Assembly: GCF_001652275.1 (NCBI RefSeq)
Contig: NZ_LVZK01000003.1
Location: 383,672 to 447,671 of the forward strand
Reading direction: 5' to 3'
DNA from: Peptidiphaga gingivicola
GTDB taxonomy: Bacteria > Actinomycetota > Actinomycetes > Actinomycetales > Actinomycetaceae
DNA: 64,000 bases
Part shown: one piece after another, positions 1 through 64,000 of the stretch
How positions within the stretch are numbered: the stretch's first letter is position 1
Layout of the letters: the number at the start of each line of letters is the position of its first letter
Notes under the pieces: model-generated
Databases searched by the model: none
Seen by the model: the letters and a program-made list of their open reading frames with translations, nothing else
Told to the model about the DNA's origin: nothing
Position numbers and translations under genes: made by a program

Positions 1-21
1 CGCGGGCCGAAGGACAAATCG

Positions 22-1002
22 ATGAGCGGTCCCCACGTTTTCAATGGAAAAGGAAGCGATTGCGCCGATATTCTCAACCCGTCACGGCGTACACGCAAGC
101 CACCACGACGGAGGCGTCGGTTCTCTACGAAGACGGCAGGAGATATGCGAGGAGCACGCAAGGAAGGGAAAGCCATGGAGAGGAACCGCTCTCAACCGGG
201 CCGGTCTGCCCGCCGCGCCCGCTTCGGAAGGGAGGCCAAGGAGGAGACGGACACCATGGCCACGGACACCGCGATCAAGGGCGCCTGGGCCGGGGCCAGC
301 GCGAGCACCGCATGGGCAAAGAGCAAAAGGGGCGAGGGAACGCGAACTGGGGTGAGAGCGGCGGCAAGGGCAGGGGCGGGAGTCGGCGCTCCGAGCCGGG
401 ACTGGGTTCCGCTGATCGACGCCGCCACGACGCGCGTGGTCCCTCTCGGCTTCATCTTTTACCTCTTGGCAACCACTCTCTACCTGTTCTATTGGGGGCA
501 GCCGCTCGGCGCGACGGAGATGTGGGCTCGGACGCTTTTGTGGAACGTGTGGCCCTGGCTGGGGCTCATGTGTCTGGCGTTGACGTGGGCGTGGGCAAGC
601 CGCAAGGATCCGCGGCAGACGTGGCTGCGCCGTCTGATGAACCGCGCTCCCTTGTTCGGGAAAAAGGCGGCGATCCTGGGCGCTGCCCTCGGCTTAATGT
701 TCTTGTTGCAGGCGGCCGCCAACGACGTCGAACTGGCGCTGGATCTGCAGGCGGGCCCGCGAGGCGAGACCGGCGTGGTGTGCACGGAGTTCAAGGAGTG
801 GCCCTCGTATAAGAACGGAGACGCCAAGACCACGTTCGTCCTGCGCCACGCGAACGGGCGGGACGAAACTTTCGAGTTCATATCTCGCCTGGGCGTGTGG
901 GACGACGGCCCTCGCGGGTCGATCAAACGGCTGTGTTCCTCGCAAGAGTCCTTCACCCTTTGGCGGTGGGCAAGAACCGGAGTCATCGCCGACGTCGAAT
1001 GA
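22..1002 (+). CDS. Hypothetical membrane protein. The C-terminal two thirds contains several hydrophobic helices; the N-terminal Arg-rich part is probably not translated.
   Basis: Long ORF. Internal Met codons at 175 and 256 precede the hydrophobic segments (LGFIFYLLATTLYLFYW, LGLMCLALTWAWA). No recognisable family. Confidence 0.4.
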   Translation: MSGPHVFNGKGSDCADILNPSRRTRKPPRRRRRFSTKTAGDMRGARKEGKAMERNRSQPGRSARRARFGREAKEETDTMATDTAIKGAWAGASASTAWAKSKRGEGTRTGVRAAARAGAGVGAPSRDWVPLIDAATTRVVPLGFIFYLLATTLYLFYWGQPLGATEMWARTLLWNVWPWLGLMCLALTWAWASRKDPRQTWLRRLMNRAPLFGKKAAILGAALGLMFLLQAAANDVELALDLQAGPRGETGVVCTEFKEWPSYKNGDAKTTFVLRHANGRDETFEFISRLGVWDDGPRGSIKRLCSSQESFTLWRWARTGVIADVE

Positions 1003-1039
1003 CGGGGCCAACGACGCTCGCCGGGTGCGCCGTTGCGCA

Positions 1040-1140
1040 TGAACTCGCCGACGCGCACGAAACCAGAAGCGCACACAAACCAGCCGTCGCACGAGTTCAG
1101 AATCGCGGACAAACTTGGAATCGCGGACGAACTCGGAATC
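1040..1140. repeat. Degenerate tandem repeats of about 18 bp (units GAATCGCGGACAAACTTG / GAATCGCGGACGAACTCG / GAATCGCACACGAAAAGC and CGCACGAAACCAG-like units) leading into the 100-bp direct repeat
   Basis: Read directly from the sequence at 1040-1160. Confidence 0.6.
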
Positions 1141-1235
1141 GCACACGAAAAGCACCTTGGCACCATATAAGGACCAGATTTTAGACCTTGCAATGCGCGG
1201 CGGCGTTTTTCATGTGAAAGCGAAGGCCGACGCCG
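1136..1235. repeat. 100-bp direct repeat, copy A. It matches 4349-4448 with 97 of 100 identities and flanks the three-gene island.
   Basis: GAATCGCACACGAAAAGCACCTTGGCACC(A/G)TATAAGGACCA(G/A)ATTTT(A/G)GACCTTGCAATGCGCGGCGGCGTTTTTCATGTGAAAGCGAAGGCCGACGCCG occurs at both sites. It contains an imperfect inverted repeat GCGGCGGCG...CGACGCCG. Confidence 0.9.
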
Positions 1236-1322
1236 AACCTTGCCACCCCGATGCTCTGTCGCAATAAAGCTCCCCTGAAATCTCGAAGGCCAACGTCGGT
1301 ATGGCCCAGATGTCGAGCAGTC

Positions 1323-3044
1323 CTACTTGAAGCGAAAACCGAAGAGCCCACCGTCTTCGCCTGCATCCGTCAACACGGGATCGATGGCGTAATCCCGTCG
1401 ATCAAACCCTTCGGCCTCAGCTGCCTGCAAACGATCCGAGTTGAGCGTGACGATGTACTGGAATCCCACGTCGTCTGCGAGGCGGGCTCCGATATTGAGA
1501 CAGGAGGCGACTTGCCTGTCGTCCATGGAGTCGAAGAGGAGGCTGTCGTGCACAAGGATGCGCGGAGCCCGACCGGCCTTGATGGCCATGACGAGGCAGA
1601 CGACGTCAAGCAGGAAGGTCTTCACTCCGCGAATGCCGGACGAGGCATCGCCATCGATCTCAGGAGTGACTTTGAGTACCCCCTTGTTTGCGTCAATGAG
1701 CAAGGAAACATCGCGATCGTCGTAGATCTCTTCGCCAAGCTGTTGGAACAGGGAGATCGCCTCTTCGATAAATTCTTCCCGTTCGGCCATCTCGGTTCGG
1801 ACGCTGGCCTCCGCTTCAGCCGTGATTGAACGCAGGCGTAGCCCGGCGTCGTTCACCGACTGCACGAGCTCCAGCCTTCGCTCCAGATCCGCGACGGTAG
1901 AATCGACCTCCGCAAGTTCCCTTTCCGCATTGCGAAAAGTCTCGAGTGCCATTGAGTCGTTTAGAAGGTTCATCACATCCGCTCGGCGGCGGTCCAAGGC
2001 CCTACGCTCGGCCTCAATCGCTTTGAGCCTGTCAAGGACGCTGACACGCTCCGATTCAAGGTACAACCGACGATTGCGCACTACGGACGAATGGAAGTCC
2101 GCCACCTCTTCGAATCGTCGCGCTACGACGTCGGGCAGGACGATGCCGATCTCTACATACATCGTCTCTAGCTGCTTGGCCATGTCGGCACTAGAAGCCG
2201 TCGGCCTCTCTTCTTGCATTGCCAATTCGAGGTCGCGTTTGCGTTGCTCCAGCACAAGACCCTCGTCATTGAGATCCCTGATCGCCTGGGTAAGACGGTC
2301 GGCTTCAGCCTGATGTTCGGCATACTGCTCGTCGACGCGGAATCCCGACAGTTTCGATTCGAGGCGCAACCGGCGCTGGCGCAATTTAGCCAGGCGTGCA
2401 CGAAGCTCCGGCTCATTCATCGAAACGTTTCCAAGAGCTCCCTCGGCAATCGCCTTCTTGAGCGCTTTGCGATTCTTCTCAAGGGCGGAAGCCTCACCCG
2501 CCTTGGCGAGAATTTCTGGCGTGAACCCTAAAAGGTATCCGATTCTAGCCCCCGACTCCCATGCCGATTCTGCAGCAAACGTCTTAAGCGGATCGCCAAA
2601 ATAATCCCTGACCAGCTGACTGACAAGCTGACCGACCGTGGGGCGATTCGCATCCGCAGGAAGCCGAAATAGTTGGCCAACGTCAAGCTTCCAAGCGTCG
2701 ATACTTGTCGAGACGCCGTCGACGCGCACTTTCGTTTGAGGTTTGACCGCGCGTTCGATTCGCTTGACATCAGCAACGCCTCTCGTCAGGTCGTCGACGG
2801 CGTTCTCCATCTCAAGATCGCCCCAGAAAGAGAAATGAGCCAGCTCGGCGGATTTGAGACTGTCATCGAGCTTTCCGCCTAGGAGATAGCGAAGGATGCG
2901 GACAAAGCTTGTCTTCCCGGCGCCGTTTCTACTATCACCCAGTTTTGAGCCCTGAGTTTTATCCGCGAGCAGTACATTCATGCCTTCGTGGAAGCGCAGC
3001 GTCTTAAATCGGCAATCGGAGGAACCGAGTTCATACAGAAACAT
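1323..3044 (-). CDS. SMC/ABC-type ATPase with a long central coiled-coil insert. Putative ATPase component of a three-gene defence-like module (Lamassu LmuB-like or ABC-3C ATPase-like).
   Basis: 573 aa. Walker A motif (NGAGKTS) near the N-terminus. Residues about 180-420 are heptad-rich and Arg/Glu/Leu-rich (coiled coil). Walker B/D-loop ILVHDSLLFDSMD near the C-terminus. The start codon overlaps the stop of the upstream 84-aa gene. Confidence 0.8.
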   Translation of the reverse strand: MFLYELGSSDCRFKTLRFHEGMNVLLADKTQGSKLGDSRNGAGKTSFVRILRYLLGGKLDDSLKSAELAHFSFWGDLEMENAVDDLTRGVADVKRIERAVKPQTKVRVDGVSTSIDAWKLDVGQLFRLPADANRPTVGQLVSQLVRDYFGDPLKTFAAESAWESGARIGYLLGFTPEILAKAGEASALEKNRKALKKAIAEGALGNVSMNEPELRARLAKLRQRRLRLESKLSGFRVDEQYAEHQAEADRLTQAIRDLNDEGLVLEQRKRDLELAMQEERPTASSADMAKQLETMYVEIGIVLPDVVARRFEEVADFHSSVVRNRRLYLESERVSVLDRLKAIEAERRALDRRRADVMNLLNDSMALETFRNAERELAEVDSTVADLERRLELVQSVNDAGLRLRSITAEAEASVRTEMAEREEFIEEAISLFQQLGEEIYDDRDVSLLIDANKGVLKVTPEIDGDASSGIRGVKTFLLDVVCLVMAIKAGRAPRILVHDSLLFDSMDDRQVASCLNIGARLADDVGFQYIVTLNSDRLQAAEAEGFDRRDYAIDPVLTDAGEDGGLFGFRFK

Positions 3045-3285
3045 GGTGCCTCACCAACTGATCGGAGGCATTCCATGCGACGGCCCCGATGGCGAATAAC
3101 ATCGACAAAGCCATGGCAAACCAGTCGAAGGTGATGGCGCCTCCGGCATGTCCCGATCTCGTTTCTCGTGAGAATCGTTCCCAAAGCCCCGATACGGTGG
3201 TCGGCGAATCCAGCAGAGACAGAAGCTTCGCCCCCAGCGTCAGCAAAGCACGTTCGGGGCGTATCCCCTTAGTCGGAAGCAACAT
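3031..3285 (-). CDS. Small 84-aa protein, the middle gene of the three-gene module. Start and stop overlap both neighbouring genes.
   Basis: ORF positioned exactly between the two larger genes, with a 17-nt overlap upstream and a 14-nt overlap downstream. Hydrophobic C-terminal half (FDWFAMALSMLFAIGAVAW). Confidence 0.55.
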   Translation of the reverse strand: MLLPTKGIRPERALLTLGAKLLSLLDSPTTVSGLWERFSRETRSGHAGGAITFDWFAMALSMLFAIGAVAWNASDQLVRHHVSV

Positions 3286-4234
3286 CGCCAGTTTCTCCTA
3301 TAGAAAAGTCCGCGGGAGGCTCTTCGAAGATGTCACATGAATCGAAAAAGTATACGGTAACGGCGTAAACTGCGTTGGCGCGTTTCGTCCACATGTCGAA
3401 GTCTGGTCCGCCCAGAGCGACGTATACGCGCCGCACAATCTCACGCACATCGGACGTCACCCGACGTGCTTCCTCATAAATCTGACGAAAACGTCGAGCC
3501 TTCGCATCGCGAAGACCAGGATCGGGCTGCCCGGCGAACCACTTGTCAATACGTAGGGACAGAAGCCTCCCCTCATCAAACTCAGTCCTCGTCGTCCTCG
3601 GGAGCCTGTTGAAGTCCATCTTAGTTGAAGAGACAGGTCTGATGTCTTCGAGAAGGTGATCAACATCGCCACCCTCGACCCCTTCAAGCATTTCAATGAG
3701 CTCAACCAAATCGTCAAGCTCCACATTCTGCGCGTGCGGGGAACCCGGTATGATTTCATCCAGCTGATCCCAAGCTAGTTTACTCACGGCCTCCCACCAC
3801 AGATCGTCCGGAGCTTTCCAAAGCTCGAGAGCTATCGGACGTTTGGAGTCTGGACCGTGCTTCTTCCGCAACTTAAGCAGACTGTCAGTTGAGGCAGGGC
3901 CAAAAGACGCATTCGTCACAAACCGCCACACCCTGAACTCCGGCCAAAAGGCGTAAGCTCTAGCGAAGTCATCTTCCAGCTTCTTTTTGGTCTTCTGGTC
4001 GAGATTTGTTACTGCACGTTGTCCGTAGCAGGCGTAAAGGATGGACCCGTTTTCGGCGATTCCGTCACAGCCGCCGTCCCCGAGGCTGCCCATGGCCTCT
4101 GGATTGACGTAGTCTTTGTGCAGATGGGAGAGCACCTTGCTCACGTAGTTCTCAAACTCTTCGCCGGCGGCAAGGCACAGCTGATCGTGTCGCGCTCGAA
4201 ACCAGAACTTCCAAGCCGAATCGGGCAATGCCAT
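3269..4234 (-). CDS. Protein with an N-terminal Mrr-like restriction-endonuclease-fold motif. Putative effector of the three-gene module.
   Basis: 321 aa. GDGGCDGIAENGSILYACYGQ resembles the Mrr catalytic-core signature GDGGIDG...(V/I)QxK, but no Lys follows the Gln. First gene of the operon, with lower GC than the flanking DNA. Confidence 0.7.
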   Translation of the reverse strand: MALPDSAWKFWFRARHDQLCLAAGEEFENYVSKVLSHLHKDYVNPEAMGSLGDGGCDGIAENGSILYACYGQRAVTNLDQKTKKKLEDDFARAYAFWPEFRVWRFVTNASFGPASTDSLLKLRKKHGPDSKRPIALELWKAPDDLWWEAVSKLAWDQLDEIIPGSPHAQNVELDDLVELIEMLEGVEGGDVDHLLEDIRPVSSTKMDFNRLPRTTRTEFDEGRLLSLRIDKWFAGQPDPGLRDAKARRFRQIYEEARRVTSDVREIVRRVYVALGGPDFDMWTKRANAVYAVTVYFFDSCDIFEEPPADFSIGETGDVASD

Positions 4235-4348
4235 GACTCTCCTCCCTTCGATGACAGGTGTTCGACGCTCGAAGAATGACGCATCTGCGCCGAATCTGTT
4301 ACTGTTAAAATTTTACCCTACCAGGAGGCTTTCGAAGTAGTCGGCGTT

Positions 4349-4448
4349 GAATCGCACACGAAAAGCACCTTGGCACCGTATAAGGACCAAATTTTGGACC
4401 TTGCAATGCGCGGCGGCGTTTTTCATGTGAAAGCGAAGGCCGACGCCG
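4349..4448. repeat. 100-bp direct repeat, copy B (partner of 1136-1235)
   Basis: 97 of 100 identical to copy A. Lies 115 bp upstream of the operon start and about 195 bp from the tRNA-His 3' end. Confidence 0.9.
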
Positions 4449-4642
4449 CGCTTCACCAAGCAGCGACAAAGGACGCCGTCGCGTTTCGCTATGCAGCAAC
4501 GAAAGTCAATGCCAAGCTTTGCCATGCAAAATAGGGGTAGGAGCCGAGCCACAACGGAAGACCGGGCGATTATGCAATCGAGAATCTCGCATTCAGCCAG
4601 AAATCTCAGCCCAACTGACTTGGGGGGAATGCCCGACCGACG

Positions 4643-4719
4643 TGGGGTGGATGACGGGGCTCGAACCCGCGACCCCCTGGACCACAACCAGGTGCTCTAC
4701 CGACTGAGCTACAACCACC
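4643..4719 (-). tRNA. tRNA-His (anticodon GTG) with encoded G-1 and 3' CCA
   Basis: Reverse complement folds as a cloverleaf. GTGGTTG acceptor with G-1:C73, D-arm GCTCAGTCGGTAGAGC, anticodon loop TTGTGGT, T-arm GCGGGTTCGAGCCCCGT, CCA encoded. One U-U mismatch in the acceptor stem. Confidence 0.85.
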
Positions 4720-4861
4720 GTACGTGCCCCAGGCAGGGTCGCTCGCCTGGGGCACTGTTCAAGTGTAGCCTAGCTTCTGCGTCGTGACGAAACGCCCCCG
4801 GGTGATCCGCACCACCGCAGCGCAACAAACTGTCCGACGACGGCGCCGCGCTTCACGTCGC

Positions 4862-4925
4862 TCGAGAGCCGCTCCACCTCGCACGAGAGCCGCTCCACCT
4901 CGCACGAGAGCCGCTTCTTCGCGTC
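4862..4925. repeat. Tandem repeat, about 21 bp x3 (CGCACGAGAGCCGCTCCACCT)
   Basis: Visible in the sequence between tRNA-His and the ATP-grasp gene. Confidence 0.6.
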
Positions 4926-4954
4926 TCACGAGGGCGATGCGCTGGCATGCACCG

Positions 4955-5878
4955 TCACCAATGCACGCGCATGGCTATGGCGTCGGCGAACTTCTTCAGA
5001 TGCGTGGGGTTCTGCGAAAGGTAGAGCGATCCGTCGATGAGGGAGACCTCGAGGACGTAGAACTCGTGGGCGTCTTTGGGGCCGCCGCGGACGATGTCGA
5101 CGCGGTTGTACAGGAGCAGCTCGTCGCGGCCACACGTATCGACGATGTATCCGTGCACGATCTCGCGAATCTGCTCGCCCCAACGCCACTCCTGGGAGTT
5201 GGTCGCGTCCGAGCGGACCACTTCCTCGTGGAACTCCTCGGTGGAGCGGAAGCTGGGGTGCAGCATCGGATCCTTCTCGACCTGGTACGAAGCTAGTCCG
5301 TTGAGGTAGATGAGCGAGGTCTCCCCCGATCGGTCGATCTGGTCGAGGTAGCGCTGCACCATGACGGGGCGGCCGTTTTCGAGCTCGCTCATCGCATGGC
5401 GTATGGCCTCGCCGCGGGAGTTCGGGTCGATCGCCGTATACCTCCCGGTCCCGCGCCCGCCCGAGGAAATGGCCGGCTTGACCACGAAATCCCCGTACGC
5501 GGGGAACCGAGTGTGCAGCTGATGCTTCGTCAGATTCTGCTCGGGCTCGAGCCACACCGTCGGAATGACCGGCAGACCGCGGGCCTCCAGCTCGCGCAGG
5601 TAGTGCTTGTCCGAATTCCAGTCCATGACCTGCGCCTGGTTGAGGATCCGCGGAATAGAACGCGCCCAGGCGCGGAACTCCTCGCGCTGGGCCGCATAAT
5701 CGCGCACGGAGCGGACGACCACGGTTCCCGCCTGCGACCAGTCGACGTCGGGGTCGTTCCACACGGAGATCCTCGGTTCGAGCCCGCGCTCCCGCAGGGC
5801 GTCGGGAAGGCCCTGCTCGTCGGCGTCAAGGTCTGGCAATTCGGCGCACGTTGCCAAGGTCACGATCGGATCAGACAC
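4955..5878 (-). CDS. ATP-grasp fold protein (RimK/glutathione-synthetase-like)
   Basis: 307 aa. Central Gly-rich motif (VVKPAISSGGRGTGRYTAI) in an ATP-grasp-like layout. High-GC codon usage. Confidence 0.65.
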   Translation of the reverse strand: MSDPIVTLATCAELPDLDADEQGLPDALRERGLEPRISVWNDPDVDWSQAGTVVVRSVRDYAAQREEFRAWARSIPRILNQAQVMDWNSDKHYLRELEARGLPVIPTVWLEPEQNLTKHQLHTRFPAYGDFVVKPAISSGGRGTGRYTAIDPNSRGEAIRHAMSELENGRPVMVQRYLDQIDRSGETSLIYLNGLASYQVEKDPMLHPSFRSTEEFHEEVVRSDATNSQEWRWGEQIREIVHGYIVDTCGRDELLLYNRVDIVRGGPKDAHEFYVLEVSLIDGSLYLSQNPTHLKKFADAIAMRVHW

Positions 5879-6127
5879 GCAGCCAACTTTACCCGATGGC
5901 GATTGCGCGGATCACGCCCAAGCTCAAGTCAATCAAATGCGAACTCGGGCGAAACCCGTACGAATTCGGCCCAATCGCATACACGGCATCCGAAACGCGT
6001 GCCCAAGCGGCCCCGAGGGCTGCGACGCCTCGGGGCCGGGCCGCATCGCGGGCCGCACTTCGTCGCATCCGACGTCGTCCCGGAAAACGAAAAGCCCCGC
6101 AGCCTTGCGGCCGCGGAGCCCTGTTCG

Positions 6128-6200
<73 letters not shown>

Positions 6201-6355
6201 TTGCAAAGCTAGATTACTCAGGCGCCCGCCGCCGCGCAAGCCGGCCTCGTGTGATCTAGCTCCACCGCGCCGCCCTGAGGCGGCCTTGGCCGCAGACGAA
6301 GAGTCCGTGACGCCGTTGACTCAATATGCCCGTCCGCCCGGCTGCCTGAATGCCT

Positions 6356-6442
6356 CTCGCCCAGACCCGCACGGCACCCCTCGCCACTCTTGCTGGGGCT
6401 GACGTTCCGTCGTCCTCTCGCCCAGACCCGCACGGCACCCCT
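6356..6442. repeat. Two 27-bp direct repeats (CTCGCCCAGACCCGCACGGCACCCCTC) spaced 60 bp apart, upstream of a TetR gene
   Basis: Exact duplicates at 6356-6382 and 6416-6442. Confidence 0.8.
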
Positions 6443-6482
6443 CCTCACCTCCTTTCTCAGTTCGCCTTCTGTACCAACCACT

Positions 6483-7064
6483 ATGTACAATCTTGGCATG
6501 GACACACGAACCCGGCTGGTGAACGTCGCGCAAGACCTCCTGTGGGAGCGCGGGTACGCAGCGACCAGCTCCAAAGAAATCCTCAACCGCGCCAACGTGG
6601 GCCAGGGAAGCATGTACCACCACTTCTCGGGCAAGCGAGACCTGGCTGCCGCGGCCTTGGAACAGAGCGCCGCGGCGATGCGCGCCGAGGCAGAGGCCCT
6701 TCTGGCCGCAGACGGAACGTCCGTCGAGCGCGTGATCTCCTACCTCGAACGGCAGCGAGACTCGCTGCGGGGCTGCCGCATGGGACGTATGACGTACGAC
6801 GCCGACGTGCTGGCAACCCCGGAGCTTCTCCGCCCGGTCGCCGAGACTCTCGGGTGGATCGTAGGCGCTCTCGCCGACGTCGTCCGCCAGGGGATCGAAG
6901 CCAGGGAATTCCGGCACGAGACAGATCCCGAGCAACTCGCCTCGATGGTCGTCGCGACCGTCCAAGGCGGATATGTGCTCGCGCGAGCCCAGCAGAATCC
7001 AGCGGCCTTCGACGCCGCAGTCGCCGGCGCGGCGTCGCTCATACGCCAACAGGCCGGCGGCTGA
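6483..7064 (+). CDS. TetR/AcrR family transcriptional regulator
   Basis: N-terminal helix-turn-helix TRLVNVAQDLLWERGYAATSSKEILNRANVGQGSMYHHF. Start at Met 6483 (or 6498) within ORF 6390..7064. Confidence 0.75.
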   Translation: MYNLGMDTRTRLVNVAQDLLWERGYAATSSKEILNRANVGQGSMYHHFSGKRDLAAAALEQSAAAMRAEAEALLAADGTSVERVISYLERQRDSLRGCRMGRMTYDADVLATPELLRPVAETLGWIVGALADVVRQGIEAREFRHETDPEQLASMVVATVQGGYVLARAQQNPAAFDAAVAGAASLIRQQAGG

Positions 7065-7134
7065 GCCTCGGGCGCCGCCTCGCCGGCGTCGGCTCGCAAT
7101 TGACCGAAACACAAGCAACGAAGGAACAGAACCG

Positions 7135-7692
7135 ATGTATGCAATGCAATACCAGATCGCTTTGCCCGCCGACTACGACATGGACGTCATTCGCAAGAGG
7201 GTCCGAGCGACGGGCCGTCTCATGGACGGGTTTCCCGGACTGGAGTTCAAGGCTTACCTCGTACAAGAAAAGGCCGAGGGCGCGCCGCGGAACGCCTACG
7301 CCCCCTTTTATGTGTGGCGAGACACCGCCGGCATGCGCAGTTTCTGCTGGGGCGAGCCCGGCTACTCGTCGATCGTCCGGGACTTCGGGCGCCATTCCAT
7401 TCAAGACTGGACCGTGCACAAGATCGCTCGCGGCCCGTCTTCCTACGCGAGCGCACGCAGCCTGTCCTTTCAGACCGTTTCGCTTCCGGACGACGTCGCC
7501 CCCTCCGCCTGCGTCGAAAACCTCTCGGCCCCATTCCTCTCGGAAGAGGACGGCGAGACCGTCGCACGAGTCGCCGCCGTCGACGTGACCGCATGGAACC
7601 TCGTCTTGGTCGAGCTGAGCGCCGCACACGCCGAACAGAGCGCCGCAGGCCGGACCGTCTACGAAGTCCTTCACGTCTCGGAAGGCTCGTGA
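7135..7692 (+). CDS. Hypothetical 185-aa protein
   Basis: ATG at 7135 preceded by an AAGGA ribosome-binding site 9 nt upstream. Followed by a perfect hairpin terminator. Confidence 0.7.
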   Translation: MYAMQYQIALPADYDMDVIRKRVRATGRLMDGFPGLEFKAYLVQEKAEGAPRNAYAPFYVWRDTAGMRSFCWGEPGYSSIVRDFGRHSIQDWTVHKIARGPSSYASARSLSFQTVSLPDDVAPSACVENLSAPFLSEEDGETVARVAAVDVTAWNLVLVELSAAHAEQSAAGRTVYEVLHVSEGS

Positions 7693-7723
7693 CCGAACAA
7701 GGTCCGAAGAAAATCGAAAGGCC

Positions 7724-7750
7724 CGCAGTCTTTCGACTGCGGGCCTGACC
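7724..7750. terminator. Bidirectional hairpin terminator GGCCCGCAGTC-TTTC-GACTGCGGGCC
   Basis: Perfect 11-bp stem, between convergent gene 7135..7692 (+) and tRNA-Lys (-). Confidence 0.7.
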
Positions 7751-7752
7751 CG

Positions 7753-7824
7753 TACACCGCCTGGGACTCGAACCCAGAACCCACTGATTAAGAGTCAGTT
7801 GCTCTACCATTGAGCTAGCGGTGC
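7753..7824 (-). tRNA. tRNA-Lys (anticodon CTT), copy 2
   Basis: Same cloverleaf as copy 1, with differences in the acceptor stem (GCACCGC) and D-loop (AATGGTA). Confidence 0.85.
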
Positions 7825-7872
7825 GGATTCCAACTTTACCCGCCGATCGCGGCGCAGGCAAACGCCGATCCC

Positions 7873-10842
7873 GTGGCGCGCGACACCGTCGCCGCACTCG
7901 CCCTTCCGACGCCGGCGCCGCAGGAGCCGCGGGAAACCGACGTCGCCGTTCCGATGCCGTCCTTGTGGCAATCTTGTGGGGTGACGAACGAAAAGCCCGA
8001 CGCCCCAGCCCTCAACCTTGCGCTTGACAGGCTCGAAGACGCCTTCGGATTCACGCCCGACGGCGACGCCGTCTACGAGGAGTTCTCGAACTGGGCCGAA
8101 TCGACGGGACGCCCCCTCTACCCCCACCAGGAAGAGGCTCTTCTGGCTGCCGTTTCAGGCGACAACCTGATCGTTTCCACGCCGACGGGATCGGGCAAGT
8201 CGATGGTCGCGCTCGCGGCGATCTTCACCGCCCTCGCACACGGGCGGAGCGCCTACTACACGGCACCGCTCAAAGCCCTCGTCTCGGAAAAGTTCTTCGA
8301 GCTCATCGCGGCCTTCGGCGCGCACAACGTGGGCATGGTCACGGGTGACTCGTCCATCAACGCCGGGGCGCCGATCGTGTGCGCAACGGCGGAAATCGTC
8401 GCGAACATCGCGTTGCGCGAGGGCGACGCCGCGGACATCGGCGTGCTCATCGCCGACGAGTTCCACTTCTACGGCGATCCCCAGCGCGGGTGGGCATGGC
8501 AGGTCCCCCTCCTGGAGCTCGCCTCGACCCAGCACGTCCTCCTCTCCGCCACTCTCGGCGACACGTCCTTCCTCGCGGAAGACCTGAGCAAACGCACCGG
8601 CAGGAACACATCCGTCGTCGACCGCGCCGAGCGCCCCGTCCCCCTCGCGTTCTCCTACTCGCGCGAGCCCCTCGGCGAAGTCGTCCTCGAACTCGTCCAC
8701 ACCCACCGCGCCCCCGTCTACGTGGTCCACTTCTCACAAAAGGAGGCCGTCAGCCAAGCGCAGGCCCTGCTTCCGATCAACCTGACGACGAAGGCCGAGC
8801 GCGAGCTCATAGCCAAGGAGATCGGCGATTTCCGCTTCGGCCCCGGCTTCGGAAAAACGCTGTCCAAACTGTTGCGATCGGGCATCGGCGTCCACCACGC
8901 GGGGCTGCTCCCCCGCTACCGCCGGCTCGTCGAAAGGCTCACGCAAGCCGGACGGCTCAAGGTCGTCTGCGGCACGGACACCCTCGGCGTCGGGATCAAC
9001 GTCCCCATTCGAACCGTGCTCCTGACGTCGCTGTCGAAGTTCGACGGAACCCGTTCACGCCACCTTTCGGCCCGCGAGTTCCACCAGATCGCGGGCCGGG
9101 CGGGCAGGGCCGGGTTCGACACGGCGGGCGACGTCGTCGTCCAAGCCCCCGAGTACGAGATCGAAAACGCGAAAGCCCTGGAAAAAGCCGCCGGGGACCC
9201 CAAGAAGCTCAAGAAACTCGTTCGAAAGAAAGCCCCCGAAGGCGTGGTGCTGTGGGGAGAGAAGACGCTCGCGCACCTGCAGAACGCGGCGCCGGAGAAG
9301 CTGGCCTCGCAGATGCGCGTCAACCACGCCATGATCCTCAACCTTCTGCAACGCCCCGGGGATTCGGTGGCCGCCGCCGTCCGTCTGCTGACGGACAACC
9401 ACGAGCCCAAAACCGAGTCGAACCCCCTGCTCAGAAGGGCGGTCGAAATCTACGAAACGCTCCGTTCGGCGGGGGTCCTCGTCCACCACGACGTCCAATG
9501 GCAGGCCGCCCACCCCGGCGAGTCCGCGGTCGATTTCGCTCGCGAGGTTCCGAGCGACTTCGCCCTCAACTCGCCTCTGGCTCCCTTCGCGCTTGCGGCC
9601 CTCGACCTGCTCGAACGCGAGTCCCCCGACTATCCGCTCGACGTCGTCTCGGTGGTAGAGGCCGTCCAAGAGAATCCGATGCAGGTGCTCTATGCGCAGG
9701 AGCGCGCAGCGCGCGGCGAGGCGATCGGGCGGATGAAGGCCGCCGGAATGGGCTACGAGGAGCGGATGGCCGAGGCGGACTCCATCACGTGGCCGCGGCC
9801 CCTCGCGGAGCTTTTGGAGGGGGCGTTGGCCGTCTACCGTCAGACGAATCCATGGGTGGACGGCTACGACCTCACGCCGAAATCGATCGTGCGGGAAATG
9901 GTGGAGCACGCCGAGACGTTCTCCGAGTTCGTCTCACGCTACGACCTGGCGCGCAGCGAGGGCGTGCTTTTGCGCTATCTCTCGGACGTCTACAAGGCCC
10001 TGCGGCAGACCGTGCCGCTCGAGGCCCGCACGGACGAGGTCGACGAGATCACGCAGTGGCTGGGGACTCTCGTGCGCTCGGTCGACTCCTCGCTCCTCGA
10101 CGAATGGGAGGCCCTAGCAGACGGCAGGGTGACGCCTGAGGAGGCCGCGCGCATGTCCGGCGAGGCCGAAGGCGGGCTCGACGAGGTCGCCTTCGGGGCG
10201 GACGAGAACGGCGCCGCTGCCTTTACCCGCAACCGCCACGCCTTCAAAGCCGCGGTCCGCAACGCAGCGTTTCGCAGGGTCGAGGCCGTTCAATTCGAGG
10301 ACCTCGAATCCTTGGACCGCCTCGACGGCGAGCCCGCGTGGACGGAATCCAGCCGGTTCGGGGACGCCGGCAGCCAAGTCGGGGACGAGAGCGGCGAGGC
10401 CGAGGCTGTGGGCGGCGCGGCCGGGGCCACACGCAGCGAAGCACAAGACGCACGCAGCGAAGCAGGGGACGAAGGAAGCCGGGCGACGCTCGCAAACCGC
10501 GAAGCGGGGCCCGTATGGGACGGCGACGCCTGGATGGACGCCACCGATCCGTACTTCGACGTCTACGAGAGCGTCGGCATCGACTCCCACGCCCGCGGAA
10601 ACGAGTTCTTCCGAGTACAAGAACAGGCCGATGCCGCAGACCTCGCCGAGACGGGCGTGCCCCGCGAGGTCGCCGAAGCCCTCGTCGAGGGAAAGCAACC
10701 CGGCCGCCTGTGGATCGTCACGCAGGTTTTCGACGACGGCGAAGGCGACGGCGGCTGGGGCTTCCGCGCATTCGTCGACCTCGACGAATGCGACGAGCTG
10801 GGTGCGGCGAAGCTTCGGGTCGTCCACGTCGGCGAGCTGTGA
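7873..10842 (+). CDS. DEAD/DEAH-box superfamily-2 helicase with a long C-terminal extension (Lhr / DUF3516-type)
   Basis: Motif I TPTGSGKS, DEAD-like ADEFH, motif VI QIAGRAGRAG. The start codon is uncertain (candidates 7873 or 7951). Confidence 0.8.
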   Translation: MARDTVAALALPTPAPQEPRETDVAVPMPSLWQSCGVTNEKPDAPALNLALDRLEDAFGFTPDGDAVYEEFSNWAESTGRPLYPHQEEALLAAVSGDNLIVSTPTGSGKSMVALAAIFTALAHGRSAYYTAPLKALVSEKFFELIAAFGAHNVGMVTGDSSINAGAPIVCATAEIVANIALREGDAADIGVLIADEFHFYGDPQRGWAWQVPLLELASTQHVLLSATLGDTSFLAEDLSKRTGRNTSVVDRAERPVPLAFSYSREPLGEVVLELVHTHRAPVYVVHFSQKEAVSQAQALLPINLTTKAERELIAKEIGDFRFGPGFGKTLSKLLRSGIGVHHAGLLPRYRRLVERLTQAGRLKVVCGTDTLGVGINVPIRTVLLTSLSKFDGTRSRHLSAREFHQIAGRAGRAGFDTAGDVVVQAPEYEIENAKALEKAAGDPKKLKKLVRKKAPEGVVLWGEKTLAHLQNAAPEKLASQMRVNHAMILNLLQRPGDSVAAAVRLLTDNHEPKTESNPLLRRAVEIYETLRSAGVLVHHDVQWQAAHPGESAVDFAREVPSDFALNSPLAPFALAALDLLERESPDYPLDVVSVVEAVQENPMQVLYAQERAARGEAIGRMKAAGMGYEERMAEADSITWPRPLAELLEGALAVYRQTNPWVDGYDLTPKSIVREMVEHAETFSEFVSRYDLARSEGVLLRYLSDVYKALRQTVPLEARTDEVDEITQWLGTLVRSVDSSLLDEWEALADGRVTPEEAARMSGEAEGGLDEVAFGADENGAAAFTRNRHAFKAAVRNAAFRRVEAVQFEDLESLDRLDGEPAWTESSRFGDAGSQVGDESGEAEAVGGAAGATRSEAQDARSEAGDEGSRATLANREAGPVWDGDAWMDATDPYFDVYESVGIDSHARGNEFFRVQEQADAADLAETGVPREVAEALVEGKQPGRLWIVTQVFDDGEGDGGWGFRAFVDLDECDELGAAKLRVVHVGEL

Positions 10843-10896
10843 CCCCCGGTCCAGCCCGAGTGCGCTGTATGGTCCGGACGCACCCGCGGAACTCGG

Positions 10897-11045
10897 TGCG
10901 CCGACGCGCTCTCCGCAGACGAGGGCTGCAGGGGATCGAACGTCGCAACCTTGGCGACCGCGCCACGCGTTCTCGCCCGCAGACGAGGGCTGCATGCTCC
11001 GTAATCGTCTGGATTCCTTGCGCAATCCGGCTCTCGCCCGCAGAC
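10897..11045. repeat. Three direct repeats, 60-64 bp apart, with core CTC(G)CCCGCAGACGAG(GGCTGCA)
   Basis: Repeat units start at about 10897, 10961 and 11021 in the intergenic region between the helicase and yggS. The core resembles the CTCTCGCCCAGAC of the 6356/6416 repeats. Confidence 0.6.
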
Positions 11046-11135
11046 GAGTCTCCAGGCTCCGGCCCGTTCGAGGCCTTGCGCACCTGCCGGGTACGGGCGC
11101 CCGCTAGAATTCAAGGGTCGAAAGGGATGGTATAG

Positions 11136-12035
11136 ATGAACGAAAACGGCGGCAAAGGCACCGGCGGCATCGAGACGAGCCGAGTCGACGCAAACGGCGG
11201 CCGGGCAGGCGGCGTCGAGACGAACGGCGTCAACTGGTCCGGCCAGGAGACCAGCTTCGAGGGCATCTCTCGGCCGGATGTAAGCGAGATCGCGGGGCGC
11301 TGGGAGAGTCTGCGCGACAAAGTGGCCGCAGCCGCGTCGCGCGCGGGGCGCGAGGAGAATGCCGTCTCGATTCTGCTGGCAGCCAAGTTCCAGGAGCCCG
11401 AACGGGTCGCCGCAGCCTTGCGTGCCGGAGGCAGCCTGATAGGCCACAACTACATCCAGCAGTTGGAGGAGGGCGAAAGGGCTCTGACCGAGCTGGGCGC
11501 GCCCTTCCACCGAGTCCACGTCATCGGCCACGTGCAGGCGAACAAGGCCGGCAAGGCAATCCGGGCAGCCGACTGCATCGAAACCGTCGATTCGCCCAAG
11601 CTCGCTGCGCGCCTCGACCGGCTGCAAGGCGAACGCATCTCAGCGGGCGAGCTCCGAAAGGACGGCAGCCCCCTCGGCCCCTTCGACGTCATGATCCAGG
11701 TCAACTCTGCGGGCTCCGAATCTCAGCACGGCGTGGATCCGAGCGGCGTCGTCGACCTCGCCGGCGCCGTTGCGGACTTGCCGAACCTGCGCCTCGTCGG
11801 GCTCATGCTCATCGGCGCGAACACCGACGACGTCGCCGCGGTGGCCGCCTCCCATGCGCGCGTGCGCGAGCTGCGGGATGCCGTTCAGGCCGCCGGCGTC
11901 GCCAGCTGCACAGAATTGTCGATGGGCATGACGGGCGACATGGAAATCGCCATTGCCGAAGGCTCGACGGAGGTTCGAATCGGCACGGCCGTGTTCGGGC
12001 CGCGTCCCGTCATGAAGCAAACCCGCTCGCAATGA
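11136..12035 (+). CDS. yggS: YggS-family pyridoxal-phosphate homeostasis protein (alanine-racemase N-domain fold), with a Gly-rich low-complexity N-terminal extension
   Basis: AAGGGA ribosome-binding site before the ATG. Conserved YggS blocks (ILLAAKFQ...; VIGHVQANKAGKA; SMGMTGDMEIAIAEGSTEVRIGTAVFG). Confidence 0.8.
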   Translation: MNENGGKGTGGIETSRVDANGGRAGGVETNGVNWSGQETSFEGISRPDVSEIAGRWESLRDKVAAAASRAGREENAVSILLAAKFQEPERVAAALRAGGSLIGHNYIQQLEEGERALTELGAPFHRVHVIGHVQANKAGKAIRAADCIETVDSPKLAARLDRLQGERISAGELRKDGSPLGPFDVMIQVNSAGSESQHGVDPSGVVDLAGAVADLPNLRLVGLMLIGANTDDVAAVAASHARVRELRDAVQAAGVASCTELSMGMTGDMEIAIAEGSTEVRIGTAVFGPRPVMKQTRSQ

Positions 12036-12140
12036 AACAAACCCGCTCGCGGTAAAGCAAGACAAAAATCATAAAGCAAAACCGCTCGCAATGAAGCAAA
12101 CCCGCTCGCAATGAGGCAAGACAACGCCATGAAGAAGGCA
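12012..12140. repeat. Tandem array of about 20-bp units (ATGAAGCAAACCCGCTCGCA) x5-6 between convergent genes
   Basis: Read directly. The first units overlap the yggS stop codon. Confidence 0.75.
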
Positions 12141-12181
12141 CGCTTCGCCATGAAGTATCGTCAGCTGCCGGCCTAAGGGCA

Positions 12182-13093
12182 CTACGGAATGCGCGCCAGC
12201 CAGGCCGGGTCGGCGAATTTGGCCTTGGCGAGGCTCTCGGCGGCGATCAGCTCGTCGGGGCGGTACTTTGCTCTTCTCACCGTGCGCCCGCGCGCCAGCG
12301 ATTGGCGAAGCGCGTCGATGACGTCCTCGCGTGCCGCGTCGACGTAGGAGCGGATTCCCACCACCTTCTTCTGCGCGCTTTTCGTGCCGCGCGCGCCGGT
12401 GTCCGGCCGGAAGAGCCGGGTGACGGCCAGCAGCTGCTCGGTTTCGATCTCCCAGCTCATGACGGCGTGATGGATCGTCGCTCCCCCGGCGAGCCTGCGT
12501 TGGGCGGCGCCGCCGATCTTTCCGTCGAGGGTGGCGATGTCGTTGATCGGCATGTAGAAGGCCGGCACCCCCATTTCCTTCAGGGCACGCAGAACCCACG
12601 AATCGCACAGGGCATAGGATTCGCGCAGGCTCAGGCCTGAAAGGGCCGCGCTTGGCACGATCACCGAGTAGGCGACCGCCCGGGCGGGGTCCATATACAT
12701 CGTCCCTCCCCCGCTTGCCCGCCGCGCCAGTGCGATTCCGCGTTTTTTCGCGGCTTCGACGTCGATCTCGTTGCTCAACGACTGCGAGGAGCCGATCACC
12801 GCCGCCGTTTCACTCCAATTCCAGAGGCGAACAGCCGCCGGGCGCACGCCGCCTGCGACGCTCTCTGCGACGGCGTGGTCAAGCGCCAAGTTCAAAGCGA
12901 CCGAAAGAGGGCGCGATTCGAGCAGGTCGAATCGGGAGGGGAGGCCGGCGGCGCCGTCGGCCTCCGGAAGGCGGACGCCGTGGGCCTCCGGAAAGCGGTA
13001 GGCACCGGGCTTTGACGAGCGGCCGACGCCAGGCTCTGCCGCTCGACTAAGCGAGCCGATAGAGCCAACCGTGGCGGTCTTCGACCTTTCCAA
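12182..13093 (-). CDS. Lipoate-protein ligase family protein (LplA/LipB catalytic domain)
   Basis: RLWNWSETAAVIGSSQS and ALARRASGGGTMYMD match LplA signature blocks. The annotated start overlaps the ilvE stop by 47 nt, so the true start may be internal. Confidence 0.7.
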   Translation of the reverse strand: MERSKTATVGSIGSLSRAAEPGVGRSSKPGAYRFPEAHGVRLPEADGAAGLPSRFDLLESRPLSVALNLALDHAVAESVAGGVRPAAVRLWNWSETAAVIGSSQSLSNEIDVEAAKKRGIALARRASGGGTMYMDPARAVAYSVIVPSAALSGLSLRESYALCDSWVLRALKEMGVPAFYMPINDIATLDGKIGGAAQRRLAGGATIHHAVMSWEIETEQLLAVTRLFRPDTGARGTKSAQKKVVGIRSYVDAAREDVIDALRQSLARGRTVRRAKYRPDELIAAESLAKAKFADPAWLARIP

Positions 13094-14180
13094 GCTGGAT
13101 TCCCGTGATTCGGTCGTAAATCGTTCTCGTCACTTTGTTTCCGGGGATCTCCACTCGGAAGTCTTTGCCGGAGAGGGAGCCGATGGACGTGATGACCGCA
13201 GCCGTTCCGCAGGCGAACATCTCGGCGACGGCGCCGCTCTCGATTCCGGCCAGCACATCGGCCAAGGCAAGGGTCTCTTCGCGGACGTCCGCGCCGTCGT
13301 CGCGCAGAAGCTGGAGAATCGACGAGCGGGTGCAGCCCGCCAAAATGTTGCCGGTGAGCTTCGGGGTGCGGATCGACCCGTCGGACATCACGACGAAGAC
13401 GTTCATGCCGCCGAGCTCGTCGATGTTCGTGTCGGTGGCTGCGTCGAGGAACATGACCTCGTCGTATCCGCCCTCGTGCGCGATCGTCTTGGGCAAGAGG
13501 GAGGAGGCGTAATTGCCTCCGGTCTTCGCGTCGCCCATTCCTCCAGGGCCGGCGCGGTGGAATTCGCGTTCTACCCACACGTCGATCGGTTGGAAGCCGT
13601 TGGTGAAGTACGCGCCCGAGGGCGAGGCGACTGCCAAGTACTCGTAGCGTTCGGCGGCGCGGACGCCCAGAAACGCTTCGGAGGCGAAGATGAACGGCCT
13701 GAGGTAGAGGGAGGAGCCGGGCGCGTTGGGAACCCACGCGGCGTCTTGGCGCACGAGGTTGACGAGCGATCCGATGAAGGCCTCGTGTTCGAGCTCGGGT
13801 ATTGCCAACCGCCGATTGGAATGGTTGAGGCGGGCCGCGTTGTACGTGGGCCTAAACGTCCAGATCGAACCGTCCTCGTGACGGTAGGCCTTCAGCCCCT
13901 CGAACGTTTCTTGGCCGTAGTGCAGCACCGCGCCGGCGGGGTCCAAGGAAAGCGGGCCGTATGCTTCGATCCTGAAGTCGTGCCACCCTTTGTCCGGCGT
14001 CCACACGGCGTGGGCCATGTGATCGGAGAACCGCTTTCCGAATCCCGGGGCGGCAAGCACTCCTTCGCGTTCGGCGTCGCTCGCCGGATGCGGGTTGGGC
14101 CTGACATCCCACGTGCCGACAAGGTCGTCGGCGGCGGGCACGGCCTCCATCGACGCCAGTTCAAGATCCGTGTAACTCAT
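13047..14180 (-). CDS. ilvE: Branched-chain amino-acid aminotransferase
   Basis: Start MSYTDLE at 14180, internal to the 580-aa ORF. Conserved fold-type IV aminotransferase blocks (FEGLKAYR, GGMGDAKTGGNY). Confidence 0.85.
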   Translation of the reverse strand: MSYTDLELASMEAVPAADDLVGTWDVRPNPHPASDAEREGVLAAPGFGKRFSDHMAHAVWTPDKGWHDFRIEAYGPLSLDPAGAVLHYGQETFEGLKAYRHEDGSIWTFRPTYNAARLNHSNRRLAIPELEHEAFIGSLVNLVRQDAAWVPNAPGSSLYLRPFIFASEAFLGVRAAERYEYLAVASPSGAYFTNGFQPIDVWVEREFHRAGPGGMGDAKTGGNYASSLLPKTIAHEGGYDEVMFLDAATDTNIDELGGMNVFVVMSDGSIRTPKLTGNILAGCTRSSILQLLRDDGADVREETLALADVLAGIESGAVAEMFACGTAAVITSIGSLSGKDFRVEIPGNKVTRTIYDRITGIQLGKVEDRHGWLYRLA

Positions 14181-14314
14181 AAGATCACTTCTTTCTCGGG
14201 GCAATGAGTCGATTCTAGTGCCAGATCGGCACCGGGCGATTCCGATCGCCTCGGCGATCCACGTGCCGCACGGTTCGCGGCACGCCCGTTTCAGCGTGCA
14301 GCAAGGCTCGTATC

Positions 14315-15379
14315 TCAGCCGCGGACCAGAGCCGCAACGGCGTTTCCGACGTCCGACGTCGAACGTTTCAAAGGTGCGCCCGCCTCGGCTGCGGAAGCCC
14401 TTGCGGCCATGTCGGATTCGATCGCGTCCTCGATCGCCCGGGCGTGCTCGGCGAGCCCGAGGTGGTCGAACATGAGAGCCACCGAGGCGATTGTCGCCGT
14501 AGGGTCGGCGATCTGCTTGCCCGCGATGTCGGGGGCCGATCCGTGGATCGGCTCGAACATGGACGGGAAGGCCTTCTCGGGGTTGATGTTCCCGGAGGCG
14601 GCAAGCCCTATCCCGCCTGTTATCGCGCCGGCTTCGTCGGTGAGGATGTCGCCGAACAGGTTGTCCGTCGCGATCACGTCGAATCGGGCGGGATCGGTGA
14701 CTAGGAAGATCGTCGCGGCGTCCACGTGCATGTAGTCGACTGCGACGTCGGGATATTCCGCGCCGACCTCCTCGACGACGCGCCGCCACAGTCCGCCGGC
14801 GTTGACCAGAACGTTGTGCTTGTGCACGTATGTGAGCTTCTTGCGGGGACGCGCCTGAGCCTTGGCGAAGGCGTATCGCACCACGCGCTCTACGCCGTAG
14901 GCGGTGTTGACTGACACTTCGGTCGCTATTTCGTGGGGGGTTCCCTGCCGGACGACGCCGCCGTTGCCGCAGTAAAGCCCCTCGGTCCCTTCGCGAACCA
15001 CGAGAAAGTCGATGCCGCCCGAGTCGGCCAACGGCGTCGGCACTCCCGGATAGTGCCTATTTGGCCGGAGGTTGACGTAATGGTCGAGCGCAAAACGCAG
15101 CTTGAGGAGGAGGCCGCGCTCCAGCACGCCCGAGGGGACTCGGGGATCGCCTATCGCCCCCAAGAGGATCGCATCGCGCCCCTTGATGTCTTCGAGGTCC
15201 GCGTCCGTGAGGGTCTCGCCCGTTGCGAGGTACCGGCGTGCGCCAAGGTCGTATGTGTGGGTTGCGATTTCCGGCCCGCCGAGGGCTTCGCACACCGCAT
15301 CGAGAACCTTCAGGCCTTCTGCCACAACTTCAGGGCCGATTCCGTCGCCGGGAATCACTGCGAGGTCTATGGACGTCAT
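14315..15379 (-). CDS. leuB: 3-isopropylmalate dehydrogenase
   Basis: N-terminus [13 protein letters not shown] and the typical IDH/IMDH motif [11 protein letters not shown]. Confidence 0.85.
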
Positions 15380-15607
15380 GGATCTAGGATATCGGCTGTT
15401 CAAAATACGGGATTCTCATCTCACAATTCGGACGGTCTGCGCGTCAGGTCTGCTTGCGTTCGAAGCCAAGGCGAACGGGATGCGAGCCCGGCCTTGGCGG
15501 GCTCGCATCGACAACGGGCTTTAGGGGCCACGCAGGCGGCCTGTAGAAACGCCGTTCCGTGGGCTTTCGAGGTTTGCGGGATCTCCAGGTTCAGGCGATC
15601 CCCAAGC

Positions 15608-17983
15608 TTAGGGGATCTCCAGGGACCAATTGCCTCCCGTGGTGTCGATCAAAATCAAACTTTCGCTGGTCTTTGCCGGGATAGTGACATCCTTTTCAAC
15701 GGCTGCCTTTTGTTCTTTGATGAAAGAATTCGCCTTGGAGCTGCCGTCGGTGGGCCACAGAGTGCCGGTGATTCGCCCTTTGGAGGTGTTGCCAACGTAC
15801 TTGAAGGTCGCCGATGCCTCGCCCCCGCGATACAAGAAGGTCTCATATGAGTTTCCGGCTATAGTCGCACCCTGCGAAATCGTTGGAATAGAAGAGATCG
15901 GATAAACGCGGATCATCCATGGGCCGGGGGCCGTCACCTTGATCTTCGACGTCTGTTTCCCGTTGGCGAAGGCGTCGAGCGGGAAGGTGCCCGTCGCCTT
16001 CTCGTCCTTGACCATTCCGCCAAAACGCTCCGTTTCCGATCCGCCGGCGTCCTCAGCCTCAAAAAGGAAGAGTCCGTAATTCGACGCCGGATTGACTTCA
16101 AAGTAAAGAAGAACAGGCCGGCTTCCCTGGGGCTTTTGGATGTCTATCGTTTGAGGACCGTCGCCCTGGTATTCCTTGAACGTGCCGGTGAGCGCAGGCC
16201 GGGTCGGTTTGGAGGGGGCGACCGTGCTCGCCGGAGTGCTTTCGTCGTCCGTCGGCTTATGGGGGTCGGGACTCTTGCTTCGGGGCGACGTCGTCGTGGA
16301 CGTGGACGGCGAAGACTTGCCGGTGGATTCCTCCTTGTCGTCCTTCATCAGTTTTGGCAAGAAGATGATCGCGGCGGCGATGGCGATGACGGCCACCACC
16401 GATATAACCGCCAAACCGGCTTTGCTTGTGAGGAAGGACTTTCGAGGCGTGCCGTCAAGGCCGAAGGGCATACCGGTACCGAAGTCCGACGAGGCTCCGT
16501 AGGTCGGCTGGCTCGGGCCCTGGCCCTGAGCGGAGTAATCGACTCCCGAACTCGGCAACGCCCCTCCCGCCATTTGGCTTTCGGGGGCCGAAGTTCCAGG
16601 TTCCGCGGACTGCCCGATCCCGGCTTGCGAGGCGAATCCCGCTTGCGGGCCGGCCGACGGCGTAAATGCCGGCTGCCCCGAGGAGCCCTCGAGCCCCTGC
16701 TGGCTTGGGGGCCCTTGGAGCCTCGACTGGCCTGACGAGCCCGAACCCCCAAAACCCGATGGAGCCGAAGAAACCGATGGAGGGAACCCCGGCTGGCCTG
16801 ACGCACCTGACTGCGGAAAACCCGGTTGGCCTGACGAGCCCGGCTGCTGGAAACCCGGCTGGTCGGCGAAGCTGTATCGCTCGGTGGGTTGATAACCGGA
16901 ACTTTGAGCAGAGGACGACGACGAAGCCGACGGCGCCGGCCCAGCCTGTGAAGGACCCGGCGCGGGTGCGCCGAACGGAGGCCGCGCGGGCGCGGCTTGC
17001 CCTGCACCGGGCGCCGACTGCGCAGAACCAGGCGCTGGCCGACCTGTACCAGGACCCGACCGACCCGCACCAGGTGCCGACTGCGCAGAACCAGGCGCCG
17101 ACCGGCCTAAGCCAGGCGCCGACTGAGCCGAACGTGACTCCGACTGACCGCCACCGGGGATTGGCTGCCCGGAGCCTGCCGGTCCCGGATGGAACGGAGG
17201 CCGCCCCGGGCGGAAGGCGGATTGCCCCGGAGACTGCTCGGAGTCAGAGCCCACTTGTCCCGAAGCAGACGTCGGCTGCGCGCCGCCAGATTCGAATTGC
17301 CGTGAGCCAGGCGCGGAAGCGGGACGTTCCGAGCTTGGCGCCGAGTAGGCCGACGGCGTCGAGAAGGCACCCGGGGCGGAACCGCTGTCTGAGGGGGCTT
17401 GGCCCCCGGCCGGGACGTTTCGCCCTCCGGGGACGAAAGGCTGTCCGCCTCCGGCAGAGCCCGCGGACGCGAACCTCGGGCGCGAAGACTCTGGCGCGGC
17501 GCCGGCCTTGAAAGCGGGGCCGGGCGCGGCATTCGCCTGCCCGGAATGATCCGGAGTCCGCTGCTGCGAACTCGGCTGCTCGGGCGGCGCTGCGTGCGCG
17601 CCAGAGCCGTTCCTTCTCCTCGAGGCACGCCTCGGCAAGCGGGAAATGGTTTCGTCGGCAGAGTTCGTGCTCCGGTCAAAGTCGCCGGAATCTCCGGCGG
17701 AAAGTGAACCTCCCCGGGAAGGCGACGTGGAGGAGTTCGAATCGTCGGGGAAACGAGTGTCGTCGGATGCGTATGAAGACTCGGGCGCGTACGGCGAATC
17801 GGACGAATCGGCCGGCGACGAGGCCGAAGGAAGAAGGGTGGCATCGACGTCGATGTCCTCCACCCAGAAGTTCCAGCCAGCGGGGGCCGGGCCCCAAGCG
17901 GGATCGGGCCTCCAACCAGCAGGAGGGGTCCACCCGTCGGGCGCCGGCGGCCAGTTCGGCGGTGGGTTGAATCTTTTGGACAT
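15608..17983 (-). CDS. Large Pro/Gly/Ser/Gln-rich low-complexity membrane protein: a disordered N-terminal region, one transmembrane helix, and a folded C-terminal domain of about 280 aa
   Basis: 791 aa from Met at 17983 (MSKRFNPPPNWPPAPDGW...). TM segment AGLAVISVVAVIAIAAAIIFLP. Compositionally extreme middle region with imperfect repeats (SAPGAGRS, GQPGF). Confidence 0.65.
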   Translation of the reverse strand: MSKRFNPPPNWPPAPDGWTPPAGWRPDPAWGPAPAGWNFWVEDIDVDATLLPSASSPADSSDSPYAPESSYASDDTRFPDDSNSSTSPSRGGSLSAGDSGDFDRSTNSADETISRLPRRASRRRNGSGAHAAPPEQPSSQQRTPDHSGQANAAPGPAFKAGAAPESSRPRFASAGSAGGGQPFVPGGRNVPAGGQAPSDSGSAPGAFSTPSAYSAPSSERPASAPGSRQFESGGAQPTSASGQVGSDSEQSPGQSAFRPGRPPFHPGPAGSGQPIPGGGQSESRSAQSAPGLGRSAPGSAQSAPGAGRSGPGTGRPAPGSAQSAPGAGQAAPARPPFGAPAPGPSQAGPAPSASSSSSAQSSGYQPTERYSFADQPGFQQPGSSGQPGFPQSGASGQPGFPPSVSSAPSGFGGSGSSGQSRLQGPPSQQGLEGSSGQPAFTPSAGPQAGFASQAGIGQSAEPGTSAPESQMAGGALPSSGVDYSAQGQGPSQPTYGASSDFGTGMPFGLDGTPRKSFLTSKAGLAVISVVAVIAIAAAIIFLPKLMKDDKEESTGKSSPSTSTTTSPRSKSPDPHKPTDDESTPASTVAPSKPTRPALTGTFKEYQGDGPQTIDIQKPQGSRPVLLYFEVNPASNYGLFLFEAEDAGGSETERFGGMVKDEKATGTFPLDAFANGKQTSKIKVTAPGPWMIRVYPISSIPTISQGATIAGNSYETFLYRGGEASATFKYVGNTSKGRITGTLWPTDGSSKANSFIKEQKAAVEKDVTIPAKTSESLILIDTTGGNWSLEIP

Positions 17984-18236
17984 GAGCAACACTCCTGTGG
18001 TGCGTGAAACGACGATGCCATTGTCCCACGCCCTCCCCCACCCGCCGCCACCCACGTCCACGGTGCGAAACGCCTCAAGTTTGTTTTGCTCATAAGCGAA
18101 AACCATTGACAATCAAAGGTCTCGGCGACGCCGAAACCGCTGTGAATCGTGCACTTCGACGTCTAAACGCCTCAAAGCATCCTGCGGTGCCGACTGTCGC
18201 GGATAGCACAAACTCTTCTCTTACTAAAATGCGGTC

Positions 18237-18641
18237 CTATCGTCGTCGAGAGCCTCCGAAACGACGCCTTCGCGCGGCGATCGACCATGACTCTTTCGGG
18301 GCCGACGAAACGCCCGGCGCGGAGAAGCTCTGCGCCCCTTTGCCGTTGCGCCCGCCGCCTTCGACTGCCTTCCAAGGGCTTTGCATGACGAGCATTCCTT
18401 CGACGTCGAGCGGCGTGCGGTCGTGCCCAAGCGAGAGAATCGCACATCGCTGTTCCGACCTGACCGGATAGATCATCAACGCTCTGCCTTGGCCGAGATT
18501 CTCTGCGATGAGCTCCCACACCTGATCCCTGACGCGCCCCGAAAGATGCCCCACGAATACGCCTGTCGAGACTTCGAGCAGCCACCGGGTCAACGCGCCG
18601 CGAAGCCCGGCGGGCGCCGCAGAAAGGATGATTACGACCAT
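18237..18641 (-). CDS. cas2: CRISPR-associated endoribonuclease Cas2 (type I-E), with a C-terminal extension
   Basis: MVVIILSAAPAGLRGALTRWLLEVSTGVFVGHLSGRVRDQVWE matches E. coli Cas2 ([24 protein letters not shown]..GVYVG). Internal start of ORF 18237..19118. Confidence 0.85.
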   Translation of the reverse strand: MVVIILSAAPAGLRGALTRWLLEVSTGVFVGHLSGRVRDQVWELIAENLGQGRALMIYPVRSEQRCAILSLGHDRTPLDVEGMLVMQSPWKAVEGGGRNGKGAQSFSAPGVSSAPKESWSIAARRRRFGGSRRR

Positions 18642-18655
18642 GCGGCTGCCCAACC

Positions 18656-19603
18656 TTACTCTTCGTCGTCCAAAGACTCCAAGGCAAGCGCGTGGTTCAT
18701 GCCGCCCGCGATGACCTTGCGCTGGTAGTCCCACAGAGAGACGACGTTCACCTGGAGGTCTTCCTCCTCGTCGACCTCGAAAAGCTTGTGGATGTCGCGC
18801 ACCGACCGCTCGATGACCTTCAGTTCGAATATTCGGTCGCGGACCCGGCGTCGGGTTGTCGCGGCAATGTCGCTCATGTCTTCGGCGACGACGTCGAAGG
18901 CGATCGGTATCGTCACGTCCGCCTTGTAGAGATCGGCGACGTCGTAGACGAAGGAACGCTCGTGACCTGTGTGAACGAATCCCAGCCCCGGCGAGCATCC
19001 CAGTGAAACGACGACGGCGTGGATCACCCCGTATAGTGCGGCGTGCGCGGCAGACAGCGCCTGATTGATCGGATCTGAGGCGTCGAAATCGTCGTACTCG
19101 TACTCGCGGCGCTTCCACGGCACCCCTGTACGCTTCGAGTTCTCACGGTAGACGGAACGAATGCGGGCGCCTTCCCGTCCCCGCAGCTGTTGCATTGTCA
19201 ATCCGTCAACGTCTTCGCCTGCAAAACGCATCGTGTACATTTTCCTCGCAACCGCCAGCCGCTTTTGCGGAGAGGAGACACGAGCCGCTTGCTCCACGAG
19301 CAGCCTGCTCGACGTCGCCAGGGACCTGCCGTGAGCGTAGTAGCGAACCCCGCGCTCGCCGACCCACACTGCGGTGGTGCCGCACTCGCCCAAAAGGCAC
19401 ATCGCCTGGTGGCTCACCGAGGTCCCCGGGCCCAGCAGCACCGCCAAAAGCGACGCAGCCGGAACGCGAACCAAGCCCTTGTCGTCGCGCGCCGTCACAG
19501 CGCCGTCCTCACGATGGACGACGCAATGCTCCAAGTAGAGAAAGGACATCCGGTCGGCTGCGCGAGGAAGCGCCGTGACGGGAACGGGAAGCAGGCGCGC
19601 CAT
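18656..19603 (-). CDS. cas1: CRISPR-associated endonuclease Cas1 (type I-E)
   Basis: 315 aa, conserved Cas1 I-E core, immediately upstream of cas2. Confidence 0.85.
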   Translation of the reverse strand: MARLLPVPVTALPRAADRMSFLYLEHCVVHREDGAVTARDDKGLVRVPAASLLAVLLGPGTSVSHQAMCLLGECGTTAVWVGERGVRYYAHGRSLATSSRLLVEQAARVSSPQKRLAVARKMYTMRFAGEDVDGLTMQQLRGREGARIRSVYRENSKRTGVPWKRREYEYDDFDASDPINQALSAAHAALYGVIHAVVVSLGCSPGLGFVHTGHERSFVYDVADLYKADVTIPIAFDVVAEDMSDIAATTRRRVRDRIFELKVIERSVRDIHKLFEVDEEEDLQVNVVSLWDYQRKVIAGGMNHALALESLDDEE

Positions 19604-19607
19604 CGCT

Positions 19608-20540
19608 TTACTCCCTCGGGAGCGCCAAGGTCATGAGACCGCAGCCGTATGCCTTCGACGGGCCGAGCCCGTTGATGAGCATCTGGCGAAAGGCCCTGAC
19701 GTCCTCGATTCGGAGAATGCCTTCGTAGACGACGCGTCCAATCGTAACCCTGCCTGACTTCTGGGTCTCGCGATCCTTCCTGTCGAACACAGGTTTTTCG
19801 CGCCGGATAACCAAGAGCGAGGCGCGATCATTCGGATCATCGTCTTGCTCGGCTGACCCTTCGAGCGCCTCGGCAGCAACGACGTTTTGCTCGCGTGCAG
19901 CGGCGCCTCCCAGTTTGCCGTTCTCCCCCAATTCGACGCGCTCGGCCCGGCCATCCCCGCTGTGCCTCGTGAGCCCCGGCCCGGCGGACGCCATCGGGAT
20001 CGAGAACCCCTGCTTCTCAGCGCGCCTGAGCAGCCAGTCTCTCTGCTGCCTCGCAGTCACGTGTCCGTACCGTTTGCCCCGCTTGTCCGGCCCCCTGTTC
20101 TCGTTGTGAACGGGATTCGCCGCGAGCCTGAATGCCCACGTTTGACCTTCGGCGAGCCGGGAAAGGAAACCTTCATAATCGAGCGTGCGAGCCAGCTGCG
20201 ACGAAGTCGCGTCCGCCTCAATTTGCGACATGTCCGGACGCATGGGCGAGAGCACGTACAGGGCGACGCCGAAGCCCCCCTGGTCGACCCGCCACAGCAC
20301 ACGTCCAGCCGCAGAAGTTTCTGCGCGGGCCGACGACGCTTCAACACCAATCGACGTCGGGGTTTCGGCATGTGCAGGCAAATCCTCCGACGTGCTTCCG
20401 GCCGGATCTCCCCGGTCGCCGTCGATACTCCGGCCGAGATCGCACGCCTTCATGACGACCGCGTGCATCACCTGCGGCGAGCCGAGCAGCCTTCTCGCGA
20501 ACCGACGCCGCGGATCGAGTTCTATCTTCGTCAGATACAT
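19608..20540 (-). CDS. cas6e: Cas6e/CasE crRNA endoribonuclease with two low-complexity insertions
   Basis: Starts MYLTKIELD (E. coli CasE starts MYLSKVII) and ends GLGPSKAYGCGLMTLA (E. coli GIGPAKSMGCGLLSLA). It is 310 aa, compared with about 200 aa typical. Confidence 0.8.
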   Translation of the reverse strand: MYLTKIELDPRRRFARRLLGSPQVMHAVVMKACDLGRSIDGDRGDPAGSTSEDLPAHAETPTSIGVEASSARAETSAAGRVLWRVDQGGFGVALYVLSPMRPDMSQIEADATSSQLARTLDYEGFLSRLAEGQTWAFRLAANPVHNENRGPDKRGKRYGHVTARQQRDWLLRRAEKQGFSIPMASAGPGLTRHSGDGRAERVELGENGKLGGAAAREQNVVAAEALEGSAEQDDDPNDRASLLVIRREKPVFDRKDRETQKSGRVTIGRVVYEGILRIEDVRAFRQMLINGLGPSKAYGCGLMTLALPRE

Positions 20541-20556
20541 CTTCCACCTCGCATGG

Positions 20557-21402
20557 CTAATTCTCCTCAGACAGCTCCGCCATCGGATTATGATGGTCGG
20601 GCCCGGTTTCCCCAGACGCATCGCCAAGGCCCATGTCCAAGCCGACTTCGGAATCACGCCCTGGTACAACGTCTAGTTCCGCCATCGGGTCATGATGGTC
20701 TTCGCCCTGCCCAGAGCGCGTCGCCGAGCCTTCCTGCAAGGCTTCGTCTTTCACTCTCAACATGTGCCGCTCGATATCCCGGAAGGAATACTCACGTCGT
20801 CGCGGATCAAAGGAAAGTGGAACATCGCGACTGCCCCGAAGGTCGTTTGTGTGCTCTCCTTCGGGCACAGCGTCTTTGTCAAGGAGAATCTCGACCTCCC
20901 CGATGTCGGGATTGCGTTTTCGGTACCAATACGAAGCCAGCCAGGGCTCATCTTTAAGAGCCTCGAGAAGATCCGCATCGCGCAGACCAAGCGAAACGGG
21001 AAGAGCCGGCGGGCACGAACGCCGTCCAAGATAGAGAGGGAAAGAAGGGTGCCGCACAAAGTGGTCGAGCCGCTCGATCACTGCGCTCTCCCCCTCTATT
21101 CCTGCCAAAAAAACCGCATCGGAAAGGTAGTAGCGGTTGGACAGCGGCATCGATTTGGAACCGTCGAGCGTGTGCGCCGTATGAAAGTCGCGCACCACGG
21201 TTCCCGGTTGGTCCTTTCGCACGCCAAAACGCAGCGTCAACAGGTCCTCGATTGGGTCAGTGCGCCGCCTGCCGGCAGCGGCGGCCAGCATGCCGAGAAT
21301 TCCGCTTTTTGAGGGGGCGAGTTCTGTAGCGCGCACCGTGAATCGGGATTTGACGCCCCAGGCCTGCAACGGGCCCGCGAGCCGCAAGAGCAGTACCGCC
21401 AT
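20557..21402 (-). CDS. cas5: Cas5e/CasD
   Basis: MAVLLLRLAGPLQAWG N-terminal signature. C-terminal tandem HH(D/N)PMAEL repeat. Confidence 0.8.
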   Translation of the reverse strand: MAVLLLRLAGPLQAWGVKSRFTVRATELAPSKSGILGMLAAAAGRRRTDPIEDLLTLRFGVRKDQPGTVVRDFHTAHTLDGSKSMPLSNRYYLSDAVFLAGIEGESAVIERLDHFVRHPSFPLYLGRRSCPPALPVSLGLRDADLLEALKDEPWLASYWYRKRNPDIGEVEILLDKDAVPEGEHTNDLRGSRDVPLSFDPRRREYSFRDIERHMLRVKDEALQEGSATRSGQGEDHHDPMAELDVVPGRDSEVGLDMGLGDASGETGPDHHNPMAELSEEN

Positions 21403-21405
21403 CGC

Positions 21406-22545
21406 TCACTCCGAGGCTGGAAGGCGTGACTCGACGACGTCGCGCACTTTGCCTGTGAGGTCGTTGAAAGCGACTTGCTCCCCGAGAGACTCCGCCCCTT
21501 CATAGTCCCCGAGGCTCACCACAAAGGCGCGCCGCGGCTTAACGCCAAAGGCTTCCTCCAATTGCTTCTCATGTTCAACGAGTTTGCGTACAGACTTTGC
21601 CACGAATCCCTCGGTGTCGCTTTTGAGGACCGGTCTTTCAAAGGCGCCAACGAGTGAAACAGGCTGGTCGTCGCGCACCTGAACAGCCACCATGCTGGGC
21701 AGCGTCCGATTGGCGAAGGTGTTCTGCTTGCCCGTCGGCATCGTCTTGACAAAGGCTTCGATGAAGGAGGTCAGCGCTCGAAGCGTCGCCTCAGCATCAC
21801 CCAGATTCTCATGCAGCAAGTCGAGATTGACCGTGGCGTACCGGTACATCGTTGCGGATGAGAACTCGATGGCTCCCATCATTCCTGCGCCAGCGTCCTC
21901 TCTTTCTTCGGCGCGAGATTTGTCGTCGTCAACGGCGGTGAAGAAATCGAACTCGTTCTCGGCCGCATGCGTCGAGATCGCGTGGGCCACTTGACAGGCG
22001 GCATCGACATTGAGGTCGGCGTCATCAGCGACCATGCGGCCGAAGAGGGCAACGTCAATCGAGTTCTCGGACTTGAAGACCTTCTTAACTTCCTTCTTGT
22101 CCAACTCTTCGCCAGAACGGGCACTCTCCACGGCCAGTTCCGCAAGCTGTGCTATTTGTCTGTTGGAGAGGAACAGAAGATAGCTGGATTCCTTAGCCTT
22201 CTTTGATGCTTCCTCGCTCTTCTTCGCCCTCGGCTCGCTCAGATTGATTTTGGCGGCTTTGAAGACCTCTTCGGCCAACCCCTGAGCATCGTTTTCAAGG
22301 TCTTCCGCCTGACGGCCTATTTCTTTGGCGAGAATGCTGACAACGCGTTTGGTCCGCATGCCCAGATCCTCTTTGTCGAGGTGCGCGTCGAAATAGCTCC
22401 GTGTGACGTGTTTCCACGCCTGGCTCGAGACCCTCAGGCGCTTCACGCCGCCGTACATCGCGGACTTCGGCGAACCCGTGTCGTCACGATTGACGCAGCT
22501 GGGCGGGATGTTCTGGATAATGTGAACATCGATGTAAGTGCTCAT
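21406..22545 (-). CDS. cas7: Cas7e/CasC (Cse4), Cascade backbone subunit
   Basis: 379 aa. N-terminus MSTYIDVHIIQNIPPSCVNRDDTGSPK is typical of CasC. Confidence 0.85.
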   Translation of the reverse strand: MSTYIDVHIIQNIPPSCVNRDDTGSPKSAMYGGVKRLRVSSQAWKHVTRSYFDAHLDKEDLGMRTKRVVSILAKEIGRQAEDLENDAQGLAEEVFKAAKINLSEPRAKKSEEASKKAKESSYLLFLSNRQIAQLAELAVESARSGEELDKKEVKKVFKSENSIDVALFGRMVADDADLNVDAACQVAHAISTHAAENEFDFFTAVDDDKSRAEEREDAGAGMMGAIEFSSATMYRYATVNLDLLHENLGDAEATLRALTSFIEAFVKTMPTGKQNTFANRTLPSMVAVQVRDDQPVSLVGAFERPVLKSDTEGFVAKSVRKLVEHEKQLEEAFGVKPRRAFVVSLGDYEGAESLGEQVAFNDLTGKVRDVVESRLPASE

Positions 22546-22594
22546 TTTCTTCCCCTATTTTAGGTTGTTTTGTGGCGCTTTTAACGCCCGAGTT

Positions 22595-23269
22595 TTATTT
22601 GGCATCCGAGGACGGGCTGGAGCTAGCAGGAGCTTCGACGTCGACGGACTCGGCCTCGTTGCCATCTGGTTTCCGAAGATTGTAGAAGTCACGCGACCAT
22701 CTGCGTCTGACTTTCTTATCACCACCCGGACGTCGGAACATCACGAGGTCGTCGGCAAAGGCAGCGTAGTCAAAACCGATGTCTTTCGATCGAAGGAGCT
22801 GGACGAAAGAACGGAGGTGGCTGCGCAGCTCGTCAACAGTCGAAGCGGTGACCAAAGCGTTGAAGCGACTGCGAGCGGAAGGGTTCTCATTTTCCGTTCC
22901 GATCAACTCGCGGGCAGCTCTTCCAAATCCGAAGCCTGGCTTATGCATCGGGCCGGACCGCGATTGCTGGTGAATCGCGTACAGAGTCATGGCGATATGA
23001 ACGGCCGTCTCTTCCGGCGTCGGAGCGTCGGAAGCGCTGTCGGGAACATCATTCACATGCGTATAGTCCCAGATGTCGGCGATCTCGCCTGGATCCGCGT
23101 TTACTCCTCGGCGCAATTTCGCGAGAGCTGCGCGAGCCGACGCTTTGTCGGTCAAGACGCCTTTTTGCAAGTCTTCAATGCGGCGGCCGACGGCAACAGC
23201 AGTCTTGCTCAAGTATCGCCTCCTAGAGGGAGACACATTTTTCGCGGGTTGAGTTTCTATGGCATTCAT
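22595..23269 (-). CDS. cse2: Cse2/CasB, Cascade small subunit
   Basis: 224 aa, alpha-helical, positioned between cse1 and cas7. Confidence 0.75.
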   Translation of the reverse strand: MNAIETQPAKNVSPSRRRYLSKTAVAVGRRIEDLQKGVLTDKASARAALAKLRRGVNADPGEIADIWDYTHVNDVPDSASDAPTPEETAVHIAMTLYAIHQQSRSGPMHKPGFGFGRAARELIGTENENPSARSRFNALVTASTVDELRSHLRSFVQLLRSKDIGFDYAAFADDLVMFRRPGGDKKVRRRWSRDFYNLRKPDGNEAESVDVEAPASSSPSSDAK

Positions 23270-23271
23270 TG

Positions 23272-24921
23272 TCAGTCCTTTTTAGATTCAGGTTGCGAAT
23301 CAGGGCGGGCAGGTAGAGTCTCACGGATTGAAGCTTCAAACCAGGCAAGCGAGATTCCGACGTCGATATGGCGATTCCCGTCCGCCCGTCCGGCATACGC
23401 CGACGGCGCCACCGACTCGACGAGTCTGTCGCATTGCCCAGTGGCGGTTTTGCGAAGCCTCTCGCGCCACCGCCACTTTGCTTCGTCGGGGGCCTCCTCA
23501 CCGGCTAGCGACGCGAGCCATCGCGGGAATTCCTCGTCAATGACCAAATAGAAAGCAGTCGCAGCTTGTTCCCGTGCAGCCTGCACCCTGTCGGGGTCGG
23601 CGCCCTGCGCCTTTGCAAGATTTCCGCCGAGGTTCCGCAGCGACGAGGCAACTCTGTCCGTCTCTTTCATGGCGTCTCGGACAATCGCGAGATAACGGGA
23701 ATTGTCCTTTTCCAACAGCTTGGCGGGAACCTTGAGGACGTCGTCGACATGCTCCTCAACGACCGCTTCTTGGGCCCCGTACTCAATTCCGACGCAATGA
23801 ACGGGAATCAAGCCGTCGTTGGGAACTATTTCATCAAACAACAGCTGCTGGTAGAAGTCGATGACTCCGGCCGCCTTGTACTTCGTTTCCTTCTTGCCGT
23901 CCATTCGAACGACGGTTTCGCTGAGCTCGGAGACCAAGGTGGACAAGCCCCTCCACATCGCTCGATCTTTGGGGAACTTGTACGGCATGAAAACGTCGAA
24001 CTTAAACTTCTTTGTTTGAGGATCGGAGTACCGCCAGGCTGTCATGGGTTCGTAAAGATAACGGTTCTGTGGAGTCGCCTTGTCGCCATTTCCAAGGAAA
24101 AGTCCCGTCACACCAGAGTCGTCGCCGTGGAGCAGTACGCGTCTGGTTTGCCAGGTGTAGCAAGAAACAGGGCCCGTCGGGTCCAGGTCTCGGTTGCCTG
24201 CGGGGCCGCCGGGTTCGCATTCCCACGGTGGCAGATCCTTATCCGCGTCGACTTTTTCCTTGAGAGAATCGACGACGCCCACCACGACCGTATTGAGAAG
24301 TATCGTCTCGGCCAGGTTATTTCCTTCGATCATCACGACGCCGATTTGACCGCTCCATCCGGGGCCGATTGGGTAGCCCTTGCCTCCCTTGACCTCTGGA
24401 TCCCCTACGGCACCGGAGCGGATGCCTGAAGGGTCAAAGGCGTGAACATGAACGAGCCATCGAGCAGCTTCGGACCAATCAATCCGATCGAGGCCCGGGC
24501 CGATTCTGGTGGTAAAGAAGGGCGCTCCGTTGGGAACGTCGACGATTAGCGACTCGAGATCCGATATCTTGCCCGATTTTGCATGGATACCGGCCACTTG
24601 GAAGAAGGGCGCCACAGGATCGCGCACATCAAATCGCTCCCTAAATCGTTCAAGATACGCAACCGTATCAACAGCCAGAAGTTCGGGATCGTTCCAATAT
24701 GTTTCCCACGTTTCAACGTCCTTCGGGCCTCCCATTGCCCGATGCGCAATTGCCAGAAGCAAGCGCAGAATAGCAGCATCTTGCGACGCGATCTCGCCGT
24801 GAATCCCAGAAATGTCAGATGCCTCTTCGAATGCCGTAACGAGGGACACCTCATCAGGTTCTCCGCTCAAACGCGTGACTCGAATCCATGGTTCGTCGAG
24901 AAGATTGAAACTGTCGGCCAT
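23272..24921 (-). CDS. cse1: Cse1/CasA (Cas8e), Cascade large subunit
   Basis: 549 aa. N-terminus FNLLDEPWIRV is typical of Cse1. Start overlaps the cas3 stop (TAATG). Confidence 0.85.
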   Translation of the reverse strand: MADSFNLLDEPWIRVTRLSGEPDEVSLVTAFEEASDISGIHGEIASQDAAILRLLLAIAHRAMGGPKDVETWETYWNDPELLAVDTVAYLERFRERFDVRDPVAPFFQVAGIHAKSGKISDLESLIVDVPNGAPFFTTRIGPGLDRIDWSEAARWLVHVHAFDPSGIRSGAVGDPEVKGGKGYPIGPGWSGQIGVVMIEGNNLAETILLNTVVVGVVDSLKEKVDADKDLPPWECEPGGPAGNRDLDPTGPVSCYTWQTRRVLLHGDDSGVTGLFLGNGDKATPQNRYLYEPMTAWRYSDPQTKKFKFDVFMPYKFPKDRAMWRGLSTLVSELSETVVRMDGKKETKYKAAGVIDFYQQLLFDEIVPNDGLIPVHCVGIEYGAQEAVVEEHVDDVLKVPAKLLEKDNSRYLAIVRDAMKETDRVASSLRNLGGNLAKAQGADPDRVQAAREQAATAFYLVIDEEFPRWLASLAGEEAPDEAKWRWRERLRKTATGQCDRLVESVAPSAYAGRADGNRHIDVGISLAWFEASIRETLPARPDSQPESKKD

Positions 24922-27900
24922 TAATCCTGGACCTCCATTAGCCCGGTTGTTGACGTGTATTCAATGGTAGCGCCATCCAGTTCGGCGCGTCCGTTGTTTA
25001 ACAAAAGAAATAGCTGCCCGCGCAGATCGAGGTTCGTTTGCCACGAATCGACATAGAACCCTTCAAGCTCGCCGATCACGCGATCGATCGCCGACTGATT
25101 CGAGAATCTGGGTGGGAGCCTGACGGCCGACATCGCCATGGCTCGTGCCAAAGCGCGATCAGGTTCGCGACCCGTAGGAATCTCAATACTGGGAAAGCCT
25201 TGGGCGCTCGGGAGGGTTCGCAAGCTCTTTTGGCTTCCTTCTTTGCACACTTCGAGAAGGATCACCTCGAGGGAGTCTTCGCCGTCGCGCACATGCGCTC
25301 TTGCCTTTTCTTCGCTGTCATCGGCGAGCGTGCGCAGCCAATCGATGAGAGAAACGCGGTTGTCATTCTTCGGCTCGGACAGCTGATAGCCCTTGGCGGC
25401 ATCCCCTTTCTTTCGTTCGGCTTCCTCCGCTTTATCACAGGCCTCTGCCACCGCTTGATTCCATTGCGCTGGAACATCGGGGTTCATCCCGTACACTGCC
25501 TCAATTAGTTCGCGCACGTCGTCCGGCACACGGACCACTCCGCCTTCTGCTGCGATCTTATTCAGTGCCGCAGCCGTTAAGAGCAAGTCTCTCTCACCGT
25601 AGATGTGCTTCGCACCCCTGTCGATCTCAGGCTCATCGTCCGAGGCCAACGGAAGACAGTCGACGTAACAGACCGGTCGCTTCAATTTCCCAGAACGACG
25701 CCGTTCGTGCCTGTGCAGACGCCCCATACGTTGGAGAACAAGATCGATTGGCGCAAGATCGGTCACCAACACGTCGAAATCGACGTCCAGCGACTGCTCT
25801 ACGACTTGGGTGGCAACGACGATCGCGCGTTTAGGGCGCTTGGGGCTCTTACGAGGAGGACCGAACCGCCGAAGCAGGTCGGCGTCTTTACTCAGCCTGT
25901 CGGAAATGGTGAATCGCGAATGATTGAGGCTGACGTCGTCGCCAAAGACCTTGCGCAGTTCGTCATACGTTTCTTGCGCGCGACGCACGGTGTTGCGGAC
26001 GACGAGGGCGCACCCGCCGTCGGACAAATTGTCTTTGAGCAGGGCGACGACGTCGGTCCCCTCGTCCATCCGTCTGATCTCAACCGAGCTGCGGCGGCCC
26101 GCAGCCTCAACGGCGACGACCTTCGTACCGCCTTCCCCGGACGTCACGAGACACGGAAAAGGCATATGCGCTTCTCGTGCCTCTTCCCGGGTTTGGGTTT
26201 CCCCGGGCACTTTATCTCGTCTCTTTTCGCACACGCTTTTCCGGGTCTCGTCGGGTACTTCATCCTGCTTCTCTTTGCACGAATCACTGTCCGAGACTAA
26301 CTGCAGCCCTCGATCATAGGCATCGGCGAGCGCCGAACATCGCGCCTCGGAAAGAGTGGCGGAGAGAAGAATGACGGGAACTCCATATGCGGCCAGCCAA
26401 GTCAGGGATCTATCGAGGTAAGAGTTCATGTAGGTCGAGTAAGAGTGAACTTCGTCGACGATAACGACCTTCCGGCTAAGCCCCAAATGCCGAAGCATGA
26501 GGTGTGGCGCAGAAAGCGAGGCGAAGAGGAGATGGTCAATCGTGGTCACAACGAAATCCGCAAGCATAGACTTCTTCCGGCCCGAAAACCAGGCCATGAT
26601 CGCGAGATCGGCGTCTGTGCCCTCGTCACGAAGGCAAGTTCCCTTTCTTTCCCCGTCCTGGTTTCTTCGCGCCCCTTTCCCGCCCGGGCTTGTACGCGTG
26701 CCCAAGCCGTCTTCTTCGTCCAAGCCGATCTGTCGAGGCACCGGAAGCGACGAGGACAGGGGATCCGTAGCCGGATCGCCATCGCCGCCCAGGCTCCCGA
26801 GAAGACGATCGCGGATCGCATATCCTGTTTTTCGCAATGCTCGGGCTTCCTCGTTGAGCTTAGCGCGTCCATGCTGGAGCTGAACGGCGAACGCAGAGGG
26901 CGCTCCAGCATCGCGATAGCTCTCCTCAATATGACCCAGCCAGTCCAATTCTCTCGAGAACATAGCGTCCGTCGTCGTTTGTGTTGGAAGCGCAAACAAA
27001 ACCCCCGAGCGTCCAGTTCGAGCAGCCAAGACCTCGGCCGCCAAGAGGGCCGCCTCCGTCTTCCCCGAACCAGTGGCCTCCTGAACAATCATGAGTCCAG
27101 GAAGTTCCATCGAACGTGCAGCCTCCACGGCCGCGCGCTGGGCCGCCGTGGCTTTGGCACCGTCGGGCAAATCGAATCGCGTCTGAACGAGGCTGTCAGC
27201 GTCTTCACCGTCGTCCCGCGGACGCCAAGGCGAGGGAAGCTCTATTTTCGCAAGTCCGCTTTCGACTCGTTCTTGATGCTGTTTAGCATCAAGAAACTCG
27301 CTGCCGTCGTCCTCTAGGCGGCAAAGCGGAAAATAAGCTTCCGTTGAAGCAAGCCAATCCGACACGATTACAAGTCCGCAGATTTCGACAAGAAAAGGCT
27401 CGGACCAACTTCTATGCGACCATTCGTCAAGCAAATCGGCGACGCCGGCACGGTTGATCGCCATCTCGAGAAGTTCGGAGCGGACCGCACTCCATTCGCT
27501 GTCTCCGAGAAGATGGTCGCGCCCGTGCATGTTGAGGACCATTTTTGTTGTAGCGGGAATGCCGTGGTGCGCACCGACGACGGAAGCAAGCGCACGGGCC
27601 GATTGAATGCCCCAACGCATCGTCTTCCTAAGCCATTTTTCCACGATCATCTGGCCTGCCAGACCGTGGGGCGCTTGGCGGCGTTCGCTCGCATCGATCA
27701 GCTCGTGGCAAAGCCCAGCTTCTCGCATGCAATCGTCCAAAGCACCGACTTTAGTGCTGAAAGCCGGAGTGGCTTTGCCGATATCGTGAATGCCGGCCAA
27801 CCACGACGCCAACGCTTTGAATTCGTCTGCCGGGAGGAGCCCAGAAGCAGATCCCGCGAACTCCCTTTCGATCAGATCGGGAATGGAAGGAGCAAGCCAG

Positions 27901-28061
27901 TTCGCTGCCAGGTGACGTGCAACCTCAGCTGCGTCGGCAAGGTGCAACCACAGAGGCAACCACCAAGCCAAGCCAGGTGAATCGTTGTCGTATTTCGACT
28001 TGGCCCAGACAGAGCGTGACTTAGAACTCAACATCAGCGTTGTTTCCACGAGGTCAATCAT
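24921..28061 (-). CDS. cas3: Cas3 HD-nuclease/helicase (type I-E), 1046 aa with a central insertion
   Basis: N-terminal HD domain (WAKS...LPLWLHLADAAEVARHL), SF2 helicase motifs (ATGSGKTEAALLAA), C-terminal domain. Confidence 0.9.
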   Translation of the reverse strand: MIDLVETTLMLSSKSRSVWAKSKYDNDSPGLAWWLPLWLHLADAAEVARHLAANWLAPSIPDLIEREFAGSASGLLPADEFKALASWLAGIHDIGKATPAFSTKVGALDDCMREAGLCHELIDASERRQAPHGLAGQMIVEKWLRKTMRWGIQSARALASVVGAHHGIPATTKMVLNMHGRDHLLGDSEWSAVRSELLEMAINRAGVADLLDEWSHRSWSEPFLVEICGLVIVSDWLASTEAYFPLCRLEDDGSEFLDAKQHQERVESGLAKIELPSPWRPRDDGEDADSLVQTRFDLPDGAKATAAQRAAVEAARSMELPGLMIVQEATGSGKTEAALLAAEVLAARTGRSGVLFALPTQTTTDAMFSRELDWLGHIEESYRDAGAPSAFAVQLQHGRAKLNEEARALRKTGYAIRDRLLGSLGGDGDPATDPLSSSLPVPRQIGLDEEDGLGTRTSPGGKGARRNQDGERKGTCLRDEGTDADLAIMAWFSGRKKSMLADFVVTTIDHLLFASLSAPHLMLRHLGLSRKVVIVDEVHSYSTYMNSYLDRSLTWLAAYGVPVILLSATLSEARCSALADAYDRGLQLVSDSDSCKEKQDEVPDETRKSVCEKRRDKVPGETQTREEAREAHMPFPCLVTSGEGGTKVVAVEAAGRRSSVEIRRMDEGTDVVALLKDNLSDGGCALVVRNTVRRAQETYDELRKVFGDDVSLNHSRFTISDRLSKDADLLRRFGPPRKSPKRPKRAIVVATQVVEQSLDVDFDVLVTDLAPIDLVLQRMGRLHRHERRRSGKLKRPVCYVDCLPLASDDEPEIDRGAKHIYGERDLLLTAAALNKIAAEGGVVRVPDDVRELIEAVYGMNPDVPAQWNQAVAEACDKAEEAERKKGDAAKGYQLSEPKNDNRVSLIDWLRTLADDSEEKARAHVRDGEDSLEVILLEVCKEGSQKSLRTLPSAQGFPSIEIPTGREPDRALARAMAMSAVRLPPRFSNQSAIDRVIGELEGFYVDSWQTNLDLRGQLFLLLNNGRAELDGATIEYTSTTGLMEVQD

Positions 28062-28167
28062 AGTCCTAAAACCCGGCGAAGGAATCGTTTTAAAGGATTA
28101 GGTTGGGAGTGAAGGAAAACTGGTAGGCTGGAAGACGACTTTGCCGGATTCCCGGGGGAATCTAACT
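28062..28167 (+). promoter_or_regulatory. CRISPR leader and divergent cas3 promoter region (106 bp, AT-richer than the genome average)
   Basis: Lies between the cas3 ATG (28061, minus) and the first repeat (28168). Repeat orientation matches the E. coli I-E consensus in the plus direction, so the leader is on this side. About 48% GC. Confidence 0.6.
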
Positions 28168-31100
28168 GTCTTCCCCGCGCATGCGGGGGTGATCCCCTGT
28201 GCAAAACGCGTCTTGGAGATTTCTCGGTTGTCTTCCCCGCGCATGCGGGGGTGATCCGAAAAATCGACCCACCTTCACCTTCGAAATGTAGTCTTCCCCG
28301 CGCATGCGGGGGTGATCCGGATTGCTCCTTGGGGCGTTTCACGTTGATGCGGTCTTCCCCGCGCATGCGGGGGTGATCCCGGTTCGATGACATACGTGAC
28401 CGAAACCTCAACGTCTTCCCCGCGCATGCGGGGGTGATCCCGACAACAAATTCGCGGCTCCTTGAATGTAGACGTCTTCCCCGCGCATGCGGGGGTGATC
28501 CTGCGAAGCGCTCGCTCGCTCATCAGCTGATGGAGTCTTCCCCGCGCATGCGGGGGTGATCCCGTCCCGTCGGCGTCCTCCACGCACGCATCGCCGTCTT
28601 CCCCGCGCATGCGGGGGTGATCCGACGAAATGAGCTTGGACGAGAAGACTCCCGCCGTCTTCCCCGCGCATGCGGGGGTGATCCGCAGCAAAGAAAGGAA
28701 AACAACAATGAAATACCGTCTTCCCCGCGCATGCGGGGGTGATCCATGTGCAGGCTGCGGCCAGCACGTCACACTCACGTCTTCCCCGCGCATGCGGGGG
28801 TGATCCGCGATCGAAGGGCTTCTCAATGGATGAAATCATGTCTTCCCCGCGCATGCGGGGGTGATCCCTCGGCCCTCCGCGCACGTCAAGAAGGCGCTGA
28901 GTCTTCCCCGCGCATGCGGGGGTGATCCGTACGCTAACTGGTTGATTGGCGAGATCCGCGCGTCTTCCCCGCGCATGCGGGGGTGATCCCGCGACTTCCC
29001 CGGCCCCTTTATGCTCGATTGCGTCTTCCCCGCGCATGCGGGGGTGATCCTTTAATGGGGTAGATGATGAAACTTCCAAACGCGTCTTCCCCGCGCATGC
29101 GGGGGTGATCCGGGATCGCCGCCGTAGAGGGATACCCACAGGGAGTCTTCCCCGCGCATGCGGGGGTGATCCCAAAGCGAAATCGACGTTCGTCATATAG
29201 AGGGTGTCTTCCCCGCGCATGCGGGGGTGATCCCCGTGCGTCGCCGACGTGTTGACGTCCGTTCCGGTCTTCCCCGCGCATGCGGGGGTGATCCTTTCGG
29301 GAGTCTCGTGAGCGATCTCCCGGAGCAGTCTTCCCCGCGCATGCGGGGGTGATCCGTCGGCATTTTGCATGGACGTTTTGTACGAGTTGTCTTCCCCGCG
29401 CATGCGGGGGTGATCCGTATCTCTCGCCGTCCGGCAGGATCGCCACAGCGTCTTCCCCGCGCATGCGGGGGTGATCCCGAGCCCGTTCTCGGCAAATACA
29501 GGAACCGGATCGTCTTCCCCGCGCATGCGGGGGTGATCCCCCGGGAGGGGATCATGACCAGCTCAAACTGCGGTCTTCCCCGCGCATGCGGGGGTGATCC
29601 GTACATGGCAGAGTCGAAAAACATCTCGTGCTTGTCTTCCCCGCGCATGCGGGGGTGATCCGTCTGGGATGAGGGCAATGTCCATCGACAGCGTGTCTTC
29701 CCCGCGCATGCGGGGGTGATCCCTTATTGTAGTACGGCATGATTTCGTTCATCTTGTCTTCCCCGCGCATGCGGGGGTGATCCTGCAAGATTGCAGACAA
29801 GTGGTTGACGATGGGGGTCTTCCCCGCGCATGCGGGGGTGATCCCATCCTCCTTACGCGTCCACGAACGTCGAGCTCGTCTTCCCCGCGCATGCGGGGGT
29901 GATCCGGGGTATGCACGGTATCTTCCCAACGAATTCGAGTCTTCCCCGCGCATGCGGGGGTGATCCCTGCACGCGTCGGCCGGTGAATTCTTTGAGTTTG
30001 TCTTCCCCGCGCATGCGGGGGTGATCCTCAAACGAACGGTGGACATCCGCCCGGGGGAGCGTCTTCCCCGCGCATGCGGGGGTGATCCTCTTCCTTCGCG
30101 CCGAACGCCAGCGTATTCGCCGTCTTCCCCGCGCATGCGGGGGTGATCCCGCGCTGAATTTGCGCCATCCCATGATCGTCGCGTCTTCCCCGCGCATGCG
30201 GGGGTGATCCTGCAGGAGACGACGGGGCCGTTTTCGAACACGTGTCTTCCCCGCGCATGCGGGGGTGATCCCCTCAGCTTGAGGCCTTGTATCGAAACGC
30301 TAAGGTCTTCCCCGCGCATGCGGGGGTGATCCGCTCCCAAGGAAGCCACCGATTGGCAGCAGCGAAGTCTTCCCCGCGCATGCGGGGGTGATCCGTCGGC
30401 GCGGATCCACAGGGGCTCGCCGTCGTCGTCTTCCCCGCGCATGCGGGGGTGATCCGAGACCCGTAGCGTGGACGTGAGCGGCGACGAGGTCTTCCCCGCG
30501 CATGCGGGGGTGATCCGGTGCATGACCGTCTGCGTGGCGGCCGCGCCGTGTCTTCCCCGCGCATGCGGGGGTGATCCTCGTCTGCTGGTGCGGATGCGCA
30601 ACGGCAAGAACGTCTTCCCCGCGCATGCGGGGGTGATCCTATCCCATCGTCTGCCACTTGCCGTTCTCGGAAAGTCTTCCCCGCGCATGCGGGGGTGATC
30701 CGTACACGAACGACCGCAGACGGAAAAACCCTGAGTCTTCCCCGCGCATGCGGGGGTGATCCCTTCCACAAATGAGAATACCGCTTGTCATATTTGGTCT
30801 TCCCCGCGCATGCGGGGGTGATCCCACAGCCGGAACCCAGCCGCCACGACCGTCGGAGTCTTCCCCGCGCATGCGGGGGTGATCCCAACACCTCAACCTC
30901 ATGCCAATCCGGCAACGGGTCTTCCCCGCGCATGCGGGGGTGATCCTGGCAGGCTGTTGCCGGCGTGCTTCTCACGGTTGTCTTCCCCGCGCATGCGGGG
31001 GTGATCCCTCGGCGACCGACAGGAGAGACGCATATGAGCGGTCTTCCCCGCGCATGCGGGGGTGATCCTAACGACTTGACGTATAGACTTCACAGTGTTA

Positions 31101-32166
31101 GGTCTTCCCCGCGCATGCGGGGGTGATCCCACGGGCACGCCAGCCGGCGGGTTGAAATCCCCGTCTTCCCCGCGCATGCGGGGGTGATCCCTCTCTCGTC
31201 ACACTCCAACGGTCGGGCTCTGTGTCTTCCCCGCGCATGCGGGGGTGATCCGGCCACACGCATTCAAAAACGTCATAAAGGAAAGTCTTCCCCGCGCATG
31301 CGGGGGTGATCCCGTCGAAGACCCGATCGTCGCCTTGTAGTCGGCGTCTTCCCCGCGCATGCGGGGGTGATCCCCAGATGCAGCGCCGCGCGGATTTGGC
31401 GACGGAGTCTTCCCCGCGCATGCGGGGGTGATCCCACTTCCTACGTGTTCGTCAACACAACGTTCGTGTCTTCCCCGCGCATGCGGGGGTGATCCGGCGA
31501 TCTGATGGGCGTTCGACGCCATGTAGTTGTCTTCCCCGCGCATGCGGGGGTGATCCCCGGTCAACAATGCCATGCGAAGGGCTGTCGAGGTCTTCCCCGC
31601 GCATGCGGGGGTGATCCGCTGTGGCGTCCGCGTTTTTGCCGTGTTCTCGTGTCTTCCCCGCGCATGCGGGGGTGATCCCAAGCCGTGACCGGGTGATCCT
31701 GGGCGCGGATCGTCTTCCCCGCGCATGCGGGGGTGATCCGTTTGGCGACGTCGGAGGAGGTCAAGCGTCCTCGTCTTCCCCGCGCATGCGGGGGTGATCC
31801 TTGGCGGCCTTGAGCGCAATGTTTTCGGCATCTGTCTTCCCCGCGCATGCGGGGGTGATCCCTGAGCCTCCGACCATTCGCGCCCTTGTTTAAGGTCTTC
31901 CCCGCGCATGCGGGGGTGATCCTTCCTATCAGACATGATATTGGTGAACATTGTGGTCTTCCCCGCGCATGCGGGGGTGATCCGAGGCTTATAGTCCAGG
32001 TGCGGCTTCACCTGAAGTCTTCCCCGCGCATGCGGGGGTGATCCGCCTTGCCATGGGGTTCCGCGCGTGGGGATGACGTCTTCCCCGCGCATGCGGGGGT
32101 GATCCGATATTCACCGCACGCGGCCCAAACCACTGCATGTCTTCCCCGCGCATGCGGGGGTGATCC
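28168..32166 (+). CRISPR. Type I-E CRISPR array: 66 identical 28-bp repeats GTCTTCCCCGCGCATGCGGGGGTGATCC with 65 spacers of 33-34 bp
   Basis: Every repeat was read and is identical. The period is 61-62 bp. A weak degenerate extra repeat (CCATTCTGCGCACATTACAATCC) about 33 nt past the last repeat, at about 32200-32227, is consistent with a trailer at this end. Confidence 0.97.
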
Positions 32167-32603
32167 AGAAATCCTCATAGACAGCGGGAAAAACACAATA
32201 CCATTCTGCGCACATTACAATCCTCTGTCAGTCCTGGACTTTCGCGGTCGGGCAGATTCGAGGATGGCCTTATCGAAGCCGGACCGGACCCTTCACACTT
32301 CCGGAACGCCAAGGTTTCGAGTCCAGGAAAGAGGTGAGGGCGATGGAAAAGCAATCCTTGCCCAACAAGGCAAAAGCCCGGATGCCGCGCGCACTGGCAA
32401 AACTACGCGGATCAAGGCTTTTGCCTTGCCACAGCCATGACAGCGGTGCTAGCCGCACTGCTCAACGTCCCACAGATGGCCGCTCACAACCACTTAACAG
32501 AGCAACCAATTCCCACTGTCCTTTTCACGCCCCAACGGACAAGAAAGCGCGAAGCCTCAAGTTTCGAAAACGCAGAGCCTCAAGCCTCGAAAGCCGCGGA
32601 GGG

Positions 32604-32915
32604 TCATGTCTTCCCATCGGCCTGGCCAGCTTCGTCGTCGGGCTCCTTGCGCGGCCTTCCCCTGCCCCGCATCGGCTTCGGGCGAGGATCCCTTCCAGCT
32701 TCGACGAGAGCGCGACGCAGAATGATTTCAATCTGAGCGTTGACCGACCGAAGATCGTCGGCAGCCCACTTGGCTATCGCCTCGTGGACTGCCGGATCCA
32801 GCCGGAGAAGGAGCTGTTTACGCTTGGTTTCAGCCCCTTTGCCGGCAGCCGCACGCTTGCCCTTCTCGGGCGGCACAGCGCTTCCGGCCTGCTCGTCCCT
32901 CCCGGACACTGACAC
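32604..32915 (-). CDS. Ribbon-helix-helix (Arc/MetJ/CopG-type) DNA-binding protein
   Basis: KRKQLLLRLDPAVHEAIAKWAADDLRSVNAQIEIILRRAL is a classic RHH motif. GTG start at 32915, two nt after the SPFH stop. Confidence 0.65.
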   Translation of the reverse strand: MSVSGRDEQAGSAVPPEKGKRAAAGKGAETKRKQLLLRLDPAVHEAIAKWAADDLRSVNAQIEIILRRALVEAGRDPRPKPMRGRGRPRKEPDDEAGQADGKT

Positions 32916-32916
32916 C

Positions 32917-33972
32917 CTACGTGTAAAGGGAGCCAGCGTTGACAACGGGCTGCGTCCGCTGGTCCGAACACAGAACGACAAGCAGATTCGAAACCATTTG
33001 GGCCCTGCGTTCGTCGTCCAAGACGACTATGTCGGAATCCTCAAGGCGCTTGAGCGCCTGGTCCACCATGGAGACGGCGCCTTCCACGATCTGTTCGCGC
33101 GCCGCGATGACGGCTCCGGCCTGCTGGCGCTGGAGCATCGCCTGCGCGATCTCGGGAGCATAGGCGAGCGAGGAGATGCGAACCTCGATGATCTCCAGCC
33201 CCGCAAGCGCGACACGCGCAGCGACCTCCTCGGCCAGCTCGGAAGAAACGAGGTCGGTTCCCCCGCGCAGCGACGTCTCCCCCGGACCAGGCCCGTCGTA
33301 CGGATGCGTCGTAGCCACATGGCGCAGCGCGGACTCAGCCTGTGCCTTGATGAACGCCTCGTACTGCTCGACGGCGAAGACCGCCCGAGCAGTGTCCGCA
33401 ACTTGCCATACGACGATCGCCGCTATGTTCACCGGGTTTCCGTCAAGGTCGTTGACCTTGAGTTCGTACGTCTCGAAATTGTGGACCTTCACGGAAACCC
33501 TCTTGCCGTACGTAAGCGGAGGGATCAGCACCAGACCGGTCCGCCGGACGGTTCCGATGTACTTGCCGAAGAACTGGCGAACACTGGTTTCACCCGGAGA
33601 AACGATGTAAAAACATGTGCCGAGCAAGCAGACGACGATCACCCCGACCGTCCCTATGGCTATCTTGATCGCCCCAGAGACCACAATGCCATCGGCCGAA
33701 TCAATGGCGCCGACGACGATCAGGTAGATGAAACCCGCCAGCGCGGCAAGTAGGCCGACGGCGGCGAGGAAAGCGGGGCCCGAACCCGCAGACCAAACAA
33801 TCTTCTCGTCGATGTGAACGCGAGCGCGGAACTCGGCCGCCTCCGCCTGCAGTTTTGCAGACTCGGGCAGTTTCGCCGATTCCCGCGGCTTTGCGGACCG
33901 CCGATGTTTCATAGATTCGCGCGGTTTCGCGGATTCGCCAGAATCCGCTTCTGGATTGTCGTTGGCAGGCAT
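32917..33972 (-). CDS. SPFH/band-7 (stomatin/flotillin-like) domain membrane protein
   Basis: N-terminal TM helices followed by an SPFH core ([29 protein letters not shown]...[18 protein letters not shown]). Confidence 0.8.
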
Positions 33973-34768
33973 TTCCCTCTCCTATCTAAAGTCCGGCGCC
34001 TGGAACGTTCGGGGGCGGCGTCGGAAACATTCGATGCCCGACGTCGAGAACGCCGCTTTGGCCCCGCGAACCTTGGCGATATCAATATGATATCTATTTT
34101 TGGGCGAAAAGCAAGAACTGATCCCCTCAAAAGCAAGAGCTGCCCTCGGCCGGAAGGCTGTGCCCAACCCGCCCGGATGAAGACATGCCGAACGTCGGAC
34201 TCTCCATGCGGAAGTAGTTGCCGCCCAATGCGCCCATATGCAGGCATGCCGCTCCGAAAAGTCAATAGGTTTGAGGAGCTTCCGGCCGATGAGCGCGGAT
34301 GAGGACGTGCCGCACAGACGGCTTCCTCCGTCGCCGTCGGGCCGAAAGAGCCACATCCTTGCCGGTTCGAAAAGTACCGGCCACTCGCCCGTTTTCGAAA
34401 AGGACCGGCCACTCGCCCGTCGCCGAACCGAATAGACCCAAGCCGTCGTCAATGCGTCCCAAAAGAAGCCTCGCCCGGTGTGTAGGCGTGCGGGTGTGCG
34501 GAACCTTACCGCAGCGCCCCTTACAAAGCCGTAAGAAAACTGCGCATAAACGGGCAGGGGCCCAAAACGCGGGATTCCTCCCCCTTTCGCCACCGGCAAT
34601 ACCGTGAAAGAATGGCTGCGCAAGGCCGAAAGCCGCTCTTCGCGGACCTCGGCCGCGTCGGCGGGGCGCTTTGTCCCGCCGCAGCACGCAGGGTAAGCAC
34701 TGGGCAACATAGCCGGTTCGGCGTCTACCACGAAGCCGCTGACGCCGCTATGGGAAAGTAGCACAAAC

Positions 34769-36265
34769 ATGACCAGCACATTTGGCACCTCTACGCAGTC
34801 GTCGGTGGCGGCGTCGCTCGCCAGCGCCTTCTTGGCGCCCACGTATGACCGTTCGGCCGTAACGTCCGGAATCGTCCATTTCGGACTGGGAAACTTCCAC
34901 CGCGCCCACCAGGCCATGTATCTTGACCGCCTCATGAGCGAAGGCGAGGCGCTCGACTGGGGCATCTGCGGAGTGGGCGTCATGCCATCCGACAAGCGGA
35001 TGCGCGACGTCATGCAGAACCAGGACGGCCTCTACACTCTGGTCCTCAAGCATCCCGACGGGACGCTCGAGCCCAAAGTCATCGGTTCCATCCACGAATA
35101 CCTCTACGCACCGGACGACCCGAGCAAGGTCCTCGACAAGATGACCGACGCCGGCACCCGGATCGTCTCCCTGACCGTCACCGAGGGCGGCTATAACATC
35201 GACGACGCGACCGGTGAGTTCAACACCGAGAATCCCGCCGCGAAGCACGACGCCGAGCATCCCGACAAGCCGACCACGGCCTTCGGCTTCATCGTCGAGG
35301 CGTTGCGCCGACGCCGCGACGCCGGAATTCCTCCCTTCACCGTCATGTCTTGCGACAACCTCCCGGGCAACGGTTCGATCGCAAAGGCCGCGGTCCTCGC
35401 CCAGGCGAAGCTCACCGATCCCGAGCTCGAGGCATGGATTCGGGCAAACGTCGCCTTCCCCAACGGCATGGTCGATAGGATCACCCCGGTGACGACGCCG
35501 GAGGACGTCGAGATGGTCCGCGAGCGCTACGGCATCGAGGACGCCTGGCCCGTGACGGCCGAGCCGTTCGCGCAGTGGGTCCTGGAGGACAAGTTCACCC
35601 TGGGGCGGCCCCCGTTCGAGGACGCGGGGGTCCAGCTCGTCGACGACGTCGTCCCGTATGAGCTCATGAAGCTTCGCCTCCTCAACGCCTCTCACCAGTC
35701 GCTCGCACACTGGGGGCGTCTGCTCGGCTTTGAGTTCGCCCACGACGCCGCAGCCGACCCCGACGTCGCCGCGTTTACGCGTGCCTATCTGGAAAAGGAG
35801 GCGCTGGAGACGCTTCTTCCCGTGCCGGGCATCGACCTCCCGCAGTACGTCAACACGCTGTTCGAGCGTTTCACGAACGCCTCGATCGCGGACACCCTCG
35901 CGAGGTTGGCGCAGGACGCCTCGGATCGGATGCCGAAGTTCGTTCTTCCGACGGTTCGCGACAACCTCAAGGAGAACCGCTCGATCAAGCTCGGCGCGGC
36001 CATGTGCGCCGCGTGGGCTCTGGGGATGGAAGGCAAGGCCGAGGACGGCTCGGAGATCGTGGTCGACGACCAGCAGGGCGATCGTCTGGTCGCCTTGGCC
36101 GCCCGCGAGCGCGACGGCGAGGACACCGCTGTAATCTCCGACGAGGCGGTCTTCGGCGAGCTCGGCTCGGACCCGCGCTTCGTTGAGGCTTTCACGGAGG
36201 CTTTGAGGGCGATTCGGGCCGACGGCGCACGCGCGGTCATGAAGCGCCTGGTCGCGGAAGACTGA
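34769..36265 (+). CDS. Mannitol dehydrogenase family oxidoreductase (mannitol 2-dehydrogenase / D-mannonate oxidoreductase-like)
   Basis: VHFGLGNFHRAHQAMY N-terminal Rossmann-fold block and the C-terminal Mtl_DH domain. Confidence 0.8.
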   Translation: MTSTFGTSTQSSVAASLASAFLAPTYDRSAVTSGIVHFGLGNFHRAHQAMYLDRLMSEGEALDWGICGVGVMPSDKRMRDVMQNQDGLYTLVLKHPDGTLEPKVIGSIHEYLYAPDDPSKVLDKMTDAGTRIVSLTVTEGGYNIDDATGEFNTENPAAKHDAEHPDKPTTAFGFIVEALRRRRDAGIPPFTVMSCDNLPGNGSIAKAAVLAQAKLTDPELEAWIRANVAFPNGMVDRITPVTTPEDVEMVRERYGIEDAWPVTAEPFAQWVLEDKFTLGRPPFEDAGVQLVDDVVPYELMKLRLLNASHQSLAHWGRLLGFEFAHDAAADPDVAAFTRAYLEKEALETLLPVPGIDLPQYVNTLFERFTNASIADTLARLAQDASDRMPKFVLPTVRDNLKENRSIKLGAAMCAAWALGMEGKAEDGSEIVVDDQQGDRLVALAARERDGEDTAVISDEAVFGELGSDPRFVEAFTEALRAIRADGARAVMKRLVAED

Positions 36266-36491
36266 GCCGGCCGAGAGCGGCGGTTTTGGCGGAGGCGCCG
36301 CCGAAACCGAGGAAGCCGCCTCGTCCGAGGACTGCTGACCCTTTCGGGCTGACTGGATAGAAGTGACCGGTGTGGGCGGTCGCGGCGAAAACGTCGCGGC
36401 CGCCCACACCGCCGTCGTCCGAATCCCCTCCGGCGTCGCACGGCTTCTGCCGCAGCATGCCTTCGGGAACTCGCGCTAAACTGAGGGTGTT

Positions 36492-37364
36492 ATGGCTACA
36501 GGCACTGCATTGATCTTCGAAGGCGGCGGGATGCGCGGCACGTACACGGCCGCGTTGGTTGCCGCAATGATTGAATCGGGAGTCGAGGTCCCTTGGGTGG
36601 GCGGGATTTCTGCGGGAGCGACCCACACGGCGAATTTTTTGGCCCGCGACGCTTGGCGGGCCCGTGCATGCTTTGTCGAGCTTGCGAAAGACCCGAAGAT
36701 CGGAGGCCCGATCAGCTTCATAAGAGGCAAAGGTTACTTCAATTCGGATTACATTTACCACCAGACGACGGCGCCCGGCGAGCTTCTTCCCTACAACTGG
36801 GAGGCGTACTCGGCCAGCTCCACGCCGTTCAAGATCGGCTCTTTCGACTGCGCAACAGGAAAGACCGTCTACTGGGGCCGAGACGACGTGAAGGACAATT
36901 CGGATTTCACGACGCGATGCCAGGCCTCGTCTTCTATACCGATCGCGATGCCAATGGTTCAGCTTGACGGGACCGCCTATCTCGACGGCGCGATAGGCGA
37001 GACGGGAGGCTTCGCCGTCGATGCGGCCAGAGCCGACGGGTACGAGCGCTTCCTCGTTGTCATGACGCGCCCTCGCGGGTATCGGAAAGGGCCGGTCAGG
37101 GCCCCTGCCGCGATTTACCAGAAGATATTTAAGAAGTATCCCGCCGTCGTCGAGGCGATACTAAAGCGTCCCGAACGCTACAACGCCACCCTCGACGAAC
37201 TCGAACAGCTCCAGGCCGAGGGGAAAGCCTACCTTTACTATCCCGAAACAATGCCGGTGTCCAACGGCGAGCGCAATGCCGTGCGCATCCAAGCGGCCTA
37301 CGAAGAGGGCATGCAGCAGGCGCGGCGAGACCTCCCCGCGATCAAAGAGTTCCTAGCCGGCTGA
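36492..37364 (+). CDS. Patatin-like phospholipase family protein
   Basis: GGGMRG oxyanion motif and GISAG (GxSxG) serine motif. Confidence 0.8.
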   Translation: MATGTALIFEGGGMRGTYTAALVAAMIESGVEVPWVGGISAGATHTANFLARDAWRARACFVELAKDPKIGGPISFIRGKGYFNSDYIYHQTTAPGELLPYNWEAYSASSTPFKIGSFDCATGKTVYWGRDDVKDNSDFTTRCQASSSIPIAMPMVQLDGTAYLDGAIGETGGFAVDAARADGYERFLVVMTRPRGYRKGPVRAPAAIYQKIFKKYPAVVEAILKRPERYNATLDELEQLQAEGKAYLYYPETMPVSNGERNAVRIQAAYEEGMQQARRDLPAIKEFLAG

Positions 37365-37459
37365 TTGGGCCTGGCTGATTGAACCTGGCCAATCGCCGAT
37401 GGCGCTCTATCCGGCAGGGCCGGGCAGGGCGGCACGCTAACCGGCTGAATGGCGGTTCG

Positions 37460-39064
37460 CTAACCTGTTGAGCGGCGGCCGCATTCTGGGTCGCCCGGTT
37501 CGCGGCCTTGCACCCGCGTCGTCGGTCTGACAATCCGCTTATCCGACGTCGAACCGTCGAACCGAAGGCCGTGTCCGTCGAGCATCCGATCGTCGAGCAT
37601 CCGATCGCCCTTCTTGAGACCTCGGCTGTCCGTTCTGTCGTCCTGATCAGCTAGCTTGCGGCCCTCGTCAGCCAGCTTGGGGGCCCTATCAGCGAGCTTG
37701 CTGCCCCCATGAGCCAGCTTGGGGGCCCGGCCCTCTAGCTCGCCGTCTCGGCCGCCAAGGTTGCCTTCCCCGCTGTTTGGCTTCTGTTCACGGCCGTCCA
37801 ATCGGACCGCTTTGGGATCGGTCCAATCGCCCAGGCGAAGGGAGTCTCCTGGATCCTGCGAGTCCTTGGAATCGGCCTGCTCAAAGGGACGCATCTTTCC
37901 TACGCCGTTTCCGTACACGAGGCATGCGCACACCGCGACGATCGCGACCTCGATGACGGCTATGGCCCCGGCAGGGCGCAAAAGCGCAAGAAGGACGCCT
38001 ACGCCGAGCATCGTCAGGCAGGCAAAGTTCAGCCCTTCCGGGCGCACTTTCCTCTTCACGAAGACGAACCACAGCGCAATCAGGCACAGCGCCGGCCCCC
38101 AGCCCAAAAGAAGACCGACGGAGGCGGAGATCCTCTCACGCGGCTGGCCGACTGCCATTTCCATTCCGGCGGTGAACGCAACGATGCCCGCGGCGAGCAT
38201 TTGCTGCCCCTCGGCGACGAGGAGGCCGAGTCCGATGCCGTTGGTCGAGTGGCCGGATTCGCCGGAGATTAATCCGTCGATGACGGCTGTCCGCCAGAAG
38301 TAGATGTACCACAGGCAGACGATCGCGGTCAGGGACAGGAGGCCGACGGCGACGCTCAGCGGCGCGTCAAGGTGACGCTTCATCGCGTTGCCGACGGCTA
38401 GGAAGCCCGAGGCGAGGCAGACGATGAAGAAGAGGCGGCAGCGCCTGACTTGATGCCCCAGATCGAAGGGCACGCGAGAAAGCTCGCTCCGGTCGAACCT
38501 CGGGAGGGGATGCTGGGTCCACCGTCCGGCAAGGTCGATCAGCGCGGCCGCGAGCCACAGCCAGAGCCGCTGCTCTCGACTCGCAAAGCACCCCGCAACC
38601 CACAGAAGCGAGGAGAAGCCAAGCCAGATCGCCACAGCCGTCCGCTGCCTGCGAAGCGCCTCGTATACGTCCATGCGCCTGGCGACGAACGTCCTGCCGA
38701 ACTGGACGACGAGCATGGGCGCCACGAACATCCACGGAGAGCCGCCGAAAGCGCCGCCAATCGCCGTGTTCATGACGAGGCTCACGAGCATGGCCGCGAC
38801 GACGATGGGATAGACGGCGCGCGACCTGATGAGAACGGTGGTTGAATCATAAACGGTCAAAGACCATACGCAGAAAACGGCGAGAAGCAGAACGAGAGTC
38901 TCGAGCACTCCGCGCCAGTCGAGATTCTTCAAAAGATGCTCGGACAGCTGCGCCAGCGCGAGTATATAGACGAGATCGAAAAGCAGCTCGAGGGTAGTGA
39001 CCTCTTGTTTCCTGCCCGGGTGGACGTCGAGGCGCCGCCCGGTGCCCACTATCGATTCCGACAC
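37460..39064 (-). CDS. LtrA (low-temperature-requirement A) family membrane protein with a repetitive disordered C-terminal tail
   Basis: TTLELLFDLVYILALAQLS LtrA signature and multiple TM helices. Tail repeats RAPKLAD(R/E)... Confidence 0.7.
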   Translation of the reverse strand: MSESIVGTGRRLDVHPGRKQEVTTLELLFDLVYILALAQLSEHLLKNLDWRGVLETLVLLLAVFCVWSLTVYDSTTVLIRSRAVYPIVVAAMLVSLVMNTAIGGAFGGSPWMFVAPMLVVQFGRTFVARRMDVYEALRRQRTAVAIWLGFSSLLWVAGCFASREQRLWLWLAAALIDLAGRWTQHPLPRFDRSELSRVPFDLGHQVRRCRLFFIVCLASGFLAVGNAMKRHLDAPLSVAVGLLSLTAIVCLWYIYFWRTAVIDGLISGESGHSTNGIGLGLLVAEGQQMLAAGIVAFTAGMEMAVGQPRERISASVGLLLGWGPALCLIALWFVFVKRKVRPEGLNFACLTMLGVGVLLALLRPAGAIAVIEVAIVAVCACLVYGNGVGKMRPFEQADSKDSQDPGDSLRLGDWTDPKAVRLDGREQKPNSGEGNLGGRDGELEGRAPKLAHGGSKLADRAPKLADEGRKLADQDDRTDSRGLKKGDRMLDDRMLDGHGLRFDGSTSDKRIVRPTTRVQGREPGDPECGRRSTG

Positions 39065-39233
39065 TGCTGTCTCCCTTTCGTCACGTGCGCCAGCGAAGCG
39101 TGGATGTCTGCGCCGTCGATGCTACACGCTGGCGGAGGGCGTGCGCGACGTCGCCGTCCGCCCAGAACGCCTCGAACAGAACGTCACCCGCTTCCCAACA
39201 GAGCGCCGCCCCTCCTCCAAAGCGCAGGGGCGG

Positions 39234-40577
39234 TCAGCCCATCGTCGCCCTGCCGTCGCCGGAGATCGGCAGCGCGGGCCCGAGGAACCTAGGTTCGGGC
39301 TTGTAGACGGTCTTTCCGAGATCCTTGACGCGGGCGACCCATTCGCGCATGTCGCGTTTGATCTGACCCGAGTAGTTGTTTCCGTTGGCCGCGACGCCCC
39401 AGACCTTAAGCCCCAAGGCATCGCCCGTGTATATCGCCCGCGCCAGGTGGTAGCGCTGAGTGACGACGATCATCCGCTTGACCTTGAACACGTCGCGGGC
39501 GCGGTACATGGACTCGTAGGTCGAAAAGCCAGCGTGGTCTTCGAAGATGTCTTGGGGAGGAACGCCTTTGGCCTGCAGCCATTCGCGCATGACCTTGACT
39601 TCGTTGTATGCGACGGTTGCATTGTCCCCCGAAACCAAAACCTTCGGCGCGGCCTTTTTGCGATACAGCTCCAGCCCGCGTTCGAGCCTCTTGAGAAGCA
39701 TGGGGCTCGGTTTGCGGTTCGCGCGCACCGAGGCGCCGAGAATGAGAATGCAGTCGGCTTTCGCTTCCGAAGGCACCGAGTTGACGGTCACTACGGAGTC
39801 GTCGGTCGACGTTGTCATATAGACGTTTAGACCGGTGAAGACGAGGGCTCCCGTGACGACGATGGCAATGCACACTTTCGCAAGTCTCTTCACTAGGCTC
39901 TTCTTTCGTGGCGCGGACGCCTTGTCGCCCGGCCCGGTTGAGTTCCCGGTTATATCCGATGAGTTCTCAAGTATATCCGCGGAGCCGTCGTTTTCGGGGA
40001 GGCTGCCGGCGAAAGACGCCGAAACTGAGCCGAGTCCGCGCTCAACTGCCGTGGGAGTGTGAGAACAGCCCGCAGGCGGCGAATCGGCGAGCCGGCGCCG
40101 ACCGGTTCCCAAACCCATCACCGCCGTGTCCTGCCGATCGTCGGCGGACGGGCGGAAATCGAAGGAGGACCCGTCTCCGCCGAGTTCGATCCTCTCGCCA
40201 GGCTCCACGTTCCCGCCCGAGTTCCCGCCGTGAAGATCGTCGGCGCTCTGCGGTCCATGCAGATCATCGGCGCCCTTCGAGACGACGTCCAGATCGTCGA
40301 CGCCTTGCCCGGGGACGCCGACGGGCCAATCGGCGGGGTCGGCCGTTAAGGGAGCCGTGTCAGCCAAAGGCGGCGCCGCGTCGGAGGATGGGGGCGTCAC
40401 GCTGGATGACGCTGTAGACGGAGAGGCATGGGAATGTCTGCCTCTGGAGCCTCTGCGGGCAGGGATTCGGGAGGTGTTCCCGGCGTCGCCGAAAAGCCCG
40501 GACGCCGCCCTCGACGGCACACGCGAATCATCCGGCCGTTCGCGGGACGATCTCGCGCTTCCGTTGGAGTTGTCCAT
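39234..40577 (-). CDS. SanA/YdcF (DUF218) family protein with a long disordered N-terminal extension and one TM helix
   Basis: C-terminal DUF218 blocks (ILILGASV, KVLVSGDN, MIVVTQRYHLARA). The N-terminal 220 aa are Ser/Asp/Gly-rich with repeats. Confidence 0.65.
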   Translation of the reverse strand: MDNSNGSARSSRERPDDSRVPSRAASGLFGDAGNTSRIPARRGSRGRHSHASPSTASSSVTPPSSDAAPPLADTAPLTADPADWPVGVPGQGVDDLDVVSKGADDLHGPQSADDLHGGNSGGNVEPGERIELGGDGSSFDFRPSADDRQDTAVMGLGTGRRRLADSPPAGCSHTPTAVERGLGSVSASFAGSLPENDGSADILENSSDITGNSTGPGDKASAPRKKSLVKRLAKVCIAIVVTGALVFTGLNVYMTTSTDDSVVTVNSVPSEAKADCILILGASVRANRKPSPMLLKRLERGLELYRKKAAPKVLVSGDNATVAYNEVKVMREWLQAKGVPPQDIFEDHAGFSTYESMYRARDVFKVKRMIVVTQRYHLARAIYTGDALGLKVWGVAANGNNYSGQIKRDMREWVARVKDLGKTVYKPEPRFLGPALPISGDGRATMG

Positions 40578-40707
40578 CTCGCCTCCCCGGTCGTTTTGCC
40601 TGGTCTCCCTTCAAACATACAGGCAGAATCTGTGCCTTGCCGACGATTTTCATCACAGGCCCGCCGCGAGCGAGACAGGGCGAAGCGTCGCTTCGACCGA
40701 AGCAAGA

Positions 40708-40977
40708 TCACTTGGAACCAAGCGAGGGCAAAAACAGCTGCCGCCGCATAGCAGCGGCATTCTTCTCAATCCAATCGAGTTCGCGAACGACGTCGGAATG
40801 GCGATCTCTCATAGCCTCAAGGTTGCCGAGAACGGCATTGACCGTCTCCTCGGCAAGCGATTCGAGGTCGGCGCCGTCGGCCCCGAGTTTCTTCTCCAGT
40901 CTGGCGAAACCGCCCGGACGAACCCGGCCGAACTTTGTGGTGCCGTTGAACTTCAGGCCGAGATTCTCGTCGCGCAT
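40708..40977 (-). CDS. Hypothetical 89-aa protein
   Basis: ORF exactly fills the gap between the flavodoxin-like gene and the sanA-like gene. Balanced composition. Confidence 0.45.
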   Translation of the reverse strand: MRDENLGLKFNGTTKFGRVRPGGFARLEKKLGADGADLESLAEETVNAVLGNLEAMRDRHSDVVRELDWIEKNAAAMRRQLFLPSLGSK

Positions 40978-40981
40978 CCCG

Positions 40982-41545
40982 TCAGCCGCATGCCTGTTCG
41001 GACGCCAGAATGCGCCTCGCCTCCTCGACCAGCGGCGTGACGGCTTTGCGGTCAGTGTGGTCGTAGCCTTCGACGATGCCGTTGGCCACGGCCTCGGCCC
41101 ACTCGCCGCGATGGCGATGCCTCTGAACCCGCTTGGAGAAGATCTTCAGAAGCGTCTTTTCCGGCCAATTCAGACCGTCATAGGCAATGCCGCCCTCGAA
41201 GTAGAAGAAGGGGAATGTGCCGCGCGCGAGTTCCTCCTTCGTCAAGGTCGCCGCGGGCGAACGCCAGTCGCGGTCGGGATGCACGGGTGTGCCGCCGGTG
41301 GCGAAGACGATCACACGGCCGGTTCCGTACAGCCCGTCGCGCTTGATCTTTCGTCTGAAATCCTTGAAGCCCCGGACGGCGCTCATCCGAACCCCCGCCC
41401 CGTAGACCACCAGGCGATACGCGGCTAAGTTCATTCCCTTGGCCTCGTCCCAGGAAAGAAGGTCGGCCTCCAGATCCTGGGCGATCCATTCCGCGTATGT
41501 GCGGCTGAATCCCGTGACGGTGTTGTAGACGACGGCAATGCTCAT
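40982..41545 (-). CDS. Flavodoxin-like fold protein
   Basis: MSIAVVYNTVTGFSRTYAEWIA flavodoxin-like N-terminus. Internal start of ORF 40982..41683. Confidence 0.65.
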   Translation of the reverse strand: MSIAVVYNTVTGFSRTYAEWIAQDLEADLLSWDEAKGMNLAAYRLVVYGAGVRMSAVRGFKDFRRKIKRDGLYGTGRVIVFATGGTPVHPDRDWRSPAATLTKEELARGTFPFFYFEGGIAYDGLNWPEKTLLKIFSKRVQRHRHRGEWAEAVANGIVEGYDHTDRKAVTPLVEEARRILASEQACG

Positions 41546-41843
41546 TGTTTGTCTCCGCTTGTCGAGTCGAGGACGACGGCGCCGCCCCTCCCCCACTTTA
41601 GACTCGATGCGCGGGACGCGCTCGCAGTGTCGCCAACCCGCCACGACGCGATTGGCGACAATTCGCCATCTTGCTGCCGTCATGGCGTATTAAGAAAGAG
41701 AAGCGTCGCAAAAACAAGGCGAGGGGCAGGATGATTCCCGCCCCTCGCCGAGAGCTTCGCCTAGGCATGCGCTCGGTCGAGTCGTTCCGCCCGACCGGCT
41801 CTACCAGGCCGCACCGGACGCCGCACCGGACAAGGTCCGCCGC

Positions 41844-42959
<1,116 letters not shown>

Positions 42960-43006
42960 TTAGGCGGTCAATGAAATCGCGCCGTCGCCGTCAATTATCC
43001 ACCGAG

Positions 43007-43525
43007 TCAGTTCAATTCGGCGGCGACTCGTTCTGAGAGCGAACGCGCGCCCCTGGTGATTGCCACCGCGCCGGACTGAACTATCTCCCGTATTCCATAA
43101 GGTTCAAGCGCCGTGAGGAAAGCTTCGACCTTCGCATCGGATCCGGTCGCCTCGACGGTCACGGCGTCTGGGACCACGTCGACGACGTGGGCGCGGAAGA
43201 GGTCGACGATCTGAAGCACATTGGCCCGCGAGGAGTCGTTCGCCGAGACCTTGACGAGCAAGAGCTGGCGCTCGACGGCCGCGGCCGGATCCAGCTCGAC
43301 GATCTTCAGGACGTTGACGAGCTTGTTCAGCTGCTTGGTCACCTGCTCAATCGGAAGCTCGGCGGCGTCCACCACGACGGTCATGCGGGAAATGCGCGGG
43401 TCCTCGGTCTCTCCGACGGCGAGGGAATGGATGTTGAAGGCTCGGCGCGCAAAAAGGGCGGCGACTCGCGTGAGCACGCCCGGCTTGTTCTCGACCAGAA
43501 CGGACAACGTGTGACGGGTACTCAT
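43007..43525 (-). CDS. ilvN: Acetolactate synthase small (regulatory) subunit
   Basis: MSTRHTLSVLVENKPGVLTRVAALFARRAFNI ACT domain. Internal Met start. Confidence 0.9.
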   Translation of the reverse strand: MSTRHTLSVLVENKPGVLTRVAALFARRAFNIHSLAVGETEDPRISRMTVVVDAAELPIEQVTKQLNKLVNVLKIVELDPAAAVERQLLLVKVSANDSSRANVLQIVDLFRAHVVDVVPDAVTVEATGSDAKVEAFLTALEPYGIREIVQSGAVAITRGARSLSERVAAELN

Positions 43526-43536
43526 GTTTCTCCTCC

Positions 43537-45357
43537 TCAGGCGGCGTTCGGGTCCGTGGCCGGCCGGAACGAACGGGCGTAGATGATGTCGTCGTTGGAG
43601 ACGCCCGCGGGCACCATCGGCCACACTTCGGCGTCGGGAGAGGTGATGAACTCCAAGAGGACCGGCCGATCGTCGATCTCCATCGCCTTGGCAAAGGCGG
43701 CGTCGATGTCGTCTCCCTCCTTCACGCTCCAGGCGGCGCAGTCATAGGCCTCGGCCAGCTTGACGAAGTTCGGGACGCGCACGGTGCCGTGGCCGGTGTT
43801 GAGATCGGTGTGCGAGTACCTTCCGCCATAGAAGAGCGTCTGCCACTGGCGAACCATGCCGAGCGACGAATTGTTGATGATGCACACTTTGATGTTGATT
43901 CCCTCGATGCGGCAAGTGGCGAGTTCCTGATTGGTCATCTGGAAGGAGCCGTCGCCGTCGATCACCCACACCGTCTTGTTCGGGCAACCCACCTTCGCGC
44001 CCATGGCGGCGGGAACTCCGAACCCCATCGTCCCCGCACCGGAGGAGGTGATGAACTGCCTGGGGTGCTCGTGCCGGAGAAACTGATTGGCCCACATTTG
44101 ATGCTGGCCGACGCCGGTGACGTAGACGACGCCCTCGGAGCCCACCACGTGCGCCAACCGGGAAATGATGTGCTGGGGCTCGAGCAGCCCGTCGTCGACC
44201 TCTTCCCACCCGGGAGGGAACTTCTCGCGCAGCCCCTCGATGTGCTTCCACCACTCGGCGAGCGCGGGTTTGCCGTAATGGGCCTGCGCCTGCCGCAGCT
44301 CGGAGATGAGTTCGCCCACGGTTTCCTTCAGGTCCCCGACGATCGGCACGTCCGCGAAACGGTTCTTTGAGATTTCAGCCGGGTCGATGTCGATGTGGAC
44401 GACCTTCGCCGAGGGGGCGAATCCCTCGACCAGGCCCGTGACCCGGTCGTCGAAGCGCGCGCCCAGCGCGACGATGAGATCGGATTCCTGGAGGGCCGCC
44501 ACTGCGGGGACCGAGCCGTGCATTCCCGGCATTCCCAAATGATTCGGATGGGAATCGGGAACGGAGCCGCGCCCGGTCAGCGTGGTGACCGCCGGAAGGT
44601 TCCCAAGCTCGGAAAGCTCGACGATCGCCTCCGAGGCGCCCGAGCGAATGGCCCCGCCCCCGACGTACAGGACGGGACGCGCGGCAGTGGCGATGAGCCG
44701 CGCGGCCTCGCGGACCTGGCGGGCGTTGGGCTTGACGACGGGGTGGTACCCGGGAAGGTCCGTCTCCGGAGGCCACACGAAGTCCGCCTCCTCCACCTGC
44801 GCCGACTTCGTGACGTCGACGAGCACCGGGCCCGGCCTTCCCGTCGAAGCCAGATGGAACGCCTCGGCGATGCGCGCGGGGATCTCCTCTGCGCTCGTGA
44901 CGAGGAAGGAATGCTTGGTCACCGGCATCGTTATGCCCACAATGTCGGCCTCTTGAAAGGCGTCGGAGCCTATGGCGTTTGTCCCCACCTGGCCCGTGAT
45001 GGCGACGATCGGCACCGAATCCATGTGGGCGTCCAGAAGCGAGGTCACGAGATTCGTCGCCCCGGGGCCCGACGTCGCAATGCACACGCCCACCCTCCCG
45101 GTCGCCAAGGCGTAGCCCTCTGCCGCGTGGCCGGCGCCCTGCTCGTGGCGAACCAGGATGTGGCGAAGCTTGTCCGACTGAAAGATCGGATCGTACGTGG
45201 GGAGGATCGCCCCTCCGGGCATGCCGAATACGACGTCGACGCCAAGCTCCTCGAGCGAGCGAACGATCGAACGTGCACCCGTGGATTTCTCCCGAATCGG
45301 ACCTTGCGCCTTTTCGGCGTGGCTGGCGGCCACATCGGCCGGTGTCGGTTTGGCCAT
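43537..45357 (-). CDS. ilvB: Acetolactate synthase large (catalytic) subunit
   Basis: Thiamine-pyrophosphate enzyme motifs, 606 aa. Confidence 0.9.
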
Positions 45358-45445
45358 GGGCTCCTCCTTATGCGTCTTTTGCGTCGTTTTCAGTTGTCCG
45401 GCTCCCGCCGGGGGCCTTCGCCCGGCACAAGCCGGGCAAGGGCAT

Positions 45446-45470
45446 GAAAAAAGCCCCTCCGACGAGGGGC
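45446..45470 (-). terminator. Putative ilvB leader attenuator: hairpin GCCCCTCGTCGGAGGGGC followed by T6 (minus strand)
   Basis: A GC stem plus U-run lies 90 nt upstream of the ilvB ATG. A short upstream ORF (about 45490-45561, minus strand; MRVNLLFMKILSVRNGRVANAC) may be the leader peptide. Confidence 0.5.
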
Positions 45471-45646
45471 GCGCAGCACGAAACTAGCAAGCGTTTGCCA
45501 CGCGCCCGTTTCGTACCGAAAGGATCTTCATGAACAAGAGGTTAACTCGCATGTCGCCATAAACCAAGCCGCCGCGTTTTTATCTCATATTTTGGATAAC
45601 GGTATCAGGATGTGAAACACTCTCCGAGGCGAAGTAAAGTTGAAGA

Positions 45647-46984
45647 GTGACCGAGAAACACCGCCCCGAATCCCTTGCCGTGCACACGCGTTTGGCTCAT
45701 CAAACGCACGTCGTCCTCAGGCTTGGACAGTACATGCTGGCCTCCGGAGCGTCCGCTTTTCGAGTGCAGGACGGCATGGAGCGCCTCGCGCGAGCCGTGG
45801 GCATCGAAAGGCTCCACGTCCAAATGACGTACACAACCATCACGGCGACGGCTTGGGCAAACGGGACCTTCCGCACGGAGGTCGTCGAACAGCGAAACCT
45901 CGGGGTAAACGCCGACCGCATCGACCGTTTCAACGCGTACGTTCAGTCCCTGCCCGCCTCGCTCCTCGTCGAGGACGCCATCAGGGACATCGAAAAGATT
46001 CACAGGCGACCGGTGCTCTATTCGATTCCCGTCTCCTCCATCGCCTCCGGCCTGGCCTGCGCGGGCTTCGCCTTCCTCAACAAAGGCGGGCTCGTCGAAT
46101 GCCTGGCCGTGCTCGTCGCCGCACTCATCGGGCAGGCGGTTCGCAGGCTGCTTCTCAAACGCCACGTCAACCACTTCATGACGTGGATGGTCTGCGGCTT
46201 CGCCGCGTCGGGCCTCTACATGGCCATCGTCGGCTCCCTCCAGAGCACCGACGTCATCGACGCGACGCATCAAGCGGGCATGGTCTCAGCCGTCCTCTTC
46301 CTGGTTCCCGGTTTCCCCCTCGTCACATCGATACTGGACCTCATACGCCAAGACTTCATAGCGGGCATCTCCCGGGGAACCTACGTCGTCATGCTGATCA
46401 TCGCGACGGCGGCGTCCGTCTGGGCCGTCTCGAGCATCTTCGACTGGTCGATCTCCACCACCCAGCCCGGCTACAGCCTCGAGCCGTTGCCGCTGGCCGC
46501 GGGCCGGGCACTGGCGACCTTCATCGCCGCCTACGGCTTCGCCATGCTGTTCAACGCGCCCGCGCAGGCCTGCCTGCTCGCCGGGCTGAACGGCACGATC
46601 ATCAACGTCGCCAGGCTCGTCGGCCAGGACGCCGACTTCAACCCCGTAGGCGCCGTCGGCATTGCCGCATTTTTCGCCGGCATCATCGCCCATGTCTTCT
46701 CTCGCCATTCCCGTTTTTCACGCGTCACCCTGTCGGTTCCGGCGGTCGTCGTCATGATTCCGGGAGTCCCGCTCTACCGCGCGATGACGGCCATGAGCGC
46801 CGGTCAAGACGTGCTGACGGCCCTCGAGTCGACGGTCACGCTGCTTTTGACGACGACGGCGATCGGCGTCGGCCTCGCGCTGGCCCGCGTCGTCACCGAC
46901 CGCCACTGGCGGATGGAGGAGCCCCCAGAGGTCCCGACCTTGGGAGACTCAACCCCGACGATCCCCGAGCCTTTCCGCCACTGA
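45647..46984 (+). CDS. Threonine/serine exporter (ThrE) family membrane protein
   Basis: Two-domain layout (DUF1212-like N-terminal part, DUF3815-like C-terminal part), multiple TM helices. GTG start. Confidence 0.65.
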   Translation: MTEKHRPESLAVHTRLAHQTHVVLRLGQYMLASGASAFRVQDGMERLARAVGIERLHVQMTYTTITATAWANGTFRTEVVEQRNLGVNADRIDRFNAYVQSLPASLLVEDAIRDIEKIHRRPVLYSIPVSSIASGLACAGFAFLNKGGLVECLAVLVAALIGQAVRRLLLKRHVNHFMTWMVCGFAASGLYMAIVGSLQSTDVIDATHQAGMVSAVLFLVPGFPLVTSILDLIRQDFIAGISRGTYVVMLIIATAASVWAVSSIFDWSISTTQPGYSLEPLPLAAGRALATFIAAYGFAMLFNAPAQACLLAGLNGTIINVARLVGQDADFNPVGAVGIAAFFAGIIAHVFSRHSRFSRVTLSVPAVVVMIPGVPLYRAMTAMSAGQDVLTALESTVTLLLTTTAIGVGLALARVVTDRHWRMEEPPEVPTLGDSTPTIPEPFRH

Positions 46985-47111
46985 CCGCCCTGCGGCGAAG
47001 GATCGCGGCAGCTGCGACGGGCCCGGCAGCAGAAAACCTGGCTGCGGAGAATGCTTGACGGCAGCTGGGCCGGCAGCCGGGTCAAGTCGGCAGCCGGGGT
47101 CAAACGAGCGG

Positions 47112-48734
47112 TCACAAAGTTCCGAGGATGTGCGCCAGCAGAATCTTCACGATCATCGCCACCGGATAGACGAGCGCGTATCCCAGCGCAACGCGCGGAT
47201 CGGCCCCGGTCCTGCCGTTTGCGAAGGCGAGGACGGCCGGCTGGGTCTGCGCGCCTCCGAGCAAGCCGGAAAGCTTCGTCCCACCCATCTTGAACACGCC
47301 GCGCATGACGATATAGAGCAAGGCCGCCACGACCGTCGTCGTGATGAAGCCCAGGATGAAGATCTTCCACCAGTGGCCTCCCGAGAAGGCCTCGAGGATC
47401 TGGGTTCCGGCGTTGGTCCCGGCGCGCGCGAGGAACATGAGCAGCCCCAACTCGGCCAGAACAGCGTTCGAGGTGCTCGGCAATGCGGTTATGAACGGCC
47501 CGATCCTGCCCACTTTTCCCATGATCAAGCCCACGATCAGGATGCCGGCGGCGTACCCCAGGGCGAAGTGGCCCCCGCCCGGGATGGGGAATTCGATTTC
47601 GCCGATGAAGTATCCGAGGGCAAGGCCCAGGCCCAGCGTCACTGGATTGATGTCGCTCAGGCCCTTCGACGAGTCGCCGAGCCACTTCGAGATTTCTTTG
47701 AGCTTGAGGGTGGGGCCGACGACGCGCACGCGGTCGCCCAACTCGACCATGAAGTTCGGCATGGCGAGCATGTCGGCGTCGCCCCTGCGAACTCGCGATA
47801 TCTTGGCGCCCCATCGCTCTTCAAGCTCTTTGTCGAGTTCGGCCACCGTCTTTCCCGCGTGGCTGTGCTTAGACACCGTGATGCGCCGGAAATCGAGCAT
47901 TCGGCGATCCGAGCGCAGCGAATGGCTCGATTTGTGCCCGAGGTGCTTGAGCGCGTCGTTGACGTTTTCGATCGTGCCGACGACCGTCACGAGGTCGTCT
48001 TTCTCGAGCACCTCGTCATTGTCGGGAATCCAGATCGGCCCCTCTTCTCCCCGGCGCATGCGCGAGATCTCAATGGGACCGCCCAGTTCGGCCTCGACCT
48101 GCTCGATCGTGGGGCGGTCGTCGCGTTCGACGCACACGTTGTAATGCGTGACGGGATCGGGCGTGTCGGTGTCTCCAGGGGCCTTGCGCAATGCCAGCTG
48201 CGCGGCGACGATCATGCCCAAAACCCCGAACAGATAGGAGACGGCGTACCCGACTGTCGCGAGCGACTCCTGCCCGGACGCCTCGCCCGCGGCGGCGAGC
48301 GCGGGGGTGTTCGTGATGCCGCCGGCGAACGTTCCCGCTATGATTCCCGGGTCCATCGCGAACACGTACCTGCCGACGAGGAAGGTGCAGGCGGCCGCGA
48401 CGATGAGGATTCCCACCATCGCAGCAATCGGCTGCGCCGCGTGTTTAAGGGATTGGAAGAAGCTCCTGCCCGAACTGTTGCCGATGGCAAAGGCGAAGAT
48501 GGCCAAGCCCAAAATGCCGACCTCTTGGGAGATGATCATCCCGCCCTTGTCCGCGTTGGCCGGAACGCCGAGGTGAACCCCGTAGGCCGAGACGGCGATG
48601 GCCAGGAAGAGCACCGCCGCGGCGCCTAGGCCGACCCCCTTTATCTTCCTTTCTCCCAGGTACATGCCAACACCCACCAGAAGGAAGGTGAAAAGGACGT
48701 GATGGTTTGCCAGGTACTCCAGAACAGTTTTCAC
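47112..48734 (-). CDS. Aspartate:alanine-exchanger (AAEx; YidE/YbjL-type) transporter with two internal TrkA-C domains
   Basis: Duplicated membrane domains flanking the soluble TrkA_C-like repeats. Confidence 0.7.
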   Translation of the reverse strand: MKTVLEYLANHHVLFTFLLVGVGMYLGERKIKGVGLGAAAVLFLAIAVSAYGVHLGVPANADKGGMIISQEVGILGLAIFAFAIGNSSGRSFFQSLKHAAQPIAAMVGILIVAAACTFLVGRYVFAMDPGIIAGTFAGGITNTPALAAAGEASGQESLATVGYAVSYLFGVLGMIVAAQLALRKAPGDTDTPDPVTHYNVCVERDDRPTIEQVEAELGGPIEISRMRRGEEGPIWIPDNDEVLEKDDLVTVVGTIENVNDALKHLGHKSSHSLRSDRRMLDFRRITVSKHSHAGKTVAELDKELEERWGAKISRVRRGDADMLAMPNFMVELGDRVRVVGPTLKLKEISKWLGDSSKGLSDINPVTLGLGLALGYFIGEIEFPIPGGGHFALGYAAGILIVGLIMGKVGRIGPFITALPSTSNAVLAELGLLMFLARAGTNAGTQILEAFSGGHWWKIFILGFITTTVVAALLYIVMRGVFKMGGTKLSGLLGGAQTQPAVLAFANGRTGADPRVALGYALVYPVAMIVKILLAHILGTL

Positions 48735-48897
48735 GAACGGCCTCCGAGCGGTCAGTCACCTTGAGGGGAACACCACCTATTGTGTTCCCTACAACACACG
48801 GGCGTCTGGGGCGGGAGTCCTAAAATCGCACATTTTCCCGCAGCAGGATGCAACTTTTCCCCTGATGAGACCTCGGCGATGAAACTCGGGGGCGGAC

Positions 48898-50730
48898 TCA
48901 GGGGAGCCGGCGGACGGCGCCTTTGTCCGCGCTCGTGACCATCGCAGCGTACGCCTGCAGAGCCTTGGAGACCTTTCTGTCGCGGGCGCTCGGCTTCCAC
49001 GGAAGCGAACCCTTGGCTTCGCGGCGTCGGGCGAGTTCGTCGTCGGAGACGTCGAGCTTGAGCGTTCGCGAGGGAATGTCGATGACGATCAGATCCCCCT
49101 CTTCGATCAGCCCGACGGCGCCGCCGGCCGCTGCCTCCGGCGAAATGTGGCCGATCGACAGCCCGGAGGTGCCGCCGGAAAAACGCCCGTCGGTGATGAG
49201 CCCGCACGCCTTCCCCAGCCCTAGGCCCTTGAGGAACGTCGTCGGGTACAGCATCTCCTGCATGCCCGGGCCTCCCTTAGGGCCTTCGTAGAGGATGACG
49301 ACGACGTCGCCGGGCTCAACGGCCTTGGACAAGATGAGCTCGACGCCGGCCTCCTGCGACTCGACGACGCGGGCGCGGCCCTCGAAGTGGAAGAGCGACT
49401 CGTCCACGCCGGCGGTCTTGACGACGGCGCCGTCCTCGGCGATGTTGCCGAAGAGCACGGCGAGCCCGCCGTCCTTCGTATAGGCTTCCTCGACCGATCG
49501 GATGCATCCGGAGACGGAGTCGGTGTCGAGGCTCTCCCACGTGGCGTCTTGCGAGAACGGCTTGGTGGTGCGCACGCGCCCCGGCGCGGCCTTGAATCTG
49601 TCGAGCGCCTCCTCGCAGGGATTGCCGCCGCGGACGTCCCAGCGGCCGAGCCACGCCTCGAGGTCGTCGGCGTGGACGGCATGGACGTCGCGGCGGAGCA
49701 GTCCGGCGCGGTCGAGCTCGCCGAGAAGCGCCGGGATGCCGCCGGCGCGGTGGAAGTCTTCGATGTGCCAGTCGTAGGAATTCGGCGCGATTTTCGCCAG
49801 GCACGGCACCTTGCGGGAGAGATCGTCGATGTCGCGCAGGTTGAAGTCAACCTCGCCCTCCTGCGCGGCGGCGAGGGTGTGGAGGATCGTGTTCGTGGAT
49901 CCTCCCATGGCGATGTCCATCGACATGGCGTTGAGGAACGCGTCGCGGGTGGCGATGCTGCGGGGAAGCACCGAATCGTCGTCCCGCTCGTAGTATCGCT
50001 TGCACAGATCGACGATGCGCCGCCCTGCCTCCACGAACAGATCGCGGCGGCGGCGCGCCGTTGCAAGGGTCGAGCCGTTTCCCGGGAGCGAGAGCCCGAG
50101 GGCCTCGGTCAGGCAGTTCATGGAATTGGCCGTGAACATGCCCGAGCACGAGCCGCATGTGGGACACGCGCTTTCCTCGACGAGTCCGAGTTGATCGTCG
50201 GTCAGCTCGTCGTCGGCTGACAAGGCGATGGCGTCGATCAAATCGGTGCGGTGCTCGATGACGCCGTCGACCGGCGCCCCCGATTCCATGGGCCCGCCGG
50301 AAACGAAAATCGCGGGAATGTTGAGCCGGAGGGCCGCCATGAGCATCCCCGGCGTGATCTTGTCGCAATTCGATATGCATACGAGTGCGTCCGCCGTGTG
50401 CGCGTTGACCATGTACTCGACCGAGTCGGCGATGACCTCGCGGGAAGGAAGCGAGTACAACATGCCCGAATGGCCCATCGCGATGCCGTCGTCGACGGCG
50501 ATGGTGTTGAACTCGCGCCCCACGCCCCCGGCCTCAGCGATGGCTTCGCACACGAGCGAACCCATGTTTTTCAGATGGACGTGCCCGGGGACGAAACCCG
50601 TGTAGGAGTTGGCGACGGCGATGATCGGCTTGCCGAAATCGGAGCCTTTCATTCCGGTGGCGCGCCAGAGTGCGCGGGCGCCGGCCATATTCCGTCCGGT
50701 GGTGGACGTAGCGGATCGCAGCTGCGGCAT
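48898..50730 (-). CDS. ilvD: Dihydroxy-acid dehydratase
   Basis: Motifs [14 protein letters not shown] and CPTCGSC. Met start at 50730. Confidence 0.9.
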
Positions 50731-50774
50731 TGGTTTCCTTCCAGAAGAACAACGCCACAAGCATACTCTTGGTC

Positions 50775-52106
50775 TTAAGAGAACAAAGCCTGCCCTACGT
50801 ACTCGTCCCCCTCCTTGATCCCGGGCGGAATCACGAACAGCGCCGAGGCCGTGGTCTGCAGGTACTCCGTCAGCAGGTCGCTCGACATCTTCCTGAGGAT
50901 TCGTATGAAGTTGTTCTCAGGATTGCGCACGAAGGCGACGAAGAACAGACCGCCCTGGAGCCGCCCCAGGCTGTCCGAGCCCTCCATGAAGTTGTAGCCG
51001 CGCCGGAGCATCCTGTGCCCCGAGTTGTGGTCGGGGTGCATGAGCGCCATGTGCGACTCCTTGTCGATGACGGTTTCGCCCTTCTCGTCTTTCTTCTTGA
51101 AGTTCGGTGCGGTGAACTCCTTGCCGCCTGAAAGCGGGGCGCCCTCGATCTTGTCGCGGCCGATGATGTTCTCCTGCTCGGAGAGGACGAGGTCGTCCCA
51201 CACCTCCATCATCATTTTGATCTTGCGGCATGCCATGTAAGTGCCGCCCTCCCAGACGTCCCCGTTTGGGTCGCCCTTTTGAATCCACAGGCTCTGGGAG
51301 AGATAGTCCGTCTCGTCGGACTTGATGTTGTTCGTCCCGTCCTTGAAGCCGAAGAGATTGCGGGGAGTCGCCTGCGACTTCGACGTCGACGACGTCCGCC
51401 CGTAGCCGAGCTGGCTCCAGCGCACCGAGGCCCTCCCGAAGGCGATTCGCGAGAGGTTGTGGATCGCGTGCATGGCGACCATGGGATCTTCGGCGCACGC
51501 TTGCACGACGAGGTCTCCGCCGCACCTGGCCTGATCGAGTTTCTCCGCGGACATGCGCGGAATCTCGGCGAGAAGGAGCTCTGGCTTTTTGCTTGCGATG
51601 CCGAACCGGTCGACGCCGTCGGCGGTCCTGAACAGGGTCGAACCGAAGCCGAAGGTGATCGTCAAGCCCGAAGGGCCCAAGTTCATGGTCTCGCCCGTGT
51701 CATCGGGCGGAACCTCCTTGAAAGACTTCATCGGATTGACGAGCTCTCCGGCCATGAGCTTCTCGGCCGCAAGCGTCCAATCCTTGAGGAGTTCGACGAG
51801 GTCCTCGCGGGATTTCGTCGTGACGTCGTAGGCCGCCGTGTGCATCTGCTGCTGCTGCGGAGTGACGATGCCGCTCTGGTGCTTGCCGCGAAACGGGTAT
51901 CGCACCCCGTCGACGTCGGCTTTCTTCTCGCCTTCCTCGACGCCGCTGGAGCGCCCGAACGGATAGCCGACGGCGGCGCCCGCGCCGAGGCCGAGTGCGG
52001 CGAGGCCGCCCCCGAGGAGCACAGCGCGGCGGCTTACTCCTCGGGGCGCCTCTTCCTTAGGCTCGGAAACCTCGGACGATTCAAATTCCGAATCCTCGGA
52101 GCTCAT
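50775..52106 (-). CDS. efeB: Dyp-type peroxidase / deferrochelatase EfeB with a Tat signal
   Basis: RRAVLLGGG twin-arginine motif, Dyp peroxidase core. Confidence 0.85.
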
Positions 52107-52121
52107 TGCTTCGATTCCACC

Positions 52122-53330
52122 TCATTTCTTAGACGTCGATTCCCCGGCGTCTTTGAGGATCGCCTCGGTCAGCTTGGCCAACGGCTTGCGCAGGGCGTTG
52201 ACGGAGTCGGAAAGCTGCTTGCGCTGCGCCTCGTTGAGCTTGTCGTAGTAGACGTAGCCGTCGCCCTGCTTGTACTTGTCAAGCTCGGCCTGGAGCTGGT
52301 CGAAGCGCTTGGAGATCTCCTTGGCCAGCGCCGGATCTTTCTTCTTGGCGATTGCCTCGACGTTGCCGTAGGCGACCTTGGCGCCTTCCACGTTGGCCTG
52401 GAAGTCCCACAGATCGGTGTGGGAGAAGGCTTCCTCTTCACCCGTGATCTTCGTGGTCGCGACTTCCTCGAGCAAGTTGATGGCGCCGTTCGAGATGTCG
52501 GCGAGCTTGATGGAGAAGTCCTTGGCGTACACCAGATCGTAAAGCTTCTGGGTGTCTGCGACGAGCTGCTCGGAAGCCTTCGCCCTCTGCTCGTCGTTCA
52601 ACCCCTCGAAGCCGTCGGGGCGCCAGAGGTCTTTCTCAATGTAATGCCACCCCTTCCACGCACGGGTGTCTTTGTCTTCCGTCTCCTGCCAATCGGCCTC
52701 GCGCTCGTCGAGGGCCGGATCGAGGTCGCCGAACTTCTCCGCCGTCGGCTCGATCCTCTCGTAGTGCTGGCGGGTCGCGGCATAGAGGGAGCGCGCCTTG
52801 TCGAGATTGCCCGCCTTGTACGCCTCGGCAAACGCCTTTGTCTTCTCGAGGAGCTGGCCGGCCTGGTCGCGGTTGTAGGCGTTGTAGTTCGAAACGGCCT
52901 GGTCTTGGAGCTTCTTCTCGTCGCCGCCGGCCTCGACCTTCTTGCCCGAGTCGCTGACCGTGAACTTCTTCGCCCCGACCAGCGCGCCGACCATGTTCTT
53001 TTTGCAAGCTGTGTAGTAGCTGCCGGACTCCAGCACCACGGTGTACTTCACGGTGGTTCCGGGAGCCAGGTTCTCCCGCTCGCCGACGATTCGAAGCTTG
53101 TCCGGGGCCAGAATCTCAAACTCGTTCTTGACCGTGCCCTCGTTCTTGAGGGTGAAGACGACCCTGCCGGATTCCGTCTTCGCCGCAGAAACGTCGCATT
53201 TGTCGTCGGCGATGGTCACGCTCAGTCTCTGAGAGCCGCTCGATCCGCCCTTGTCGGAGGCGTTGTCGTTCGACACGCAGCCGGCCAGCAGAACGGCCGC
53301 AACGGCCGCCGAAGATAGCAACTTACGCAT
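52122..53330 (-). CDS. efeO: Iron-uptake lipoprotein EfeO (cupredoxin plus imelysin-like domains)
   Basis: Lipobox LLAGC. Operon position between efeU and efeB. Confidence 0.8.
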   Translation of the reverse strand: MRKLLSSAAVAAVLLAGCVSNDNASDKGGSSGSQRLSVTIADDKCDVSAAKTESGRVVFTLKNEGTVKNEFEILAPDKLRIVGERENLAPGTTVKYTVVLESGSYYTACKKNMVGALVGAKKFTVSDSGKKVEAGGDEKKLQDQAVSNYNAYNRDQAGQLLEKTKAFAEAYKAGNLDKARSLYAATRQHYERIEPTAEKFGDLDPALDEREADWQETEDKDTRAWKGWHYIEKDLWRPDGFEGLNDEQRAKASEQLVADTQKLYDLVYAKDFSIKLADISNGAINLLEEVATTKITGEEEAFSHTDLWDFQANVEGAKVAYGNVEAIAKKKDPALAKEISKRFDQLQAELDKYKQGDGYVYYDKLNEAQRKQLSDSVNALRKPLAKLTEAILKDAGESTSKK

Positions 53331-54186
53331 TGTTGTTCCTTACCTGGTTTGAAACAGAGGACTTTCCGCGCACCTGTCGTGTGAACAGCGGCAGGCACAC
53401 AAGGAGATAGACGGCCCAGCCGAGGATCTGCAAGAGCGTAGGGCCCATGAGGACTTTTAGCTGGAAGAAAGCGTCGAAGAGATTGAACCACCACGACGAG
53501 GCGTGGTTCGCGATCGTCTCGGTGAAGTCGTAGACGGTGTGTCCATGCCCCGGAATCAATCCGGACTCTTGGAGGTCGTTGATCCCGTATGCGACTATTC
53601 CCGCCGCCACGACGATGAGGAGGTAGCCCGTCACCGTGAAGAAGGACCTGAGATTGACGGCGACAGACCCCTTGTAGACGAGATACCCGATGACGACGGC
53701 GGCGGCGAGCCCCAAAACGAGCCCGGCGATCGGCGCCGCGCCGTTTCCTTTCTCGACGCCGGACTTGACTGTCGGCCATATGAACAGCGCGGTCTCGAGG
53801 CCCTCTCTGCCGACTGCGAGAATGGCGACCCATGCGATTCCCATCGCCGACCCGCCCTGCAAGGCGCTGTCCGCCGCCTTGCGAAGCTCTTTGGAAAGAG
53901 TGCGCGCATTCTTTCCCATCCAAAAGATCATCCATGTGACAAAGCCGACGGCGACGAGCGACAGCGTTCCGCCGATGATCTCCTGAGCCGCAAAGGTCAA
54001 TGTGGACGGGCCCCACGTCATGAAGGCCCCGGCGCCTGCGGGAACGGCGACGGCGACAGCGACGCCGATCCACAGGTATTTCAGGACGTCTTTGCGTCCG
54101 GCCTTGACAAGGTAGGCCACCAGAATGCCGACGATAAGCGAGGCCTCGACGCCCTCTCTCAGAGCGATGACAAAGGCGCTGAGCAT
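53323..54186 (-). CDS. efeU: FTR1-family ferrous-iron permease EfeU
   Basis: REGVE motifs, 7 TM helices. Confidence 0.85.
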   Translation of the reverse strand: MLSAFVIALREGVEASLIVGILVAYLVKAGRKDVLKYLWIGVAVAVAVPAGAGAFMTWGPSTLTFAAQEIIGGTLSLVAVGFVTWMIFWMGKNARTLSKELRKAADSALQGGSAMGIAWVAILAVGREGLETALFIWPTVKSGVEKGNGAAPIAGLVLGLAAAVVIGYLVYKGSVAVNLRSFFTVTGYLLIVVAAGIVAYGINDLQESGLIPGHGHTVYDFTETIANHASSWWFNLFDAFFQLKVLMGPTLLQILGWAVYLLVCLPLFTRQVRGKSSVSNQVRNNNA

Positions 54187-54253
54187 GGAAACCCCCTCGG
54201 ACTAAGTTAGGCATTGCTTACCTTACTATCTCGGGAGGGGGTAGTGAAACCCG

Positions 54254-56095
54254 TCAGAGGTTTTTCGTGAAGAAGTCCCTCAGAGACCCTTCGCTTTCGA
54301 TCGCGTCAAGAGGACCTGAAGCGACCGTGCGTCCGCGATCGAGGAGGAGAACGAGGTCCGCTTCGGCAACGGCGTCGAGGCGATGGGTGATCTCGAGGAT
54401 CGTACACGGAATTTTCCGCAGATTGACGCGTACTTTCGATTGAAGCTCCGCATTGAGATTGGCGGTGAACTCGTCGAGGACAAGGATCTTGGGGCGCATG
54501 AGGAGCGCGCGAGCCAGGCACAGCCTCTGGGCCTGGCCCCCCGAAAGTTCGCGGCCCGCCACGCCCACGCCGGTGGCCAGCCCATCGGGCATCTGACGGA
54601 CTTCGTCGGCCAAACACGCGATTTCAAGTGCGTTCCACACTTCTTCCTCGCTCGCATCGGGCATGCCCAACGTCACGTTCTCGAGAATGCTCGCGTCGAG
54701 AAGCTCGCACTTCTGGGACACGCCGACGATGCAGCGCCGCAGGGAGTCGAGCGTGTAGCGGCTGAGGGGGGTCCCGCCAAGCAACACTTCGCCGGCGTCG
54801 GGGTCGTCGTAGCGCAAAAGGAGGGAGGCAGCCGTCGTTTTTCCGGAGCCTGACGGGCCGACGAGGACGGCGTGCCCTCCTGCGGCGACGTCCAGACAAA
54901 AGTCCGAAAGGGCGGGCGCAGGAGATCCGGCATACGTATAGCTGACGCCGTTGAAGGACACTTCGGCGGGGCCGGCAAGCTCAAGGGTCTCTTGCCCGTC
55001 TGCCACTCGGGGAGGTTCGTGGCATATCTCCCACAGACGGCGAGCGGCCGCCAGCGAGTGGTCGAGATATCCTGCCGCGTCTTCTACCCCGCGCAGCCCT
55101 TCGAACAAGCGCAGGCACCCGGCCGCGAGGGCAGCGACCGTCACAGGCGAGCACCCCTGCGACGTCGCGACCGCCGCCGCGCCGATGGAGCTTGCCAGGG
55201 CAAGGAAGACGTTTGCTCCCCTGCGAAAGGCGTTTGCGCGGCGTGCGGTTCCCGCCGACTGCCCGATCGAGCGCCCCAAGGCGTCCGTCTCCTCCAATCG
55301 CCTGAGTTGACGCCCGTATCCAATGATTTCTTCGGCCCCGAACACGCTGTCGGTGACGTGATGGGCAAGTTCCCGCCGCAGCTCGAGGGTGCGCCGCGTC
55401 GCCCGCATTGAAGCGCGCAGGCCGACGAATGGGACGACCGTCAGAGCCAGTGCGACGCACGCCGCGGGAATTGCGACGGCCTGCCACCCCGCCGCGAGTC
55501 CCGCGCCGACCACGAAAACGGGCGGGACGACGAGTGCGGAAACGACCGGGGCGAATGTGTGGGCATAGACGACCTCGATTCGGTCGACGTCGCGCGTGAG
55601 GCTCGCGAGCACGTCGCCGGAGCGCGTTGCCCCGACAATGGCAGGAGCTTTGGGCCACAGGTTGGAGAAAACCATGGTTCTCAGCAACTCCAGGGCCTTG
55701 AAGGCCACATAGTGCCCTGTGAGCTGTTCCAGATAGTATGCGGCGGCCTTGGCCATGGCTACGAGCACGAGCGCGGGAAGATAGCTTCCGAGGCCTTTTC
55801 CTTGGACGGAGGAAACGGCGCCGGCCGCAGCGAGCCCGAAGAGCACCACGTCAAGGCTGAGATTGACGATGCGAAGAAGCGTCGAAACGAAGAGAGGCCT
55901 GTGGACGGGCCGCGTCTGGGAGGTCAGCCATCTGATGAGCTCGCGCGTGGTCGGCTCCGCCAGCCCCGCGGCGTCCCGACCCGCGGCGCCGCCGACACGA
56001 TCCGCAGAGAACGCGCGCCCATTCTCTGCCGATTCGCCGTTTGCCGCCTCTTCAAGCCTCGGACCGTCGGCGCTCACAGCGTTTCCCCCGCGCAT
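54254..56095 (-). CDS. ABC exporter, fused permease/ATPase (CydC-like, second subunit of a heterodimer)
   Basis: TMD followed by an NBD with Walker A, LSGGQ, and Walker B. Overlaps the upstream partner gene by about 22 nt. Confidence 0.75.
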   Translation of the reverse strand: MRGGNAVSADGPRLEEAANGESAENGRAFSADRVGGAAGRDAAGLAEPTTRELIRWLTSQTRPVHRPLFVSTLLRIVNLSLDVVLFGLAAAGAVSSVQGKGLGSYLPALVLVAMAKAAAYYLEQLTGHYVAFKALELLRTMVFSNLWPKAPAIVGATRSGDVLASLTRDVDRIEVVYAHTFAPVVSALVVPPVFVVGAGLAAGWQAVAIPAACVALALTVVPFVGLRASMRATRRTLELRRELAHHVTDSVFGAEEIIGYGRQLRRLEETDALGRSIGQSAGTARRANAFRRGANVFLALASSIGAAAVATSQGCSPVTVAALAAGCLRLFEGLRGVEDAAGYLDHSLAAARRLWEICHEPPRVADGQETLELAGPAEVSFNGVSYTYAGSPAPALSDFCLDVAAGGHAVLVGPSGSGKTTAASLLLRYDDPDAGEVLLGGTPLSRYTLDSLRRCIVGVSQKCELLDASILENVTLGMPDASEEEVWNALEIACLADEVRQMPDGLATGVGVAGRELSGGQAQRLCLARALLMRPKILVLDEFTANLNAELQSKVRVNLRKIPCTILEITHRLDAVAEADLVLLLDRGRTVASGPLDAIESEGSLRDFFTKNL

Positions 56096-57825
56096 TCGAA
56101 CAGCATGCCGTCCTTCATTTCATACACTTTGTCTGCGACGTCGAGCAGCGCAGACCTGTGGGTGACGAGAACCACGGTCAGGTCGCGGCCCAAGGAACGC
56201 AGAGCGTCGACGATTCTGGCTTCGGATTCGATGTCGACCTGCGACGTCGGTTCGTCCAAGAGGAGGATTCGCCGCCCGGAAAGCAGGGCCCGCGCGATGG
56301 AGATCCTCTGAGCCTGGCCTCCTGAGAGGAACGCGCCTTGCTCGCCCACGTCAGTGTCAAGTCCTTTGGGCATCCGCTCAATCTCATCGGCGATCTGCGC
56401 TCCCCGGAGGGCATTCCACATTTCCTCCTGGGTCGCGTCTTCCTTCGCCAGCCGAAGGTTGTCGGCAATCGTGCCTGTGAAAAGCCACGTCGTCTGCGCC
56501 ACTCGGGCCGTCAAGGCGGCCGCTTCTTCGGCGCTCGCAAAAGCGAGGTTCTTGCCGTCGATCAGCACGCTCCCGCGGGCAGGCCGAAGCGCCCCGCCCA
56601 TAAGCCCCATGAGCGTCGACTTGCCGCCGCCCGAACGGCCGACGACGGCGATCTTGCTTCCCGATGCGACCGCGAGATCGACTCCGTGGAGGACCTCTCC
56701 GCGCCCGTAGTCAAAGCTCACATTTCGCACGACGACGGGGCAGCCGACGCGGTCAGCTGCGCCAGGGCCCCCGCCCTCGTCCGCCCCGTCTTCCGCGCCG
56801 ACGTCGCCGCTTGCGCCGGCATCGGCCTGCGTGGCCGCATCAACGTTCGCGCCTGCGTCGGCGTCGCCGCCCGCGCCGCCCTTGGCCGCCGCGCCCTCCG
56901 CACTCGGATCCGCGTGGTTGTCGATATATGCCCTTATCGCGCGTTGGGAGGCGATTCCACCCATTCCGATGTAGAAGAATCCAGCGACTTGCACAAGCGG
57001 TTCGATGAGAAGCGCAGTCAGAAGCACCGTTGCGAGAACTTGCGACGCCGTCACTGCGCCGGCGTTGAAGCGGACAACGGCCAGCGTGCACGTGGCACAG
57101 ATGAGAATGAGAGAGAAGAGGCCGTCCACGACGATGATGACAAGCTGGTTCCCCGCGAGCAGTTTCATGATGGCCCCGCGGTTGCGCTCTCCCTGGTCTT
57201 TGAGCTGGCGTTCAATTCGAGGTCCGGCGCCGAGCAGGCGTATCGTCACGAGGTTGCGAATGGCGTCGAGATACTTTCCGGCCAAAATCGCGCGCTCCTT
57301 ACGCGATTTAGCCGACGTCTTCCTGAAGAAACGCATGAAAACTGCGAGCAGAACGGGAATGAGCGGACATAGAGCCATGATCGTCAATCCGAGAACAGGA
57401 TCGAACGAGACTGAAATGTAAGCGAGAGCGATGAAAGGTATTAGAAAAGCGGCAAGGGTCGATCCTAAATAGATCTGGCGGTATTCGGTCACCCTTTCGA
57501 CATTGTCGGTCAGAAGCTGAACCGCGTGCGCTCCCGAAGACTCCTGGTTTCGGGAGGCAAAAAGACGTGAGAGCAGACTTCGCCGGATGCGCCGTTCCTC
57601 AGCTCGAGCCGCATGCCCCCCGAAAAGGATCTCGGCGAATGCCGCAAGGCCGGCTGCGCAGGCGCAGGCCAGAGGACCGGCGAAACTCTCCCGCCCGTCT
57701 GCAATGCCGGCGACGCCGACCAGCGCGGCGCCCGTGAATGCGGCGCTGGCGATTCTCAGCGCCGCGACTACGCACGAATCGCGGACTCCCGCGGGTGAGA
57801 TCACCGGAGTCTTCGACGCCATCAC
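56074..57825 (-). CDS. ABC exporter, fused permease/ATPase (CydD-like, first subunit). Has an Ala/Gly/Asp-rich insertion between the TMD and NBD.
   Basis: TMD plus NBD (GRSGGGKST, LSGGQAQRISIARAL). Confidence 0.75.
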   Translation of the reverse strand: MMASKTPVISPAGVRDSCVVAALRIASAAFTGAALVGVAGIADGRESFAGPLACACAAGLAAFAEILFGGHAARAEERRIRRSLLSRLFASRNQESSGAHAVQLLTDNVERVTEYRQIYLGSTLAAFLIPFIALAYISVSFDPVLGLTIMALCPLIPVLLAVFMRFFRKTSAKSRKERAILAGKYLDAIRNLVTIRLLGAGPRIERQLKDQGERNRGAIMKLLAGNQLVIIVVDGLFSLILICATCTLAVVRFNAGAVTASQVLATVLLTALLIEPLVQVAGFFYIGMGGIASQRAIRAYIDNHADPSAEGAAAKGGAGGDADAGANVDAATQADAGASGDVGAEDGADEGGGPGAADRVGCPVVVRNVSFDYGRGEVLHGVDLAVASGSKIAVVGRSGGGKSTLMGLMGGALRPARGSVLIDGKNLAFASAEEAAALTARVAQTTWLFTGTIADNLRLAKEDATQEEMWNALRGAQIADEIERMPKGLDTDVGEQGAFLSGGQAQRISIARALLSGRRILLLDEPTSQVDIESEARIVDALRSLGRDLTVVLVTHRSALLDVADKVYEMKDGMLFECAGETL

Positions 57826-58052
57826 ACTCTCCTTAGCGACACGCGTCTCCTACAGGGCAACGCTACCCCATTTCGGCCGCCTGTTGTAAGTGGAACCTTA
57901 CCTTCAAATTGGAAAGTTTGGAAGGTCTGCGTGCCGTCGCGGCGATTTGGCCTCAGGGACGTTTTTACGCCGAATCGAAGAAATCCTGGGCGTCATTGCG
58001 TCGCAGAGGAAGGGCCGCCGCCGTTCCGGCGCACCCGTCCTTCGCGGCGCTC

Positions 58053-59540
58053 TCAGCGCTTGCGGTAAAGAGATTTCCTCTGGTAAATCGGCTCGGACGT
58101 CACGAGCACCCCCAGGTTCCTGAAGATCCCCTCGTCCACAGAGCCGAGGATCGTCGTCGTGTGAGCGTCGCAGCCTCGGAGGTTGCGCAGCTCGTCCAGG
58201 GCCTTGCGCGCGTTGTCGTCGCGCGTCGCGGACACCGACAGGGCAATGAGCACCTCGTCGGTGTGGAGCCTTGGGTTTCTGCTGCCGAGGTGCTCGGTTT
58301 TGAGGGTTTGGATCGGCTCAATGGACTCGCGAGCCAGAAGGTCGACGTCGTCCTCGATCCCGGCCAAAACTTTGAGCGCATTCAAGAGCATGGCCGCCGA
58401 GCATCCGAGGAGCCCTGAGGTCTTGCCTGTGATGATCTTCCCGTTGGGAAGTTCGATTGCGGAGGCCGGCCCGCCCGTGGCCTCCGCTTTCTTCAAGGCG
58501 GGCTCGACGACGACGCGGTCTTCCTTGGCCAGGCCCAACCGCCCCATGATGAGCGCAATGCGCCCGGAGACCACCGGATCGGCTTCCGCCCGCCGCTCAT
58601 CGACCAAGGCCTTGTAGTAGCGTCGAATGATTTCCTGCTTCCCCGCTTCGCGGCAAACGGCGTCGTCGCTGATGCAGTAGCCCGCCATGTTGACGCCCAT
58701 GTCTGTGGGCGACTGGTACGGCGATTCGCCGGCAATTTCCCGAAGCAGCGTCACCAGCAGCGGAAACACTTCGACGTCGCGGTTGTAGCTGACCACCTGC
58801 TCGTTGTAAGCCTGCAAGTGGAAGGGATCGATGAGGTTGACGTCTTCAAGGTCGGCCGTGGCCGCCTCGTACGCCACATTGACCGGATGGCCGAGGGGAA
58901 GGTTCCAAATGGGGAATGTCTCGAACTTTGCATACCCGGCCTTGATCCCCCTGCGATTCTCGTGAAAGAGCTGCGACAGGCACGTCGCGAGCTTTCCCGA
59001 CCCCGGCCCGGGCGCAGTGACGACGATAAGATCCCTGCTCGTTTCGACGTAATCGTTCTTTCCAAACCCTTCGTCGGACACGATGAGCTTCGTGTTGCCC
59101 GGATACCCCTCGATGCGCCGATGTTGGGCGACCTTCAGGCCGAGGCGCTCCATCCGCCTCTTGAACGTCTTTGCCGGCGTGTTGTCATCCTCCATTTGAG
59201 TGAGCACGACGTTCTCAACCAGGAAGCCCCTTTCACGGAATACGTCCACCAGCCGGAGCACGTCCTCCTGATACGAGATTCCGAGATCCGCCCTGACTTT
59301 GGCCAGTAAGTTGGCATTGACGGCGACGACGATTTCAAGTTCGTCTCGCAGCCTCTCGAGCATCGCGATCTTATTGTCGGGGGTGAACCCTGGAAGTACG
59401 CGAGAAGCGTGCATGTCGTCAAAAAGCTTGCCTCCCATTTCGAGGTACAGCTTTCCTCCGATCTTCCGACGCCGCTCGCCGATATGCTCGGACTGCATCG
59501 AAATGTATCGTTCTCGGTCAAACCCGATCGCTTGCGCCAC
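58053..59540 (-). CDS. DUF1846 (UPF0371) family protein
   Basis: GTG start at 59540 with an AGGAGG ribosome-binding site. N-terminus [20 protein letters not shown]...[24 protein letters not shown]. Confidence 0.6.
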
Positions 59541-59698
59541 CGTAATCCTCCTGTAGTAGACAACCTCTGGAATGATAAGCCATCCAAGTCCGCGGCGCCT
59601 CCCAAAATCGCCTTGCAATCGCCCGTCGCCCCTCGCGAGCCGCGCATTCCCGAGCACCGCACGTGCATCTTGACGGGTGATTTGGTGCGGTCTAGAAT

Positions 59699-59728
59699 GT
59701 GAATGAACATTTCGAACTATTCATTCAC
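59699..59728. promoter_or_regulatory. Palindromic operator 1: GTGAATGAAC-N10-(A)TTCATTCAC, upstream of the TetR gene
   Basis: Inverted repeat read directly, 43 bp upstream of the TetR ATG. Confidence 0.7.
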
Positions 59729-59770
59729 CTCTTCTCGAGGGACCGTCGAGTAAGGCATTTCGTGGACAAC

Positions 59771-60322
59771 ATGAAACAAGCCCTGCAACGAGCGGCGAAG
59801 CGCAGCTTCGCCAAGAAGGGCTACAAGGCGACGAGCATTTCCGACATTTGCCGCGACGCCCACGTCGCCGTCGGAAGCTTCTACAACTGCTACCCGTCAA
59901 AGGAGGCCATCTTCCTCGAAATATACGCCGAAGAAAACAACCGGATTCGCGCCGAGATGGTGAACGAGATCGACTGGTCCGCCGATCCGACGGAAGTGAT
60001 CCCCGCGATTTTCGACTACACCTTCAAGTGCATGTCCGCCAACAGGATACTGTCCGAGTGGAACAGCCCCGCCATCGGGAAACGCCTGCGCGAACACTAC
60101 CGCGCAGGCGACGGGAAGGAAGACTTCTTCCTACATTTCCTCCTCGCAACATTCGAAAGCTGGATGCACGACGCAGGGTTTGACGAAGAAAAGTCCCGCA
60201 AAGTCCTGCGAGTGTGCGAACTCGTGATCTACGTGGACACACACGTAACCGAAAAGGACTTTCCAGGCGTCGGACAGGCGCTCGAGACCCTTGCGGCATA
60301 CTTCGTCAAGGGACTCTTCTAA
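59771..60322 (+). CDS. TetR/AcrR family transcriptional regulator
   Basis: HTH motif AKRSFAKKGYKATSISDICRDAHVAVGSFYNCYPSKE. Confidence 0.8.
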   Translation: MKQALQRAAKRSFAKKGYKATSISDICRDAHVAVGSFYNCYPSKEAIFLEIYAEENNRIRAEMVNEIDWSADPTEVIPAIFDYTFKCMSANRILSEWNSPAIGKRLREHYRAGDGKEDFFLHFLLATFESWMHDAGFDEEKSRKVLRVCELVIYVDTHVTEKDFPGVGQALETLAAYFVKGLF

Positions 60323-60525
60323 CAGATGCCTTCCAACTTCCGGGATGAGCCCTCTAACGACGGAGCCGAGGTTCCCGCGCAATCACTCCGACCGACCTTA
60401 AAAGGCCCTTCCAACGACGAGGCCGCCCTTGGAGCGGGACCGCGCGATGCCGGATGTGCCAGTAGATCCACAAGAGGCGAAGGCTTCCCAAAGGACTGAA
60501 ACCTCTTCACCCTCAAATGAATGAA

Positions 60526-60555
60526 CGATAAATTATGTTCATTCATATCGGACAG
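60526..60555. promoter_or_regulatory. Palindromic operator 2: ATGAATGAAC-N10-GTTCATTCAT, immediately upstream of a small membrane-protein gene
   Basis: Perfect 10-bp half-sites sharing the TGAATGAAC core with operator 1. Confidence 0.7.
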
Positions 60556-60563
60556 GAAACACC

Positions 60564-60911
60564 ATGACCAAATCGAAAGGAATTACGATGAACGGACCAA
60601 GCATTCTGGGCTATTGCCTGACAATTGTCGGCGTCCTCACGGTCATTTGGGGGGCGACCTTGTTCCGCCCCGATTTAACCGAGTCCAGATTCATGTCCTT
60701 CGCGACGAGCGGGATCATCCTTGCTGCTATCGGCCTATGTTTTATTTCGGCAGTCCCGACCGCAGTGTCAGTCGTCGGGATTTGGGCGGCAACGCTGACC
60801 ACAATGATCTACATCTGGTGGCTGCCCAAAATGGAACTGCCTGTGAGGATCATAAGTTTTGTGCCGCTCATTGCCTTCGCAATATGGCTGACCGTGAAGC
60901 TGCTCAAGTAG
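60564..60911 (+). CDS. Small membrane protein (3 TM helices), probable target of the adjacent TetR regulator
   Basis: 115 aa, hydrophobic. The operator overlaps its promoter. Confidence 0.6.
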   Translation: MTKSKGITMNGPSILGYCLTIVGVLTVIWGATLFRPDLTESRFMSFATSGIILAAIGLCFISAVPTAVSVVGIWAATLTTMIYIWWLPKMELPVRIISFVPLIAFAIWLTVKLLK

Positions 60912-61157
60912 ACACAGGCCCGGCTAGACAAGCACACGGCGTGGGCCTTGGCTCGCCTTGGCTCCACGCCGGGCCCTCGCCGACGAGCACCACGCGTCTT
61001 CACATCCGCTTCCGCTTCGGCAGCGAGAGAGCGACGGCCTTGCTGGCGTTCGCTTCGAGTAAACAGAGGAACGAATTCGGAACGAATGCCTAACGAGACT
61101 CGGCGTGCCGTGTTTCTAAAGGCCATATGCCTACGTGCCTCTTATGGCGTTTGCCCT

Positions 61158-61996
61158 CTACGGCTGCTCCTTGCCCGAACAATCCCTGACCCAAGAGTCG
61201 AGTTTCATAGCCTTGCGAATAGTCGTCATTCCTGGTGGGTCGTCTTTGCACTGAGCAAAGTTTTCATCGCTGTACTCGATGACGAAAACGGCCTTGCCGT
61301 CTCCTAGGACTGTTGACCAATACTTGCAGGCGTTGCCTCCGTGACAGTCTTCGACTATGGCCATATCGATGTTGCCAATGAGATGATCGATTTGTTCTAG
61401 ATTGTTTCTCAGCGAGAAGGCCATTCCTTGGTTGTGGCCGTGGCTGAGAGTTTTTCAATGTAACGAATTTCTTCTTGGTCCGTTATTCGAAAGCCGGTGT
61501 CGCGCTTCCAACTGTCGACGTTGTCTGCGTCCACTCCCAGAAAGCCCTTGTCCGCGCACACCTTGATCCGACTTTCCATCAGGTGGAAAAACTCGTTCTG
61601 CTTGCTGACATTGAGCCAATGCGCGCCCGGCAAATTCGGATAGCCTTTCCCTATGACTTCCTTTGGGAACAACTTTGCATCAGCTCGCCAGTCTTCCCAC
61701 GCACCGACGTTGACGTAGCAGACGGGGTAGGCGCCTCTGGCTCGAAGCTCGCGGACCTGATCGGACGTGACGTCTTCCGGGTCCAGATCTACAACCTGGG
61801 CCGTGACGTTCCCCGTGTAAGAGGCGATCTCGACCTGGAAGGAAGAGCCCGGCTTTGGCCGTTTGATCCGAGAGTCCTGAAATGTGTCTGCGGTACCCGA
61901 CGTCGAGCCGGGAATCGATGTCAGCCGCGCCCCGAGAGCGCAGCTCGCAGTGCTGAGAATGGCGATAACAAGCGTGAAGTATCGGGTTAAACGCAC
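61158..61996 (-). pseudogene. GH114-like (endo-alpha-1,4-polygalactosaminidase family) secreted hydrolase gene disrupted by a frameshift at a T5/A5 homopolymer (about 61451-61455)
   Basis: The family-typical sequence continues across two frames (...EIRYIEKLS | HGHNQGMAFSLRNNLEQIDHL...FVIEYS). ORFs 61409..62293 and 61158..61424 overlap. Signal-peptide-like start VRLTRYFTLVIAILSTASCA near 61996. Confidence 0.55.
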
Positions 61997-62204
61997 GTCT
62001 TGTACACTACTGCATCGGTGTGTGTTGGTTGTTTGGCGGGCGGTGTTTATGGCTGGGTTCACGCTGAGCACGCCGGCAGCCGCGTCGGCGTCTGGCGGTG
62101 TGTTGGTTGTCTGCCGCGGTGTCTGGCGGTGCGTTGTCTGCCGCGGTGTCTGGCGGGTTGGCGGCGGGGGCGGGGGCAGCCGCGTGCGTGCGGTGGCAGG
62201 CGAC

Positions 62205-62237
62205 AAGAAAGGGGGGGGCCGCTGGGCGGCCCCCCCT
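62205..62237 (-). terminator. rrn operon terminator hairpin AAAGGGGGGGGCCGC-TGG-GCGGCCCCCCCTTT
   Basis: Perfect GC-rich stem flanked by A/T runs, immediately downstream of the 5S rRNA. Confidence 0.7.
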
Positions 62238-62246
62238 TTGTGGTGT

Positions 62247-62366
62247 GGGCGGCGGTGTCCTACTCTCCCACACCCTGGCGGGTGCAGTACCATCGGCGCT
62301 GGCAGTCTTAGCTTCCGGGTTCGGAAAGGAAAGGTCCGGGCGTGTCCCTGCCGCTATGACCGCCGC
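62247..62366 (-). rRNA. rrf: 5S ribosomal RNA
   Basis: Reverse complement reads ...GGCGGCGGTCATAGCGGCAGGGACACGCCCGGACC...CCGAACCCGGAAGCTAAGACTGCCAGCGCCGATGGTACTGCACC...GGGAGAGTAGGACACCGCCGCC. Confidence 0.8.
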
Positions 62367-62489
62367 CACGCGGTCCCGGGCTGCCACACCCCTGCCCCGC
62401 GGGGGGTGTGGGGTTCGGGTATCGCATAGCGGACGCGAATCGCCCTCCCCCCAACGAATGGAGAGAGAGGAAAAGTGTGTTGGGTTGGT

Positions 62490-64000
<1,511 letters not shown>

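Follow-up and report, generated by a model that had tools for sequence, protein, structure and literature searches.

In reviews and structural papers the ABC-3C systems have been placed inside the Lamassu superfamily or equated with type II Lamassu; ABC-3C is the wider family, which takes in type II Lamassu (LmuA-LmuC-LmuB, that is, DdmABC). In validated Lamassu systems, which are of other subtypes than the one described here, defence depends on lmuC and on the active sites of both the ATPase and the effector, and short LmuB proteins have been described as about 600 aa long with a Walker B motif hhhhD[Q/S/T/E]. Defence has also been validated in E. coli for Lamassu-Mrr, with an Mrr-type LmuA (Millman et al.). 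The closest described systems are those of the ABC-3C subtype CTD10/MC6/DUF2326 (Krishnan et al. 2020; PDC-M68), with products of about 300, 80 and 570-590 aa. PDC systems have been described as untested candidates, and a literature search on CTD10 with ABC-3C has revealed no experimentally tested CTD10/MC6/DUF2326 member.

The Peptidiphaga gingivicola locus analyzed here, located in a 64-kb stretch of DNA (the window), shows the same gene order, overlaps and protein sizes as this subtype. No essential difference from its homologues has been found, and the local features are the actinomycete host, an alanine (A68) for the Q of the effector motif FQCYG and the repeat-flanked cassette. The locus is very likely a complete ABC-3C system of the CTD10/MC6/DUF2326 subtype, with a mechanism predicted from that of Lamassu, on a strain-variable cassette. 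The ABC-3C family, one of predicted anti-phage systems, is already known; the occupied and empty sites in oral-metagenome contigs, the hairpin repeat and the lack of a nearby recombinase are new.

Organization of the cassette

The cassette (3,213 bp) includes a presumed promoter, an operon of three genes and one 100-nt hairpin-forming repeat. The features of the region are the following:

1136..1235, no strand: DR-L, left member of the pair of 100-nt direct repeats, located 87 nt past the stop codon of the ATPase gene
1236..1322, minus strand: downstream non-coding part of the cassette, from the ATPase stop codon to DR-L
1323..3044, minus strand: SMC/Rad50-like ABC ATPase gene, LmuB-like, YydD/DUF2326 type (573 aa)
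3031..3285, minus strand: middle component (MC) gene, LmuC-like, ABC-3C family MC6 (84 aa)
3269..4234, minus strand: effector gene, LmuA-like (321 aa)
4235..4348, minus strand: upstream non-coding part of the cassette, read from the sequence
4349..4448, no strand: DR-R, right member of the pair of 100-nt direct repeats, marking the border of the cassette with the tRNA-His-side flank
4643..4718, minus strand: tRNA-His (GTG), neighbouring landmark outside the cassette (ARAGORN; Rfam tRNA, 62.5 bits)

The three overlapping minus-strand genes claimed in an earlier note on this DNA were found again, and independent gene calls on other contigs gave the same gene boundaries. The overlaps of 17 nt and 14 nt, longer than the 4-nt ATGA-type overlap, are compatible with coupling of the genes. 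A Shine-Dalgarno-like GGGAGGAG is located immediately 5' of the effector ATG on the minus strand. The sole AT-rich stretch in 4235..4348 contains a -10-like TAAAAT (minus strand, 4310-4315) and is presumed to be the promoter; a strict sigma-70 consensus scan of 4235..4348 gave no site. The GC content of the module was 0.563, versus about 0.66 in the right flank and 0.625 in the whole window, so that the lower GC noticed earlier was borne out. In 8 other strains all three genes are intact, and the pN/pS, calculated from few differences, is roughly 0.2-0.5. The cassette is isolated among housekeeping genes in the window, where CRISPR-Cas genes begin about 14 kb away.

The three proteins and their family

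The HMM searches that the earlier note had suggested matched Pfam ABC-3C families and PADLOC PDC-M68B. The 84-aa protein was matched by Pfam MC6 (PF20293; E 1.5e-16; 60.6 bits, cut-off 27.2) at aa 3-79, covering positions 1-75 of the 76 in the model, and its gene lies between the effector and ATPase genes in every related locus.

In the ATPase, the motifs described in the earlier note were read in the sequence as Walker A NGAGKT (aa 40-45) and Walker B/D-loop ILVHDSLLFDSMD (aa 495-507), and the proposed mid-protein coiled coil corresponds, in the AlphaFold2 model (pLDDT 84), to long helices spanning about 265 residues (aa 176-440), which separate the halves of the ATPase head. A CxxC zinc hook is absent. 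The Walker B is deviant (ILVHD-S, aa 495-501), H499 and D500 being invariant and S501 nearly so in 36 ATPase homologues, and both this motif and the length of 573 aa agree with the description of short LmuB proteins. PADLOC model PDC-M68B matched almost end to end (E 5.5e-107; aa 3-572, model 2-581 of 581), Pfam DUF2326 (PF10088) was found with E 1.2e-30 (106.5 bits, cut-off 28.7) and matches to Pfam AAA_23 and SMC_N were weak. JGI names the ATPase homologues 'YydD (DUF2326 family)'. Walker halves split by a coiled-coil insert, with a DUF2326-type C-terminal half, are the layout of ABC-3C ATPases.

When the predicted structure, also proposed in the earlier note, was used in a Foldseek search, the top match was YydD (9a6c_A; E 1.3e-22, TM 0.55), followed by LmuB chains (Salmonella 9hqx_B, E 1.1e-11; 9hqu_A, 5.3e-11; 9nyg_B, 4.7e-9; 9ux7_A, 1.3e-8), with Smc and Rad50 ranking after both. 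YydD belongs to the Bacillus subtilis YydB-YydC-YydD set (integrative model 9a6c) and shares DUF2326 with the ATPase at a sequence identity of 17%; YydB is a different effector, of the phosphoesterase type. LmuB sequence models do not recognize the ATPase, the best PADLOC LmuB model reaching E 1.2e-6 in the coiled coil only (aa 213-478), and a search of PDB sequences with the ATPase family profile found no LmuB chain.

The C-terminal part of the effector was matched by Pfam CTD10 (PF20275; E 7e-30; 104.8 bits, cut-off 28.1) at aa 175-304 (nt 3323-3712). On the C-terminal part the two PDC-M68A models reached no better than E 1e-5 and 2e-5; relatives of the effector reach 1e-30. In NCBI the identical effector carries the name 'ABC-three component system protein'. 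A restriction-endonuclease (PD-(D/E)xK) fold is found in the N-terminal domain (aa ~1-150, nt ~3785-4234), which carries GDGGCDG, including D57. The Mrr-like motif reported in the earlier note therefore stands with regard to GDGGCDG and the restriction-endonuclease-like fold; the lysine of (E/Q)xK is replaced by a tyrosine in the next strand (YACY70G; family consensus FQCYG), and neither Mrr_cat nor any other nuclease family was found by Pfam at E <= 1. The canonical triad D...(D/E/Q)-x-K on adjacent strands is not present in the effector. PADLOC LmuA model PDLC03852 matched the N-domain weakly; among 58 relatives the lowest E was 3e-9.

Because the canonical catalytic lysine is missing, we only infer that the effector is a nuclease. 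The reading that the domain has lost the lysine and now binds DNA, serves as a sensor or carries out some other chemistry, with a toxic output other than DNA degradation, is considered unlikely. It would account for the lysine position being Tyr, occasionally Phe or His, over 58 diverse representatives, with E or Q at position 28 (the usual helix-1 acid) and Ala at position 68 in the subfamily, and for the lack of any sequence link between the N-domain profile and a solved nuclease. However, no variation is seen at D53, D57 and K85, and almost none at D89, even at identities as low as about 23%, and K85 lies in the following helix, a pattern that fits an active site with a shifted lysine. Movement of the lysine to the following helix is a variant among other PD-(D/E)xK enzymes. 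Moreover, the N-domain is always at the effector position, and elsewhere it is fused, as nucleases are, to STAND/NACHT-TPR proteins, to N6-methyltransferases and to a MADS component, partners that would be expected of a nuclease module of conflict systems. A nuclease effector remains the preferred reading.

The CTD10, MC6 and DUF2326 matches are all far above the Pfam gathering thresholds, and the four marks of ABC-3C (ATPase, MC protein, effector with N-domain and CTD, and co-occurrence as an operon in unrelated genomes) were all found. The earlier note had pointed to type II Lamassu or ABC-3C, which is corroborated by CTD10, MC6, DUF2326, PDC-M68B and the YydD and LmuB folds; it had also left the three proteins in no confident family, as a possibly divergent or new variant, and since all three match described ABC-3C models this proposal is not supported. 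Type II Lamassu (V. cholerae; Salmonella enterica structures 9hqx and 9hqu) differs in several respects: ATPase identity to LmuB is about 16%, the LmuB and LmuA models match weakly and partially at about 1e-6, the families are CTD10/MC6 here versus CTD7/MC3 in V. cholerae, and the effector domain here is not Cap4. Lamassu-Mrr is similar in that an SMC-like ATPase and a small middle protein are combined with an effector that has the restriction-endonuclease fold and a GDxxxDG-type motif, but the N-domain here is devoid of the QxK lysine and unseen by Pfam Mrr_cat.

Distribution and proposed mechanism

The effector-MC-ATPase order with overlapping junctions was found in 19/19 complete loci of Actinomycetota genomes (ATPase identity 42-78%), and one further related locus (L011) has a degraded effector. 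The co-occurrence elsewhere that the earlier note had proposed to look for was consequently found in every complete related locus. Triads with identical RefSeq annotation are present on plasmids of Sphingomonas, Phaeobacter and Streptomyces, and those on alphaproteobacterial plasmids adjoin an AbiE toxin-antitoxin pair, a type ISP restriction-modification enzyme, a recombinase and an IS3 element. In other genomes the neighbours include SoFic, ApeA-HEPN, a type I restriction subunit, DRT, relaxases and transposases, and they differ in every genome. The GC content of the module was lower than that of its flanks in 16/16 related loci, which, together with presence and absence among conspecific strains, sustains the horizontal acquisition proposed earlier.

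These data also bear on the ATPase as a housekeeping SMC-like repair protein (RecN/SbcC/RecF type) in a core-genome operon, a reading that is extremely improbable. The fold resembles the heads of Rad50, SbcC and Smc, in line with the weak AAA_23 and SMC_N matches, but the gene varies among conspecific strains, is low in GC, has plasmid copies and meets new neighbours in every genome; in addition, it stands together with MC6 and a CTD10 effector in every case, and its best structural match is YydD, then LmuB, not RecN. Empty sites (see below) and variable genomic context effectively refute it.

The following mechanism is proposed by homology with solved Lamassu complexes, which belong to other subtypes. 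A coiled-coil dimer of two ATPases and one 84-aa MC would grip a single effector through CTD10 and keep it inactive. The ATPase would detect, in an ATP-dependent manner, abnormal DNA that arises when a phage or plasmid replicates (for instance, DNA ends or replication intermediates), and would then let the effector go. The freed effector may oligomerize, and its restriction-endonuclease-fold N-domain would degrade DNA, so that the infection would be aborted. As no solved Lamassu chain was found by the family profiles, this transfer draws on fold and architecture.

The main targets of the system could be plasmids or further kinds of incoming DNA, or the system could be an addiction-like stabilizer of the cassette, rather than be an anti-phage system, as in the plasmid elimination by V. 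cholerae DdmABC; this is possible but not probable. Plasmids as well as phages are targets of type II Lamassu (DdmABC), whose trigger is palindromic or replication-intermediate DNA. Homologues were found on 46 plasmids, versus none in the phage records of the collection searched, and P. gingivicola is an oral bacterium. On the other hand, the same Vibrio machinery serves both purposes, so that an anti-plasmid role is compatible with anti-phage defence, and the plasmid triads adjoin classical anti-phage genes (AbiE, type ISP restriction-modification).

Repeats, empty sites and proposed mobility of the cassette

The bracketing repeats described in the earlier note (100 nt, 97% identical) were verified at 1136-1235 and 4349-4448, and these are the only two copies in the window, where none would be expected by chance. 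On the minus strand DR-R folds into an imperfect hairpin of about 85 nt (dG -38.8 kcal/mol, z -3.5), and the minus-strand hairpin of DR-L has dG -37.7 kcal/mol and z -3.7. The repeat matched no RNA or structured-element family. The association with tRNA-His suggested earlier holds for the distance, 194 nt between the 3' end of the tRNA gene and the right repeat; it fails for the rest, the repeat showing no similarity to tRNA-His and no integrase gene being present. No recombinase was found either in the called genes of about 10 kb to the left or in the ten large ORFs scanned on the right side, as far as window position ~20.7 kb.

Two types of mobile element were considered and rejected. A tRNA-targeting integrative island does not agree with an element that contains three genes only, without integrase, and with repeats that do not derive from the tRNA 3' end. 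An integron cassette with attC was discarded in view of the absence of R''/R' boxes (RYYYAAC...GTTRRRY) when the sequence was read, the two repeats only in 64 kb and the lack of an integrase among the genes and ORFs scanned on either side.

The P. gingivicola site was found in oral-metagenome contigs as six occupied and three empty sites. The empty-site contigs (L030, L032 and L036) contain exactly one repeat joined to both flanks, and 1236..1322 is absent from them, which answers the question raised in the earlier note of whether sister strains have an empty site. The 3,213-bp cassette is present in some P. gingivicola strains and absent from others. It has been considered that the empty sites could be metagenome assembly artefacts produced by collapse of the 100-nt repeat, with the cassette fixed in the species. 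All three contigs are short-read metagenome assemblies, with low coverage in two of them (L036, 1.4x; L032, 5.2x), and a further contig assembled from comparable data (L034) has been demonstrated to be a chimera. Nevertheless, the empty sites come from three independent samples and projects, the L032 contig is 25 kb long, the flank haplotypes differ among the empty contigs and are not those of one occupied strain, and skipping 3.2 kb would demand read-pair support from the assembler. An assembly artefact is very unlikely, and a cassette that varies among strains is the preferred reading.

In their alleles, the two copies of the repeat are mosaic with respect to each other, a sign of gene conversion. 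As no recombinase gene lies close by, loss of the cassette, and possibly its gain, has most likely taken place by recombination between or at the repeats. A more far-reaching proposal is that a self-contained, recombinase-free defence cassette moves into and out of a fixed chromosomal site via its structured repeat, either through a circular intermediate with Campbell-style re-integration or through a hairpin-recognizing recombinase acting in trans, and that its effector, with Tyr at the position of the catalytic Lys, also has non-canonical catalysis; taken as a whole, this is decidedly unlikely. To our knowledge, integrons have not been reported in the Actinomycetaceae. If the proposal were true, the cassette would represent an attC-like route of defence-gene shuffling in this family.

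Family assignment and organization of the operon

The HMM searches proposed in the earlier note, carried out against Pfam and PADLOC, have revealed that the three proteins encoded by the operon beside tRNA-His match curated models of one family, which supports its main reading of the locus as a defence islet of the Lamassu type II or ABC-3C kind. The effector matched CTD10 ('C-terminal domain 10 of the ABC-three component systems', E 6.9e-30), the 84-aa protein matched MC6 ('ABC-3C Middle Component 6', E 1.5e-16) and the ATPase matched DUF2326 (E 1.2e-30), all three well over the Pfam gathering thresholds. With the PADLOC models, the ATPase gave an end-to-end match to the candidate PDC-M68B (E 5.5e-107), and weak matches were found between the effector and PDC-M68A and between the effector N-domain and an LmuA model. 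The PADLOC PDC entries are 145 untested candidates with 'guilt by embedding' as their source. In the published literature, ABC-3C is placed inside the Lamassu superfamily, and type II Lamassu (LmuA-LmuC-LmuB, equivalent to DdmABC) is also called ABC-3C. The NCBI entry for an identical effector is 'ABC-three component system protein [Peptidiphaga gingivicola]'; P. gingivicola is an oral species of the Actinomycetaceae. The locus adds a new member to a subtype that has been described and defined computationally, and that RefSeq already annotates as such; the suggestion that it may be a new variant is not supported. The right annotation label is ABC-3C/Lamassu-family, MC6-CTD10-DUF2326 subtype (PADLOC PDC-M68), and not a new system.

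Features of the cassette and its immediate surroundings
1136-1235, left copy of the direct repeat, 100 nt, 97% identical to the right copy
1323-3044, minus strand, ATPase ORF, 573 aa
3031-3285, minus strand, middle component ORF, 84 aa
3269-4234, minus strand, effector ORF, 321 aa
4349-4448, right copy of the direct repeat, 100 nt, 97% identical to the left copy
4643-4718, minus strand, tRNA-His (GTG), found with ARAGORN

Consecutive ORFs of the operon overlap by 17 and 14 nt, and gene calls made independently on other assemblies gave identical ORF boundaries. The GC content is 0.53-0.59 over positions 1000-4600 versus 0.63-0.68 beyond, with 0.563 for the module versus 0.661 for the right flank. 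The overlapping minus-strand genes, the low GC content, the pair of nearly identical direct repeats and the adjoining tRNA-His gene, all described from the sequence, were recovered. A scan for sigma-type consensus promoters and terminators gave counts not above those of shuffled sequence, with none in the upstream region; the -10 element proposed upstream of the operon was picked out by eye.

The cassette genes are intact in 8 other strains, with pN/pS values of about 0.2-0.5 calculated from few differences. The cassette interior (1323-4234) diverges less between strains than the flanking DNA (0.2-0.5% of sites for the ATPase versus about 1.3-3% for entire loci, in the compared loci L025-L037). 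Constraint on the coding sequence could account for this, as could a cassette that recombination has spread more recently.

Predicted structures of the ATPase and the effector

The ATPase has the layout described in the earlier note, with the NGAGKT motif toward the N-terminus, ILVHDSLLFDSMD toward the C-terminus and, in the AlphaFold2 model (pLDDT 84), about 265 residues of long helices separating the two head halves. The structure prediction suggested for this protein, followed by a Foldseek comparison with the PDB, gave Bacillus subtilis YydD, the DUF2326 prototype, as best match (E 1.3e-22), followed by Salmonella Lamassu LmuB (9hqx_B, 1.1e-11; 9hqu_A, 5.3e-11), with Smc, condensin and Rad50 below these and more LmuB entries farther down. 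In length, in Walker B motif (ILVHD-S) and in lacking a CxxC zinc hook, the ATPase fits the literature description of a 'short' LmuB. By sequence it is distant from LmuB, with a PADLOC LmuB match (E 1.2e-6) that covers the coiled coil only. When the single ATPase and effector sequences and the family profiles were compared with solved structures, matches were at chance level only, and the ATPase family profile found none among the sequences of solved chains; the links to Lamassu and to nucleases therefore come from fold comparison.

The effector model also had a pLDDT of 84, and a Foldseek search with it returned nothing significant. The description of this protein as Mrr-like is right as regards its fold and its GDGGCDG motif, but the strand where (E/Q)xK would be expected reads YACYG, and the active site is non-canonical, departing from that of Mrr. 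Among 42 close effector homologues, Y67, A68, Y70 and G71 of this strand are invariant and C69 nearly so, and E28, D53, D57, K85, D89 and R92 are conserved as well (invariant or nearly so). An exhaustive search with the effector N-domain as sole query gave 252 cluster representatives; across 58 diverse representatives, G52, D53, D57 and K85 show no variation and Y70, D89 and N108 almost none, and the consensus at the YACYG strand is FQCYG. The partner of the N-domain is mostly CTD10 (34 of the 58) and sometimes CTD11, with occasional fusions to STAND/NACHT-TPR proteins, N6 DNA methyltransferases and a MADS component, the partners expected for a nuclease module of conflict systems. From this pattern of conservation we infer that the N-domain may be an active PD-(D/E)xK variant, in which the lysine would be supplied by the following helix.

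The Pfam CTD10 model (PF20275) matches two places in the operon, at effector residues 175-304 (3323-3712, E 7e-30) and at ATPase residues 269-395 (1859-2240, E 1.7e-16), the latter being the apex of the coiled coil, and this double match recurs in all homologues. A shared origin of the effector C-terminal domain and the ATPase coiled coil was considered and rejected, as neither BLASTP nor hhalign of the family alignments (probability 0.15%) detected any relationship. Since CTD10 matches both regions, yet these methods relate neither to the other, the Pfam model may be composite.

Distribution of the triad and the repeat-bounded cassette

The gene-neighbourhood analysis suggested in the earlier note found the triad together, in the order effector-middle component-ATPase and with overlapping junctions, in 19 of 19 complete genome loci recovered (ATPase identity 42-78%). 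These loci belong to Actinomycetaceae, Propionibacteriaceae, Corynebacterium, Micrococcus, Microbacterium, Bifidobacteriaceae, Mobiluncus and Coriobacteriia. The adjoining tRNA varies from one related genome to another, and the GC content of the module is below that of both flanks in all 16 related loci compared (16/16). Neighbours elsewhere include SoFic (3 loci), an ApeA-HEPN protein, a type I restriction subunit, a C5 methyltransferase, DRT, TrwC relaxases and Mutator transposases, with housekeeping genes interspersed. Distant copies, with ATPase identity of 33-35%, are carried by 46 plasmids (Streptomyces, Phaeobacter, Sphingomonas, Agrobacterium and others), and none of the phage records searched for homologues carries the system. 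In a Sphingomonas conjugative plasmid the triad comes after an AbiEi/AbiEii pair, and in a Phaeobacter plasmid its neighbours are a recombinase on one side and, on the other, a type ISP restriction-modification enzyme with an adjoining IS3 element. The plasmid effectors align over their full length with that of P. gingivicola and share its motifs. From the synteny, the low GC content, the defence-related and mobile neighbours and the plasmid copies, the triad is an old, mobile, defence-associated unit.

Two of the related loci showed features of their own. In L011, a Propionibacteriaceae MAG, the effector gene is present as two short fragments (1975-2320) with the MC6 and ATPase genes whole; the system may be in decay, or may resemble the effector-less Lamassu clade of the literature. 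In Mobiluncus mulieris (L018), five tandem 42-nt units (8213-8464) lie immediately upstream of the homologous triad.

Within P. gingivicola, assemblies about 98% identical to the window have the same arrangement with both repeats, whose boundaries are sharp and the same in all same-species contigs. A metagenome scan with a repeat-derived pattern gave 10 contigs, every one from the cassette locus. The site is occupied in 6 metagenome contigs, and the check for empty sites found three (L030, L032 and L036) without the cassette, in which one repeat copy is all that separates the left flank from the right. These empty contigs differ in flank haplotype, each being similar to a different one of the occupied contigs. 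No recombinase gene was found within the cassette itself, in the roughly 10 kb of called genes to its left or in ten large ORFs scanned to its right, as far as window position ~20.7 kb. The simplest reading is that the cassette is lost through recombination between the two repeats, and it is possibly gained by the reverse reaction; less probably, a dedicated mechanism recognising the repeat hairpin might drive its movement.

A further contig, L034 (ERZ773054 NODE-2401), was considered as evidence of an excised circle or a tandem copy and was rejected. Its positions 1-1832 place the repeat between the 5' end of the effector gene and the 3' end of the ATPase gene, resembling a circle or tandem junction; from there, partway through the ATPase gene, the sequence becomes DNA of 48-57% GC with a Bmp/ABC nucleoside-transporter operon (1833-9629). 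The junction is unreliable because the contig is a chimeric assembly with 2.5x coverage.

The repeat occurs twice in the 64-kb window, where no copies are expected by chance. On the minus strand, which is that of the tRNA and the operon, it can form an imperfect hairpin of about 85 nt (dG -37.7 and -38.8 kcal/mol; z -3.7 and -3.5; 0/200 shuffles), its folding on the plus strand being weaker; the hairpin base nearly coincides with the repeat ends. Such a hairpin could terminate transcription after tRNA-His and after the operon. Across 11 repeat alleles, 97% of cells pair, with one A-U to G-U to G-C series, and covariation was too sparse to inform, being indistinguishable from shuffles (93/500); the thermodynamic z-score is the sole support for the hairpin. 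These alleles combine sequence of the left and the right copy, and of different strains, in a mosaic that points to gene conversion and to repeated loss or gain. The tRNA was the only Rfam match in or near the repeat. Neither the same repeat nor comparable flanking repeats occur at 16 loci of other species, so the repeat is species-specific. Its interpretation as a dispersed REP- or MITE-like element was discarded, as all the metagenome matches (10/10) map to one locus and the window holds two copies, and a tRNA-derived origin was also rejected.

Other repeated sequences were observed in this region. At 1090-1150, tandem units of about 18 nt (GAATCGCGGACnAACTyG) run into the left repeat copy, and upstream of tRNA-His, at 4849-4915, there are three 21-nt units whose copy number varies among strains, with a 21-nt indel in some contigs. 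Two tRNA-Lys (CTT) genes (6127-6200 and 7752-7824), 98% identical over 59 nt and 1,625 nt apart, flank a TetR-family gene (6390-7064) and a DUF4865 gene (6973-7692), forming a second small direct-repeat-flanked stretch near the cassette. The window also contains a type I-E-like CRISPR-Cas locus, whose cas genes begin about 14 kb from the ABC-3C cassette.

Features of the CRISPR-Cas locus
18656-19603, minus strand, Cas1
19608-20669, minus strand, Cse3/Cas6e-type protein (PF08798)
29084-31617 (about 29.1-31.6 kb), CRISPR array, period 61 nt, repeat GTCTTCCCCGCGCATGCGGGGGTGATCC

Proposed mechanism and significance

Beyond the family membership, the architecture, the synteny across genomes and plasmids and the presence or absence among strains established in this analysis, and the folds of ATPase and effector as modelled, the steps of a mechanism can be drawn from homologous Lamassu systems, as studied by cryo-EM and genetics. 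By this analogy, an ATPase dimer with MC6 would hold one effector sequestered through CTD10, the effector would be set free once DNA ends or replication intermediates had been sensed with ATP, and the free effector would oligomerise and cut DNA, so that the infection would be aborted or the plasmid eliminated.

Some interest remains in the subtype, for which no experimental test was found in the literature, in its non-canonical effector site, and in a hairpin-repeat cassette without recombinase that has natural empty sites. The subtype is compact (2.9 kb coding), widespread in Actinomycetota and present on plasmids of several phyla; with these features, the effector site and the lack of a test in the literature, it is a reasonable candidate for probing the reach of the Lamassu sequester-and-release mechanism. 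Cassette-bearing and empty-site strains of P. gingivicola are nearly isogenic at the locus, and such pairs could be used to weigh the costs of a defence cassette against its benefits in the human oral microbiome. The recombinase-free, repeat-bounded cassette illustrates on a small scale how defence genes may come and go, in this case perhaps by recombination at a structured intergenic repeat.

What the first reader, a model, noticed from the sequence alone, without database searches (positions are those of the whole stretch)
1136..1235. 100-bp direct repeats (97% identical) bracketing the three-gene module
Copies at 1136-1235 and 4349-4448 differ at only 3 positions. They sit just outside the operon, 88 bp past the ATPase gene stop and 115 bp upstream of the first gene. 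They contain an imperfect inverted repeat (GCGGCGGCG...CGACGCCG). Copy A is preceded by a tract of degenerate 18-bp tandem units related to its first 20 bp. They could be attL/attR of an integrase-less islet, a MITE-like element, or a recombination hotspot that allows cassette exchange of defence genes.
Basis: seen in the sequence. Interest (0 to 1): 0.6.

Follow-up and report, generated by a model that had tools for sequence, protein, structure and literature searches.

The report
Hairpin repeats bracketing a defence cassette
Two near-identical 100-base copies of a hairpin-forming sequence mark the exact edges of a 3.1-kb, three-gene candidate anti-phage cassette; related strains lack the cassette and carry exactly one copy at the same spot, so this is a small islet with no integrase, and the flanking repeats are the likely route by which it is lost and perhaps regained.

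Summary
Positions 1136-1235 and 4349-4448 are 97/100 identical, have sharp edges, and have no third copy in the window. They bracket a 3,113-bp, lower-GC cassette encoding an ABC-3C (PADLOC PDC-M68, Lamassu-like) operon on the minus strand.

Fourteen contigs from related Actinomycetaceae (nearest named: an uncultured Ancrocorticia MAG) show the uninterrupted site with exactly one copy. Eight further assemblies show the same occupied structure with identical junctions. The 23-nt core of the repeat occurs at no other locus, so it is not REP- or MITE-like.

New findings:
- The 100-mer is an 85-nt imperfect hairpin that is stable only as minus-strand RNA.
- The cassette has diverged about as much as its flanking genes between two clades (~92%), so the insertion is old.
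- Occupied and empty alleles occur on the same flank haplotypes, so precise loss or gain has recurred.
- The two copies evolve in concert.
- No recombinase lies within about 9 kb.

Most likely the repeats act as attL/attR-like substrates for precise deletion (and possibly re-entry) by homologous recombination. How the 100-bp duplication first arose is unresolved. Interest is moderate.

The parts
1136..1235 (-). Repeat copy A (attL-like in window orientation). It lies downstream of the operon on the transcribed minus strand. Its hairpin stem-loop spans 1139-1223.
   Evidence: repeat; hairpin, minus-strand bias; covariance-model hit, 118 bits
4349..4448 (-). Repeat copy B (attR-like). It lies between tRNA-His and the operon. 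Its hairpin spans 4352-4436.
   Evidence: 124 bits
1236..4348 (-). The 3,113-bp insert, absent from empty-site relatives. GC is about 55% against about 65% in the flanks.
1323..3044 (-). ABC-3C ATPase, 573 aa (DUF2326 plus CTD10; PADLOC PDC-M68B, E 5.5e-107).
3031..3285 (-). ABC-3C middle component MC6, 84 aa.
3269..4234 (-). First gene of the operon, 321 aa. The C-terminal part is CTD10; the N-terminal part resembles LmuA weakly (presumed effector).
1100..1142 (.). 18-nt tandem units (GAATCGCGGACGAACTCG) related to the foot of the hairpin. The number of copies varies between strains.
4449..4642 (.). Native spacer between the hairpin site and tRNA-His. It contains a degenerate repeat of the tRNA 3' end (about 4617-4627), which is where a BREX island begins in other strains.
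4643..4718 (-). tRNA-His (GTG).
22..1002 (+). Conserved left-flank gene with no Pfam family. It converges on the site and is longer (407-aa ORF) in L010.

Best explanation
**What it is.** The 100-mer is a locus-specific sequence in the intergenic region downstream of tRNA-His in a group of oral or host-associated Actinomycetaceae. Read on the minus strand, the strand of tRNA-His and of the operon, it folds as RNA into an 85-nt imperfect hairpin. In the window, a 3,113-bp cassette carrying an ABC-3C defence operon sits exactly between two copies of it. The copies are therefore the boundaries of a small islet without an integrase.

**What is shown.**
- Empty sites carry one copy, and the junctions are identical in all occupied genomes examined.
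- The cassette has diverged about as much as the flanking genes between two clades, so the insertion is old.
- Occupied and empty alleles occur on the same flank haplotypes.
- The two copies within a clade are more alike than the corresponding copies in different clades.

**What is inferred.**
- The repeats are now substrates for Campbell-type recombination. Crossing-over in the roughly 46-nt stretch that is invariant between the two copies deletes the cassette precisely and leaves one copy. The reverse reaction, or homologous import from an occupied strain, restores it.
- RecA-dependent homologous recombination is the most economical agent, and repeated exchange homogenises the copies.
- As RNA, the hairpin probably acts as a terminator or 3'-end stabiliser. 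One copy would then close the tRNA-His transcript ahead of the cassette and the other would close the operon.

**What is not explained.** How the first 100-bp duplication arose.
For: **Empty sites.** L002/L003, L009 (an Ancrocorticia MAG), L011, L013, L015, L016, L018, L019, L020, L022, L023, L025 and L026 each carry one copy, with flanks continuous with window 3-1235 and with 4349 onwards.

**Occupied sites.** L010, L012, L014, L017, L024+L021 and L037-L039 have the junctions ...GAC(G/C)CCG|AACCTTGCC and ...GTCGG(C/T)GTT|GAATCGC.

**Not dispersed.** The 23-nt core gives 1 hit in the species-representative genomes, 17 metagenome loci that are all at this locus, and 0 viral hits. The covariance model finds only the known copies in 314 kb.

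**Old insertion.** Between clade W (the window's clade) and clade D (L024+L021, L037-L039), the module is 92.2% identical. The left gene is 91-93% and the ATP-grasp gene about 95%.

**Recurrent events.** L012/L022, L010+L017/L013 and WIN/L015 are occupied/empty sets that share flank haplotypes. In each case the single copy equals copy A through the variable 5' half.

**Concerted evolution.** A and B differ at 0-8 positions within clade W and 8-11 within clade D, against 12-17 between clades.

**Hairpin.** RNA minimum free energy is -37.7 and -38.8 kcal/mol on the minus strand (z -3.7 and -3.5), against -26 and -32.7 on the plus strand. Of 435 pair cells, 97.7% are standard pairs on the minus strand against 84.4% on the plus strand.

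**No recombinase.** None is found in the cassette or within about 9 kb on either side.
Against: No excised circle or empty/occupied mixture was observed directly; the assemblies cannot show one.

Homologous and site-specific recombination predict the same mosaics here. All informative crossovers fall in the longest identical stretch, which both models allow.

The model does not explain how a native 100-bp segment first came to lie on both sides of foreign DNA.

The RNA role is unproven. There is no U-tract and no terminator call at the hairpin. Only one pair shows a compensatory change, and the covariation score does not exceed the shuffles. There is no Rfam family.

It is also not settled whether the hairpin was there before the cassette or arrived with it. 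No outgroup with an alignable site was available; the hairpin is absent from L004, L006 and L007, but those loci are not collinear.
Confidence: 0.6

Rival explanations
1. True att sites of a site-specific recombinase acting in trans. The cassette is a decayed or non-autonomous integrative element (CIME-like, or a satellite of an actinomycete integrative element). It excises as a 3,213-bp circle and re-enters at the hairpin, with strand exchange at the apex quasi-palindrome (AAGGACC-AAATTTT-GGACCTT, 1169-1189 / 4382-4402).
For: All occupied genomes examined, in two clades about 8% apart, have junctions at the same position. The apex has 7-nt inverted arms around a 7-nt spacer, the geometry of a tyrosine-recombinase core (sequence). 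The strain-to-strain variants within clade W cluster there. A 100-bp identity segment is within the range I recall for actinomycete elements (about 43-112 bp; own knowledge). In clade D, copy B travels with the module and copy A with the chromosome.
Against: There is no integrase in the cassette or within about 9 kb. No related element carrying an integrase was found at this site in about 30 loci. The site does not overlap a tRNA. The 100-mer accompanies none of the homologous modules in other genera. The cassette has diverged in step with the host, so there is no sign of recent horizontal spread. It matches nothing in the plasmid or phage collections.
Confidence: 0.15
2. A one-off long target-site duplication. 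The cassette entered through staggered breaks at the two feet of the palindrome, or through a replication template switch that copied the hairpin twice. This duplicated exactly the hairpin unit, in the way a CRISPR repeat is duplicated at spacer insertion. All later variation is deletion and homologous exchange.
For: The duplicated unit coincides with the structured element: the hairpin occupies minus-strand positions 13-97 of 100. The left edge lies in the same register (|GAATCGC) as the junctions of the adjacent 18-nt tandem units, which suggests repeated breakage or slippage there. The hairpin is native to this locus and is not associated with the module elsewhere. A single old event fits the matching divergence of cassette and flanks.
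Against: I know of no bacterial insertion mechanism that gives a 100-bp duplication (own knowledge). As single-stranded DNA the hairpin is no more stable than shuffled sequence (z -0.9 and +0.1), which weakens any model based on a cruciform or DNA hairpin. The insert has no terminal inverted repeats, and there is no transposase. In clade D the two copies differ at 8-11 positions and copy B shares derived changes across strains. That is allowed only if the event is very old.
Confidence: 0.12
3. The hairpin came in with the cassette, and every single copy is a scar. The ancestral site had no 100-mer, and 'empty' sites are solo remnants left after recombination between the two terminal repeats, like solo LTRs.
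For: The hairpin is found only in the species group that also holds the cassette, and it is absent from the syntenic ATP-grasp loci of the nearest other genera. The insertion predates the split of the clades. Every empty site has exactly one copy.
Against: Homologous modules in other Actinomycetales carry no such hairpin. The adjacent 18-nt units derived from the hairpin foot are chromosomal and vary in number independently of occupancy. This model still needs a mechanism that put two copies on the element.
Confidence: 0.1
4. A generic dispersed repeat (REP- or MITE-like), or an assembly artefact.
For: The sequence is palindromic and about 100 bp long, as many REP and MITE elements are.
Against: It occurs at a single locus in every collection searched. 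Eight independent assemblies reproduce the two-copy structure, and a k=31 unitig from a further sequencing run breaks exactly where the shared 52-mer predicts.
Confidence: 0.03

Closest known systems
[quoted passage not shown]
   Same: An insert with no integrase, bounded by direct repeats. Empty sites carry one copy. The cargo is adaptive genes.
   Different: There is no sign that it derives from an ICE or IME, and no related integrase-bearing element was seen at this site. The repeat is a 100-bp intergenic hairpin, not the end of a tRNA or other target gene. The insert holds three intact genes and about 200 nt of non-coding DNA, with no gene remnants.
Att identity segments of actinomycete integrative elements and phages (pSAM2, SLP1 and L5 type; own knowledge, not tested here)
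   Same: The host phylum is the same, and the attL/attR identity is tens to about 110 bp long. The site lies next to a tRNA gene.
   Different: Those segments overlap the tRNA 3' end, and the elements encode their own integrase. Here the repeat lies 194 nt from tRNA-His. The tRNA-proximal entry point is used by a different island (BREX) in other strains.
Integron gene cassettes and their attC sites
   Same: A cassette of co-oriented genes is bounded by imperfect palindromes of about 100 nt with a strand bias. A circle carrying one site would be the predicted intermediate.
   Different: There are no RYYYAAC / GTTRRRY core sites (read), no intI or attI nearby, and only one cassette rather than an array. 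The hairpin is stable as RNA but not as single-stranded DNA. Integrons are not known in Actinobacteria (own knowledge).
Deletion between direct repeats (solo-LTR-type loss) and presence/absence polymorphism of defence genes at hotspots
   Same: Precise loss leaves one repeat. Both alleles persist within a species. The neighbourhood holds other defence islands (BREX in other strains; type I-E cas genes 14 kb away).
   Different: The repeat here is a duplicated native structured element with exact, conserved junctions. Most defence hotspots described are bounded by core genes or carry integrases.
Lamassu / DdmABC (an ABC-3C system)
   Same: The cargo is an ABC-3C operon with effector, middle component and SMC-like ATPase. 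DdmABC was reported to be triggered by palindromic, hairpin-forming DNA (bioRxiv 10.1101/2022.11.18.517080).
   Different: The subfamily differs: CTD10 / MC6 / DUF2326 here, CTD7 / MC3 in DdmABC. The hairpin is also present in strains without the cassette, so there is no evidence of a functional link.

Membership tests
Site-specifically integrated island / CIME | Direct repeats at both ends, and a single copy at the unoccupied site | tested here: met
Site-specifically integrated island / CIME | An integrase in the element, or (for a CIME) a related integrase-bearing element that uses the same att site | tested here: not met
   The three genes are ABC-3C components. There is no recombinase within about 9 kb on either side. 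No other element occupies this site in about 30 loci. The rest of the genome was not available.
Site-specifically integrated island / CIME | An excised circular form with a joined att site | not testable with these tools
   This needs reads or PCR. The assemblies, and the 3,221-nt Logan unitig, fit either form.
Integron cassette / attC | An imperfect palindrome of about 57-141 nt that folds as a hairpin | tested here: inconclusive
   There is a long hairpin of 29 pairs. It is significant only as minus-strand RNA, not as single-stranded DNA.
Integron cassette / attC | R''/R' core sites (RYYYAAC ... GTTRRRY), with the crossover at G|TT | tested here: not met
   Neither motif occurs at the feet of the hairpin on either strand (sequences).
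Integron cassette / attC | intI, attI and an array of cassettes | tested here: not met
   There is one cassette, and the neighbours are housekeeping genes. The covariance model finds no further sites in the window.
REP / MITE-like dispersed repeat | Many copies scattered in the genome | tested here: not met
   The exact-core scans would miss diverged copies, and no complete genome of this species was available.
Transposon target-site duplication | A short (2-15 bp) duplication, terminal inverted repeats and a transposase | tested here: not met
   The duplication is 100 bp. The insert ends (AACCTTGCC... and ...GTCGGCGTT) are not inverted repeats. No transposase is present.
Intrinsic transcription terminator | A GC-rich stem-loop followed by a U-tract, in the sense of transcription | tested here: inconclusive
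   There is a stable minus-strand hairpin, but no U-tract and no call by the scan. Terminators without a U-tract are reported in Actinobacteria (own knowledge). Mapping of 3' ends is needed.
ABC-3C defence system (the cargo) | An ABC/SMC-like ATPase, a middle component, and an effector that shares a CTD with the ATPase | tested here: met
   DUF2326 + CTD10, MC6, and CTD10; PDC-M68A/B. Defence activity itself was not tested.

The most novel reading that the evidence does not exclude
The hairpin may be a dedicated recombination site. On this reading the cassette is a non-autonomous mobile unit that leaves as a 3,213-bp circle and re-enters at the hairpin, through a recombinase encoded elsewhere that recognises the structure or its apex core. 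Alternatively, the cassette was first inserted by staggered cleavage at the two feet of the palindrome. Either way this would be an integron-like or CRISPR-repeat-like system for inserting defence genes, in a phylum where none is known.
Probability: 0.08. Interest if true: 0.75.

Novelty: new variant of a known kind. Interest (0 to 1): 0.4.

Why it matters
This is an unusually clean natural experiment. A minimal defence cassette (3,113 bp, three genes, its own non-coding flanks) exists as a presence/absence polymorphism in two clades about 8% apart. The junctions are exact, it carries no mobility gene, and matched empty alleles are available.

That gives three practical uses:
- It defines the functional unit of a candidate system (PDC-M68 / ABC-3C, CTD10-MC6) for cloning and testing.
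- It provides a PCR-testable case for asking whether 100-bp repeats and host recombination alone can keep defence genes mobile within a species.
- It poses a concrete open question: how was a structured 100-bp native element duplicated around foreign DNA?

If the answer is a hairpin-directed enzyme, that would be new. If it is homologous recombination, the case is ordinary but instructive.

Tried and rejected
- **Dispersed repeat.** Rejected by scans of the genome, metagenome and viral collections with a 23-nt core conserved between clades, and by a covariance model run over 314 kb.
- **Known RNA family.** No Rfam match in 1-9000 other than the tRNAs.
- **A promoter in the repeat driving the operon.** By eye I noted TTGCAA-18 nt-TATACG on the minus strand. 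The consensus scan reports nothing there, and the hexamers lie inside the hairpin stem, so I dropped it.
- **parS-like or dif-like site.** Only a weak resemblance by eye, and not conserved in the other clade. Dropped.
- **A small ORF through the hairpin and the 18-mers, reading (RVRPRF)n.** The changes between clades are mostly non-synonymous (my reading). Probably not coding.
- **A duplication originally longer than 100 bp.** The outer flanks show no collinear similarity.
- **Cassette boundaries shared with homologous modules.** DNA similarity to the 78%-identical modules stops at the coding region, and those modules have no flanking repeats.
- **The many 3.1-3.3-kb Logan contigs of homologues reflecting repeat-bounded modules.** The one I examined (L045) is not bounded by the module. 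L001's length is explained by a k=31 unitig breaking inside the shared 52-mer.
- **Carriage on a plasmid or phage.** No blastn match. The only viral relative of the ATPase is 50% identical.
- **An outgroup to decide whether the hairpin is native or a scar.** The nearest other genera are not collinear at this site.

Full report
**1. The observation**

The window holds two 100-nt direct repeats, 1136-1235 and 4349-4448. They are 97/100 identical and 3213 nt apart start to start. The mismatches are at 1165/4378, 1177/4390 and 1183/4396, and the neighbouring 60 nt on each side are unrelated, so the edges are sharp.

Sub-patterns allowed up to 3 mismatches hit only these two places, against none in shuffles. 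Neither blastn nor a covariance model finds a third copy in the 64 kb. TRF confirms the 18-nt tandem units at 1100-1142, which run into copy A.

**2. What lies between the copies**

Three overlapping minus-strand genes lie between them:
- 3269-4234, 321 aa, with a CTD10 domain.
- 3031-3285, 84 aa, middle component MC6.
- 1323-3044, 573 aa, DUF2326 plus CTD10.

This is the architecture of an ABC-three-component system. The best PADLOC model is the candidate system PDC-M68, with weak matches to Lamassu LmuA and LmuB.

GC falls from about 65% to about 55% over roughly 1050-4650. tRNA-His lies on the minus strand at 4643-4718, 194 nt beyond copy B. Homologues of the neighbouring ATP-grasp gene place the organism in the Actinomycetaceae.

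**3. The empty site**

A contig with a 98%-identical ATP-grasp protein (L002) aligns to window 4349-4887 and to 188-1235. The two alignments overlap by exactly 100 nt, which means one copy and no cassette.

I then scanned with a 23-nt core that is conserved between L002 and the window:
- The species-representative genomes gave one hit, an uncultured Ancrocorticia MAG that is also an empty site.
- The viral collection gave none.
- The metagenome collection gave 17 loci, all in this same chromosomal context.

Adding loci reached through the cassette's ATPase gives these totals:
- Occupied, with both junctions read: the window, L010, L012, L014, L017, L024+L021, L037, L038 and L039.
- Empty, with one copy: L002, L003, L009, L011, L013, L015, L016, L018, L019, L020, L022, L023, L025 and L026.
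- L046 and L048 carry all three cassette genes beside the same flanking genes, and L047 carries the ATPase with the left flank; I did not inspect their repeats.

The junctions are the same everywhere...GAC(G/C)CCG|AACCTTGCC and ...GTCGG(C/T)GTT|GAATCGC.

**4. What the 100-mer is**

On the minus strand it folds as RNA into one long imperfect hairpin: -37.7 and -38.8 kcal/mol, z -3.7 and -3.5, with none of 200 shuffles as stable. The plus strand is unremarkable.

Across 15 distinct copies, the 29 pairs are kept in 97.7% of cells on the minus strand but only 84.4% on the plus strand. The difference comes from 65 G·U cells. Only one pair shows a two-sided compensatory change, and the covariation score is within the range of the shuffles. 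The structure is therefore conserved and strand-biased, but it is not proven by covariation.

Folded as single-stranded DNA, it is no better than shuffled sequence. There is no Rfam family, and neither a terminator nor a promoter is called there.

The simplest reading is an RNA element on the strand of tRNA-His and the operon, acting as a terminator or a 3'-end stabiliser. This is an inference.

**5. History of the insertion**

The flanks define two groups:
- Clade W: the window, L010, L012, L014 and L017 (occupied); L013, L015 and L022 (empty).
- A second group in which the occupied clade-D loci (L024+L021, L037-L039) sit among empty ones (L019, L002, L009 and others).

*The insertion is old.* Between clades W and D the cassette is 92.2% identical. 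The left gene is 91-93% and the ATP-grasp gene about 95%. The cassette has diverged with its host, so it has not spread recently.

*Loss or gain has recurred.* Within clade W, occupied and empty alleles share flank haplotypes, including diagnostic indels next to the repeat. The sets are L012/L022, L010+L017/L013 and WIN/L015. In each case the single copy equals copy A through the variable 5' half. That places the crossover in the roughly 46 nt that are identical between the copies.

*The two copies have been exchanging sequence.*
- Copies A and B differ at 0-8 positions within clade W and 8-11 within clade D, but at 12-17 between clades.
- In clade D, copy B is nearly the same in two backgrounds (2 differences). 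Copy A follows the chromosome: in L024+L021 it differs from the single copy of the empty relative L019 at one position.

This pattern is what Campbell-type exchange predicts. Linkage combined with homologous recombination predicts it too.

**6. Mechanism and open points**

There is no recombinase in the cassette or within about 9 kb on either side. The neighbours are a TetR regulator, an MFS transporter, a Ser/Thr kinase, PadR, an ABC transporter and PfkB on the left, and an ATP-grasp gene, two tRNA-Lys genes, a DUF4865 gene and a DEAD helicase on the right.

Homologous modules in other Actinomycetales sit in many contexts without this hairpin and, with one exception, without flanking repeats. 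The 100-mer is therefore local to this site and is not part of a travelling element family. Nothing matches in the plasmid or phage collections.

I conclude that the repeats now work as attL/attR-like substrates for precise deletion and possible re-entry. Host homologous recombination is the most likely agent (confidence about 0.6 for the whole statement, and about 0.95 for the boundary and empty-site part).

Three alternatives remain open: a trans-acting site-specific recombinase, a one-off long target duplication at the feet of the palindrome, and a 'solo scar' origin of the single copies. The data do not separate them. The origin of the first duplication is unexplained.

**7. Comparison with known systems**

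[quoted passage not shown] It also works like loss between direct repeats of the solo-LTR type. It fails the membership tests for CIME (no integrase-bearing relative), integron attC (no core sites, no intI, no array), MITE/REP (single locus) and transposon target duplication (100 bp, no terminal inverted repeats).

One lead has no support so far. Lamassu/DdmABC, another ABC-3C system, was reported to be triggered by palindromic hairpin DNA. Here, however, the hairpin is also present in strains without the cassette.

**8. Verdict**

The feature is real and well defined. It is a variant of a known kind, a repeat-bounded islet with no integrase, with an unusual repeat: a whole 100-nt structured native element. 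Interest is moderate (0.4). The high-novelty reading, hairpin-directed cassette insertion, is not excluded but is unlikely (about 0.08).

Noticed in passing
L019 1-7860 and L023 948-5699; junction corresponds to window ~4620-4627: Strains with an empty hairpin site carry a BREX island (PglZ, BrxL, BrxA, an AAA_13 ATPase). It starts right after TTGGGGTG, a short repeat of the tRNA-His 3' end. The region downstream of tRNA-His therefore has two separate entry points for defence genes, about 170 nt apart.
   Followed up: partly
window 18656-28061 (-): Type I-E cas genes: Cas1, a CRISPR_assoc family protein, Cas7 (CT1975), Cse1 and Cas3. Their GC3 is lower than that of the neighbouring genes. I did not locate a CRISPR array.
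   Followed up: partly
window 6127-6200 and 7752-7824 (-): Two tRNA-Lys(CTT) genes lie 1.6 kb apart and share 59 nt at 98% identity. A DUF4865 gene (6973-7692) lies between them. This could be another old insertion at a tRNA.
   Followed up: no
L036 (Corynebacterium phocae CP009249) 3687-3834 and 8146-8293: 148-nt direct repeats, 94% identical, bracket a homologous ABC-3C module plus a Transposase_mut fragment. They are unrelated in sequence to the 100-mer and may be ends of an insertion sequence.
   Followed up: partly
L027/L028/L031 ~8196-8206; L030 ~7804-7814: A module block that is 99.9% identical in at least four contexts ends after ...GGACCACCCC(T/A)G. Each of the four contexts aligned continues with a different near-perfect hairpin. 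In L027 a large serine recombinase gene follows.
   Followed up: no
window 4849-4915: A 21-nt tandem repeat, 3.2 copies at 93% matches, lies just upstream of tRNA-His.
   Followed up: no
window 1040-1235 (-), and the same region in other loci: A minus-strand reading frame starting in the hairpin would translate the 18-nt units as (RVRPRF)n. A gene caller also placed a 51-aa plus-strand ORF at about 1015-1170 (L046). The substitution pattern between clades looks non-coding.
   Followed up: partly
repeat offsets 25-51 (window 1160-1186 / 4373-4399): Within clade W, all but one of the variable positions in the 100-mer cluster around the apex quasi-palindrome (AAGGACC-N7-GGACCTT); the exception is offset 98. 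Two linked haplotypes (A..G..A and G..A..G) are each found in copy A, in copy B and in empty sites.
   Followed up: partly
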